A stretch of DNA of 64,000 nt from Octopus sinensis (lineage: Eukaryota): NCBI RefSeq assembly GCF_006345805.1, contig NC_043017.1:3844001-3908000 (forward strand), in the 5' to 3' direction. Below the pieces are notes generated by a model. That model searched no databases. It was not told the DNA's origin and saw only the letters and a list, made by a program, of their open reading frames with translations. Below, in pieces: positions 1-64,000 of this stretch. The translations under genes were made by a program, and so were the position numbers. How positions within the stretch are numbered: the stretch's first letter is position 1; each line of letters opens with the position of its first letter.

Positions 1-337
1 ATATTTTCTCTCCTCCTTACATTAACAAGTTAAAATGAAACATTCCATTAGTTATTTTGACTACACTTCATTTCTCTCTGACACTGAGTGCTTCTAACCC
101 TTTAAATATTAAGTGAATTTGACAACGAAATATTGAACTTATGACAGCATAACAGATTCTTTCACATTTTTCTTTCCGTAAATAAAATATGTTCGCGTTA
201 TGTAGGATGGTATGTCAGAGATATTTGGCTACTATTGGTAGCAAACCAGGGTAAATAACAACGTTGATATTATCTCATTCACTAACGAAGTGCATGGAGT
301 ACCCAAAAGATATAGTGGAGAGGAGTGGGAGAGAGAG

Positions 338-475
338 TTAAAGCAATGAATTAGGGGATCTTACCTTGCCCTTGTCGTCTTTCAAAGTAATTACCGATGG
401 CATTGTCATTTTAGACCATTCAGCGACTGATGATACAATGCCATCTTGACCAGAACCGTGTTTTGATCCCCAAAC
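338..475 (-). CDS. IF gene A exon 10 (tail end; read-through model ends ...LKDDKGKVRSPNSLL*)
   Basis: TTTAG|GTT TGG GGA; VWGSKHGSGQDGIVSSVAEWSKMTMPSVITLKDDKGK then either donor GTAAGA at 364 or read-through to TAA at 340-338. Confidence 0.75.
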   Translation of the reverse strand, partial: VWGSKHGSGQDGIVSSVAEWSKMTMPSVITLKDDKGKVRSPNSLL

Positions 476-1413
476 CTAAAGATGGATATAAAGGAATCGA
501 TTATAATAACATTATCAACAATAATCAAAAATGTGAACACGAGGTTTAGTCGATTACATGGACTCCGGGTTTTCACTTGTACTTTATTTTATAAACTCGA
601 AGTGGTGAACGGAAATGTTGAATACGGCAAGATTTGAAAATGCGAAAAAAAAGAGCCAAAAACAAATGCCAAAGGACATTTTTGGGACACCCTAACGATT
701 CTGCCAAGGCAAAATGGATGAAACATTATTGAGAAGGTTGTCAGTTGATGTTATCATCGTCAGTACGTAAATAGTAATTTATGCAATTTATCAACCCGAG
801 ATAAGGTAAGGTAAAATAGACATTAACGGGATTTGAACTAAGACTGTGAAAAAGTAGAACGAATATTACTTGGCAATGTGTCCACGGCTCTAACAATTTT
901 GATTGAAGACAAGGATTAGCAACTGTTTTCTTGTCCGTCGTTTCTGCAGTCGACAAAGAAGTGGCATCCATTTCGAATTAACTGCTAATGGTTTTAAAGT
1001 AAGGGATATAGGCACAGCTTGGAAACATTCTTAGCAACACGGCTGCAATGTAACTGAATCAACATCACCACCCTCGTGATCATCATCATCATCAGCAGCA
1101 GCAGCAGCAGCAGTAGGAGCAGCAGTAGCATCATCACCCGCATCATCATTGTCATCGTCATCTTTACCATTTTCACGTCCACATTTGCATGCTCACATGG
1201 GTCAGATGTAATGGAAATAAATTAGCAGACATATCAGCAACCATATAACTAATATTGCTCTAGAGAGCCATGGGATGTGCTGAGTCCCATCAATGAGATT
1301 CCATTCTCTTCATTGCTCTGCCTCCACTTTTATCGATTTAAATTGGCGCTTATCATATCTAATATCTAGTTAACATGAGAATAATAATGTTATTAAAAAC
1401 AGCATAAACTTAC

Positions 1414-1527
1414 TTTGACCATATTTTTACCAACAGAAAACACATCACCGTTGGTAAATGTATGGACGTTGGTCTTGCCATTTTCTAGCCTTTGGGTCAA
1501 TGTCCAGTTCTTTATGTTAGTTGGGCT
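1414..1527 (-). CDS. IF gene A exon 9 (lamin-tail-like domain)
   Basis: TGCAG|AGC CCA...GTC AAA|GTAAGT; 114 nt; SPTNIKNWTLTQRLENGKTNVHTFTNGDVFSVGKNMVK. Confidence 0.88.
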
Positions 1528-1666
1528 CTGCAATTAGAAAGAGCAAACACATTATACATTGCAGAAGGAATAACGATGACTATAAATTACGTAGATAACG
1601 AATGCTATGAGACGTGACAGAGGTTAAATAGATTTCTATATCTGTGAACGTGTACGTGTGTGTGTG

Positions 1667-1725
<59 letters not shown>

Positions 1726-1904
1726 TGAAGATTAGTGCGTCTTCGATGAGGCATTTGGAGCAAGCAGTAGTGTGCTTCTCGTCATGCACACATTATGACC
1801 TTTTCAGCGTTGTAACGTATGTATTTGAACATGTTATGCGATGCGTTGCATTTGTCACGAAGCCTAATGTAACAACAGAAAGAAAGACACCAAGCTGGAC
1901 TTAC

Positions 1905-2008
1905 CCTTGAGGACTTAGTAAGGTCCTGAATTTCAATGTATCTTCCATCGGATTCTAATTCCACGACGCCCACATTGCCGGTTGTAGAGCGACTCATAGT
2001 CACTTTAC
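1905..2008 (-). CDS. IF gene A exon 8 (lamin-tail-like domain start)
   Basis: CCAAG|GT AAA GTG...TCA AGG|GTAAGT; 104 nt; KVTMSRSTTGNVGVVELESDGRYIEIQD; same size in B and C. Confidence 0.88.
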
Positions 2009-2724
2009 CTTGGAAAGAAAATGTCCATAAGTATGAATTTTATAAACTGTATACATGCGTGCACGCGTGTGTATTTATGCGTTATACATATAGCTATTGA
2101 TGCAAGTAGCGAATATATAAGAATGTATATACAAATAAGAAACATTATAACCAATAATGGTCGCCAGTGTCATTCCAAAAGCTAACTTCCAGCAATCAAT
2201 AGAAACGAGATTCCATCCTTGTTGGGGCGCCACATTCTCTTGTAACGTCTCGGATTGTTGCTTATACAATCTGTTACATTGTTAGGTTACAAAAACGAAT
2301 AAACACAAGAATTGAAAAACTTATATTGACTATGTTTCAAGAAGTAAGTATACCTATATACGTATGGTTATCTATCTATCTACCTACCTATCTATCTATC
2401 TAATCTCTATATACATTACATACATACATATGTACTATATATAAATGTATACATATATGTATACATTCATATATATACATTCATATATATACATATTTAT
2501 TGTGTGTATATATATGAATGGCGGTGCCCCATCATGGCCACAGCCCGTGAGCTGAAACTAGATAAAATATAAAATATATACACGCACATATGTATATGTG
2601 TGTATATATATGTATATATATATATATTTGTGTATATATATGCATATATATGTATATATATGCATATATATGCATATATATGCATAGATATTTGTGTATA
2701 TATCTATATATATTATATATATAT

Positions 2725-2775
<51 letters not shown>

Positions 2776-3455
2776 GACGGGCTTCTTTCAGTTTCTGTCG
2801 ACCAAATCCAATCAGAAGTATTTCGTCGGCCCGAGAGTATAGTAGAAGGCACTCGCCCGATGTTTCACGCAGTCAGACTGAACCAGGAACCATGTGGTTG
2901 GAAAGCAAGCTACTTTACCACACAGCCTCTCCTGCGCTTATATGCATGCATACATACATACATACATACATACATACATACACCCACGTGTTGCATTGCA
3001 GGTTTGATACTTCGGTACTTTTTAAGGAGAGGTTGTTATAACTCATAGTTTATTGTAAATTAAGTATTTCATTACAATACAACTATGAAGCTGACCTGAT
3101 TGAAGGAGTGATTGTAACCCCACCACCACCACCACCACCACCACCACTAAACTCTGCTTGACATGGCTGACTAGTTCGTAGAATGCAGTTCCGAAATGAA
3201 GACAATTTGGAAACGTGAAACGCTAGACAGACTTATGAAGTACTCCATATTGTTTATGGAGTCAATTGTGTGAGTCGAGAATCTGTTTGTCGCGGATATA
3301 AGACACCAAACCCTCATGATGGTCACCTTTTTTGACAAGAAGGACATCATTTGAATTCACTGGGCTTCCTTAGGCCAGAGAGTTATCAAAGGATAATTGA
3401 TGTTCTGTAGGGGTTCAAGATGAGATTTTGTTGCACAAGTCAGAGTACCTGTATG

Positions 3456-3458
<3 letters not shown>

Positions 3459-3518
<60 letters not shown>

Positions 3519-3800
3519 TGTGTACAGTGCTCAGGTGCACTACAACTCATCTAAAGTGTATATATAATCAGGTGTAGTTTCGGCGGATTTCGGAAAGCAT
3601 GAGGGCCTTAAAGGATGCAGTGTCATGGCAGTCAACAACTGACGCAGGCAGTTTATTCCATGCTTCAGCAACTCTGAGCGTGAAAAAATGTTTCCGAAAG
3701 TCATGGGAGCTGTGTTGTTTTCTGACTTTGTATGCATGTCCACGTGTGTTAGACACATGGAGATCAAAAAGGTGTTCAGTGTTGTTGTTGGTGAGGTGGT
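3459..3800 (-). mobile_element. CR1-like LINE 3' end with (ATT)n tail
   Basis: TRGHAYKVRKQHSSHDFRKHFFTLRVAEAWNKLP...SFK, the typical CR1 ORF2 C-terminus; (AAT)n at 3459-3518. Confidence 0.8.
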
Positions 3801-3852
3801 TGATAACTTTGTATGTATGTATGTATAATGATGTATAAAAGAAAAGGTATTT

Positions 3853-3914
<62 letters not shown>

Positions 3915-3963
3915 AACCTTACAGTTTATGAGACGAGTGATGAAGGAAGGTATTTCAACTTAC

Positions 3964-4043
3964 TTTGTAGTGCACTTCTGAGTGCACTCTCAGCGTCCGT
4001 TGTGAATCCACCCATGCCACTCATCACTGTAGACATACTCATC
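3964..4043 (-). CDS. IF gene A exon 7 (rod-tail linker)
   Basis: TATAG|G ATG AGT...CAA A|GTAAGT; 80 nt, phase 2 to phase 1 as required; MSMSTVMSGMGGFTTDAESALRSALQ; GGF-T-ESAL shared with gene B exon 7. Confidence 0.85.
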
Positions 4044-5089
4044 CTATAAAGTTAAATATATTCAAAGTAATTTCAAGAATTATTTTAGATTAGTATGTAA
4101 ATATAATAGAAAATGATCTCCATGATGTTGTCATGCAAATAAACAGGAAGTAGATTGTTTAATATTCGTTGTTGTTGGAGACGGATGTGGTTTTGTTGCT
4201 GTTGAATCTCAGTTTGACGTAGATACAAGAAGTTTGTGATGAAGAAGGTGATCTCGTTAACTGCTTTCTCGGATTAGGTCATTGAATTTGATTTTCCTGT
4301 ATTAAAGTGTACCGTCTGAACGGACAGGAATCTGGCTGTATTTTCTTCCAATTCTAGCGGAGATTGAGTTCACTCCTCCTACCGGTCGATTGTGGTATGC
4401 GTAATTGAAAATATTTGTAGATAAGAATATAGAGGCATAGATAATTAGATGTCAATATGCGCTCACACGTGTATATCAATGTGTGAATGTCCAATATCCA
4501 TATCGGTTCTTGGGAGTAATGTAGAATAATTGGTGGTTTGTAGAATAATATACGAGTGACAGTATCTTTTGTCATTTGAAGTGTATGAGAGTGATTTTGA
4601 TTTGTTCTTTATGAGGCGTAAATGTATTACGGTGGTAATGGAGAGATGATCAGGAAACCTCTTGGGGTTGTTTGCTATGCAGTTTAAACAGCCAGGGTGT
4701 GGACCAGAAGACGAAATTTGGAGCGGTTTTACAGTAGACATTGTTTTGTCATATATTTTTTGGTCCCATGCTAATCCCAACCAAAGATATTTTAATCACC
4801 CAGTTATGTTTTTTAGAAATACGTAATGTAAGAGTCCAAAGAATATGGTATGTATTTATTCTTAATATGTTCTGGCAGAACCAGCCGGGAATATTTGATC
4901 ACTGCAGTTTTTGTCATCGATGTATATGTCCTCTCTTTAGACAAATCTAAGTTCATAACTCACGCAAATCACAATTTGTAAGATGACTTTGAGACACCGA
5001 TTCGGTCTCACTGTATTGTACATATTTTCAGTCGAAGATACTCCGGACCGGTCAGTCTAACAAGAGTACTGGTTATTACTTATAGATCA

Positions 5090-5400
5090 GGAAATAAAAT
5101 TCTTTTCTGATGAGTGATGATGTCTTCCAAACAGATGATAATTCGTAGGGTGCAAGCAGACCAGTGAGATTCCAAATAATAACGTATGCAATTCGATGTT
5201 CAATGGGAATCGTCTGATCCCCGTTGCTTTTCCTCATCTCAGAATATCTCATCCCTATCCAATCTCGCTCTCCGGAGTGCAACTCACGAATTATTGTCAA
5301 CTAATGCTCAACTAAGTACCAGAGTTGCAATATTTTTCGAACATCTTTTTACCTGGGTTCGAATCCCACCAAAATTAGGTTTTTCGATCAATAAAAAAAC
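5090..5400 (-). mobile_element. Probable mariner 3' remnant
   Basis: Decayed SPDLAPSDYHLF-like region (LLAPYELSSVWK...RKEF). Confidence 0.35.
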
Positions 5401-5496
5401 ATGTCTACAATTACGCCTCATACTTCCCTATTATCACTCCCCACTCTCTTTCTCTCTTTTCCTTCTCTCTTTCTCTCTTTTCCTTCTCTTTCTCTC

Positions 5497-5532
<36 letters not shown>

Positions 5533-5685
5533 AACTGTGTTCAAACCTATTGGATGAATTCCACCACGTTTCTTATTCCCGTGGTCCAAACAGTGTCTCT
5601 GCGACTCCATCAGCAGACGAGAACCACGGAAGAACGGAAAGGCTACCAGAATGTTCTTGTTTAAAGTTAAATATTTATCATTTAC

Positions 5686-5906
5686 CTGCCCTCTTCTCCT
5701 TCAAGGAGTTTGCGGTACGCTGCAATCTCCAATTCCAGGGACAGTTTAGTATCCATCAAGTCTTGTAATTCCGTCAACATTGACTCCAGCTCTGAACGCA
5801 AGCTAAGAATCTCTTGGTTGTAGTTCGCAGCATCAGTTGTCCGTCCGTTCAGGGCTTCCTCCAATTCCATTTCTAGACCTCTTATTCTACTTTTCAAACC
5901 TGATAT
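5686..5906 (-). CDS. IF gene A exon 6 (coil 2B end, helix termination motif)
   Basis: TATAG|ATA TCA...GGC AG|GTAAAT; 221 nt; ends LMDTKLSLELEIAAYRKLLEGEEG-R, the IF consensus. Confidence 0.95.
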
Positions 5907-6599
5907 CTATAAAGACAAGATAAATAATGCAATTATTAACGAAAAACTATCAAAACACATTATTATTATTGTTGTTGTTGTTGTTGTTGTTATTATTATT
6001 ATCAGTTGATGAAAACATCTTTCTTTCTATCCCACACCATATAAAATCACGACTTGATAACTTGTATCAAGACTTTACAGTTTTGAGTGCTTATGAAGCC
6101 AGAAACAGGTGTAGGGACTCATTCTGTTAAAACGGTGAGTTTGGATCCCGGCGTTTTGTGTCATTTCGTTTCATGTTGAACCAGTGCACAAAGCTAGGAA
6201 AAGGCAGTTGTAACTGTGATTCAAAAAGCCTGCCTTGTCACCTGTGTCACGCTGAGTCTCCCCGAGAACTACATTGAGTACGCGTGACTCAGGAGCGCTC
6301 AGTCATTTATAAGTTAATATCACGAGCAGGCTGTTCCGTTGATCGGATCAACTGAAATACTCGCCGTCGTAACCGATGGGGTACCAGTGTCATATCAAGG
6401 TGTGTGTATTAGTATATACATACGTAAATGCGTACTTATATATACATATTTATATATATAAATATAGATATATTCATATACATGTATATATGCTTATGTA
6501 TGCATGTGCCTATATGTATGTACATGTATTTTTATGTATATACCTATATATATTACATATGCATATATAATAAATACGTATATATATAAACACATAGAA

Positions 6600-6651
<52 letters not shown>

Positions 6652-7266
6652 GAGTGAGAGAGTAGTGCATGCCATCAAGGCGACACTGGGGTAAAATAGT
6701 ATGTATGTATGCATGTATGTTTATTAAGTATGCAAAACACAAATATATATATGTGTGTGGGTGTGTGTGTGTGCTTATACATATATATGTGTGTGCTTGT
6801 GTGTATGTGTGTATATATATAGATATATCCCATCTCACTCCCATCCCATCCCTTACACCCCACCTTTGCTTCCCCCACTCTTTCCCATCCCTCAGACCCC
6901 AACACCACGACACACCACCACAACACATCTTGCCACACCACACACCACCACACCACCATACCACACCACACCACATTACACCACCCCGCATACACTAGCA
7001 CTGACTACTTCCCAACACCCACACCATCATCCACACACCTACACATGCACACACGCACACATCAAGGTCACCAGCCCCCTTCCACACGCACATAAACGTT
7101 CTCACATACACACTCACATGCACCTTCGTTTTGGGATTACCACTACTTTATTATCTCCCTTCTTCCTATCTCTCCTGTGTGACCCTTCTGTCCGGCATTC
7201 ACCATGATATATCGCTAGCCACTAAACCTTTTTTACTATTTTCTCTCACTGTTTATTTCTATGTTC

Positions 7267-7302
7267 CTTTCTGTCGAAGAGCGTAAGCTCGAAACGTAAA
7301 AG
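7267..7302 (+). ncRNA. Hammerhead-like motif (CUGUCGA core) in a PLE-derived repeat (~6940-7400)
   Basis: CUUU-CUGUCGA-A-GAGC-guaa-GCUC-GAAAC-GUA^-AAAG; second copy at 37279-37314 on minus. Confidence 0.4.
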
Positions 7303-7405
7303 ACCTTCTCACTTACCGAGCATTAAACTAATACATCTGTTTGTTGCTTATACACCCGTCTTCGTCTTTTGTTTGTTTTGTTTTTTTGTAAATTCTCACT
7401 GTATG

Positions 7406-7439
<34 letters not shown>

Positions 7440-7440
7440 T

Positions 7441-7442
7441 GA

Positions 7443-7527
<85 letters not shown>
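7441..7527. repeat. (GATA)n microsatellite just 3' of gene A exon 5 donor
   Basis: Direct observation; positional match at 37517-37626 in gene B. Confidence 0.95.
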
Positions 7528-7528
<1 letters not shown>

Positions 7529-7546
7529 TTATGTAATGTTCCTTAC

Positions 7547-7666
7547 CTGACCTTCATATGCGCCTACTTGACCCGACATATCGCTTGCTTCCATACGTGA
7601 ACGCCTGTTTTCAGTGGACATTTGAGAAGCCATTTCGGGCTTGGCGCCTGCTTTCAGTCTCTGCAT
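7547..7666 (-). CDS. IF gene A exon 5 (coil 2)
   Basis: CATCAG|ATG CAG...GGT CAG|GTAAGG; 120 nt; MQRLKAGAKPEMASQMSTENRRSRMEASDMSGQVGAYEGQ; paralog at 37670-37801. Confidence 0.85.
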
Positions 7667-9744
7667 CTGATGAGGATAATAAAAAATTATAAGTATTCAT
7701 TTTTCACAATCACCAATGCTGAGTGGTCATTATAAGGAAAAGTTACGAATGGTTGAGTTGTTGTACAAAACCAGTTGTGAAAACTAGGCATAAGAAGTCA
7801 AAATTACACAAACAGTTCCTCGTCTTCCTTCCGTTCTCAGTGATTTTGAAAGAAGATGGGTCGTGTCTGAAAACTACGTTGTCTGTCAAATGAAATTTGC
7901 CTCCTACAGTTGCAATATATTTTTTCCATTGCCATCACAGTAAAACAGCATCTCAATCCCAACAGAAAGGAATGCTAAAGTGTGATCTCCATGACGGATT
8001 CTACTGATCGCTAACTCAGTTTCACATATAATTGCAGCTAGTCAGCATAATTCTATCTACAACAACTTAACATCGCCTGGACACTCAGCATGTGTCTTTC
8101 AGGACTGTTCTGCATATGTGTTGGATGTATCCGGATGATGCCTTACCACACAAAGATTATTCAGAGCGTGGAAATTCAATGGTCGGTTATTTCTGTAATT
8201 TCTTCATAATCTAAGAGACCGAAATTCTTGCAGAGAAAGCTCTTCTGTTCATCTTTAGTTGCTGTAAATGTCAACCGATTTACCATTCTAATATTGGAAT
8301 TGAGTCTTACATTGTTAACTAATAGAAAAGTCCTACCCTGTACTCTTTTAGGGTGTTTCAGAGTTGACCGAACTTGCAATAGTTGTAATAATACTCCTGT
8401 ATACTATAGGCATAAGTTTTGACATTTTAGGAGGTGGAGGTAAATCTTCGTTTTCAACTATGTGTTATTTCTACAAGTGTCTTTTGCAGCTGTATTTTCT
8501 AACCCCTCTCCAAATAAAGGCCCAATTGTGTATCCGCTTACACATGGGCATTCCCATACTAACTCATAGAAACACTATTTACAAGTAGAACAGTTTCATC
8601 CTAAAGTTTACCCCATCATACCTATTCCACAACTTTTCTAAGTCAGCTTTATTCTTTATAAATGCAATATCGGAGGCTATGGTTGAGGATGCTGAGGATT
8701 GTTTCTGAGTTGCGAGACCAAATTTGAAGAGAAGGTGTCAGTCGAATAAATTCGATCCCCTGTTTGACTGCTACTTTATTATTTTTTTAATTTTATGCAC
8801 CTCGGAGTGATTTTGAAATCTGAATTTAAAGAGTCGGAACAGATATTAGAAAGACATTTACAATAAGTACACATATACATATGCACGTGGTTCATACCTA
8901 CATACATACATAGCAACATATGCGTTTCTGAATGTACCCGCAAGAACCAGACTTTCGAAAAAATTTCCATTTAGGATATTCTACTCACACATCTTTGGTT
9001 TAATGGAGTCCATGGTAAAGAAAAATTGCCCAGTGTATCTTGGGACTTGCTTTCATGATATGGCTGCGATATATTTATGACTGGATTGAAAATGATAGAT
9101 GATTTTAGGATCCCGTTAAATCTTGTTTCGGCAAACAAAATAGATGATCTTGCATAATGAAACACTATGTATATTGATCGATATAAAGTTGATATCCAGG
9201 GCTTTCTTTCTATGATCGTAGATTTCAAGATATTTGTTTTGATGGTTCAGTGTATCATAAGTAAATCTGAAATACGCTTCTGGTTTTCTGGATGAGAAAT
9301 TGCTACAATAATCCTTTCTAACTAAAAAGCACTGCATTCTCCTTAGTTTTATTATTAAAGCAAAACAATTAGGGAAGAAAGAGTAAAGTCGTGGATACAT
9401 AGATGGAAAAAAGGAAAACCACATGCTTCCCTGCATTATACACCGTTCAAAACAAAGAAAATCAAAACAGCAATGCATAAATAACTTCTCAACAACATGA
9501 TTGATGTTATTTGAAAATAGGTTTAAATATAAGAACAGTCTGATAGCAGCTGTTCCACGTGACTATAAAATGTGAAAAAGATTATTTAAATTTTTCGATA
9601 GAAACACACTTTCTACGGGTTTATGTAAGAATATTGAATTTCCAAACGATTGCGTAGTAGCAAAAGAAACGCAATTTATATAGTTAAGTTTCCAACAGTT
9701 TTAAAGTTTACAAATATCTTTATTCTTTCTATATATTTCTTTAC

Positions 9745-9909
9745 CTGTTCTTTATGTCGAAATTCCATCGCCATAGTAGCTGCCTGCAGCTGAGCATCAT
9801 ATTCGGCACTTAAATCAGCAACCATACTTCCAACTTCGGCCTTCCATGATTCTTGGAAGTCGGGTATCTTCTGTGTTTTGGATAACATTGCTTGATATTC
9901 TTTGCATTC
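9745..9909 (-). CDS. IF gene A exon 4 (linker L12, coil 2 start)
   Basis: GCAG|GAA TGC...GAA CAG|GTAAAG; 165 nt; ECKEYQAMLSK...AEYDAQL...RHKEQ. Confidence 0.9.
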
Positions 9910-10581
9910 CTGCAAAAAGAGTAATGAAAACAAAACGTTAAGTAAAATGGAGATAAACAATATTCGTTTATTTTATTGAGAAATTGTCATAAATTTAAAA
10001 CCTAATGCTACATAGAAATGAAAATATGAGAATATATTGTTGTTCACAGCAAATTGCTGGTATATATTTTTTGTGGGGCCAGGATAAGAATGCAGTCAAT
10101 ACTGAAGACTTTTATCATAGTATCAAAGAGAATTTTCCCTCCAAATTCCGAACACAGCTGGAAGAGATTTAAACTCAGCGCCGTAAATTAATGAAAGCAA
10201 TACTGCTTATTTCCTTCTTAGGGAAGTTGGCGTTGTCTGCACATTGTTATATCATTATATAACAATGGGCAGACACCGATATGCGTAATGGGTCGTTTGA
10301 GAGATAAGTATTTTAGTTATAGATAAGTGATCAAGCCGTAAATAACTGCAGATTCATTATTGGTATGCGTGCCAATGACACTGTGGTTGGTAGTCTACGA
10401 AATTAGATGACTGTAACTAACCACTTGATTCTTTAATTATGATTGCGGAATTGATGATATCTGTTTCAAGAAATCTTTAAAACCCCGCGAAGAAATTGTG
10501 AAAGGAAATAACTAAAATTTCATAGCAATTCTTCCGCAAGAAAAAATATCAGGGAAGAGAAAAAAATAAAAGCAACATTAC

Positions 10582-10677
10582 GGCACTATGGACGTCGTTG
10601 AGGAAAGCAAGTTCTTCTTCCAGCATCGCCAGACGGTTTTCTAATTCCAGTCTTTGAGTAGTTTCGCTTTGTAAGTT
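10582..10677 (-). CDS. IF gene A exon 3 (end of coil 1B)
   Basis: TTTAG|AAC...GCC|GTAATG; 96 nt; NLQSETTQRLELENRLAMLEEELAFLNDVHSA; not in ORF track. Confidence 0.9.
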
Positions 10678-12141
10678 CTAAAGAAAAAAAAAGTACGTAA
10701 GCATCAATTCATTCTTGTTTGGAGATAAAGTACGAAACTAATAAAAATGAAATTGGTGCGCAAAAGAAATATATTCTGTCGCCTCATGCAAAGCATTATT
10801 AGACGTTTATGCTATACTTTAATAACCGAAGTTTTAGAAATCATGCGAGTTTACTTACAGAATGTCTATGGTAGTTGGCAATGCATTATAACTTACAATT
10901 TTCTTAACCTTTTCTAAGTTATCAAGGTAGACATTGACTGAGTATGTTTAAAGAATTCTCCATGCATTTTAATTTTATTAGAATTTGAAATTTGAAATTT
11001 AAATGATCTTTTAAAAACACAGACATTTTGTATGTATGTAGACATCAGTTATCTCCATGTAAGTGCAAGTATCTCTCACTTCAGGATTGCTTCATGTCTA
11101 GAAATGTAATCTTTGTGTTGTTAGAGTTTATTTTGGGGCTGTATTGTAGTTCTGTGTGAAAATCTTTCAAAGTGTTCTGCTGCGTTCATTACGACGAATA
11201 TGTCGTCCACGTATATGGTGTTTATCGTGTTTATTTGCTGCTAACACTTTATTCAACACTGACCGTGTAAAAGACCGTACGAGTGTATCAAAGGTTGATC
11301 CTTTTTACTCATATAGTTTGCCTTCTGCTCTGATGAAGGAGATTCTTCTTGAACTGAAATTAATTGATTACTTTTGCTGCTATATTTAAGTGATTTCATT
11401 ATTGGATATTTGTAAGGCAGCGAGCTGGCAGAATCGTTAGCATGCTGGACGAAATGTTTAGCGATATTTCGTCCGTCGCTACGTTCTGAGTTCAAATTCC
11501 GCTGAGGTCGACTCTACCTTTCGTCATTTCGTGGTCGATAAATTAAGTACCAGTTGAGTACTGGGGTCGATGAAATCGACTATCCTCCTCCCCCAAATTC
11601 CAGGCCTTGTGCCTATAATAGAAAGGATTATTGGATATTCGTATAGATTTTTAAGGCGATTTCCATTGTTTCTGCCCCTCGAATCGCTCGTAAACAAACT
11701 TTATTCATTTCAGAAAAAACATTATTTATATTAATGTTTAACGTTTCCGTTTGATGGTGTATTTACCTGAGATACAAAAGCCCGTAGGGGAGCTATCATG
11801 ACACATCAAAAGAGGAAGGTAGAACAAGAGAAACGCAAGCACGACGCCACGAATACATCGGGTATGACACCTGTTAAGATTTTACAAACTACACGTATGT
11901 GTAGGAAGCAAATTCGTACTAACCATAGAATACTTGATTTACAAGTTACTAACGACCATTGTTGTATGTAACTTCTACAACAAACATAAAAGTTGTAAAC
12001 CCGACATGTGCAATTGAAATAGAGGCCGTACAAATGCAACACACCCTACTCGGTACATCCTGCGCCTCTTACAATAAGCGGTGGTAGCGTACTACTACAA
12101 TCAATCGTAAACATCAGTATGTATGTGTGATGTGTGTATGC

Positions 12142-12181
<40 letters not shown>

Positions 12182-12717
12182 CTGTGTGCGCAAAAGGTCC
12201 TTGCAATGTACTACAGAATTCAATATAAACAATTCTACACAGGGAATCATTAGTTAATAATATATTGTTACACCGTAAAACTTCAGACAGACATAAAAGA
12301 TTAAAATGGAATCAGTACTCATAATAAAGTACAATACAGATTCCAAAAGTGGCAGAAACGCCGTTTGGTGACTATTTCGAGGGAGATGATGTTAAAAATT
12401 AGGTAAATAAATTATTTGTTATTCAAATAACTAATCCGTGAAGTTTTAGATACCACCTCGTATATGATCTTTCGGATGTTGTCTAGTGAGGAATTTTCTG
12501 TTATATTTTTGTAATATTTCTATTTGTTGTGTTTTTAATTTTTAAAATTATATATATATACATTAGAAGGTTTGGAGATGATGTACAAGTATTATATATT
12601 AGAAGAAATAAGATACTCAGAAATCTGGATGGTTTTATATTTACAGATTTTTAGTAATATGTCACATGCTTTTATAAATCATATATTAGCGCTTGCATCC
12701 ACTCTAGTGGATTCTTC

Positions 12718-12757
<40 letters not shown>

Positions 12758-12809
12758 TATATAATATATATATATATATATTGTGAAAATTATAAGGGTA
12801 GAAAATTGA

Positions 12810-13145
12810 GAAAATTTCATATCTGTGGTTAGCATGCGTAATAAAGGTCAATAGACTACATATTTTCATATAGATAGTGTATAGTATTTATACACAAAGA
12901 GGCGACCCTTTACAGGACATAATTATGCATTGTCTTAGACGATCCCTTTGTCCATTAATATAGAAACTCGAGTTTGGGATTAACACTAAATAATTTCGTG
13001 GTTCGGATTTGGCTGCCCTCTCTAGCATGTAAGGTGTCCTGCAAAGGGTCGCCTCTTTGAGTATAAATACTATACACTTTTATATATGAAAATATGTAGT
13101 CTATTGACCTTTATTACGCCTGCTATCCACAAGTATGAAAATTTC
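12810..13145. mobile_element. Foldback/MITE with ~110-bp inverted arms
   Basis: 12810-12918 is the imperfect reverse complement of 13036-13145. Confidence 0.7.
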
Positions 13146-13584
13146 TAAACAAAACCCCCAAATAAATTATTTTGTAATTCAAGAACGGAAAATATACTTC
13201 ATTTCCTTGAAGATACCCAGCAATATATGGTTTATTACATCTATAAAAGTTCGAATGTTGATGATTCAAACATACATGTGAACGATTTTTTCGGATATTT
13301 TTTATTGTTTTGTAGAGCCGGTTCCATTAACCCTTATTCTTATCGGTATCTCTTTTTCTTTGCATCATTTTTCCGTTGTGATACAAATAAAATGAACCAA
13401 GCATCTATTATATTTTTTTCTTTTCGATTTTCTTTTATTAACTTTAAAATTTATCAGACTATTTATACATATATATTAAGGAACTCTCTTTCAATATATT
13501 TGATAAAGCCAGTTGGCATCGGGATTGCTATTAAGTATTCCCTTACGGGGAAATTGCATCCTCACATTGTGTATAAATGTGTAT

Positions 13585-13610
13585 ACATATGTATGTATAT
13601 ACATACATAT

Positions 13611-13642
<32 letters not shown>

Positions 13643-13663
13643 CATATATACATATATATATAT

Positions 13664-13694
<31 letters not shown>

Positions 13695-13718
13695 TCTATA
13701 TATATATATATATATATA

Positions 13719-13809
<91 letters not shown>

Positions 13810-13837
13810 TATATATATATATATCTATATATATATA

Positions 13838-13891
<54 letters not shown>

Positions 13892-13897
13892 ATATAT
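13585..13897. repeat. Imperfect (TA)n microsatellite
   Basis: Direct observation; similar long tracts at 2590-2772, 20778-21025, 32955-33155 (GT)n, 47630-48147. Confidence 0.95.
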
Positions 13898-14281
13898 GGA
13901 GGCGCAATGGCCCAGTGGTTAGGGCAGCGGACTCGCGGTCATAGGATCGCGGTTTCGATTCCCAGACCGGGTGTTGTGAGTGTTTATTGAGCGAAAACAC
14001 TTAAAGCTCCACGAGGCTCCGGCAGGGGATGGTGGTGATCCCTGCTGTACTCTTTCACCACAACTTTCTCTCACTCTTACTTCCTGTTTCTGTTGTACCT
14101 GTATTTCAAAGGGCCGGCCTTGTCACTCTCTGTGTCACGCTGAATATCCCCGAGAACTACGTTAAGGGTACACGTGTCTGTGGAGTGCTCAGCCACTTAC
14201 ACGTTAATTTCACGAGCAGGCTGTTCCGTTGATTCGGATCAACCAGAACCCTCGTCGTCGTAACCGACGGAGTGCTTCCAC
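13898..14281 (+). mobile_element. tRNA-head SINE family 2, full-length
   Basis: ggaggcgcaatggcccagtggttagggcagcgg...gtttcgattccc head; near-identical copy at 55942-56326; variants or partial copies at approx. 6130-6390, 23797-23916, 27035-27315, 33362-33436(-), 43393-43700, 47145-47440, 52025-52330. Confidence 0.85.
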
Positions 14282-14295
14282 CATATATATATAAT

Positions 14296-14342
<47 letters not shown>

Positions 14343-15046
14343 AACTCAAACATAATCTTTAGGTGCAGACCACATATCATAAGGAATTAAAGAAATTGAA
14401 TAATAGAAGAAACGCGAAAAAATTCAGAAGGCAGCATATAGAAAACGTACACAGTAAACAACGGAAAACGAAAATTTGAAAATGAAAAACAGAAACCAAC
14501 ATGTAAAAAATAAAAAGTAAAATGGTAAAAGAGCTATTCTCATTAGACCTTAAATGATAAGGCCGGAAAAATATCAGGTCAGTCAGGAATAGGCGAATTT
14601 CTGACCTGGAATTCAATAGAGAGTTGGGGATCTTAGTATTGAACAGAATATACGTTTTTCAGCTAAACAAAGTCTACATTTTTCGATTCGCAAACGCCCG
14701 CTAGGGGGCAGTGCACCATTAAGACGAAACAATTGTTTTTTGCTATACCCCGTCTTCTCTATTAATGTTTAATATATACCCTACTTTCACCCTGAAATTC
14801 CTGGAAGTTGATCCAACGCTGAATGCAAAGTATCGTTAATGACACTTGATAGCCATAAGAGGTGAATGTGCTCCGCAGACACACAACTTGCCCTGAAATA
14901 TGTTTCGGATACTGCGTTTAACGCATACTTTCTAAACCTTAATCCTCTCCTTTAACTTTGAAATCGAATCGTGTGTGTGTGTGTGTGCATGAATTTGTAT
15001 ATGTACGTATTTGTGTGCCATATTTGAATGTGAGCGTTTATAGAGA

Positions 15047-15087
<41 letters not shown>

Positions 15088-15140
15088 GAGAGAGAGAGAG
15101 GGCAGGATAGAGATTACGGATTCAAAGTATTGCAACGTAC

Positions 15141-15327
15141 CGTTCTAAGTTCGGCCATTTGACCATCAAGAATGCCATATCTCTTCTTCCAGTCAGCAAG
15201 TTGCTTCTCCAGTTCGCTTGTCCTCCTTCTGCTGGTTTCGCTGTCTGCAATGCGGCGGGCAACTTCATCGTGTAATCCATCGATTTCCGCTTGCAGTCTA
15301 TCTCTTTCGTCCTGCACTTGGCGCAAT
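15141..15327 (-). CDS. IF gene A exon 2 (coil 1B including protostome/lamin 42-residue extension)
   Basis: TTAG|A TTG CGC...AGA ACG|GTACGT; 187 nt = 61+126, the type III exon-2 size plus 42 codons; LRQVQDERDRLQAEIDGLHDEV...GQMAELRT. Confidence 0.92.
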
Positions 15328-16825
15328 CTAACAGAAAAATAGTAAAAATGTTTTGCTAAAGAATATCTATTTATCCTAGGTATGGACTGGCAGACACGGC
15401 AATGATGAAACTTTGGTTTATATTTTAGTAAAATAGTAATAACAATATACCAATATTATATATATTATGAAGAAAAATACCGAACAGCCAACCGAAACGC
15501 CATGCTTTCTTATTCTCTTTATCCTTTTCTATACACTTCCTGTTCCCAAGAAACTTAACTTTACATAAATATGTTATTATAAGAAGGAGGAATTAATGTT
15601 TTACGAGCTTTTGATTTTAGTTGTTCCAGCCATCGTATTTTTTTAGAAGTTTATATATGAAAAGAAATATATATATTGGTGTGCTACGTAATATACACAC
15701 ATATCACTGCAAAGCCGGCGAGAAAGTAGGCACAACATAGTCGGATGTAGCTACAAGAAGTAGCTACAAAATATCTCTATATTCACACCCTACCATGTTA
15801 TATAAATGGACGTATGCAATGATAAAAAAAAAGATGACTGGTCGTCTTTTTGATCATCAAATACTGCTGGGTGGATACTAACAGAGATTTGGACTCCAAT
15901 CAGAAAACTACATTAGGTTCATGAACAAAATACGAATATCCAAATTTACTTAGTCTTATGCTTGTATAGAGTGAATATTAATTCATAGCTGAATGTACGT
16001 AAATAAAACTATATGGAATTGTTGGATGTGTTCTTCCCATTTCAAAATTTGAAGGATGTTTCTCGGTTGACAGATTAGCGTATATGGATGATATTAATTT
16101 TCTATTTAATTAATATCGGAGCTGACAAATTGTCCTATCGATATAATTAATTCGAATGGAATAATATTTTCAATGAATGGAATTAAAAGTGTTAGCTTGA
16201 ACAACTGTCAGTTTCTCTCTTTTTTTTTTTTGCGGGAGAAGTCCATCGTTTTATTTCTGTTCACGATAACATCATGAATGCATTATTAGAAAGTAAATAG
16301 CTGCTAATTACAATTTATAGTATATTCTTCTACCTCTGATGCGTTTTGCAATACTTAGTGTGTATATCCAAATCTTTTCAAAATTGGAACGCTTGCAAGA
16401 CCGAAATTTTTATTTTTTTTATAATATAAGAATGGACCAAAAGGTTTTGTGCTGTAACGCAGAACGAACAAAATTTCTGTGCTTAGTAATGATATATTTA
16501 ATATTCCAAATCTTAAAATTTTAAGATCTGAATACCTAAATAGAATGTGCAAATTCACTTTAGGTAGAATGTGGAAAAAGAGAGTTACAATGTAATTAGA
16601 ATAGTCTAATCAAGAGAACTTGACCAAACCTTTCTTTTTGATGTGTAGAAGTTTTGAACAACATAATAAAGGAGCGGAAAAATTAACAGAAAGAGACTTA
16701 AAAGGAAATGAGAATAGCCTAATTAAAAGAACATGGCCGCATCTTTAAGATAAACGTTTATAATGCGTAGAAGTTTCAAACGACTTAATAAAGGAGCGGG
16801 AAAATTAACGGAAAATTTTACTTAC

Positions 16826-17253
16826 TGTTCAGTCAAATCTTCGACTTCTTCTTCAAGCGATTCATTCTTGGACTTTACAGCTGCAAGTTCCTTATCCTTG
16901 TCTTCGATGATTCCTTTTAAGTCCTCCAGCTGCTCTTGGTATGATATTTTGATCACATCAATGTTAAATTCAACTTGAGATCTATTTAAGAGTTCCTTAA
17001 GATGTTTATTCTCAGCCTCCAGCATACGTGTTTTTTCAAGGAATTCGGCAAGTTTGCAATTCAAACCTTGCAGATCTTTCTTTTCCTTTTGGCTGCTATT
17101 TTTCATTTCAGCAACACTTCTTTGGGAAGATTGTGCTGCCACTCCAGAGGCCAGAGAAATTGGTGCTCCCATGGATATACTCATCCGGGATTGGCCGGGT
17201 ATTTCCCTACGGACAGACGTTCTTCTATTCCTTCGTCTTATAACCTGCGACAT
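16826..17253 (-). CDS. IF gene A exon 1 (head, coil 1A, start of coil 1B)
   Basis: ORF MSQVIRRRNRR...EKKDLQGLNCKLAEFLEKTRMLEAENKHL...EDLTE; ends CA|GTAAG (phase 2, 428 nt); paralogous to 50435-50886. Confidence 0.92.
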
Positions 17254-17378
17254 TTTTGTTTTTATTCAATGGTAACGAAATAACTGGAATGGATTATGAA
17301 TTGTTCCCTCTATGTGGAAGACGTTGTGCACAGAGAAAATTCTGCAGAACGATTTACAACCTGCTTTCCGACACTGCG

Positions 17379-17414
17379 AAGTGACCAAGTCTAAGGCGTT
17401 GTCCTGTTTTATAT
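17379..17414 (-). promoter_or_regulatory. Core promoter of gene A: TATA box plus initiator-like TCACTT
   Basis: Minus-strand TATAAAA at 17413-17407, 31 nt upstream of the A (17382) of TCACTT; block conserved in gene B. Confidence 0.65.
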
Positions 17415-18059
17415 GTGCCAAAGAGGAGTTGCAGTGAGAGTGCAAAATGCTGGGATGGACTTATTGATAGAGAAAGAGAAGTGGTGATAGATAAAGAGAG
17501 AGATGAAGACAAACAAAAAGTGAGGGTAATAGTGGGAGATGCACTGAGCGAGACATATAAAATAACAAAAAGATTTTTTCTCTTTCTTTTAGTTCGTCCT
17601 CCTTTAAACCCATATATGCTTGTGTATATGGTTGGCAAAAAAGAAATGTAAAGAAAAAGAATAAAAGAAACCGTGCAAGTAGCCCATGCCCATCTTCACG
17701 CTTCAGTTAGCTCCAGGCATAATCGCAGTACATCCTTAGTCAGCTACACTCCTACAATCCCATAAAGGCAGACAGACTTACTGTCACACGAAACGTACCC
17801 GGTGCACGCATTCTTTTGTATACGATCCAGTTTCTTTTTGAAAAGTATATTTTAATTGTCGTCACACAATTTCTCCCACGAAATCTTTTGTGAAAGGCGA
17901 TAAGTAAAGGTTAAAACGCCAATAGAATGTCTAGTTGTATTTAATTGTCTCTACATTCTGAGTTCAAATTCACCCTCTCATTACCTTTGCCTTTCAACTT
18001 TTTTGGGTGTGATAAAATATACAAGTAGGCGGTTAACAACCTGTCTCTCAATTTAACAT

Positions 18060-18880
18060 CACCACTTGACCAATCGGAGTAGCTTTGGTGAAGTACAGGC
18101 TGCTCCGAAAGGTTTTCCACCACCTGTAAATATTTTTATAAATAATGCCAACACTTATGACAAAGGATCTTCATTTGGGCCAACATTCGTCAACGAACTA
18201 AGTGACAACGACAGGGACAAAAGACATGTAGCATGTGGACGGTTTCTTGATGTGTTTCCGACAATCCTACAACGTGGAAAGGTATTTTCTCCTTTGAATG
18301 TGCAATTTACTATAGAGGCCTGGCTTGGAATATTTATTTCTGGAACAAAGAAAATTCGCATTATTATGAAGAACTGGAGCAGAAGCCCCTGCATATGATG
18401 ATTTGGGCCGCTATATCGAGTAAGCACTTGATAGGACACTATTTCTTCGAGGGTTCTCTTAAGCAGCACTCTTACTTTGCCATGCTGAAGGAGTGGTTTG
18501 TTCCATAGCTCCAAAGACTGAATGTGGATTTGAATGATTGCTGGTTTCAACAGAATGGTGCCCAACTCCTCTATGTTGTCAATGACAGGGAATACCTGAA
18601 TGAGGGTTTTTCGGGATAGATGGATGGGGCGAGGATCGATTGGCCTCCCAGAAGTCAAGACCTCACGCCTTACAGCAACACTCTTTGGAGTATTTTCAAG
18701 GAGAGATTTTCACAAGGGCAATACTAGAATACCCAATATTTGAAGGACGCTCTTTTCGACAGCTTTTGCAACAATCACCAAGAACATCTTCGTAAAATAT
18801 CACACAAGACATGGCTTTGAATTATTTTGCGCCATGAAAATTACGGTGTTCATACAGACCTTCTCGGTGTGTGACAGGGT
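18060..18880 (+). mobile_element. Tc1/mariner-superfamily transposase remnant
   Basis: Broken frames giving WFQQNGA...REYLNE...IDWPPRSQDLTP (WFQQDGA / WPPRSPDL motifs). Confidence 0.7.
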
Positions 18881-19764
18881 CAATGAATGTGAATATCCTA
18901 AAACCAGTTACATGTGTTTGATATTATTATATTGTTCTTGTTTCTTTTCGGAAGCGGCTGACAAGACTTTAGGACCACCCTGTACATTCAATAGCACGTA
19001 TTCGGACGTGGAATAAAGTCAGATGATAATGGTTCTTCGTATAGGTTTCACAAACCCCAGGAAAGGGGACGGGCGTCGACATTCTTCCTTTGATTAGGTT
19101 ATATAAACAGAAATATAACTAAAAAGGAAATGCCTTATTGTTTATGCATTCGAAAATACTTATTTCTTTACTACCCACAAGGAGCTAAACACAGAGGGAA
19201 CAAACAAGGACAGACAAATAGATTAAGTCGATTACATCGACCCCAGTGTGCAACTGGTACTTATTTAATCGACCCCGGAAGGATGAAAGGCAAAGTCGAC
19301 CTCGGCGGAATTTGAACTCAGAACGTAACGGCAGACGAAATACGGCTACGCATTTCGCCCGGCGTGCTAACGATTCTGCCAGCTCGCCGCCCTGAAAATA
19401 CTGTTTCCCGAAAACATTCACAAGTGCTTTGGCAATGATAACAAGCATTATTATTTTTGCTTAAATAGAAACGGCAGGTCACCGAAATATAATTCACAAC
19501 ATCTCGAAAAGTTTTATATATATTCTCAGTGAGAATGTGCCCTAACATGTGCCCTAACTCAGAGGTTGATAAATGAATTACTGTTTGTACACGAGATTTG
19601 ATTCCATTGCCTAGGTAGCCCCCCCCCTCCCTCCAGTAAAATCACAAAAAATTATCATTATTGTGCTGAATCTTCATCATCGCACGACGTAGATCTATCA
19701 CAACGAAACATAATTATGTACGCATGCGAGTATGTATACGTATATATCTATGTAAACGTACGTG

Positions 19765-19830
<66 letters not shown>

Positions 19831-20776
19831 ATTAATTTTAAAAAACGGAGAAAAAAGACATGAAAAAAGCAATAACACGAGGACAGAGTACATGGAAAGT
19901 ACTGACGAGACGCTCAGAGAAGGAAAAAGAGAGTAGTTGTTTTACGTTTCGTGCATAGCTCTTCTTCGGAAACAGGTGCATAACGAACGTCTAAAAGAAA
20001 AGGAAGAAGGAGGGGAAAAGTTGCCAATAGTCCACGCGTAGTTATATTTTTGAAATGAACGGATGCAGATGGGCAAGGAAAAAAGGCTTCCTGGGATGTG
20101 AGAGTGTGAAAAATGGTTGGTATTTATGTGTATGTGGTGGGGGCCATCTCAATAAGAATACACCATTCCCATTCTACTAAAATATTGCCTGGATATATAT
20201 GCTTTGAACACACACTACTCATACTTTGCCGTAACACTGCCTGGATTTACATAGGATTTTACCTAAGAACATACGGACTACCATCCATGCACTCTGAAAA
20301 ATGAACTGTGGACTTTACTTCCTTATTTCCTAACACTCCACTCTTCTATTGTATTGCTTATTGCCTGCGAATTTTCCTGATCTAGATTGTTTTATCTAAA
20401 TATTTCCATATCTTCTCTACTTATCTTTCATATATTCTCTACTTCTCTCCGATGACGAAATACACTATAATCAGGCATACTCGCCTATCACTTGGGATAT
20501 CCCATTAACAACTGAAAGACCTCAACTAATTTAAGAATAATATAAAATAATGTATATGACTTGAGATGCTTGTTATGCCTCGGCGTTTCTTGTCCTCTTT
20601 CAAAAATACATAAAAATACGACGTGCTTTTTTCAGTTTCCGTATACCAAATCCTTCAGAAGGCTTTGGTCGGCCCAAGGCTATGGCAAACGGTACTTGCC
20701 CAACGTGCCACGCAGTGGAACTGAAACCGGAACCCCGTGGTTGGAAAGCTTCTTTCCATACAGTCACACCTGCGCC

Positions 20777-20815
<39 letters not shown>

Positions 20816-20900
20816 GTATATATATATATATATGTATATATGTATATGTATATATATATATATGTATGTATGTGTATATATATATGTATATATATATATA

Positions 20901-20981
<81 letters not shown>

Positions 20982-22628
20982 ATATATGCATATATATATA
21001 CATAGATATATAGATATAGATATATGCGCGCACGCGTGTATTTCATTATGTGTCAGAGTGGCCGTGATATCATTTAAAACTATGGCGTGGGAAAAAAATG
21101 TAACTTAGCTATTCAATAAAGTAGTGTGTCGAGAAATACGACTAAAATAATTTTGTATTGAATTCTTTATCATGGCCTCCGCCCAACAGTTTAGAGCTGT
21201 AAAAAATACTGAAAGAATAGAATATACCTCGTTCGTTTTACGTTAGTTATTGTACAGAAGACAAACAAATAGTTAAGCGGGTGCTTATGATTGGTTCCGA
21301 GGAATACGTTTTATTGGGGGCATTGTTTTGCAATTGGACACGTTTCCACTTGGTGACATTTGTTTGATTCATCGTTTTCCCAGCAAGGGAGATTTCATTG
21401 CAATCGCCGAACTAGCGGATGACTTATTAACAAGGGAAATAATAGCAGAAAGAGAGAGGAGAAATGGAAAGAAAGGAAGAGACGTAAACAAGAGACTATG
21501 GCACTACAACCAGCCAGGAACAGTATTCGCTACATTTGCGGTACCTGCCAGAGGGAGTGTTTGTCCAGGATAGGACTACACAGCCACAGCAGGAAATATA
21601 TCAGGACATGAAATATAAAAGCCGGACTAGACTACAAAAAAAAAAAAAAAAAAAAAAAAGAATGCGCAACTCCATTGTCTCCCGAGACAGAAAGGATGCC
21701 AATACAATACAATACAAAAGTAGACAACACTATCTGATCTCAGGTTAGAAACATTCAGTAAAATGCACACAAACGCAAACACACACACACACACAATCTC
21801 ACACAGACAGACACACACAGCCATACACACACGCGTGTGCGCACACACACATACACACAAACACGCACGCACGCACAAGACGCGTAGATCTTTGTGTCTG
21901 TGTATGAGTCTTCTAACTTTCTTTTACACTGTTACAACAGTTTTGAGCGCGGTTAAGTAATGGTTTTCGATAAAGTCATTCAATGATATTTCTCATGGCA
22001 CCAGCAGACAAAATGAGAAAGATGTTACGCCGAAGGATAGCAAGGAAGATGCACTGGAACAACCACTCTGATTCACATGGCTCGCACTCGCAGACAGCAA
22101 TCTCCACCCCGATATCAGTGAGCAGGTATATGATCCGCGGGTCAAGAACCCCAAAGGTCTCAACGTCAAAAGCCTCGACCTGTCAGAGGGCGACCGATAC
22201 CTTGACAGTTTGTTTTTCTCAGCCTGATGAGCATCGGAGCCTGGGCTGGTAGCTGACAACTTCGACTTGCCGCTGGGGAAGGGTCACAGCATGTGACATC
22301 CCAGATGAGGAACGGGAAAATTGTCATCATGTCCGCACTTTTACTAACTCCCTGGTCAAGCCCCAAATGTATCACCCTGTCGAACTCTGAAGATGTTATG
22401 ACCTTATCTGCGCTGAGGGGCATACTCGTATCATGTGATCACGTGTATGCTGTTGGAAGATAATGAAGTACATCTTGACTTTGTTCCACAATGCAGGTAG
22501 CAGTCGGAAATGTCCTTGTGCAATCCCAAAATCCTTGTAAATTATTTCAATGTCATTTTTCAGTGAAAACAGTTCTGTCTGCCATTCATGCTTCCTCATT
22601 ATTGGTATCTAGAAACCATCCAGACTGG

Positions 22629-22673
<45 letters not shown>

Positions 22674-22693
22674 CACACACACACACACATATG

Positions 22694-22724
<31 letters not shown>

Positions 22725-22738
22725 TGTGTGTGTGTGTG

Positions 22739-22780
<42 letters not shown>

Positions 22781-22781
<1 letters not shown>

Positions 22782-23090
22782 CATACCAAAATAAAGACAT
22801 ATTTTTATTCCTGTTGCATGTACGATCACAAGCGCCCGACTGTTGAAAACTTTTATTTTTACGCTTAATATAATAATTCTACACATTAATAAAAATCACG
22901 CCTGAAACGGATGTAAAGAGTGAAACACTATCAAATATATCAAATGTATTAAACATATTCAATACATCAAATACAAAATATATTTATATCTGTAGACATG
23001 TATACATGTAAAAATAACAGTTTTCAGCAGTCGGGCGTTTGTGATCGTACATGCAACAGGAATATAAATGTGCCTTTATTTTGGTATGTA
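22781..23090. mobile_element. Foldback/MITE with ~70-bp inverted arms
   Basis: cctgttgcatgtacgatcacaagcgcccgactg / cagtcgggcgtttgtgatcgtacatgcaacagg. Confidence 0.7.
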
Positions 23091-23745
23091 TATATCTGTT
23101 CCTCTAATTTTATTCTGTACACAATCGCGATTTCTTTGACCCGACCTTGGTGTATTACTATCTAAGGACCTCATGTATGGATATATATATATATATATAT
23201 ATATATTCCTCGTCTAGGCTTATAGGCCCTCATTATTTGTTTTCCTGTCCTGTTTCTATTCCTTCTTGTACTTTATTTTTTGTAATTGTATTGTTTTTAC
23301 GTCCTGTTTTTGTCACATTTTTTCCTTGTTTTTACCCCTCTGCAAAGGAATTTTATTCAATTCTTTCGCAGGAAGGACTAGTTCGACGAGACGTGTTCTG
23401 TCCTCACCTTCGAAACACGCTGGAGTTGAACTAGGGACAGCTGATGAAGGGGATTTTTCCTTGTGTAGTTGTCTTGTACTCTGTTTTTTCGTTGTTAAAA
23501 AAATGGTCCGTTCCATGCTGTTTTTACTTTTTCGTTTCTCGTTGAGTTCTACGTCTATTTGTGGTGTCCTGTACTCATATATATATATATATGCATGTAT
23601 ATATACATGTAGATGTAGGTACGTACATATATGTTTGTATGTATGCATATATTTTATTTATTACACTATTGTATGACTGAGTGCCCTCGCGTCGATTCGA
23701 TTCGATTCGTTGCGTTTCGTTTCGTTTCTTCTTCTTCTCTAAGCT

Positions 23746-23793
<48 letters not shown>

Positions 23794-24036
23794 AGTGGAA
23801 GGGCAGTGTCCCAGTGGTTAGTGTAGCGGATTCGCGGTCATAGGATATCGCAGTTTAGACTCTCAGAGCGGGTGTTGTGATTGTTTATTGAGCGAAAACA
23901 CCTAAAGCTCCACGAGGAAGAACGAAACTCTATGCGATTTTAGCGATTTTTGCATTATTTTGTCCTTATAAAATAATCAAATGATGAGATTAAGGTTAAT
24001 TAAAAAAGCATACGAAAATATAAATTTTAGTAACGT

Positions 24037-24042
24037 TTTATT
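24037..24042 (-). terminator. Candidate polyadenylation signal AATAAA of gene B
   Basis: Lies in a block (GGCAATAAAACGTTA on minus) conserved with gene C 3' flank at 54422-54427. Confidence 0.35.
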
Positions 24043-24212
24043 GCCCTTTTTCATACAATTTTTAAAAAATCCTCAAAATCAAATTACAAAGTACAAGATT
24101 GTTAATAGAATAACAAATATCTAATCTGGCAGGAAATTTAGTCATATTTTCAGATATGGTAGCTTTGTTTGAATAGCGTAAATTTTGCGTTTTTAGTGTG
24201 AAATACCGTTAA

Positions 24213-24656
24213 GTAGAAAAGATTTGGGGACAAAACAGACGGTACATTGCTTGTCATATTACCTCGGTAACTAGACTAACCAAACATGATTACAAAAGTT
24301 ATCAAGCTGAAATGTCCGTTTTGATATTTGATATGTAGAAATGTTGCAAAATATATTGTAGAAAAGATTTGGGGACACAACAGACGGTACATTGCTTGTC
24401 ATATTACCTCGGTAACTAGACTAACCAAACATGATTACAAAAGTTATCAAGCTGAAATGTCCGTTTTGATATTTGATAAGTATGTAGAAATGTTGCAAAA
24501 TATATTGTAGAAAAGATTTGGGGACACAACAGACGGTACATTGCTTGTCATATTACCTCGGTAACTAGACTAACCAAACATGATTACAAAAGTTATCAAG
24601 CTGAAATGTCCGTTTTAATATTTGATAAGTATGTAGAAATGTTGCAAAATGTATTG
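24213..24656. repeat. Tandem triplication of a 145-149-bp unit
   Basis: Units start at 24213, 24358, 24507 (gtagaaaagatttggggac...). Confidence 0.9.
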
Positions 24657-24986
24657 TATTGACAAATGAATTTACTCATTTTCTACAATTATCTTAAATT
24701 CAAGAGGATCGTGTAAAAAATTTAAAACAGAAAATACTGCAAGTGCTTATCATTTTATTGAAATTAGTATTATAATGGAAAACCAGAGTCTTTCTGAAAC
24801 TTCGTGCTGACTGCAACAAAAAACGATTCTTTTCTCAGTTGAGATAAATTACGTTCTTCATGCGTTTATTTTGATAACAAGGACAGCACTTTCCTGAAAA
24901 ATAAAAGAGATTGAGAAACCAATGAATACAGAGGGAGATTAAGGTGTTAATGCATCAACAGAGTAAGCATTTTCATGTAGTGTACA

Positions 24987-25390
24987 TAGGCGCAGGAGTG
25001 GCTGTGTGGTAAGTAGCTTGCTAACCAGCCACATGGTTCCGGGTTCAGTCCCACTGCGTGGCATCTTGGGCAAGTGTCTTCTGCTATAGCCCCGGGTTGA
25101 CCAATGCCTTCTGAGTGGATTTGGTAGGCGGAAACTGAAAGAAGCCTGTCGTATATATGTATATATATATATTTGCATGTGTGTCTGTGTTTGTCCCCCT
25201 AGCATTGCTTGATAACCGATGCTGGTGTGTTTACGTCCCCGTCACTTAGCGGTTCGGCAAAAGAGACCGATAGAATAAGTACTGGGCTTACAAAGAATAA
25301 GTCTCGACTAAAAGCGGTGCTCCAGCATGGCCGCAGTCAAATGACTGAAACAAGTAAGTAAAGATAAAGTAAAGTAAAGTAAAGTAAAGA
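24987..25390 (+). mobile_element. SINE family 1 copy in gene B 3' region
   Basis: Near-identical to 34480-34905. Confidence 0.85.
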
Positions 25391-25760
25391 AGGATAGTCA
25401 TTGTGGCCTGTGTCATGAATCAATACATTGGGACGTCGGTGTTGACCAATGGTCAGAATATTTAGTATTCGATTTTTACACTAGCAAATTTAAACGAAAC
25501 ATTTCATTAAACTGCACAAGATTTCTCCCCGACACCAAATATCCCAAATCCTTTAAATATTATGTGATTTGGACAAAGCATGGTTCGATTACAGATGTGG
25601 TTATAAATTGTTTTCCATAAATAAATGTTGTTTATTTTATACAGGATGATAGATCATGAAGATCTGGTTACTGTTGGGAGCTGGTCTCATCGAATGACTA
25701 CGTCGCTGTCCTCTCATCGACTCACAAAATGCACGGAGTTGGAAGTAGAATTGTATTTAA

Positions 25761-25980
25761 CCCTTTAGCATTCAGATTATTCTGTCAAATGTAAAGCTTA
25801 TGTATTCACACCATGTAAAATTAATCTTGTATCATTTCATGGCTTTGAGATTTCAATGATGTGATTGTTTATTTTTAAAATGACACAATAAGGTAGCTAT
25901 GAATGACCATATCTGGCTAGTTTGAACATAAAATAGGTAGAATATTTTGGCCGGATATGGCCAGTTTAAACACTAAAGGG
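25761..25980. mobile_element. piggyBac-type MITE
   Basis: TTAA|CCCTTTAG ... CTAAAGGG|TTAA termini with TTAA target duplication. Confidence 0.75.
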
Positions 25981-26015
25981 TTAAGAACGAGGTGAGAGAA
26001 GTGGGAGACAAAATG

Positions 26016-26153
26016 TTACAGAAATAAACGAGATCTTACCTTATTTTTGTCGTCTTTCAAAGTAATTGTCGACGGCGCCGACAATGAACCCCAGTGTTCG
26101 ACAGAAGAAGATGTGATGCCTGGTTGGCCAGCACCGAATTTCGATCCCCAAAT
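26016..26153 (-). CDS. IF gene B exon 10 (read-through model ends ...LKDDKNKVRSRLFL*)
   Basis: TTTAG|ATT TGG GGA; IWGSKFGAGQPGITSSSVEHWGSLSAPSTITLKDDKNK then GTAAGA at 26039 (donor or V-R codons), TAA 26018-26016. Confidence 0.75.
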   Translation of the reverse strand: MWGSKFGAGQPGITSSSVEHWGSLSAPSTITLKDDKNKVRSRLFL

Positions 26154-26739
26154 CTAAAATTGGAAAAAAGAATTAAGAATAGTAACATCATCAACAAAAG
26201 TGATATTTGTGTGTGACTTAGACACAAGGGGAGCATTATAAGAGAGAGGTTTAGTCGATTACACAAACTGCACTTTTTCACTGGTATTCTTATTTTATAG
26301 ACCCAAAATAGTGGATGGGAGAAATTGAATGTGGCAGGATTTGAACGAAGAACGTAAAGGGCCGAAAACAAATATCGAAGCGTATGTTTTTCGGATGTCC
26401 TAACGATTTCTGCAAAGCACAGTTTTATATTTTAGTGAAGATATCTGTTAGTCGATGATATCAACCTGTGTACGTGATTATCACTTTATTTAATTTATTG
26501 ATCTCAGAGTTTGAAAGACAAAACTAACATCAATGGGATTTGAATTAAGAAGATGGAAAGTTAGAACAAATAACACAAGGCATTTTTCCGCTGTTCTAAG
26601 AATTTTGGCTATTCATAGAATGCTTACCAACCCTCTGGCTGTCCGTGGTTACTACAATAGTCAGAGAGGAGGCATTAAATTTCAGTTAACGACTGAATTT
26701 AATATTATTATGTCGTTTTTGTATTTGGTTTGTAAGATT

Positions 26740-26794
<55 letters not shown>

Positions 26795-26803
<9 letters not shown>

Positions 26804-26937
26804 ATTTAGGAATGGTCATTTTGCCAGTTTAGCCAATAAAAACACACGCACTATATATTTGGTGTTATTTTGCTTCAGTGTTATTTATTTTTTACATTAA
26901 ACTGGCAAAATGACCATTCCTAAATACAACAATATCT
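26795..26937. mobile_element. Small MITE with ~35-bp inverted arms
   Basis: ttgttgtatttaggaatggtcattttgccagttta and its reverse complement. Confidence 0.65.
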
Positions 26938-26989
26938 GTTTCAACACACGACTTCACATAAAAAATCTTGCACAACAAATATTTAAACG

Positions 26990-27036
<47 letters not shown>

Positions 27037-27310
27037 GGGCAGCGGGCTCGTGTTCGGAGAATCGTGGTTTCAATTCTCAAACCGGACGTTGTGTGTGTTT
27101 ATTGAGCGAAAATTCCTAAAGCTCCACGAGGCTCCGGCAAGGGGTGGCGGCGACCCCTGTTGTACTCTTTCGTCCCAACTTTCTCTCACTCTTTCCTCCT
27201 GTTTCTTGAGTAACGCTGCGATGGACTGCTGTCCCATCCAGCTGGAGGGAAACACATACGCCATAGAAACCGGGAAACCAGGCCCATGAGCCTGGCTAGG
27301 CTCGAAAAGG

Positions 27311-27347
<37 letters not shown>

Positions 27348-27352
<5 letters not shown>

Positions 27353-27549
27353 CAATTGAGGGTAAAATTAATTAGTTATTAATCAATTTCACCAAGTATT
27401 CAGTATGTAAAGGGACCATTTAAGGCGAATTCAAAATATTACATTATATTACATTATATATTTTGAATTCGCCTTAAATGGTCCCTTTACATACTGAATA
27501 CTTGGTGAAATTCATTAATAACTAATTAATTTTACCCTCAATTGTTGAA
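27348..27549. repeat. 202-bp near-perfect palindrome (92-bp arms, 18-nt spacer)
   Basis: One arm mismatch seen by eye. Confidence 0.9.
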
Positions 27550-28476
27550 ATTATAATTCATTTCTCTCTGTTTATTGCCTCGGTTTTCACTGCTAAAATA
27601 TGGTGTTTGCTAGTTTAGCCCACGTGGGTGGAAGGGGAGAGCAGGAATTCTTCGCTTGCATATTTTGAATTTGTTGGCACTGTCAGTTTGAACGGGTCGT
27701 CTGAGGTGATAAGTCGCCAAAAGGGTATGTTCCTACTTTTCAGTGTTTCCAAATCCAAATTAAGAAGTTTTGGGCTGACGAAAGAAATGTCGAATTTTAT
27801 TTGGCTGATCTAGAAACGTAACGTTCTCAAATAATCTTTGCACTTGTGATTTTTTAATGTTTTTACCCCCATACCTCCGTGGGTTATTTTGAGTAAACAC
27901 TATCTGAGAGAAATTTTCTTTAAGTATTAGAAATAGCTAAAAAACTTTTTTGGCTGCTATTTCTAATGAGTTCAGTATGTGGCAAAGTAATTTATTTTAC
28001 TAAGCCCTTATATATGTAATATATATATATATATATATATATACTTACTTTATTTAAAAGCAGCAGAAATATAACAAAGCATATTACTATACCTCAAGAT
28101 GCAACGAAAATTTTAGAAAAAAAAAAGTAAACGAGTGGAAAATGAACCGGTGAGTGTGTTAATTGATAAGGCATTAATATTATTAATATAAATACAGATT
28201 AGAGACAAGTAACTTCTCTTTCTCTTATCCCCCTCTACTCTTCCTCATCCTCGTGGGCAGACGTAATAGACAAAAATATTACGGTTAACATATGAGAAAC
28301 AATATAACTAACATTGTTGTAATGTTTCGTGGCGAATTGTGACTTCCAGCAATCGATACGAGATTCCATTCTGGGCACTGGGTCACTTTTTGTCGACTTC
28401 AAGTGGTTCTTATAAAATCTGATATTTAGTCACATTATAAGACTAGTAGACATTTTTTAAAACGACACAAACTTAC

Positions 28477-28587
28477 CTTGATCATTTTACCAGAACTAAA
28501 CACGTTACCATCGGTAAATGTATGGGTGTAGCTCTTTCCATTTTCTGTGGTTTGGGTCAATGTCCAGTTCTTTAAGGTTGTTGCCCC
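28477..28587 (-). CDS. IF gene B exon 9
   Basis: CTTAG|GGG GCA...ATC AAG|GTAAGT; 111 nt; GATTLKNWTLTQTTENGKSYTHTFTDGNVFSSGKMIK. Confidence 0.88.
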
Positions 28588-29167
28588 CTAAGATTAGAAA
28601 AAAATATATACATTAAACAATAGAGAAGGGTTAAGATTTCTTGATGACCAGGAATCACAGGGATAGCGAGTGTATCAATGAATATAACAGACGGAAAATA
28701 GATCTCTATGTCTGTGAGTAAATGCATTTGTGTGTCTATGTTTGTGTATATACGTTTGTGTGTGTATATATCTGTGCGGATTTTCTCCAGTGATATTAAG
28801 ATGGAGTTTGGACTATCAAAATGTACTTCGATGTTGATGAGACGAGGACAGCTTGCCAGAACAGAAGGCCAAGTGGTGAAATGATGAAAGCAATTCGACC
28901 TCAGTGTCCAGCTATATATGTGTGTGTGTGAGGTGGGGTAATGAAGATTTGCTGCGGTTTCTATAAGGCGGTGGCACCGAGGTGTTACATATGCACACGC
29001 TATTACCATTATGTACACTAAAGGAGCAGACAAAAATACTAGTGGATGTTGGTCGTCTTAACGAATCGATGAGAAAACGGTATCAATGTGGAACTGGACC
29101 TGTTTTCAGGAAAGGTGCGTCAGAAAAAAAAAATAGAAAGAAACACACCAAATTTAAAAACACTTAC

Positions 29168-29271
29168 CTTTGGAAACTTAGCATGGTCCTCAATTTCGAT
29201 GTATCTTCCCTCGGATTCCAATTCTACGATGGCCACAGTTCCATTTGTAGAGCGACTCATAGTCATTTTAT
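29168..29271 (-). CDS. IF gene B exon 8
   Basis: ATCAG|AT AAA ATG...CCA AAG|GTAAGT; 104 nt; KMTMSRSTNGTVAIVELESEGRYIEIEDHAKFPK. Confidence 0.88.
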
Positions 29272-29328
29272 CTGATGAAGAAAACGCTCAGAAATATAAC
29301 TATTTATCAATGCATGTACAAATGTATA

Positions 29329-29362
<34 letters not shown>

Positions 29363-29366
<4 letters not shown>

Positions 29367-30080
29367 CGCAGGAGTGGCTGTGTGGTAAGTAGCTTGCTAA
29401 CCAACCACACGGTTGCGGGTTCAGTCCCACTGCGTGGCATCTTGGGCAAGTGTCTTCTGCTATAGCCCCGGGCCGACCAATGCCTTGTGAGTGGATTTGG
29501 TAGACGGAAACTGAAAGAGGCCTGTCGTATATATGTATATATATGTATATGTGTGTGTGTTTGTGTGTCTGTGTTTGTCCCCCTAGCATTGCTTGACAAC
29601 CGATGCTGGTGTGTTTATGTCCCCGTCACTTAGCGGTTCGGCAAAAAGAGACCGATAGAATAAGTACTAAAAGGTGGTGCTCCAGCATGGCCGCAGTCAA
29701 ATGACTGAAACAAGTAAAAGGGTAAAAGAGTAAAAGAGTATATGTAAGTGTGTATACATATGAATAGTAGTTTTTAAAACTGTATTCATATAGGCATATG
29801 AATGCGTGTGTGTGTGTGTGTCAGTGTGCATACATATGTACGTAAATGTATATATATAAATGGAGGCGCAAGCGTGTGTGTGTGGTAAGAAGCTTGCTTC
29901 CCAGCCACATGGTTCCGGGTTCAGTCCCACTGCGTGGCACCTTGGGCAAGTGTCTTCTACTATAGCCTCGGGCAGACTGAAACGTTGTGATTTTGCAGAC
30001 GGAAACTGAAAGTTCGCTGTTTATGCGTGTGTGTGTGTGTGTGCGTGTGTGTGTCTGTCTGTCTGTGTGTGTGTGTGTGT

Positions 30081-30122
<42 letters not shown>

Positions 30123-30330
30123 ATCACCGTGTCTCTATTTGTCACTCATCACTGCTTGACAACCGGGGCTAGTGTGTTTACATACCCGCAACTTAGCTGT
30201 TTGGCGATGGTGAACGCTAGAGTAAGTAGTACCAGGGTTTAAGAAATTAGTTCCGGGCTCGATACACTCGACTAAAATTTCGATGTGGTGCCTCAGCATG
30301 GTCGCAGTCAAGAGACGGAGACAAGAAAAA
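29363..30330 (+). mobile_element. Two adjacent SINE family 1 copies
   Basis: Heads at 29363 and 29862. Confidence 0.8.
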
Positions 30331-30419
30331 TATAAAATATCGATTTCTTCCCAAGTTAGGGTGGAATTGATCTTACCGAATATTAGTGCCTTGTTTAGCA
30401 GAATCCTTGTGGAGTTTTC

Positions 30420-31970
30420 TCATACCACGTCTTTGCTCTTTGTAGGCCGTGATATCCACAGATTTCCCAATGGATCATTCTTGCCACATTGTCACGGCGT
30501 CTTTTGTATTCGCGTTGTGCCAACTCGGGCATTCGCTAGCGATGTGCCATACCTATTTCTTTACTACCCACAAGGGGCTAAACACAGAAGGGACAAACAA
30601 GGACAGACAAACGGTTTAAGTCGATTATATCAACCCCAGTGCTTAACTGGTACTTAATTTATCGATCCCGAAAGGATGAAAGACAAAGTCGACCTCGGCG
30701 GAATTTGAACTCAGAACGTACCACTAAGCATTTCGTGCTAACGTTTCTGCCAGCTCGCCGCCTTATGTGCCATCCCGTTTCACCCCTCTCACCACACATT
30801 CTGCTTTTCTCACTATCGGTAGTATTGTCTATTCTACCCTTCATACAATTGGCCCTTAACGTTTGTTTCTGAGCTGCGCATATGAGTGCTTCTGTCTCTA
30901 TCCTCATGTCACTCTTCCTCATCCATAGCCACCGGTCCTCTCTGTATGTCTTGGCGTTCACATCTCTTGTAAACTGACCGAACATTTTCTTTTCCTTCCA
31001 TGCTCTTTCTTTTGGGTTTTTTTTTATTCATTTCTTGTTTCAATTAGTTGATGACGCCGGCCTTCTTCGAGTGTTTCAACACTGGCTCCACAGTATTTTT
31101 TATATACCACCCTAGGCTGTTTTCCTCTACTTCGATTCAGTCTGGCAACTAATTAAACCTCTCCCACCGTTTCGTCTGGGCAAGTATATCCAATCGGTGT
31201 TACTCTTAGGGTGGAAGGCTCTGGGTACTGTCAGCATTTTTCTGGTCTTGGTATCCATTTTCTTCACTGGTATCCATTTTGCCATTTTATAATTACTGCT
31301 CCATACTGAAGTGATGCTATCGCCCACGTATTAACTGCTTGGAATCCAGTCAATTTTGAGTGCAATGCCAACCTCTTCGAAAATACTCCATCCTCCCTTG
31401 CTCTTTTATATCCTATTCCATTATCTCGTTGAACTCTTGTACACAAAGTTATTTGTGTCTTTCCGTTTCAATTTGTTTAATTAAATAATTCTAGAGACTG
31501 TACCTTACCTCTTTTTAGGTAATTAGATAATTCTAGAGACTGTACCTTACCTCTTTTTAGGTAGATTATTCCACACTCCTGCTGTCCAATTTCTATTCTA
31601 ATTTCAGTACTAAAACAGTTGACCGTGTTCATCAAGGAACTCACTTGTGTCTCATCTTTGCCATACAGTTTCAAATCATCCATAAAGAGGAGGTGGTTGA
31701 TTGTTTGAGATTTTACCTTTAGTTGGTACCCAGGTTCATTTTCCGGAGTACCAAGGTAGGAGTATCAAGCAGAGAAGAAAAAGCAACGGAGATGGGCAAT
31801 CACCTTGAAGAATCCCTCCCCCGATACCCAAGGTAAAAAAGTTTTTTTTCCGTAAGATGTCAGTCCAGTTTTCCATCCAGCCATACATATCTTCAGGAAA
31901 TACGTTACGTTCCTCGCAATTCCAAACAGATCTAAGCACTTGATGACCCACGAATGTGGAATCATATCAT
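30420..31970 (-). mobile_element. R4/Dong-like (RLE-type) non-LTR retrotransposon remnant, interrupted by a SINE
   Basis: GILQGDCPSPLLF, MDDLKLYGK, TRKML...HPKSNTDWIYLPRRNGGRGL, ETEALICAAQ, EYKRRRDNVARMIHWEIC in broken frames; 42-bp internal duplication near 31490-31570. Confidence 0.8.
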
Positions 31971-31989
31971 TTTTACCACCAGTAATCAG

Positions 31990-32310
31990 GAGCGCTGATT
32001 TTGTAGAGCTTACATATTTTCCAATGTAAATACTCTCCTACCGTGTCGTGACGATTTTTGTACTCGTTCGATGTCAACGCAGGACATCCCGAGACCCTAA
32101 CCCTATTGTTTCGTCAAATGTGTCGCAGAATCTGCCTTTAGGGTCAGAACAATTTTGAAGAACGTTAGCTTCTTAGTTTTTGGTAAGCAAGCTTTGATCT
32201 TGTGCTGCCAATATGAAACTTTCAGTCGTGAACGCCTCAGCCACTGATGGCCTTTTGCTTGGTCTACATCAGCATTTCGACTTCGAAGTATATAGTGTCC
32301 ATGCACAGAC
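31990..32310 (-). mobile_element. Second R4/Dong-like LINE fragment
   Basis: HGHYILRSRNADVDQAKGHQWLRRSRLK, post-RT region of the same clade. Confidence 0.55.
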
Positions 32311-32694
32311 TTTTAGCACCACACCTCCTCAATTATTATTATTATTATTATAAACCTTAATCAGAAAGGAATTTTCCATGTAGACCCATACCCTGAGTTA
32401 CTCCAGGATATAATTAACATGTGGTAACAGACCGGAGTTATGGAAGCCTTTAAACGCGTGTTACGAGGCTTTTGTCCAAAATATCTTAACAAATATATGG
32501 CTGTGTGACTAAAGGCCTGCTTCTCAGCCACATCGTTCCGAGGCATCTTGGGCAAATGCCTTCTACTGTAGCTTTGGGCCGACCAAAGCCTTTTGAATGA
32601 ATTTGCTAGACGGAAATTAGAAGACCCATTGTATGTACATGTGTGTATGTGATTGTATGTGTGTGTGCGCGCGTGTGTGTGTGTGTGTGTGTGT

Positions 32695-32742
<48 letters not shown>

Positions 32743-33029
32743 TGTTTGTTCTCCCATCATCACCGCCTGACAATAGGTGTTGATGTAATTACATCCAAGT
32801 AATCTAGCGGTTCGGCAAGGAGAATTGATAAATTGAGTATGAGGCTTAAAAGATTAGTCCTGCAGCCGATTTGTTCAACTAAAAGCCCTTAAGACGTTGC
32901 TCTGGCATGGCCGCAACCCAATGACTTAAACAAGTAAAAGAATAAAAGAACATGTGTGTTTGTGTGTGTGTGTGTGTGTGTGTATGTGTTTGTGTGTGTA
33001 TGTGTGTGTGTGTGTGTGTGTGTGGTGTG

Positions 33030-33074
<45 letters not shown>

Positions 33075-33075
33075 T

Positions 33076-33155
<80 letters not shown>

Positions 33156-33216
33156 TGAGAATATCTGTTTTAATTTTTGATGAAAAAAAGTGCTGAAGAA
33201 ACCAAATGCCACTCAC

Positions 33217-33299
33217 TTCCAGGTAGAGATAGTGCGTTCGCGAGAGCAGACTCACCCTCTGTTTGAAATCCACCAAAGCTGCTAAGAGCTGAACTAATT
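33217..33299 (-). CDS. IF gene B exon 7 (rod-tail linker)
   Basis: TACAG|A ATT AGT...GGA A|GTGAGT; 83 nt, phase 2 to 1; ISSALSSFGGFQTEGESALANALSLPG. Confidence 0.85.
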
Positions 33300-33437
33300 C
33301 TGTAAAAGTAGAATATATTTAATAAAATGTTAATAAACATTGTAGATGAATAGGAAAATATAATGAAAACACAACGCCCGGTCTTAGAATCGAAACCGCG
33401 AGACCGCTGTCCTAACCATTGGACCATTGCGCTTCCA

Positions 33438-33547
<110 letters not shown>

Positions 33548-33930
33548 ACCACCCAACACACCACTAGACCACACAACACCACACCACATCACACCACCAC
33601 CCACACACTAGCGCTTACCACTTCCAAGCCCCTCATCCACACACCTACACATGCACACACGCACACGTCAAGGTCACCAGCCCTCTTCCACACGCACATA
33701 CATACTCTCTTATACAAACACACGCACACCTTCGTTTTGGGATCACCGCTACTTTATTATCTCCCCTTCTTCCTCTCACACATTCTCTCCTTCTCTCATC
33801 CTTTCTCTCTTTTCTTTCATCTGTGTTTGGAGCTGGAGCACCAATTCTTCCACATTCCTTATGCCGAATGTCCCAACAGTGTCTCTGCGACTCCAGATTA
33901 GCAGATGAGAACCTATAAAAAGACGGGAAA

Positions 33931-34162
33931 AGGCGGCGAGCTGGCAGAAACGTTAGCGCGCCGGGCGAAATGCTTAGCAGTATATCGTCTGTCGTTATGT
34001 TCTGAGTTCAAATTCCGCCGAGGTCGACTTTGCCTTTCATCCTTTCAGATTCGATAAATAAAGTACCAGTTTCGCACTGGGATTGATGTAATCGTCTTAA
34101 TCCCTTTGTCTGTCCTTGTTTGTCCTCTCTGTGTTTAGCCCCTTGTGGGTAGTAAAGAAATA
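33931..34162 (+). mobile_element. tRNA-head SINE family 3 with TSD, in gene B intron 6
   Basis: aaggcggcgagctggcagaaacgttag...gagttcaaattccgccgagg; TSD tataaaaagacgg; other copies approx. 11414-11635, 19165-19393(-), 30552-30765(-), 35985-36170, 41719-41950, 44781-45012(-), 47460-47618(-), 53893-54124. Confidence 0.85.
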
Positions 34163-34219
34163 TATAAAAAGACGGAAAGAATTTACAATGTTATTTTAAG
34201 TGAAACGTCTATTATTTAC

Positions 34220-34440
34220 CTGTTCTCTTCTCCGTCAAGGAGTTTGCGATAGGCGGCAATTTCCAATTCCAGTGAGAGTTTAGCATCCATAAGGTCGTGT
34301 AATTCCTTCAACATTGATTCCATTTCCGCACGTAACTGATCAATTTCGGCTCTGTGCGCCGCATCTTCAGATGCGTTGTTGCTTAGGGACTCTTGCAATT
34401 GAAATTCTAGATCCCTTATTTTACTTTTCAGACTTGATAT
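34220..34440 (-). CDS. IF gene B exon 6 (helix termination motif)
   Basis: TATAG|ATA TCA...AAC AG|GTAAAT; 221 nt; ends LMDAKLSLELEIAAYRKLLDGEEN-R. Confidence 0.95.
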
Positions 34441-34479
34441 CTATAAAGACAAGATAAAAAATACAATTATTAAATATTA

Positions 34480-34646
34480 TAGGCGCAGGAGTGGCTGTGT
34501 GGTAAGTAGCTTGCTAACCAACCACATGGTTCCGGGTTCAGTCCCACTGCGTGGCATCTTGGGCAAGTGTCTTCTACTATAGCCCCGGGCCGACCAATGC
34601 CTTGTGAGTGGATTTGGTAGACGGAAACTGAAAGAAGCCTGTCGTA

Positions 34647-34693
<47 letters not shown>

Positions 34694-34905
34694 TTGTGTA
34701 TGTGTGTTTGTCCCCCTAGCATTGCTTGACAACCGATGCTGGTGTGTTTACGTCCCCGTCACTTAGCGGTTCGGCAAAAGAGACCGATAGAATAAGTACT
34801 GGGCTTACAAAGAATAAGTCCCGGGGTCGATTTGCTCGACTAAAAAAAAAAAAGGCGGTGCTCCAGCATGGCCGCAGTCAAATGACTGAAACAAGTAAAA
34901 AAGAG
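34480..34905 (+). mobile_element. tRNA-head SINE family 1 (internal microsatellite, (AGTAAA)n-like tail), representative copy
   Basis: ggcgcaggagtggctgtgtggtaag...ggttcagtccc head; other copies approx. 2772-2937(-), 20615-20778(-), 24987-25390, 29363-29738, 29862-30330, 32495-32945, 39378-39790, 41262-41645, 45768-46225, 46715-47050, and 56440-56598/58960-59170 (split by PLE). Confidence 0.85.
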
Positions 34906-35169
34906 TATTAAAAAAAAGTATCAAAACATAAATCTTAATCCTATATACTATCATCATCATCATCATCATCAACAACACCTTCATCATTCTTATTCCAGAT
35001 AAGATTTGTGTGGTCAGCTGGTTACTAGCTGTTACCTTAGACATACACAAACTTTCAATAGTTTCTAGTGCTCAGCACCTTTCTCATAATCTCTTTAGTC
35101 TCGCTCTGTAGAAGCTCTACAGGGCATTCTATTCCAGTCCCCTTCAACCATTTCTCTATATCACTGTTT

Positions 35170-35517
35170 AAAGGGTAAAGACCCCCTTCGGTCATGAATG
35201 ACCATGGGATTGCACCTAGAAAGTTACCCTCCTAGACACAAGTCCGGGCAAGGTTGTTTTATGGAAGACCAGCAGTCGCCCATGCATACCGGCCTCCCCT
35301 CTCCCCACCACCAATGTTATCCAAGGGAAAGGCAAAGGGGCCGTTACAGCTTGGCACCAGTGACGTCGCAACTCATTTCTACAGCTGAGTGAACTGGAGC
35401 AACGTGAAATAAAGTGCTTTGCTCAAGAACACAACACGCAGCCCGGTCCGGGATTCGAGCTCACAACCTCACGATCGTAAGCTCGACGCTCTAACCACTG
35501 AGCCATGCGCCTTCACA
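35170..35517 (-). mobile_element. tRNA-head SINE family 4
   Basis: Reverse complement head gtgaaggcgcatggctcagtggttagagcg...ctcgaatcccgg; related decayed copy ~43000-43275. Confidence 0.65.
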
Positions 35518-35519
35518 TT

Positions 35520-35740
35520 CACTGTTTACAGTTACTAATACTAAAATTATTAATGGAACAAACTTTACAACTTTCATTCTGCAAATTCTTGCAATTTGAA
35601 TTTTTAAGGGATTGTAATTTTTTCTCTGCTTTCTTTACAATCCTGGAATAAAATGTACAAAACGGATCAATCAGTAAGCAATTTCGCTTTTCTTTGTCTT
35701 TCATTGTTATGTGTGGTTTATCATTTTCTCTCAACACATG
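35520..35740 (-). mobile_element. R4/Dong-like restriction-like endonuclease fragment
   Basis: NDKPHITMKDKEKRNCLLIDP...RIVKKAEKK resembles the NKPDI...D...KE.EK RLE motif. Confidence 0.5.
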
Positions 35741-36399
35741 GCTATGATGCTCCCCCGCTACTTCTGTACATATCGTCAGCCACTAAGGGACATGCTCAAC
35801 TGGTTAAGGTCAAACAACTGACAAGCGAATCTGTGGTATTGAGCAGAATATTTGCTATAGCCCATCTTTTATATCAAGACAAAACAATGTACATGCTAAC
35901 ACTTCCAATCAGTTAAGATCAGAAGCCATGACAACCACTGCCTGGTACTGCATCAGGGCATTATTTATTATAATTATTATAATTAAGGCGGTGTGCTATT
36001 GTAAGCGCGCTGGACGTCGCTACGTTCCGAGTTCAAATTCCGCCGGGGTCGACATTGCCATTCATCTTTTCGTGGTCGATAAAATAAGTACCAGTTGAAC
36101 ACTGGGGTCGATGTAATCGATTCACCCCTTCCTCAAAACTGTAGCCCTTGTGGAAAAATTTGAAACTATTATTATTATTATTATTATTATATGTTTGAAT
36201 TTAACTTTGTATTTATACAAGTTGGCCCCAAGTATTACCCAGAGACCTCAAGCGATAGCAAGTTAGACATTTATGTTGGTGTTATGCTTAGGGTGTTATA
36301 TATTTGGTTCTGCACAACGTATAGTTCTAAAGAATGTTTAACAAAACTTAAGAACATGATGAGTTTGTTTTAAAATTTGAGATTACATAGGCAGTATTT

Positions 36400-37090
36400 T
36401 ATGTAGGATATGGGCAGTTCCCATGAACACTGTCTTTTGAATTTCTTCCATTCTGGGGTTTCCTGGTATCTGAACTAGGTAAGGATCAGCCCCTTATGCT
36501 ATCATTCGTAGAGCAATTGACCTCATGGACATGAAGGACATGTGATGCCTCCTTACTTCTTTCCACAATGCCTTAAAGTTAACTCTGCCGCCCACATTGA
36601 AGTCCTGGAAATAACTAAGCCCTCGATAGACAGTGTACGCAATAGAAGACCATACGTGTTTCAGTAAGACTCTGCACTATCACACATGGCTCTACCACCA
36701 TAGGAATGGGTGGATGAAAATTTTCTTGATCACATAGCCCCTAACATTTGTCCTCCTAATTCCCCAGATTTCAATCTATTGGATTATTACTTGTGGAGCG
36801 TTGTTGAGAGATAGGTTGATGAACACGCCCATAACACCAAAGACACTTTGAAGGATGGCATTGCTGGATTAATGTCCAAAATGAACCAGGACCACTTGTT
36901 TCGAGCATGTAGATGATTAGTTCTCATATAAAAGCAGTTGTTGAAGCTGAAGGTGGCTTTATTGAATAACATTATAGAAAACACGGTTTATTTTTATCAT
37001 CATACAATTTTTTGATAAATTAAGTTATCCTCTGTTATTATATATCTGGGGTTTTTTTATAAACATAAATCTGTTCTCAAATATCTTACA
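36400..37090 (+). mobile_element. maT/DD37D-like Tc1/mariner remnant
   Basis: VMPPYFFPQ...PYVFQ*DSA...PPNSPDFNLLDYYLWSVVER. Confidence 0.7.
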
Positions 37091-37278
37091 CACCCTACAT
37101 ATTCACACATTCGTAAAAACTAAAATACATTCCATTTTATAGATAGGTTGATATATTATACACACACACATATATATATAACGGGAAGCTTTACGAAAAT
37201 AAACAAAAGACGAAGGCAGGTGGAGTACAAACAAACAATTGTATTAGTATGGCGCTCAGGAATAGAAATAAAACAAGT

Positions 37279-37314
37279 CTTTTACGTTTCGAGCCTACGC
37301 TCTTCGACAGAAAG
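37279..37314 (-). ncRNA. Hammerhead-like motif (CUGUCGA core) in PLE-derived repeat (~37160-37440)
   Basis: Reverse complement reads CUUUCUGUCGAAGAGCGUAGGCUCGAAACGUAAAAG. Confidence 0.4.
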
Positions 37315-37438
37315 ATACACAGAAAAGAAACACGGAGAGAAACAAGGAGAGAAAAAAAATGCGTGCAGGAGCTAACGATTCAACATGGCGGTCTGATTTC
37401 GGCCAGAAGTCAGAGATCAGACGTTAGACGCAAGAGGG

Positions 37439-37491
<53 letters not shown>

Positions 37492-37514
37492 AGAGAGAGA
37501 GAGAGAGAAAGGGG

Positions 37515-37627
<113 letters not shown>

Positions 37628-37669
37628 TGACTGATTGATTGATTGAATAATTTATGTAATATTCCTTAC

Positions 37670-37801
37670 CGTAGATTCATATTCCCTCATAGCGCTTACG
37701 TCCGTACGTGAACGCATATCCAATCCTCCACTTACACCGACCCTGCCAGCTGGAGATGCTCCACCTGGGATGGTCCTCACGCCTGCTTTCAATTTCTGTA
37801 T
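37670..37801 (-). CDS. IF gene B exon 5 (Gly/Pro-rich variant of coil 2)
   Basis: AACAG|ATA CAG...TCT ACG|GTAAGG; 132 nt; IQKLKAGVRTIPGGASPAGRVGVSGGLDMRSRTDVSAMREYEST. Confidence 0.82.
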
Positions 37802-38139
37802 CTGTTGATATAATAAGAATTATTATTATTAAATTTTCTTTGCTCAAATTCCAATGCTGAGAGGACATCATATGGGAAAAAATTAGAAATCGCTGCGTTG
37901 TTCACAGAACCGATCATTAAAACCTTGGCATTAAAACTGGCCTCTCTTTCTCCGCTCTATATACAACTTCTTTTACCCTAGCGACCAAAGTGAAACTGCT
38001 CGTCCATCCCAGCCGAAAGGAGGGCTACAGTGTTATCTACACAATGGATTCCACTGATAATTAGCGCATCTTAACACATTTACGTGTATTCAATTGACGT
38101 GTAATGCACACACCTTCCCGGGGGGAAACTGAAGCATTA

Positions 38140-38600
38140 TGTACACACCTGAAGACATGGCTATCCTGTTTTTTGATTACGCTGTTACAATGTTTTCAAA
38201 AGGTTTTCATCGCTCTGGATACAATCAAGGAGAACTTGTGCAACTGAATCCCCAGTATCTTTTTGGTCAGCTGAAAGCAGTTTTGGTACAAACTTGACAG
38301 ACACATGCGTCATACCTAAATCTTCAGTAATAATGGACTGAACTGAACCGTAACAGATATGCACATCTAGTAACTCACGGATGGTGTTTCGAAGTTTTCC
38401 GCCCACGGCTGCACACACATCTCCGGTGTTTTAAGGCCCTCCTGGAAATGTCTGAACCACTCCGCTCCATACATTTTGTGCAACTTTACGAGTGTCTCTG
38501 ACCAGGTATCGCCATGACAACTTTCTCTGTTAAGGTCAATGCAACAATCACACACTACACATCTTCCTACCAAGCACTGCCGTAAACAAAGGAAGTGAGC
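38140..38600 (-). mobile_element. Mariner transposase N-terminal remnant
   Basis: TIRELLDVHICYGSVQSIITEDLGMTHVSVKFVPKLLSADQK matches mariner HTH / WVPKLL-type region. Confidence 0.7.
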
Positions 38601-39377
38601 TAGAACGTTAAAACTTCGTACTTATGCTCAACAGAGAATAAGGTCAACCTGTGCCAAGCGGGCTTTACTCTGCGTCCTTTAGCTTCGTTACTATGGTAAC
38701 AATCCTGATAGTTATTGATCAGACCTCGTACATATGCACGGAATTACTATCTACGGCTATACATAGGAACGTACGTATTTCTGCCTGTACTTATATGATA
38801 GGCTTTCGTAAAAATTTCCACCTAGCAAATTCTAATCACAAAGCAGTGGTTAAATCGAACCCATGGTAAAAGAGAGTGGCCTAATGTATCATAGGTGGGA
38901 TCGAACTCGTTTTCATCATATGACTGTGATATATTTCTGACTGGATGGGAGATGGTATACATAACTTTTGAACCAAGCTACATTTTATTTTGCCGCTGCT
39001 GGATGAAATGCATTGCATATTGATGACTATAAAGTGGTACTCTGGGCCTTTTTTTAGATGGTAATAGATTATAGAAAATTTGCTTTTTTGATTTAATCGA
39101 GAAAGTGAAACATAAACAAATTTCAATTATCATGCTTCTGGCATTCGAGAAGAGAAATTGCTAAAATAATCTAGTATTTTCTAAATAAGGAACCATATTT
39201 TTTTTTGTTAAATTTTTATGTAAAAATAATGAGGACAAACCGTAAAATAATGAATACATAAATAAAAAGAATAAGAGGGAAATCACAAGTCACACTTCAA
39301 AACAAATCGAATCTTAATTGCTAAGCATATGACCTCTCAACAACGTGATTGATGTTATTTGAAAATGTATATAAACA

Positions 39378-39532
39378 TGTGGTAAGTAGCTTGCTAACCA
39401 ACCACATGGTTCCAGGTTCAGTCCCACTGCGTGACATCGTGGGCAAGTGTCTTCTGCTATAGCCCCGGGCCGACCAATGCCTTGTGAGTGGATTTGGTAG
39501 ACGGAAACTGTAAGAAGCCCGTCGTATATATG

Positions 39533-39582
<50 letters not shown>

Positions 39583-39790
39583 TGTGTCTGTGTTTGTCCC
39601 CCTAGCATTGCTTGACACCCGATGCTGGTGTGTTTACGTCCCCGTCACTTAGCGGTTCGGCAAAAGAGGAACCGATAGAATAAGTACTGGGCTTACAAAG
39701 AATAAGTCCCGGGGTCGAGTTGCTCGACTAAAGGCGGTGCTCCAGCATGGCCGCAGTCAAATGACTGAAACAAGTAAAAGAGTAAAAGAG
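39378..39790 (+). mobile_element. SINE family 1 copy
   Basis: Same body and tail as 34480-34905. Confidence 0.8.
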
Positions 39791-39989
39791 TATGTGTATA
39801 GTCTGACTGTAACTACTCAACGCGACAATAGAATGTAAGATCGATTACATCTTCGATGAGATCATATTTTCGAACGACTATCTAGCAACAGAACAAATAC
39901 AATTTATGGGGTTAATTTTCCACCAATTTTAAAGCATGCAAATATATTTGTTTCTGTGTTTTGGGGTTTTTTTCTAGGTAATTGTTTAC

Positions 39990-40154
39990 CTCATCCGCAT
40001 GTCGGCTTTCCATCGCAGCAGTAATTGTCTGCAACTGAGACTCATATTCGGCGCTTAAATCAGAAACTATATTTCCAACTTCAGCCTTCCATGAATCTTG
40101 GAAATCAGGTAACTTCTGTGTTTTTGATACAATAGCCTTATATTCTTTGATCTC
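39990..40154 (-). CDS. IF gene B exon 4
   Basis: GCAG|GAG ATC...GAT GAG|GTAAAC; 165 nt; EIKEYKAIVSKTQKLPDFQDSWKAEVG...SRHADE. Confidence 0.9.
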
Positions 40155-40800
40155 CTGCAATTAGAAATTAAAACAAAACAGTAAGTAAAATGAAGGTAAG
40201 GAACCTAATATTAGTTTTAATTGACAAGATATCATGGCTTTTAAACAAAGAAATGCCATAGCTTTTAAAACGAGAAATGGACAAATGCGCATAGAGAATT
40301 GGTGATAGTAAATTGCAGGTATATATTCTATCGAGGCCAGCGCAGACTGCCATCAACAAAGTATATTCTCCCGCCAAGTTCTGAACATTATTCAGAGGAA
40401 GTTAAACTCGGCACAATAAATTAGTGAAAGTAATACCATTGCTTCTTAGAGCGATTAGTGATGTCTGTCCATTGTTATAGAAGAACAGATATGTGTATTT
40501 GGTCATTTGATAGATAAGTATTCTAGTTATAGATAAGTTACTAAAGCCTTAGATGACTGCAGATTCAATGTCGGATTAGGAGCGACCGACACTGTGGCTT
40601 GTAGTCTACGAACTTAGTAAGATAACTGAAATTGATTACTTGAGAGGTAATTCTTTACCTATAATTGCCAAAGTGAATCTACCTGATGTAAGAAAGACTT
40701 AAAACATCATGGAGAATTTATTAGAGAAAATAACTTAAAACGGCATGGCAATTCCCCTGCAAAAGAAAATATATCAGAAAAAAAATAAAAGCAACATTAC

Positions 40801-40896
40801 GGTATTATGGACTTCATCGAGGAAAGCAATCTCATCTTCCAGCATCGCCAGACGGTGTTCTAATTGCAGTCTTTGAGAAGTTTCGGTTCGTAAGTT
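40801..40896 (-). CDS. IF gene B exon 3
   Basis: CTAG|AAC...ACC|GTAATG; 96 nt; NLRTETSQRLQLEHRLAMLEDEIAFLDEVHNT. Confidence 0.9.
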
Positions 40897-41261
40897 CTAG
40901 AGAAAAAAAAATAATGTTATAGATTATTTAAATAAAATATGTTTTTAGATAAACACCACTAATTTGACCAAGATGGAAGATAAAGTACGAAAATAAGAGA
41001 AGTGAATTTCGTTCACAAAGAAACTTTTCCGTCGTCTCACACACGATAATGCCAGAGGATTACGCATTCCTTTGAAACCTAAGTTTTAGTATCGCCAGAG
41101 TTTAATTACAATAGTTGGCAATAAGTTTTTCAGAATTTTTCCTAATTTATCAATGTGGATATTGACAATATTGGGAGAATAGTATGTTTGATAAATTCTC
41201 CATGCGTTGTTATTTTATTTTTCAATATTGGTATGTATATTTGCGCATTAGTTTCAGTATA

Positions 41262-41645
41262 TAGGCGCAGGAGCGGCTGTGTGTTAGCAAGCTTGCTTAC
41301 GAACCATATGGTTCCGGGTTCAATCCCACTGAGTGGCATCTTGGGCAAGTGTCTTCTGCTATAGTCTCGGGCCGACCAAAGTCTTGTGAGTGGATTTGGC
41401 AGATGGAAACTCAAAGGAGCCCGTCGTATGTATGCATGTATGTATGTATGTATGTATGTATGTATGTGTGTATGTATGTATTTTGACAACCGATGCTGGT
41501 GTGTTTACGCCCTCGTAACTTAGCGCTTCGGCAAAAGAGACCGGTAGAATAAGTAGTAGGCTTACAAAGCATAAGTTCTGGGGTCGATTTGCTCGACTAA
41601 AGGCGGTGCTCCAGCATGGCCACAGTCAAATGACTGAAAGAAATA
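41262..41645 (+). mobile_element. SINE family 1 copy
   Basis: Same head, body and tail. Confidence 0.8.
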
Positions 41646-43345
41646 AAATGATTTCACATTTTCCTAACATATTTATTTTCCTGCACAGTTTGTGACAGAG
41701 GGTTTTTTATATATATATAAGGCGGTGAGATGGCAGAAACGTTAGCACGCCGGGTGAAATTCTTAGCGGTATTTCGTCTGCTGTTACGTCCTGAGTTCAA
41801 ATTCCGCCGAGGTCGACTTTGCCTTTCATCCTTTCGGGGTCGACTAAATATGTACCAGTTACGCACTGGGGTCGATATAATCGATTTAATCCATTTGTCT
41901 GTCCTTGTTTGTCCCTCTATGTTTAGCCCCTTGTGGGCAATAAAGGAATAAGAAACGAACAACCTGTGAGAAACGAAATTTAAAATGGGATGCTAGTATG
42001 ACCTAAAAACATATCTGTTATGTGATTCACAACGTTTACACTCGTAGAGAAGACGAGGAATGTTAGCCATTGTTGTTTGTGTCATTTTTATTTAACTAGT
42101 GTTCTGTAAAATATATTCATCCCATCGACCCATCACTTTGTAAAACAGAAACGTGAACGCGTGTGTGCTTGTGTGTGCATGAGTGTGTGCGTGTGTGTGC
42201 GTGCATGCAGTATGTATGCATACGCGTGTTTGAGCGTGCGCGCATGTGTGTGTGCATGTGTGTGTGTGAGAGAGAAAGAGAGTTAGAGAGTGAGTGAGTG
42301 TGTGTGTTTGCATATATATTTATATCTAGCGATTGCACAAACACAGATTATGCGTCTTGTGTTGTTACGCCAAATTTGCTGCCGAATAGCATCTGGGGAA
42401 GGTACCCTACATAACACTGACTGTTAAAGAACACCCGAGGGTCATACACCAGGTGACACAATTCGCTCTGGAATTGACACAGGCCATGCCTAACTTAATG
42501 ACACCACCTGGAAAAGCCATTTAATGATTTTTCCTATTACAGCCATTAACGTGGTACGATAGCCCATCAGAGTAAAATGTTATTGTGTGCACAGATATAT
42601 CTGGATGTAGGTGGTTTACCTGGAATTTGTTGGTGATATTCATTCAGGAGTCATTTGAATGTTATGAGATCTTTCTCTTCTCTGATGTTTCTTGGCATGA
42701 TCTTAAAGAGAACAGAGCCACTTGTTCTGCTTTAGTGATGTGACGTAGAGTGAGCATGGTTTTTGTCGAGGACGGATGGCACGGGGAACAAACCCTGGGT
42801 GAATTTTAATGTTGATGCCAACATCATTTGGGCAATGCTCTTGAAATTATTTCCACATACTCACAAAGAAATGATACGGCACTCGAGGCAGCGTTGGAGG
42901 GATCAAATTTTGAGTTTCTCGAGACGATCCCAAGACCTGTCATATCATCCATTTTCCTTGTGATCGATCAAAATAGCTTGCATGCTATCAGTTACAACGA
43001 CGTATGTTCCAGTTGATCTGATCAAAGGAACGGTCTGCTCGTGAAATTAACGGTCAAGTGGCTGATCACTCGACAAACACTCCTGCCCTTTAAGTAGTTC
43101 ACAGAGAGATTCAGCGCAAATAGAATGTGATGACTCTGGTCTTTTCAATTTCATGTACACCTCATTTTTCTCAGATGATTGAACGGAAGCAACGTGAAAT
43201 AAAGTACCTTCTTCAATATCAGAACGTCAGGAATTGAACTCACGACCTTACGATCGTGAGCCGAATATCCTAACCGCTAACCCCGGCACCTTCACATTTA
43301 TTTAAATTTTTACGTATGTATATATATACATATATACACATACAA

Positions 43346-43389
<44 letters not shown>

Positions 43390-44140
43390 GTGGGAGGCGA
43401 AATGGCCCAGTGGTTAGGGCAGCGGACTCGCGGTCGTAGGATCGCGGTTTCGATTCCCAGACCGGGCGTTGTGTGTGTTTATTGAGCGAAAACACCTAAT
43501 AGCCCCATGACGCTCCGGCAGGGGGTGGTGATCCCTGCTGTACTCTTTCACCACTCCTTCTCTCACTCTTTCTTCTGTTGGCCTGCTCGCTTAGCCAGCG
43601 GGGTGGCGTCATTTGAAGGCTAAAACAATGCGAACGCATTGTGACCAGCGATGTGTAGCAACTTCTGATGGTCTGGTCGGTCACGTGATATATCACGTGA
43701 CGTGATATATATATATAAATTGGTAGGGGCTCTTGATACAGTCACACCACTAGTTGAAATACCATGTTAAATTAAGAATATATTTTATATAAGCAAATGT
43801 ATTCTTAGAAAAGAAAAGCAGAATGATACGAACATGTTGAAAGGAAGTTTTCTTATTGTGTGTAAGCACTTTCGCCATTTAGAGCTTTTCAAACGCAAGT
43901 GTTATAGATGTATTCCAGTCATCCATTCATCTATCCATCCATATATACATACCTACAAACATGCATACACACACATATATGTATATATATATATATATGT
44001 GTGCGTGTGTGTGTGTGTGTGCGTGTGTGTGTGTGGGTGTGGGTGTGACTGTGTATGTGTGTGTGTGTATGCATGAATTTGTATATGTACGTATTTGCGT
44101 GCCATATTTGAATGTGAGCGTTTATAGAGAATCGGGAGAG

Positions 44141-44191
<51 letters not shown>

Positions 44192-44229
44192 CAGGATAGA
44201 GATTACGGATTCAAAGTAGTGCAACATAC

Positions 44230-44416
44230 CGTTCTAAGTTCGGCCATTTGACCATCAAGAATGCCATATCTCTTCTTCCAGTCAGCAAGTTGCTTCTCCA
44301 ATTCGCTTGTCCTCCTTCTGCTGGTTTCGCTGTCTGCAATGCGGTGGGCAACTTCATCGTGTAATCCATCGATTTCCGCTTGCAGTCTGTCTCTTTCGTC
44401 CTGCACTTGGCGCAAT
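44230..44416 (-). CDS. IF gene B exon 2
   Basis: TTAG|A TTG...ACG|GTATGT; 187 nt; 3 nt differences from gene A exon 2. Confidence 0.92.
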
Positions 44417-45339
44417 CTAACAGAAAAATAATGAAATTGTTTTGCCAAAGAATATTTATTTTTGTTCGGTATGGACTGGTATGGTTGGCAACCACGGTAA
44501 TACTGAAACATGTATGTGTTAACAAAATATTAACTACAATATACCAATATTATACATTAATTGTTAGCAACAGAAGCAATTTTTATAACCAACTTAACGT
44601 GGATGGTTTGTTAAAACACCGAATACTGCGTTATTAGCTTTGACAGATCCTCTCATATAAGTTCTTGGTGCATAAAAGTATACGCATAAATCATAGCAAA
44701 TCTAAAACGCCTATTATGGGCGCTGGAACTCTCATACCACAAGAATTTAGTCTGCAGGCGGCGTCCGTTGACCACATACCTATTTCTTTACTACTCACAA
44801 GGGGCTAGACACAGAGGAGATAAACAAGGACAGACAAAGGGATTAAGTCGATTACATCGACCCCAGTGCGTAACTGGTACTTAATTTATCGACCCCGAAA
44901 GGATGAAAGGCAAAGTCGACCTTGGCGGAATTTGAACTCAGAACGTAGCGGCAGACGAAATACCACTAAACATTTCGCCCAGCACGTTAATGGTTCTGCC
45001 AGCTCCCCACCTTTGACCGCATACCAGTCATATACCGTGACCACGTTATGCACAATATCAGCGTTTCTTTATACAGTGATGTTGCAAATAGCCAGCAGGC
45101 TTACTAAAAAGTAATCATTAGAACAGTAGCAGTATTGGTACGAAAAGGCAATCTATATATCCAACTTAATGTGGGTATCTTGTCAGAACACCGAATGCTG
45201 AGTTACCAGTCTTGAGAAATTCTCTCATATAGACGCTTGGTGCATAAAAGCACACATATAAATCGTAGCAGACGAAGATTGCTTGTTATGGGCGACAGAA
45301 TGCCATATCACGTGATTTCAGCCTGCTAGACTACGTCAG

Positions 45340-45765
45340 TGGGAGGGGTCCGGTGAATGCATATCGGTCAAATCTCATTGCCATGAAATATAGAAATATA
45401 TCGGCATCTTCTCAGACACAAAACCGGACGCTTGCCCCCGATGAGATCCAGTAGACTGAAATCAGATGATATAGGAATTCCATCGCCCATAACAAACGAT
45501 ATTCGTGTGCTATGTGTGTTATTGTATGGGGCTGAGACATTGCGAACAACAGTTAAGTCAAATAAGCAAATACAATCATTCATCAACATATGCTTGCGTA
45601 GTATACTTAAAATTAGATGGCCCCAACACATAAGCAATATGGAGCTATGGCAAAGAACAAACCAAGTTTAAATTAGGGGCAAATATTTAAGAAAAAGTGG
45701 AAGTGGATTGGTAGCACAATTAGAAAAGTAGCGAAAAGTGCTTTAAAGTGGAAACCGGATGGATA
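45340..45765 (+). mobile_element. RTE-like LINE fragment
   Basis: LLYGAETLR...QSFINICLRSILKIRWPQHISNMELWQRT. Confidence 0.65.
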
Positions 45766-45767
45766 TA

Positions 45768-45926
45768 GAAGTGGCTGTGTGGTAAGTAGCTTGCTAACCA
45801 ACCACATGGTTCCGGGTTCAGTCCCACTGCGTGGCATCTTGGGCAAGTGTCTTCTGCTATAGCCTCGGGCCGACCAATGCCTTGTGAGTGGATTTGGTAG
45901 ACGGAAACTGAAAGAAGCCTGTCGTA

Positions 45927-45980
<54 letters not shown>

Positions 45981-47050
45981 ATATATATATAAGTGTGTGT
46001 GTATATGTTTGTGTGTCTGTGTTTGTCCCCCTAGCATTGCTTGACAACCGATGCTGGTGTGTTTACGTCCCCGTCACTTAGCGGTTCGGCAAAAGAGCCC
46101 GATTGAATAAGTACTGGGCTTACAAAGAATAAGTCCCGGGGTCGATTTGCTCGATTAAAGGTGGTGCTCCAGCATGGCCGCAGTCAAATGACTGGAACAA
46201 GTAAAAGAGTAAAGAGTAAAAGAGTATAGAATGAGAGGTAGGCTTAAGAACTCATGGCGTAGATCAACACAGAAGGAACTGGAGAAAGGGGGACATTCGT
46301 GGCAGAGTATAAGTACAGAAGCGAAAAATTATGCGACATGGAATTCAATTATAAGTGGCCTGTACTCCGAGTTGGAGGGTTAAAGGCAGAAAAAAAAAAC
46401 GATTTACGTGCGTACTTTCATGTATCAACCGCCAAAGTTAATAACAGTATTCGGTATTCTATTATTAAAATTACACAGAAAAGTACCAACCGGAACGCCA
46501 TAGATTCTAATTCTGTTTCACCTTTTCTGCAATCATCCTGTACGCAGCACTCTTAACTTTAAACAGATATTTTACGTTAAGAAGGGGGATTAAAGTTATG
46601 TGTGCTTTCTACTGGAGTTGTCAACATAGTATTTTTTATGATCTTATATATGGAAAGAAAAATATATGCTGGCAAGCCGTTGAGGAAATACTCATAATAG
46701 TAGATAGGAGCACTCCGTCGGTTGCGTGGCATCTTGGGCAAGTGTCTTCTACTATAGCCTCGGGCCGACCAAAGCCTTGTGAGTGGATTTGGTAGACGGA
46801 AACTGAAAGAAGCCCATTGTATATATGTATATATATATGTATGTATGTGTGTGTATGTTTATGTGTCTGTGTTTGACCCCCTAGCATTGCTGGTGTGTTT
46901 ACGTCCCAGTTACTTAGCGGTTCGGCAAAAGAGACCGATAGAATAAGTACTGGGCTTACAAAGAATAAGTCCCGGGGTCGATTTGTTCGACTAAAGGCGG
47001 TGCTCCAGCATGGCCGCAGTCAAATGACTGAAACAAGTAAAACAGTAAAA
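45768..47050 (+). mobile_element. Two SINE family 1 copies (45768-46225, 46715-47050)
   Basis: Same body and tail. Confidence 0.8.
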
Positions 47051-47629
47051 TAGTAAACACAATATAGTATAATCCTTGATGATCCTCTACTTTTGGGTGA
47101 GCGTTCTTCATCTTAATTTACATCTCATATTAATTAAACTGTGGAGGCGCAATGGCCCAGTGGTGAGGGCAGCGGACTCGCAGTCGGAGGAACGCGGTTT
47201 CGATTCCTAGACCGGGCGTTGTGTGTGTTTATTGAGTGAAAACACCTAAAACTACATGAGGCTCCGGCAGGGGGTGGTGGCGGCCCCTGTTGCATTCTTT
47301 CTCCCCAACTTTCTCTCACTCTTTCTTCCTGTTTTGGGTGGGGGTAACGCTGCGATGTACTGGCGTCTCGAGGAACGCATAAGCCACAGAAACTGGGAAA
47401 CCGGGCCCATGAGCTTGGCTTGGCTTGAAAAGGGCGCATAAATAATAATAATAATATATATTTCTTTATTGCCCGCAATGGGGCTAAACATAGAGGGGAC
47501 AAACAAAGACAGACAAAGGGATTAAGTCGATTAGATCGACCTCAGTGCGTAACTGGTACTTTATTTATCGACCCCGAAAGGATGAAAGGCAAAGTCGACC
47601 TCAGCGGAATTTGAACTCATAATAATAAT

Positions 47630-47723
47630 AATATATATATATTGTATATATATATATATATATATACACATATATATATTATACATATATTATATATATA
47701 ATATATATATACATATATATCAC

Positions 47724-47785
<62 letters not shown>

Positions 47786-47924
47786 TCTATATATATAATA
47801 TATATATATATATTATATATACATATATTATATACATATACATATATACATATATATATATTATATATACATATATATATACATATATATAATATATATA
47901 TATCATATCTATATATATATATCA

Positions 47925-47977
<53 letters not shown>

Positions 47978-47993
47978 CATATATATATATACA

Positions 47994-48077
<84 letters not shown>

Positions 48078-48102
48078 CATATATAATATATATATATATA
48101 TA

Positions 48103-48147
<45 letters not shown>
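47630..48147. repeat. Long imperfect (TA)n tract
   Basis: Direct observation. Confidence 0.95.
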
Positions 48148-48148
<1 letters not shown>

Positions 48149-48601
48149 CCTATGCAGTAGATATCAACTGTTAGCGGACAGTATTAGCAACCATAGTTCG
48201 TTGTTAATTATTTAAAGCATCTAAAACAGACTGAATTCTTTAATGTCTGAAATGGATTAGTGTAGAGATAATAATTTGGAAAGTCAAAATAGTAAGTCGC
48301 GTTAATGAAAGCTTAGCTAAATTTAATGGGACCTTAGGTTCCCATCATAGCTTCACATTGACAAGAAATGACCCATGATAAAGAAATCAGTTTACACAAA
48401 ACTTGTACTGAACATGAAAGCTAGGGTGGCTAGAAACGTCATTGCATCATAAACATATTTAAACTTAAACCGTATCGATAAGCATATCTGACCTAACAGC
48501 TCAGATACTATTCATCTAGATATTGCCAATTTAGCTGAATCCTATTTATATTTCCTTGTGGGGTATCTCTCAACTATGCAGTGAACCGCAAAGAAACTAT
48601 A

Positions 48602-50066
48602 CAGTGAGCCGCAAAAGAGACGTGTGTGACTGTGAAATATGTTTTAATTTCATTATGTCAGAGATAAGTTTTGATAAATCTGATTAGGTCATGTGTTCTG
48701 GTAGTGGGCGGATCCACCACATTGAGATTGTAGGGTGTGACATGATCAAGACCATGTATACCCTCCCTGGTTATTCAAAATGGCAATACACCGTCGGTAC
48801 ATGAAGTGCATGCGGCGGTTCACAAAAGCCTTTGGCACCTGTATCTACACCCTGAGGAAAGCTGCCTCCAGTTCCATACAAGCTGTCGGCCTTGGGACCA
48901 CCTGGTACAGCCATCTCTGAATTACATCCCACAGATCTTCAATTGGGCTCAAATCCGGGCTGAGAGCCGGCCACGGCATGGTTCTGCTGCAAGACGTCCA
49001 TGGTGACCCTGGCCATATTGGAGGGAGCATTGTCCTTCTGAGATACGTGGCTATGATGATCCACGTAGAAGGACACTATGTAAGGTCTTAGGATCTGGTC
49101 AGCGAAGAGCTGCGTTGTGAGGCCATTCCCTCTGCCTACACCAACATTTTGGAACACATGGGGCCCAATTCTCTGATTTAGGCTTATAACATCCCCACCC
49201 CACGCGCCTCTTTCCATGACATATGCGTCTGTATAGCGTTCGCCCCTTCTACGCCTCGCTCTCACTCTGCCATCCGAGGTGGAAACGCAGTACAGGAACT
49301 CGTCAGAGAAGACTACCGACCTCCATTGTTGATGCCGCTAATATCGGTGCTGTGTAGCTCACTGTAGTCGTGCCAGATGGTCGCGGGCGGTGAGGACAGG
49401 CCCTCAAGCAGGACGACGGCCACGCAGTTTATTGGCAGTCATTCGACGTCCTACCGTGTCTTCGCTGATGGGTCGCTGTCCAGTGCCTATGGTCTCATGT
49501 GCTGTCATGCTGGCCGGTCTGACGCGATCAGGGAGATGTTGCAGCTGGACGAAGTGGTCCTGCCTGGGCGTGGTCACCTGGAGGCGCCCTCTGCGGGCAC
49601 GATCTGCAGTGCCGTTGGTGTTGTTGTTGTATCGCTGGTGCAGGCGATAGACGGTGCTGACATGGATATTGTAAGCTTTCGCAAGGACCAGGGCATGCGG
49701 CCCTGCTTCCAATCGGCCGATAGCTTGTTCTCTCTGCGCTTCTGACAATCTGGTCATTCCTGATGCGTCCAAATTACGAAAGCCAGGAACGCAGTTCAAT
49801 TTGAATTTTTATGACCATAAACTCCACGAGATGCAGGTGCATTTCGGTTTCCATGACAATTGTTTGCGACGGCGATCTACAGTATTCAACGCAGCTGCGC
49901 TTTGGCCTCTCGTATCAGGGAAAATTGAAAGTTTACCTGTAATTTGGGTCTTAGCGACAAACTACCATATTTGGAATATTTACGCTTACATCTCCGAAGT
50001 GAATTTTCATAATTTACCATATAAAAATAACATTTGAAAACATCGCGTTTCTTTTACGGTTCAGTG
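48602..50066 (-). mobile_element. Full-length degenerate Tc1-like DNA transposon
   Basis: TA-flanked ~27-bp TIRs (cagtgagccgcaaaagagacg / cgcgtttcttttacggttcagtg); N-terminal HTH ORF MTRLSEAQREQAIGRL... and WPALSPDLSPIEDLWD motif in broken frames. Confidence 0.85.
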
Positions 50067-50434
50067 TATTCTCTAGATGTCAAGTTATACCAAAATTATT
50101 TTCAAAAATGAAAAACTCCCCAGATCGCCTTTTCTTTTACATAATGTGAAAATGGACCAAGAAAATTTGTTCTGAAACAAACAGACCTAACAAAATTTAC
50201 GTGCCTAAAATTATATCTCAAGTATTGCAAATCGTAAAATTTTAAGATCTGATGCCTGACTAGAATATGAAAATTCACTTTACGTAGAATGTGAGGAAAA
50301 AGGATTAGAAGTAATTATAGTAGTCTAATTGAGAGAATTGACCAAACTTTTAAGATGGATGTTAATGATGTGCAGAAGCTTTAAACGACATGAAGAAGAA
50401 CAAAAATCAAACATTAACAACAAATTGTACTTAC

Positions 50435-50886
50435 TGTTCGCTCAAATCTTCAACTTCTTCTTCAAGCGATTCGTTTTGGGACTTTACAGTTGCCAGTTCC
50501 TTATCCTTGTCTTCTAGGAGTGCTTTCATTTCATGCAGCTGATCTTCGTATGAGGTCTTGACTTTATCAATATTAAACTCAACCCTAGATTTATTTAAGA
50601 GTTCCTTAAGATGTTTGTTTTCGGCCTCCAACATACGTTTTGTTTCAAGGTGGTTGGCAAGCTTTGAATTCAAACCTTGCATTGCCTTCTTCTCTTTTTC
50701 TCTGCTGTTTTTCATATCAGCAACATGTTTTTGAGAACTTGATGCTGCGACTCCTCCGGCCAAGACTAATGGAGCTCTTTGATTAAACGCTGCCATAGAA
50801 GCTCCAGATGGAACACGAATACTGTTCCTCCTAACTTTTCGTCTTGGTACTGTTGATGTTGTTGTTGGTGGTTTTGCTTCAGACAT
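50435..50886 (-). CDS. IF gene B exon 1 (head, coil 1A, start of coil 1B)
   Basis: ORF MSEAKPPTTT...EKEKKAMQGLNSKLANHLETKRMLEAENKHL...EDLSE; CA|GTAAG, 452 nt phase 2. Confidence 0.92.
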
Positions 50887-51024
50887 TTTTGTTGTTGTTA
50901 CTCAAATATTTTTTGTTCAAGAAAAATATTAAAATAGAATGAGAAACTGTTCACTATCTGGGGAACGAACGGGACACAGAAAATCTTTTGCAGAGCGATT
51001 TACAGCTTGCTTTCCGACACAGCT

Positions 51025-51061
51025 AAGTGACCAAGTCTAAGCCCTGCTATTGCCTTATATA
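51025..51061 (-). promoter_or_regulatory. Core promoter of gene B: TATA box plus initiator-like TCACTT
   Basis: Minus-strand TATATAAG at 51061-51054; TCACTT with A at 51028 (31-33 nt spacing); flanks align with 17320-17440. Confidence 0.65.
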
Positions 51062-51671
51062 TACCAGAGAAGAAATGTAGTGAGAATGCACGAAGAAGGT
51101 AAGAAAGAGAGAGAAATGCAGATAAAAATGAGAGAGAGAAATTAAAGCGAAGAAATGTCAGAATATAGTAATAGTGGGAGATCCAGGCTATGGGGTATGC
51201 ACCAAAACAAAAAAATAAATTGTTCTCATTATTTTAGCTTTCATTCGTTCTCCTTAAAAGTCCGTTACACTTCTTTGAGTATACACGGTTCGCAAAACGT
51301 AATGAAAAGATAATTAATGAAAGAAATGTAACGAAAGTAGTACACCTTTACGTTTCAGTTAGCACTGAGCATAATCTTAAAACACTCTTGGACAGCCACA
51401 CAGCTACCTTCACATGATGATGGATATGCTTGCCGTCATAGAAAACATATTTCGTGCTTAGTTTCTCTTGTAAACAATCAAGAGTTACTTTCTCAAAAAT
51501 TATTTTTTCTTCTTCTTGCTCAATTTCTCCTATGAAATATTTTGTCAAAAGCGATTGGCAAACGTTAGAACAACAACAGAATGTCTAGTTATATTTGGTT
51601 AGGTCGCTATGTTCTGAGTTCAAATCCCACCGATATTTCCTTTGTCTTTCATCCTTTTGGGATTGATAAAA

Positions 51672-51985
51672 TCTCTCTATATATAAAGCTGAAGTTGTCT
51701 CTGTCTGGCACGTTTGGTGGCCTTCAACTAACACTATCTCCTCCTAGACCCTGCAGGCGCAAGTTGACCAAAATTGAGAGTATGATAGAAGAAGGCTTGC
51801 TCTTCATTCCATAGAAGAAAAAATTCAAATCGGTCCATGTTAAGACCAAAAATTATTTACATCACAAAGGTGCTTTTTTCCTATGAAAATCCCGATTTTT
51901 TACGATTTTTTTACTGCTGTGTCGCCATTTTTCGGTGTATTTCAACCAGAAAAATGTTCACTTAAATAAGCTGCATAATGCAAAA
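51672..51985 (+). mobile_element. Truncated Helitron-like repeat
   Basis: Starts ATCTCTCTATATATAAAGCTGAAG, similar 5' terminus style; no 3' CTAG seen. Confidence 0.4.
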
Positions 51986-53056
51986 TTTTTACTTAATGAT
52001 TTTGCTATAAGCAGTGAATAAATGTGGAAGCGCAATAGCCCAGCGGTTAGGGCAGCGGATTCACGGTCGGAGGATCGCGGTTTCGATTCCCAGACCGGCA
52101 CTGTGTGTGTTTATTGAGCGAAAACACCTAAAAGCTCCACGAGGCTCCGGCAGGGGGTGGTGGCGACCCCTGTTGTACTCTTTCGCCCCAACTTTCTCTC
52201 ACTCCCTCTCTTCCTCTTTCTTGAGTAACACTGCGATGGACTGGCGTCTCGTCCAACTGGTGGGGAACACATACGTCAAAGAAACTGGGAAACCGGGCCC
52301 ATGAGACTGGCTAGGCTTGAAAAGGGCTAAAAAAAAGAGTGAATGAATAGAAAAATGATTCGCCAGACACGAGAAAACGATTCACAGCATTTGGATAAGT
52401 TGAGTGCGAATGTCAGCGGACATTTAATTTCTCATAGCTCAATAAATAGATTACGATTTGTGTATGAGATTTAACTTTATTGCCTTGGTAGGTCTCCACA
52501 ATGAAGGCCAGTTAAGTAGTTCTTATAAATTAGGTCAGTTTTAATCATGATATCAGTTGGTCTCCCACAAAATATTCACGTCATTTACACTCATGCACGA
52601 AAGCACACGCACAAGCACACATATTTCAATTACATTTTGTGTGTGTGTGTGTGTGTGTGTGTAAGCATGTGTTCGTTCATTTCTCTATTGCACCTTCACA
52701 TTTGATCATCGAGTTACTGATATGCGCTCGTAGACGACCACCCGATCTGATCAAAAACATAGGTAACTGCGAGAAGTGATAGTGATGGAAAACAAACGAA
52801 ATTCTAGGTTACTTCAAATAGGTTTGACACATATTTCAAATTCTGAAGGCAATTTCACAGCAGTTGAACTTGGAGAAAAAATTTTCGTTCATAGCTTTGA
52901 GCTGTTTAACAGTGTCTACACCTTTTACTACAGGCGACTATTTTTCTCCACAATAACCAAAAGCTTCCATTGTGAGTGCGCGCGCGTAGAACAGGATATT
53001 GATTTTCACCTATCTATTACTATAAATGCTCTGGGCTTTGAATATTTTCTACTCTA

Positions 53057-53405
53057 GGCACAAGGCCCGAAATTTGTGGTGGGGGGGCTAGTCGATTATC
53101 GAACCCGAAAGGATGAAAGGCAAAGTCGACCTCGGCGGAATTTGAACTCAGAATGTAAAGAGAGACGAAATACCTATTTCTTTACTACCCACAAAGGGCT
53201 AAACACAGAGGGGACAAACAAGGACAGACAAACGGATTAAGTCGATTATATCGACCACAGTGCGTAACTGGTACTTATTTAATCGACCCCGAAATGATGA
53301 AAGGCAAAGTTGACCTCGGCGGGATTTGAACTCAGAGCGTAAAGACAGACGAAATATCGCTAAGGATTTCGCCCGGCGCGTTAAAGATTCTGCTAGCTCG
53401 CCTCC
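53057..53405 (-). mobile_element. SINE family 3 head-to-tail dimer
   Basis: Internal junction gaaatacctatttctttactacc. Confidence 0.8.
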
Positions 53406-53597
53406 TTAGCACTGGGCTTTGAATATCAGATTTCATGGAAATTCTTGTAATGCCAGAGTCCTCCAAGAACTTATTCACATGATACAAACACTATCGATTA
53501 GAGAATTGCTGAAAATTCATACAAAATAGCAGGGACATTATATTTTAAGGTACGTGGATCAAAACATGCCTACACTCACTCGTACTTGTAGAATATA

Positions 53598-53646
<49 letters not shown>

Positions 53647-54421
53647 ACCAATTCACAAAGCTTTGCAAGATGTCTTGACTCAAACGAAAGAGTTTTACTT
53701 CTTTATTAAGGATATATCAAACTTTTGAAGGCCGGAATAAATACATTCCAAAGATGTGTGTATGTGTGTGTGTGTGTGGATGTTTGTGAATGTGTATGTG
53801 TATGTGTGCGTTAGTGTCTAAATTCACAAAACATCCTTCCACCCAGCTGTTGGCCAAACCCCTATGCATAAACTATACGTCAACACAAGATAAGGCGGCG
53901 AGCTGGCAGAAACGTTAGCGCACCGGGCGAAATGCTTAGTGACATTTCGTCTGCCGTCACGTTCTGAGTTCAAATTCCACCGAGGTCGACGTTGCCTTTC
54001 ATCCTTTCGGGGTCGATAAATTAAGTACCAGTTGCGCACTGGGTTCGATGTAATCGACTTAATCCGTTTGTCTGTCCTTGTTTGTCCCCTCTGTATTTAG
54101 CCCCTTGTGGGCAATAAAGAAATATATACGTCAACACAAGAATAATTTGGAACACTCTTGCTCTCTAGTTGCTGTGAAGTGCGTTCGAACCTCTTGACTG
54201 TTTCTTTACTGTATCGACACATGCAGGACAAAAGCCAACATTTAACTCAGTAAGATTTAAACTGGAACAAAAGATGATATTATAAACTAAATACAACGAA
54301 ACTCCAATCGATTCTGTCGATTCTGAATTATTCTGTTCTTATAAAATATTAAAACGAGAAAAAAGACTATTTAATGGTAATGAAAAAAAATCATACGACA
54401 ATATAAATATATTAATAACGT

Positions 54422-54427
54422 TTTATT
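54422..54427 (-). terminator. Candidate polyadenylation signal AATAAA of gene C
   Basis: Conserved with 24037-24042 within an alignable 3' block (54330-54680 vs 23940-24300). Confidence 0.35.
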
Positions 54428-54769
54428 GCCATTTTTTTCCTTTTTTTTTCATACAATTTCACGAAAGGATCCTCGAAATTGAATTACAAAGGGTACGGTT
54501 GTTAATAAAATAAGAAATAGTGCTCTGTAATTCGAGAAAAGTTTAATCTTTTCATAAGATAGTGTTACTTATTACCTCGATTGCATAAATTCTGCGTTTT
54601 TATACAGTGAAATTCTATTAAGTACAAAGCATTTGGCAGCAAAATACACCGTACAATGATGTTGTATTATCTAGGTAAAATGTAGTATAGCAATCTTTTT
54701 TGAAATCACGTCAACAAAAGGTATCAAGTGGAAGCGTTTGTTAATATTTGATAATTGTTTAACAATGTT

Positions 54770-55198
54770 GAGATCTTTTCGGTTTGACCGGCAGTTTTTT
54801 AAAATAATTTCCACGTAACTAAATACTTTTAAACTTCGTATACTGGTAGAATATGTAACATAAAACATCTTTTTCTCTTGGCTTTCTTGAGAAAATTCTG
54901 TGGTTTGTAAGATATTTGTTGTTTTTTTCTTCTATTTCTGCAATTTCAACTAATCAATGACGTCTATTGAGGTGGAAACATTCTGTGCCGTATGAATATG
55001 TCCCTCGTTTAAGAAACAGATTGGGTTTATTTACATTTCTGAAGAAAAAAAGATACCCTTCCTCCCACCCCTAACCCTAACCCTAACTAACCCTAAAACA
55101 GATTGAAATGCAATAGATTGATACTAGGGTCATAATTATGGGTGACAATTTCATATGACCCCGCTAGAAAAAACTGCCGGTCAAACCGAAAAGATCCC
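54770..55198. mobile_element. MITE with ~30-bp TIRs and internal (CCCTAA)n
   Basis: gagatcttttcggtttgaccggcagttttt / aaaaactgccggtcaaaccgaaaagatccc; aatgtt duplicated on both sides. Confidence 0.75.
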
Positions 55199-55941
55199 AA
55201 TGTTGTAAAATATATTGTATTACAAAATGGATTTACTCTCATTTCTTATAATCATCTTAAATGTTAGCGAATCATAAAAAGACATTAAAAACAGAAAAGG
55301 CTTACTTTAGAATTAGTATTTTAACTGAAATTATTACCGAAATTGTTACTATAATGGTCAAAAAGGAAACTTTCTGAAAATTGGTGCTAACTGCAACAAA
55401 AATGGATTTTCTCTGCTGAGACATTTTCACGTTTTTCATGCGATTATTTAACAAGGACATCATGTTCCTGAAAAGTGGAAAAAATTAAGAAACCAATGAA
55501 TAAAGAGGGAGATTCATGATCTATTAAGGAATTAAACAGTGTACTCCGGAGATTCATTCTAGCCCTTGTCTCGAAAATATACACAGAACTTTTAAGTATT
55601 GACTCGTAATTAGAATATTTTGAATCTGATCTTTGCGCTAGCAAGCTAGACTTAATTACTTTATAAGCTATTTTAACTACATATTATTTCTTTCACATTA
55701 GAATCAGAATACGTTCTGTTTAGCGGATTTACGATGTTTCATATGAGACTTGTATGTTTATTGTGTGCTAAAACAAAAACACATCACTATGATAAAAAGT
55801 ATTAAAATCATTGCTTTTGCAGCAAGTTCATGAAATATTCCCATTAATTGTCAGTATTAAAGTCACGTTCCTACTTAAAGCAGTGAACTGTATCAGTCTT
55901 ATTACATACTACTGACTGCCCTGAGTCTTAAGATTGTTCGT

Positions 55942-56326
55942 GGAGGCGCAATGGCCCAGTGGTTAGGGCAGCGGACTCGCGGTCATAGGATCGCGGTTTC
56001 AATTCCCAGACCGGGCGTTGTGAGTGTTTATTGAGCAAAAACACCTAAAAGCTCCACGAGGCTCCGGCAGGGGATGGTGGTGATCCCTGCTGTACTCTTT
56101 CACCACAACTTTCTCTCACTCTTACTTCCTGTTTCTGTTGTACCTGTATTTCAAGGGGCCGGCCTTGTCACTCTCTGTGTCACGCTGAATATCCCCGAGA
56201 ACTACGTTAAGGGTGCACGTGTCTGTGGAGTGTTCAGCCACTTACACGTTAATTTCACGAGCAGGCTGTTCCGTTGATTCGGATCAACCGGAACCCTCAT
56301 CGTCGTAACCGACGGAGTGCTTCCAC
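55942..56326 (+). mobile_element. SINE family 2 full-length copy with target-site duplication
   Basis: Flanked by ttaagattgttcg on both sides. Confidence 0.88.
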
Positions 56327-56658
56327 TAAAATTAAGATTGTTCGACAAAGGCATATGGAACTGATGCTTCAGTTAGAGATTTGGTTGCGCTCTTTTCTTC
56401 ATAAATAATGTTTGTACATTTTATATAGTACCTTTTTCATAGGCGCAGGAGTGGCTGTGTGGTAAGTAGCTTGCTTACCAACCACATGGCTCCAGGTTCA
56501 GTCCCACTGAGTGGCACCTTCTACTATAGCTTCGGGCCAACCAAAGCCTTGTGAGTGGATTTGGTAGTCGGAAACTGAAAGAAGCCCGTCGTATATATAT
56601 ATATATGAAAAACAAGTCAAAAATAGAAAATGCTAAAATAATTTTATAGTGAACATTT

Positions 56659-56696
56659 CAGTACCGGTTTCGGTCATTTTGAGACCTTTTCAACTG
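56659..56696 (-). ncRNA. Inverted identical copy of the hammerhead motif
   Basis: Reverse complement of 58763-58800. Confidence 0.65.
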
Positions 56697-57136
56697 TAAC
56701 GATTAAATAATTAAATTTAGAAAAATTAGAAGAAAAGTTTTTTTAAGGAATATTTCTATAGTAGTGTTCAGATATAAGTGGCATTCTGCCTTTCTCTGAC
56801 TCCCTTGTTTGCACTTGTGTGTTGGAGGTCGTTGTGAGTTCTTGGTAGGGTAGTAGAAGAAGAAGGCTGATGAGGAAAGGGGGTGGGAAAATCTGGGAGT
56901 GCCCTGATGGTCGTATTTTGAATGGTCAGTGGCGGCTAGCAGTCGCAGTTCAATTCAGGAGAATATTTCTATTGAAAGGCTTGTTTATGGAATTTGCGTA
57001 GGTGTTATACTAAAAAACATTAGTGACAAAGTTAAGGGGTAGAAGGTGGAGAAGTAGAAGAAGAAGAAGAAGAAGAAGAAGAAGAAGAAGAAGAAGAAGA
57101 AGATGACGATGTTGATGATGATGATGATGAAGAAGA

Positions 57137-58059
57137 AAGCTAATAATATAATAGAAACAGACATATATTATAAGCCTACAGACTCTAAGCATTATCTTCC
57201 ATTCAATTCATGCCACCCCAGACACACCAGGATGAATATCCCCTTCAATCTAGCAAAAAGGATATGCACTATAGTCTCTAACGCAAACACCAGAGACACA
57301 CGACTACAAGAACTAAAAGATACCGTTATCACCAGGAACTATCCACCTTCACTTATTGACAAGTGCATTCAACGTGCCCTTCAACTTAACATCAAGGAAC
57401 TGAGACATCCCAAATCAAAGAAAAACTTACAACCAAAAGCCTTACCATACATCTCCACACACAACCCTCTCAATAACGAAGCCTTCGGCACCATCCTCCA
57501 CAACATACCCCTCCTAAAAAAAGACCACAGAATGAACACAATCCTCCAAACACACACGATCATAAAAAGCAAGAGACAGCCTAAATCCATGAAAAGTCTC
57601 CTAACACAAGCCCGAATTCACTCTTCAACACAGAAGCCGACAGTAAAAAAATGTGGAAGACCCAATTGCGGGATATGCGACTATCTAATTGAGGGATCAG
57701 AGTTCTCCTTCAAACAGGGACAACGGTTTACAGTGAAAAGCAACTTCACATGTGCTTCGGAGAACCTAATATACTCACTAACCTGCTCCGGGTGTCAAGA
57801 GCAGTACATAGGCCAAACAAAAAATAGTTTGCGTAAACGAATGACCCTGCACAAATCCCAGATAAAAATTCCCCAAAACAGAAAAATAGCTTTTAGCCAA
57901 CACATAGATACTTGCGCCAACAAAAAAACACCAAGTGTCAGGATTTTCCACCTCTACCAATTTAGGGACGATACAACCTCGACACAACGAATAAGTAAAG
58001 AAACTCTCTTTATTACAAAATACAGGCCACTTCTTAACGGGTCTACGACAAACAATTAA
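57137..58059 (+). CDS. Penelope-like RT C-terminus plus GIY-YIG endonuclease (5'-truncated ORF)
   Basis: ORF track 57103-58059; first residues derive from a (GAT)/(GAA) microsatellite in the inverted arm. Confidence 0.85.
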
Positions 58060-58246
58060 TATACCTCAACTTTAGAATAAAAGAAATATACACACACAAA
58101 TATTACATTCCAAAGAATCCATTACTAATCAGCCCCAATCACAGCTATACTCCATAACATGCCAACTTCAAGTCATACAACACCTCACTACTTTCACCCA
58201 TTCATATTCTCCCTTCTCTGTTTTTTTCTTCTTCTTTCTCTTCTTC

Positions 58247-58295
<49 letters not shown>

Positions 58296-58762
58296 ACATC
58301 GTCATCTTCTTCTTCTTCTTCTTCTTCTTCTTCTTCTTCTTCTTCTTCATCATCATCATCATCAACATCGTCATCTTCTTCTTCTTCTTCTTCTTCTTCT
58401 TCTACTTCTCCACCTTCTACCCCTTAACTTTGTCACTAATGTTTTTTTAGTATAACACCTACGCAAATTCCATAAACAAGCCTTTCAATAGAAATATTCT
58501 CCTGAATTGAACTGCGACTGCTAGCTGCCACTGACCATTCAAAATACGACCATCAGGGCACTCCCAGATTTTCCCACCCCCTTTCCTCATCAGCCTTCTT
58601 CTTCTACTACCCTACCAAGAACTCACAACAACCTCCAACACACAAGTGCAAACAAGGAGTCAGAGAAAGGCAGAATGCCACTTATATCTGAACACTACTA
58701 TAGAAATATTCCTTTAAAAAACTTTTCTTCTAATTTTTCTAAATTTAATTATTTAATCGTTA

Positions 58763-58800
58763 CAGTTGAAAAGGTCTCAAAATGACCGAAACCGGTACTG
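58763..58800 (+). ncRNA. Minimal hammerhead ribozyme motif (U3:A8 variant) in PLE pseudo-LTR
   Basis: CAG-UUGAAAA-GGUC-ucaaaau-GACC-GAAA-CCG-GUA^-CUG: helix II 4 bp, GAAA, palindromic ACCGGU helix III, GUA triplet, CAG/CUG helix I. Confidence 0.65.
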
Positions 58801-59280
58801 AAATGTTCACTATAAAATTATTTTAGCATTTTCTATTTTTGACTTGTTTTTCATATATATCAACTCGTGTGTTCCTTTTCACCCTTATACATATATATAT
58901 ATATTTATATTTATATTTATATGCATGTATGTATATATATATGTATATATATGTGTGTATGTGTGTGTGTGTTTGTGTGCTTGTGTTTGTCACCCAAACA
59001 TCGCTTGGCAACCAACGCTGGTGTGTTTACTCCCCCGTAATCTAGCGGTTCGGCAAAAGAGACCGATAGAATAAGTACTAGGCTTACAAAGAATAAGTCC
59101 TGGTGTCGATTTGGTCGGCTAAAGGTGGTGCTCCTGCATGGCCACAGTCAAATGACTGAAACAGGTTAAAGAGAATATGATATCCACACGGAGACCCGGA
59201 TGACTACATAGATCAACTCTCGAACTTAGAGTAATGTACTGAAGATCTAGTGAGAAAAGTCTGAGAGAAAATGTTGGGTG

Positions 59281-59415
59281 TTAAAGCACTAAATTAAGAA
59301 ATCTTACCATATTTTCGTTGTCTTTCAAAGAAATTGTCGATTTTGATGTATCCCATTCAGTGACCTCAGAAGATGTGATTCCATCTTGCCCAGCACCGTG
59401 TTTTGATCCCCAAAT
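59281..59415 (-). CDS. IF gene C exon 10 (read-through model ends ...LKDNENMVRFLNLVL*)
   Basis: TTTAG|ATT TGG GGA; IWGSKHGAGQDGITSSEVTEWDTSKSTISLKDNENM then GTAAGA at 59307, TAA 59283-59281. Confidence 0.75.
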   Translation of the reverse strand: MWGSKHGAGQDGITSSEVTEWDTSKSTISLKDNENMVRFLNLVL

Positions 59416-59920
59416 CTAAAAATGGAAACAAAAAAATGTGATTATAGTAACAGCATCACCAACGAAAGTCATATTTCTTCTGAGACACAATGTAAGAACT
59501 ATGAAACAGAGTTTTAGTCGATTACATGGACTCCAATTCTTCACTAGTAATTTTATTTGATAAAATCGAAGTGGGAGACGGAACAGTTGACTACTTCATG
59601 ACTTCAAAATGCGAATAAAAAGCCGGAAATAAATGTCAAAGCGTATTTTTCGGATACTTTAACGATTCTGCCAAGGCAAAAAGTTTAGAAGATTAATCAA
59701 CCTCAGACGGCTGAAAAGTAAATTCGATCTTAGCAGAATTTGAACTAAGAAGAGGTGGAATGAATAACACTAGGCATTGTGTCCGATACTCTTACAATTT
59801 TGACTGTTCACAGAATGATTAGCAACTGTTTTTTGTCCGTGTTTACTGCAGAGGTCAGAGAGGTAGCATCCATTTTGAATTAACTGTTCATGATTTTAAT
59901 ACAACTAATATAGACATAGA

Positions 59921-60316
59921 CTAGCAGTATCGCCCGGCGTTGCTCGGGTTTGTAAGGGAAATAACTATATAAGCATTTTTAGAGATGTAAAGTATAATAG
60001 CCATCTCAATACGGCTAACCACAAAGTGGGGGGTGTTACTGTAGCTTTTTACGTTCTGAGATTTAATAATAAATTTTTAGAGAGTTACTTTCCTTATATA
60101 TGCCAAAAATGCATTAAAAATGGGAAAAAATTATGGTAATTTTTTTTTAAATCGTAGACTCATTGTAGACGCGCGCTAATACCTAGAAGGGCTCGATATG
60201 AATCACGACTATAAGATACCCGGTTTTGGTTAAACTGCACCGCAAAATGTGGGAGTAGTTAGGAATCTAAATCGTAGGAGACAGACAGCACACAACCTCA
60301 CTTTTATATATAAAGA
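59921..60316 (-). mobile_element. Non-autonomous Helitron-like element
   Basis: Minus strand begins a|TCTTTATATATAAAAG, ends GCAACGCCGGGCGATACTGCTAG|t (TC...CTAG termini, A/T target). Confidence 0.65.
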
Positions 60317-60469
60317 TTACACACAGGTTTAGCAACACAAGTAGAAAGCAAATGAATTCTTTCCTCCTTCTCCTCTTATTCCCCTTACATTTCATTCTCA
60401 TCATGGATCAACGGAATGAAAGGAGAAATATTACTGTTAACCTATCAGAAACAATAGACTATTACTGGT

Positions 60470-60871
60470 AGAACCGTTAGCACGTCGGACGAAATGCTTT
60501 GCGGTATTTTGTCTGCCCTTACTTTCTGAGTTCAAATTCCGCCGAAGTCGAATTTGCCTTTCATCCTTTCGGGGTCGATTAAATAAGTACCAGTTACGCA
60601 CTGGGGTCGATGTAATCGACTTAATACGTTTGTCTGCCTTTGTTTGTCCTTTCTGTGTTTAGCCCCTCGTGGGTAGTGAAGAAATGGGTATTTCGTCTGC
60701 CGCTACGTTCTGAGTTCAAATTCCGCCGAGATCGACTTTGCCTTTCATCCTTTCGGGGTCGATAAATTAAGTACCAGTTACGCGGTGGGGTCGATATAAT
60801 CGACTTAACCCCTTTGTTTGTCCTTGTTTCTCTCCTCAATGTTTAGCCCCTTGTGGGCAATAAAGAAACAA
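60470..60871 (+). mobile_element. SINE family 3 head-to-tail dimer
   Basis: Junction aagaaatgggtatttcgtctgcc. Confidence 0.8.
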
Positions 60872-60974
60872 GAACTAATATTACTCTATATTGTTACAGG
60901 GCATGCATGCTCCCAGTAGTCGATACACACGGTATTCCATTCCTGTCACTAGGTCGCCTTCTCTATTATCGACA

Positions 60975-61055
60975 TAATAATAAACATAAAAATAATAAAC
61001 ATAAAAATAATAAACATAAAAATAATAAACATAAAGATAATAAACATTAAAAATA
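60975..61055. repeat. 15-bp minisatellite (aataataaacataaa) x ~5 next to gene C exon 9 donor
   Basis: Direct observation. Confidence 0.85.
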
Positions 61056-61067
61056 ACACATACTTAC

Positions 61068-61178
61068 TTTGACAATTTTGCTAGCACCAAACACGTTACC
61101 ATTGGTAAATATATGGGTGTGGCTCTTGCCATTGTCAAGGGTTTGCGTCAATGTCCAGTTCTTCATGTTTGTTGCACC
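61068..61178 (-). CDS. IF gene C exon 9
   Basis: CGTAG|GGT GCA...GTC AAA|GTAAGT; 111 nt; GATNMKNWTLTQTLDNGKSHTHIFTNGNVFGASKIVK. Confidence 0.87.
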
Positions 61179-61324
61179 CTACGATTAGAAAGAGCATATG
61201 CATTAGACAGTAGAAAAGGAATATTGATAATGATGAATTATGCGGGTTGGCAAAGTATCATTGACTATTACAGAGGTAAAATAGATTTCCATGTTTGCGT
61301 GCGTGCATGTGTATGTGTGTATGT

Positions 61325-61357
<33 letters not shown>

Positions 61358-61385
61358 AAGAGACGGGTGAAGATTTGCTGCGGTT

Positions 61386-61803
61386 TCCTATTTCTTTATT
61401 GCCCTCAAGGGGGTAAACACAGAGGGGACAAACAAGGACAGACAAACGGATTAAGTCGATTACATCGAACACGGTGCATAACTGGTACTTATTTAATCGA
61501 CCCCGAAAGGATGAAAGGCAAAGTCGACCACGGCGGAATATGAACTCAGAACGTAACGACAGTCGAAATACCTATTTCTTTACTACCTACAAGGGGCAAA
61601 ACACAGAGAGGACAAATAAGGACAGACAGAGTGATTAAGTCGATTACATCGACCCCAGTGCGTAACTGGTACTTAATTTATCGACCCCGAAAGGATGAAA
61701 GGCAAATTCGACCTCGGCGGAATTAGAACTCAGAACGTAGCAGCAGACAAAATACCGCTATGCATTTCACCCGTCGTGGTAACGATTCTGCCAGCTCGCC
61801 GTT
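61386..61803 (-). mobile_element. SINE family 3 head-to-tail dimer
   Basis: Junction gaaatacctatttctttactacc. Confidence 0.8.
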
Positions 61804-62100
61804 TTGTATAAAGCAGTGGCATTGAGCTGCGACGGATCGGCGCCCCATCCAGTTGGGGAACCTATACGCTAATGAAACCAGGAAACCAGGCATGGCTCGA
61901 GAAGGAACAAACAGCAAAGGTGGGGCTGAACAATAACGTCGTTGTTACGTACACAAATAAAGAGAAAGCGGTCAAAGATGAGTATTAATGACCGTTAAAC
62001 TGGCTGTGAAAGTGTATGAATGAGAAAATGGTATGAAAGGTCAGAATTGCATCTGTCATCAGGAACACTTAGAAACGAACAGAACGATATGCACACTTAC

Positions 62101-62204
62101 CATTGGGAACTTAGCATGGTCTTCAAGTTGAATGTATTTTCCATCGGGTCCTACTTCAAGGATTTTCACAGAGTCTTCTGTAGGGCGGCTCATGGTCTCT
62201 TTCT
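62101..62204 (-). CDS. IF gene C exon 8 (5' part of gene lies beyond window end)
   Basis: TTCAG|AG AAA GAG...CCA ATG|GTAAGT; 104 nt; KETMSRPTEDSVKILEVGPDGKYIQLEDHAKFPM. Confidence 0.85.
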
Positions 62205-63401
62205 CTGAAGAAAATGTCCAGAGGTATGAATATTATAAACTGTACATATATAAACACGTGTGTGTGTGTGCTTGTGTGTGTATGTACTTGTGTGTGTGTG
62301 TACAAAGATACACACATGTATATATATATAGATATTTCTATATGAATTTACAGGTATATATATATAGAGAGAGACACACACACGCGCATGCACACGCACA
62401 CATGCACACACACACACACACATATATAGATATTGATAGATAAGTAGATAGATTGATAGCTACCTACTTAGTCAAATATATACATACTACGTACGTATGT
62501 ACATATATACATACACAGACACACACACACACACATACATACATACAAACATACATACATACATACATACAAACAAACATACATGGTAGCTGCCCCCTCG
62601 TTATCGAGTATGACCATTGCACGAAGCTTAACTCGTTATCGTGCAATGCCTGTGCAAGAAGAGTTTTTTTTTTTAAAGTGAGGAAAGGCTGAGCACTGAG
62701 TCAATCCCACTCACTAAGCAACAGCAGCCATGATCCGAAAAGAAGAACAAGTCAACATCATCGGTAACCACTGAGCCGCACGTTTTATGTCGGAGTCATC
62801 CCAGTTACCTGAGTTACCTTCTCATAGAAGGATGCCCTAACAAAGGCTAGGAGTCCTTCACTCCCAATGGTTTAACCGCGCGATCGGGTATCAGTCCGAT
62901 TATTTCTATGACCCCGCGCATGATACACCCTTAAGCTGGATAAGATTGATATAAGGAGTAAAAAAAAGAGAGAGAGAGAGAGAGAAACATATATAAAAAA
63001 GGCAGATATATAGTAAAGATATATATATAATTACACATTTATTGGATGGCCGTTGACTCTCAAGAGTTCCTTACCCTGTTGTTGATGTCTGATGTTGAAA
63101 TTCCAATAAAGGAGCCTTGGATCTAGGCTAGAAACCGCTTCTTTATTGGCAAGAACCCGGGATTTCTCGGTATACACAAACACAATAAAATAACCTCAGA
63201 ATTATGGAGGCTCCCTTATGCTAATTGTAACCCTCTGAGATTAAATTCCTGGGGTCGGCCTTGCCTTCCGATCTATTGGTGTCAATAACTGAGGAACTAC
63301 TATACTAATAGAATAGATTGTACACACACACACTCTCTCTCTCTCTCTCTCACACTGTCTCTGTCTTTCTCTCTCACTTCTCTCTTGCATTCCTATCTTT
63401 C

Positions 63402-63443
<42 letters not shown>

Positions 63444-63629
63444 CTCTCTCTCTCTTCTCTGTTTCGCTCATTATGTTCGGATCTGAATCTGGATGAGCTT
63501 GTTGTGTACCTGTACGCTGTGTCACGGTATCATTCTTGCCATTTTACCAATGATTTAATAGCCCAAGGTACATAACACGCACATACAAGCACATTCAAGC
63601 ACACCACATTCACTTACATACACATACTT

Positions 63630-63644
63630 ACGTATATATGTATG

Positions 63645-63693
<49 letters not shown>

Positions 63694-63717
63694 TATATAT
63701 ATTATATATATATATAG

Positions 63718-63748
<31 letters not shown>

Positions 63749-64000
63749 CACACATTTATATATATATATGTATATATGTGTGTTGTGTGTATATACACAT
63801 ACATATATATATATACACACACATATATATATATAGGGAGAGAGAGAGAGAGAGAGAAAGAGAAATACACACATTTATATATATAATGTATATATGTGTG
63901 TTGTGTGTATATACACATACATATATATATATACACACATATATATAGATAGGGAGAGAGGAGAGAGAGAGAGAAAGAGAAAACACACATTTATATATAT
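63630..64000. repeat. Compound (TA)/(GA)/(CA) microsatellite amplified as ~120-bp higher-order units
   Basis: Recurring tatatagg-(ag)n-aaagaga-acacacatttatatatat-...-gtgtgttgtgtgtatat unit. Confidence 0.8.

What the first reader, a model, noticed from the sequence alone, without database searches (positions are those of the whole stretch)
14986..15340. Local gene-conversion-like tract: exon 2 is ~98% identical between paralogs A and B while other exons are far more diverged
Seen: exon 2 (15141-15327 vs 44230-44416) differs at only 3 of 187 nt (one amino acid, R/H). The downstream intron through the (GA)n up to the (GT)n is also nearly identical (14986-15140 vs 44069-44229). Exon 3 differs at about 13 of 96 nt, and exon 6 proteins share only about 47 of 74 residues. 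Identity at synonymous and intronic sites argues against purifying selection alone. Inference: a recent ~350-bp ectopic conversion across 29 kb, bounded by microsatellites, homogenised the exon encoding the 42-residue coil 1B extension, which may keep the paralogs able to co-assemble.
Basis: partly seen in the sequence, partly recalled or inferred. Interest (0 to 1): 0.7.

Follow-up and report, generated by a model that had tools for sequence, protein, structure and literature searches.

The report
Gene conversion patch between octopus filament genes
About 355 bases (one exon plus the start of the next intron) were copied from one octopus neurofilament-type gene into its neighbour 29 kb away; this is a clear but ordinary case of gene conversion between tandem gene copies, and this exon has been homogenised repeatedly in octopus evolution.

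Summary
The window is Octopus sinensis chromosome CM016879.1. It holds tandem lamin-like cytoplasmic intermediate-filament ('60/70 kDa neurofilament-like') genes A, B and C, all on the minus strand. Exon 2 of A (15141-15327) and of B (44230-44416) differ at 3 of 187 nt. The adjoining intron 2 is 96-97% identical up to a (GT)n repeat. Elsewhere alignable A/B DNA is about 76-78% identical.

Comparison with O. bimaculoides and O. vulgaris supports conversion over selection or an assembly error.
- Exon 2 groups by species: 8 of 8 informative sites.
- The other exons group by orthology: 151 of 156 sites (Fisher P = 1.7e-11).
- B is B-type down to 15 nt before exon 2. It is then A-type for 355 nt (A 14987-15341; B 44071-44430), and unalignable beyond the (GT)n.
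- A is collinear with its O. bimaculoides ortholog throughout, so A, or an A-like copy, was the donor.
- The independent O. vulgaris assembly has the same patch in B. The event is therefore real and falls between about 34 and 2.5 Mya.

O. bimaculoides shows its own exon 2 homogenisation. O. vulgaris B has an extra ~66-nt A-type patch in exon 3, so conversion recurs. This is a known kind of event in a new place; the co-assembly idea is untested.

The parts
14987..15341 (-). Conversion tract in gene A (donor copy): last 14 nt of intron 1, exon 2, and the first 154 nt of intron 2 up to the (GT)n
   Evidence: Breakpoint map; alignments. A is collinear with its O. bimaculoides ortholog (L004) across the tract and both flanks at 86-94%.
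44071..44430 (-). Conversion tract in gene B (recipient copy)
   Evidence: B matches O. bimaculoides B at 94% in the 140 nt upstream. It then matches O. sinensis A at 98.4% (exon 2) and 96.8% (intron 2), and O. bimaculoides B at only 58% in intron 2. 43 of 44 diagnostic sites are A-type or shared O. sinensis-derived.
15141..15327 (-). Gene A exon 2: 187 nt, 1 nt plus 62 codons, coil 1B including the lamin-type 42-residue segment
   Evidence: AG/GT splice sites and reading frame. The alignment gap against vimentin falls inside this exon.
44230..44416 (-). Gene B exon 2
   Evidence: The assembled 566-aa product is identical to NCBI isoform X1, P0280.
14971..14987 (.). (GT)8.5 microsatellite at the 3' edge of the tract in A
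43998..44068 (.). Imperfect (TG)35 microsatellite at the 3' edge of the tract in B
15050..15100 (.). (GA)25 microsatellite inside the tract in A
44136..44191 (.). (GA)28 microsatellite inside the tract in B
15342..15475 (-). Conserved block at the 3' end of intron 1 in A. It is not part of the tract: 78% identical to B and 94% to the A ortholog.
44431..44570 (-). The same conserved intron 1 block in B. It is B-type: 94% identical to O. bimaculoides B and 100% to O. vulgaris B.
365..17253 (-). Gene A, coding exons 1-9: 16826-17253, 15141-15327, 10582-10677, 9745-9909, 7547-7666, 5686-5906, 3964-4043, 1905-2008, 1414-1527, 365-475. The last exon lies outside the window.
   Evidence: the ortholog is P0015.
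24858..50886 (-). Gene B, complete coding sequence of 566 aa: 50435-50886, 44230-44416, 40801-40896, 39990-40154, 37670-37801, 34220-34440, 33217-33299, 29168-29271, 28477-28587, 26040-26153, 24858-24893
   Evidence: identical to NCBI isoform X1, P0280, and the same length as the 566-residue gene called in L005.
55447..64000 (-). 3' part of gene C: exons at 62101-62204, 61068-61178, 59308-59415 and 55447-55467. Its exon 2 lies outside the window, at L005:14837-15023.

Best explanation
A non-reciprocal interlocus (ectopic) gene conversion copied about 355 bp from gene A, or from an A-like copy of the same cluster, into gene B 29 kb upstream. The copied piece is the last few bases of intron 1, all of exon 2, and the first ~155 bp of intron 2.

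Shown: B carries A-type sequence in this interval, including silent and intronic states that arose in the O. sinensis lineage. B keeps its own orthologous sequence on the 5' side and in all other exons. A is unchanged relative to its ortholog. The event happened in the common ancestor of O. sinensis and O. vulgaris, after the split from O. bimaculoides. Since then 10 differences have accumulated across the best 340-column window, which takes in most of the tract.

Inferred: a break in B, plausibly at or near the (GT)n/(GA)n microsatellites in intron 2, was repaired by synthesis-dependent strand annealing using A as the template. Exon 2 supplied the long near-identical stretch needed for strand invasion. 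The tract ended where homology collapses: at the (GT)n on one side and at the diverged intron 1 on the other.

Exon 2 is a recurring target. O. bimaculoides A, B and Z share their own derived states in this exon. O. vulgaris B has acquired a further ~66-nt A-type patch in exon 3. Strong protein-level constraint on exon 2 keeps the copies similar enough for conversion to recur. No adaptive benefit need be assumed.
For: 1. Discrete jump in identity. Exon 2 is 98.4% identical and the tract intron 96-97%, against 78% in other exons and 76% in other alignable intron. No permutation out of 2000 comes near.
2. Silent sites. Exon 2 dS is 0.055, against pooled pS 0.385 in the other exons.
3. Phylogenetic incongruence in the quartet OsA, OsB, ObA, ObB. 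Exon 2 gives 8 sites for species grouping and 0 for orthology. All other exons give 3 for species grouping, 151 for orthology and 2 for the third grouping. Fisher P = 1.7e-11. Exon 2 differences are OsA-OsB 3, OsB-ObB 19 and OsA-ObA 11.
4. Direction. OsA-ObA identity is even across intron 1, exon 2 and intron 2 (93.8, 94.1 and 85.7%). OsB-ObB identity falls from 94.3 to 89.8 to 58.1%. All diagnostic sites switch from B-type to A-type between 15342 and 15330, and back to noise at the (GT)n.
5. Derived states shared by the paralogs. Exon positions 22, 163, 174 and 175 and intron position -3 are O. sinensis-specific against all outgroups and are shared by A and B. Position 136 is O. bimaculoides-specific and shared by ObA, ObB, ObZ1 and ObZ2.
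6. Independent assembly. O. vulgaris B (L008; ONT-based assembly, PMC10700109) has the same tract with the same B-private changes.
7. Recurrence. O. vulgaris B exon 3 is B-type for its first 30 nt and identical to O. sinensis A for the remaining 66 nt. O. sinensis B lacks this patch.
Against: - No reads were examined, so copy A in O. sinensis rests on one assembly plus its collinearity with the O. bimaculoides ortholog.
- DNA of the O. sinensis Z-type paralogs downstream of the window could not be fetched. Their exon 2 peptides differ from A at 1-3 residues. The donor could therefore be an A-like Z copy rather than A itself. At exon position 28, B carries the state seen in Z and the outgroups, not the A state.
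- The evidence for separate homogenisation in O. bimaculoides rests on one or two polarised sites and a modest drop in pS (0.17 against 0.20-0.35).
- The break-repair mechanism and any role of the microsatellites are inference only.
Confidence: 0.9

Rival explanations
1. Purifying selection alone, on the protein or on an RNA-level element such as an editing-site duplex or a splicing enhancer, keeps exon 2 and the adjacent intron identical in A and B.
For: Exon 2 is the most constrained part of the protein within the A/B/Z group: pN is 0.00-0.03 in every comparison. A central stretch of about 20 nt is identical in all ten paralog and ortholog sequences. Cephalopod neural transcripts are heavily A-to-I edited (general knowledge).
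Against: - Orthologs are not conserved at silent sites in exon 2: pS is 0.21 for A and 0.36 for B.
- The intron segment is 58% identical between A and B in O. bimaculoides, against 97% in O. sinensis.
- Lineage-specific derived silent states are shared by the paralogs.
- Predicted folding of exon 2 with its flanks is no better than shuffled sequence: z = -0.4 and 0.0.
- There is no Rfam match.
Confidence: 0.03
2. Assembly or polishing artefact: reads from one copy overwrote the other in the O. sinensis assembly.
For: The paralogs are tandem. The assemblies of this family are imperfect: there are N gaps in O. bimaculoides and a possible collapse downstream of B in O. vulgaris.
Against: - The two copies are not identical: 10 substitutions, plus different (GA)n and (GT)n lengths.
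- The O. vulgaris assembly comes from another species, another animal and another technology. Its B gene carries the same tract and the same B-private substitutions (PMC10700109).
- Polishing cannot turn sequence that is 58-78% identical into sequence that is 97% identical while leaving sharp edges.
Confidence: 0.02
3. The patch is a genuine conversion, but the donor was a Z-type paralog (the '70 kDa neurofilament protein' genes downstream of A, outside the window) rather than A. Alternatively, A and B were both recipients.
For: The O. sinensis Z proteins P0166 and P0167 have exon 1-3 peptides almost identical to those of A. At exon position 28, B shares C with Z and the outgroups, whereas A and its ortholog have T.
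Against: In O. bimaculoides the Z-type intron 2 start differs clearly from the A type. The O. sinensis B intron segment is closest to O. sinensis A (96.8%) and next closest to O. bimaculoides A (85.7%).
Confidence: 0.15
4. Unequal crossing-over or a segmental re-duplication created a chimeric gene, rather than a short conversion.
For: Copy number in the cluster appears to vary. O. bimaculoides has A, Z1 and Z2. O. vulgaris jumps from the B-A spacer to Z-type exon 6.
Against: B is B-type on both sides of the patch: intron 1 and exon 1 upstream, and exons 3-10 downstream. A single crossover cannot produce this. It needs two exchanges 355 bp apart, which is operationally a conversion.
Confidence: 0.02

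Closest known systems
Conversion between the human fetal globin genes HBG1 and HBG2, with the tract bounded by a (TG)n simple repeat in IVS2 (Slightom et al. 1980; from my own knowledge, not checked here)
   Same: Tandem paralogs a few kb or more apart. A tract that covers exon and intron and is nearly identical at silent and intronic sites. One edge lies at a (TG)n microsatellite. Sequence beyond the edge is diverged.
   Different: In this window the copies are 29 kb apart and much older (background identity about 77%). The tract is only ~355 bp. The other edge lies at an intron/exon junction.
Concerted evolution of tandem KRTAP1 genes, with contrasting coding and flanking patterns (bioRxiv 10.1101/282418; found, abstract only read)
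   Same: Within-genome copies are more alike than orthologs between species. The homogenisation is local rather than gene-wide.
   Different: KRTAPs are intronless matrix proteins, not intermediate-filament proteins. In the octopus genes a single internal exon of a 10-11-exon gene is affected.
Exon-limited micro-conversions between diverged tandem paralogs, such as RHD/RHCE, CYP21A2/CYP21A1P and the red/green opsin genes (general knowledge)
   Same: Short tracts of tens to hundreds of bp are moved between paralogs whose remaining sequence evolves independently. The events recur at preferred sites.
   Different: Those cases are known mainly as polymorphisms or disease alleles within a species. 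The octopus tract is fixed and shared by two species.
Protostome lamin-like cytoplasmic IF genes: the squid NF60/70/220 gene and the Helix aspersa IF gene (Way et al. 1992; Dodemont et al. 1990; general knowledge)
   Same: A long coil 1B with the 42 extra residues, a lamin-type tail domain, no CaaX box, and many introns in lamin-like positions.
   Different: Those genes were described as single genes with alternative 3' exons. Octopus has a tandem array of at least five or six paralogs that exchange sequence.

Membership tests
Interlocus (ectopic) gene conversion tract | A discrete segment whose identity between the paralogs is significantly above that of both flanks | tested here: met
   10 mismatches in 340 columns against a background rate of 0.222. 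The minimum over 2000 permutations was 39. Edges were mapped to within 12 nt at the 5' end and to the (GT)n at the 3' end.
Interlocus (ectopic) gene conversion tract | Excess identity extends to synonymous and intronic sites | tested here: met
   Exon 2 dS is 0.055 against pooled pS 0.385. Tract intron is 95.8-96.8% identical, against 76% for other alignable intron.
Interlocus (ectopic) gene conversion tract | Phylogenetic incongruence: the tract groups by species and the flanks group by orthology | tested here: met
   Quartet sites are 8:0 for species grouping in exon 2, against 3:151 elsewhere; Fisher P = 1.7e-11.
Interlocus (ectopic) gene conversion tract | Non-reciprocal: the donor is unchanged and the recipient is replaced | tested here: met
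   OsA-ObA identity is uniform across the region. OsB-ObB identity collapses inside the tract. A carries no B-type states.
Interlocus (ectopic) gene conversion tract | Both copies are real, not an assembly artefact | tested here: met
   The recipient tract is present in the independent O. vulgaris assembly. The donor copy is collinear with its O. bimaculoides ortholog. Read-level confirmation was not possible.
Interlocus (ectopic) gene conversion tract | Mechanism: repair of a double-strand break using the paralog as template | not testable with these tools
   Inferred only from the shape of the tract and the adjacent microsatellites.
Concerted evolution (recurrent conversion) of exon 2 | Independent lineage-specific derived states shared among paralogs in two or more lineages | tested here: met
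   O. sinensis-derived states at exon positions 22, 163, 174 and 175. O. bimaculoides-derived state at position 136, and probably 46. Species-specific residues D/A versus E/G are shared by A, B and Z within each species. Support for the O. bimaculoides lineage is thin, at 1-2 sites.
Lamin-like (protostome-type) cytoplasmic intermediate-filament gene | IF rod domain with a conserved coil 2B end motif, plus a lamin tail domain | tested here: met
   Precomputed Pfam hits PF00038 and PF00932 on the close O. sinensis cluster paralogs P0166 and P0167 and on P0016; the precomputed list for the B product cluster itself (P0163) gives PF00038 and PF24161 only, so the lamin tail domain of B is inferred from its tail exons 7-9. 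The sequence LELEIAAYRKLLEGEE lies in exon 6, and the tail exons are 7-9.
Lamin-like (protostome-type) cytoplasmic intermediate-filament gene | Coil 1B longer by 42 residues than in vertebrate cytoplasmic IFs | tested here: met
   Alignment to lamin A is continuous. Alignment to vimentin skips query residues 103-144, which is 42 residues, all inside exon 2.
Lamin-like (protostome-type) cytoplasmic intermediate-filament gene | No CaaX box | tested here: met
   The B product ends ...ESAVLVIKINA, with no C-terminal CaaX. An NLS was not specifically searched for.

The most novel reading that the evidence does not exclude
Exon 2 may be more than a passive hot spot. It encodes the lamin-type 42-residue part of coil 1B, a region that IF structural work places in the tetramer overlap (general knowledge, not tested here). 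On this reading it is kept identical across the co-expressed paralogs A, B and Z by selectively favoured recurrent conversion, so that the paralogs can still co-polymerise while their heads, coil 2 and tails diverge. A related possibility is that the B-A chimeric isoforms in the NCBI annotation are real, so that the array works partly as one transcription unit with interchangeable exon modules.
Probability: 0.15. Interest if true: 0.6.

Novelty: new member of a known kind. Interest (0 to 1): 0.38.

Why it matters
The case has clean breakpoints and a clear donor, recipient and time window. It shows that a single exon of an old tandem paralog pair (about 77% identical overall) can keep exchanging sequence.

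There are practical consequences:
- Trees or dS-based dating of this octopus neurofilament-like family will be wrong if exon 2 is included. The same applies to exon 3 in O. vulgaris, and probably to exons 1-3 of the A/Z copies.
- RNA-seq reads cannot be assigned between A and B across exon 2. This may underlie some of the chimeric B-A isoform models in the NCBI annotation.
- Assemblers and purge tools may collapse this array.

Biologically, the case offers a natural test of whether coil 1B identity matters for co-assembly of invertebrate IF paralogs.

Tried and rejected
- tblastx of A against B timed out on low-complexity sequence. I replaced it with blastp of stop-to-stop segments.
- The first word-indexed protein search, with A exons 1+2, returned only three proteins and missed close relatives. 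A profile of exons 3-6 found only distant paralogs. The exhaustive representative search and a full-length B query then gave the orthologs.
- Exact look-ups of the window's exon 1 and exon 2 ORFs, of P0001 and of P0281 found nothing on record.
- The idea that a conserved upstream intron block pairs with exon 2 as an RNA-editing duplex was tested by folding. The results were z = -0.4 and 0.0, so I rejected it.
- There was no Rfam hit anywhere in the window.
- The apparent loss of exon 6 in O. bimaculoides A turned out to be an assembly gap.
- Exon 3 has a low dS between A and B in O. sinensis (2 synonymous differences). This is not a conversion: all 7 quartet sites support orthology.
- Collinear blocks at 81-86% identity (11406-11579 and 13810-14088) are copies of interspersed repeats, not conversion.
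- Four literature searches found no report of gene conversion in cephalopod IF genes.
Full report
**What the window is.** A self-comparison shows three collinear, diverged copies of one gene on the minus strand. Their ORFs and splice sites define a lamin-like cytoplasmic intermediate-filament gene.
- Gene A has coding exons 1-9 within 365-17253.
- Gene B is complete within 24858-50886.
- Only the 3' exons of gene C lie in the window.

The B product I assembled is 566 aa and identical to NCBI's O. sinensis '70 kDa neurofilament protein-like isoform X1' (P0280). Locus L005 (Octopus sinensis GCA_006345805.1, CM016879.1) matches window 45444-64000 at 100%. That identifies the source.

Alignment to lamin A is continuous. 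Alignment to vimentin skips exactly 42 residues that lie inside exon 2.

**The observation.**
- Exon 2 differs at 3 of 187 nt (two synonymous changes and one R/H change).
- Exon 3 differs at 13 of 96 nt.
- The exon 6 peptides share 47 of 74 residues.
- The start of intron 2 is nearly identical through the (GA)n up to the (GT)n.

| A versus B | Tract | Background |
|---|---|---|
| Exon identity | 98.4% (exon 2) | 69-87% per exon, 78% pooled |
| Intron identity | 95.8% | 76% (alignable intron only) |
| Synonymous difference | dS 0.055, dN 0.007 | pooled pS 0.385, pN 0.219 |

A scan statistic gives 10 mismatches in the best 340 columns. The minimum over 2000 permutations was 39.

**Related sequences.** The word-indexed protein search was patchy. 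An exhaustive search and cluster look-ups gave the relevant proteins and, through them, DNA:
- O. bimaculoides A (L004);
- O. bimaculoides C+B, a fused gene model (L007);
- O. bimaculoides Z1/Z2, A-like paralogs downstream of A (L006);
- O. bimaculoides D, a more distant upstream paralog (L001);
- the whole of O. sinensis gene C (L005);
- O. vulgaris B (L008).

Orthology is clear outside exon 2. O. sinensis B matches O. bimaculoides B at 83-96% per exon and matches A copies at only 65-87%. O. sinensis A is closest to the O. bimaculoides A/Z copies, at 75-94%.

**Conversion versus constraint.** In exon 2 the pattern reverses.

| Pair (exon 2, 187 nt) | Differences |
|---|---|
| OsA-OsB | 3 |
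| OsA-ObA | 11 |
| OsB-ObB | 19 |
| ObA-ObB | 10 |

Among quartet-informative sites, exon 2 gives 8 for species grouping and 0 for orthology. All other exons together give 3 for species grouping, 151 for orthology and 2 for the third grouping. Fisher P is 1.7e-11.

Polarising with outgroups gives the following:
- Four exon sites (positions 22, 163, 174, 175) and intron position -3 are derived in the O. sinensis lineage and shared by A and B.
- Position 136 is derived in O. bimaculoides and shared by its A, B, Z1 and Z2.

At the protein level the same picture holds. 'GILDGQMAELR' occurs in O. sinensis A, B and Z, and 'GILEGQMGELR' or 'GILEAQMGELR' occurs in O. bimaculoides A, B and Z. Homogenisation has therefore happened separately in both lineages.

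**Breakpoints, direction and age.** I made a five-sequence alignment of 700 nt on each side of exon 2 and a site-by-site map from it.
- O. sinensis B carries B-type states (equal to O. bimaculoides B) at every diagnostic site down to 15342 in A coordinates (44431 in B).
- From 15330 to 14992 (44419-44076), 43 of 44 sites are A-type or shared-derived.
- Beyond the (GT)n the sequences are unrelated.

| Region | OsA-OsB | OsA-ObA | OsB-ObB |
|---|---|---|---|
| Intron 1, proximal 135 nt | 78% | 94% | 94% |
| Exon 2 | 98.4% | 94.1% | 89.8% |
| Intron 2, unique 63 nt | 96.8% | 85.7% | 58.1% |

A is native throughout and B is the recipient.

O. vulgaris B has the same tract with the same B-private substitutions (exon positions 28 and 116, plus several intron sites). 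It lacks the R-to-H change, which is therefore a later mutation, at a CpG, in O. sinensis B. The published dates are about 34 Mya for O. bimaculoides against the vulgaris/sinensis clade, and 2.5 Mya for O. sinensis against O. vulgaris (PMC10700109). The event falls between them. Tract divergence of about 2.9%, against about 7.9% for the A orthologs over the same columns, suggests roughly 6-13 Mya. This is a rough estimate.

**Recurrence.** O. vulgaris B exon 3 is B-type for its first 30 nt. It is then identical to O. sinensis A for the remaining 66 nt, and it returns to B-type in the intron. O. sinensis B lacks this patch. O. sinensis A and Z proteins are almost identical through exons 1-3, and O. 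bimaculoides A and Z share different, species-specific residues. Their pS is 0.05-0.07 in exon 1. Sequence exchange in this array is therefore widespread. The A-to-B patch is its furthest reach into an old paralog.

**Mechanism.** What is shown is a non-reciprocal replacement of 355 bp. What is inferred is that a break in B near the intron 2 microsatellites was repaired from A. Exon 2 would have provided the homology, because protein-level constraint keeps it similar (pN of 0.03 or less within A/B/Z). The (GT)n and the diverged intron 1 would have limited the tract.

O. bimaculoides A and B exon 2 peptides differ at only 2 of 62 residues. The conversion probably changed few amino acids, so no selective advantage is required. 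The co-assembly hypothesis remains open and untested.

**Rivals.**
- Selection alone is contradicted by the ortholog and intron data, and by the absence of predicted RNA structure.
- An assembly artefact is contradicted by the independent O. vulgaris assembly and by the private differences between the copies.
- A single unequal crossover cannot give B-type sequence on both sides of the patch.
- A Z-type donor cannot be excluded, because O. sinensis Z DNA was not obtainable. However, the intron part of the tract is of the A type as defined in O. bimaculoides.

**Verdict.** It is a new, well-resolved instance of a well-known process. No published description for cephalopod IF genes was found.

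Noticed in passing
window 365-50886 (genes B and A); proteins P0163, P0279, P0165: NCBI's O. sinensis isoforms X2, X3 and X4 join gene B 5' exons to gene A 3' exons: B e1-7 + A e8-10, B e1-8 + A e9-10, and B e1-2 + A e3-10. The last could be a mapping artefact of the near-identical exon 2. The other two cannot be, and they suggest read-through or conjoined transcripts.
   Followed up: partly
L008:11081-11146 (O. vulgaris B exon 3), equivalent to window 40801-40866: O. vulgaris B exon 3 carries a ~66-nt A-type patch that O. sinensis B lacks. This is a second and younger conversion tract.
   Followed up: yes
L008:28149-35490 against window about 22744 and below: O. vulgaris is collinear with the window only to about 2 kb past the end of gene B. 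It then continues into exons 6-10 of a Z-type gene, with no counterpart of gene A. This is either a real deletion by recombination between paralogs or a collapse in an assembly that used purge_dups.
   Followed up: partly
window 15342-15475 and 44431-44570; also L001, L004, L006, L007: A block of about 135 nt at the 3' end of intron 1 is conserved among paralogs A, B, Z and D (75-79% between A and B), while the rest of intron 1 cannot be aligned. Its function is unknown. Folding gave no sign of pairing with exon 2.
   Followed up: partly
window 14971-15100 and 43998-44191; L001:12500-12800: A (CT/GA)n run followed by a (CA/GT)n run sits just downstream of exon 2 in paralogs A, B and D, and in reduced form in Z. 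The microsatellite pair is therefore older than the paralogs, or it is repeatedly regenerated.
   Followed up: no
L005:14837-15023 and L007:5786-5972 (exon 2 of gene C in the two species): Gene C exon 2 is outside the recent tract, with 37-40 differences from A or B. However, at exon positions 40 and 112 it shares the species-specific state with A and B in each species. Its ortholog divergence (30 of 187) is higher than in most of its other exons. This hints at older exchanges.
   Followed up: partly
proteins P0015, P0016, P0166, P0167; L006:10118-10458 and 35120-35460: The A and Z paralogs share species-specific residues through exons 1-3 in both species, and O. bimaculoides A against Z1/Z2 has pS of only 0.05-0.07 in exon 1. 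The cause is either broad concerted evolution of the 5' half or independent recent duplications.
   Followed up: partly
L004:21151-21607: The O. bimaculoides A protein model (XP_052831260.1) lacks the coil 2B end because exon 6 is cut by an assembly gap. The model bridges the gap with a 60-nt segment, whose counterpart is window 4997-5056.
   Followed up: yes
window 56599-57137 / 58322-58860; 24213-24658; many sites such as 2705-2990, 11406-11581 and 13810-14091: There is a 540-bp inverted repeat (96% identical) in the B-C spacer, a tandem ~149-bp repeat downstream of gene B, and three interspersed repeat families with seven or more copies each in the gene introns.
   Followed up: no
window 48845-49799 (-) and 30659-32306 (-): Long ORFs lie inside introns of gene B and look like remnants of mobile elements. 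They were not searched against any library.
   Followed up: no
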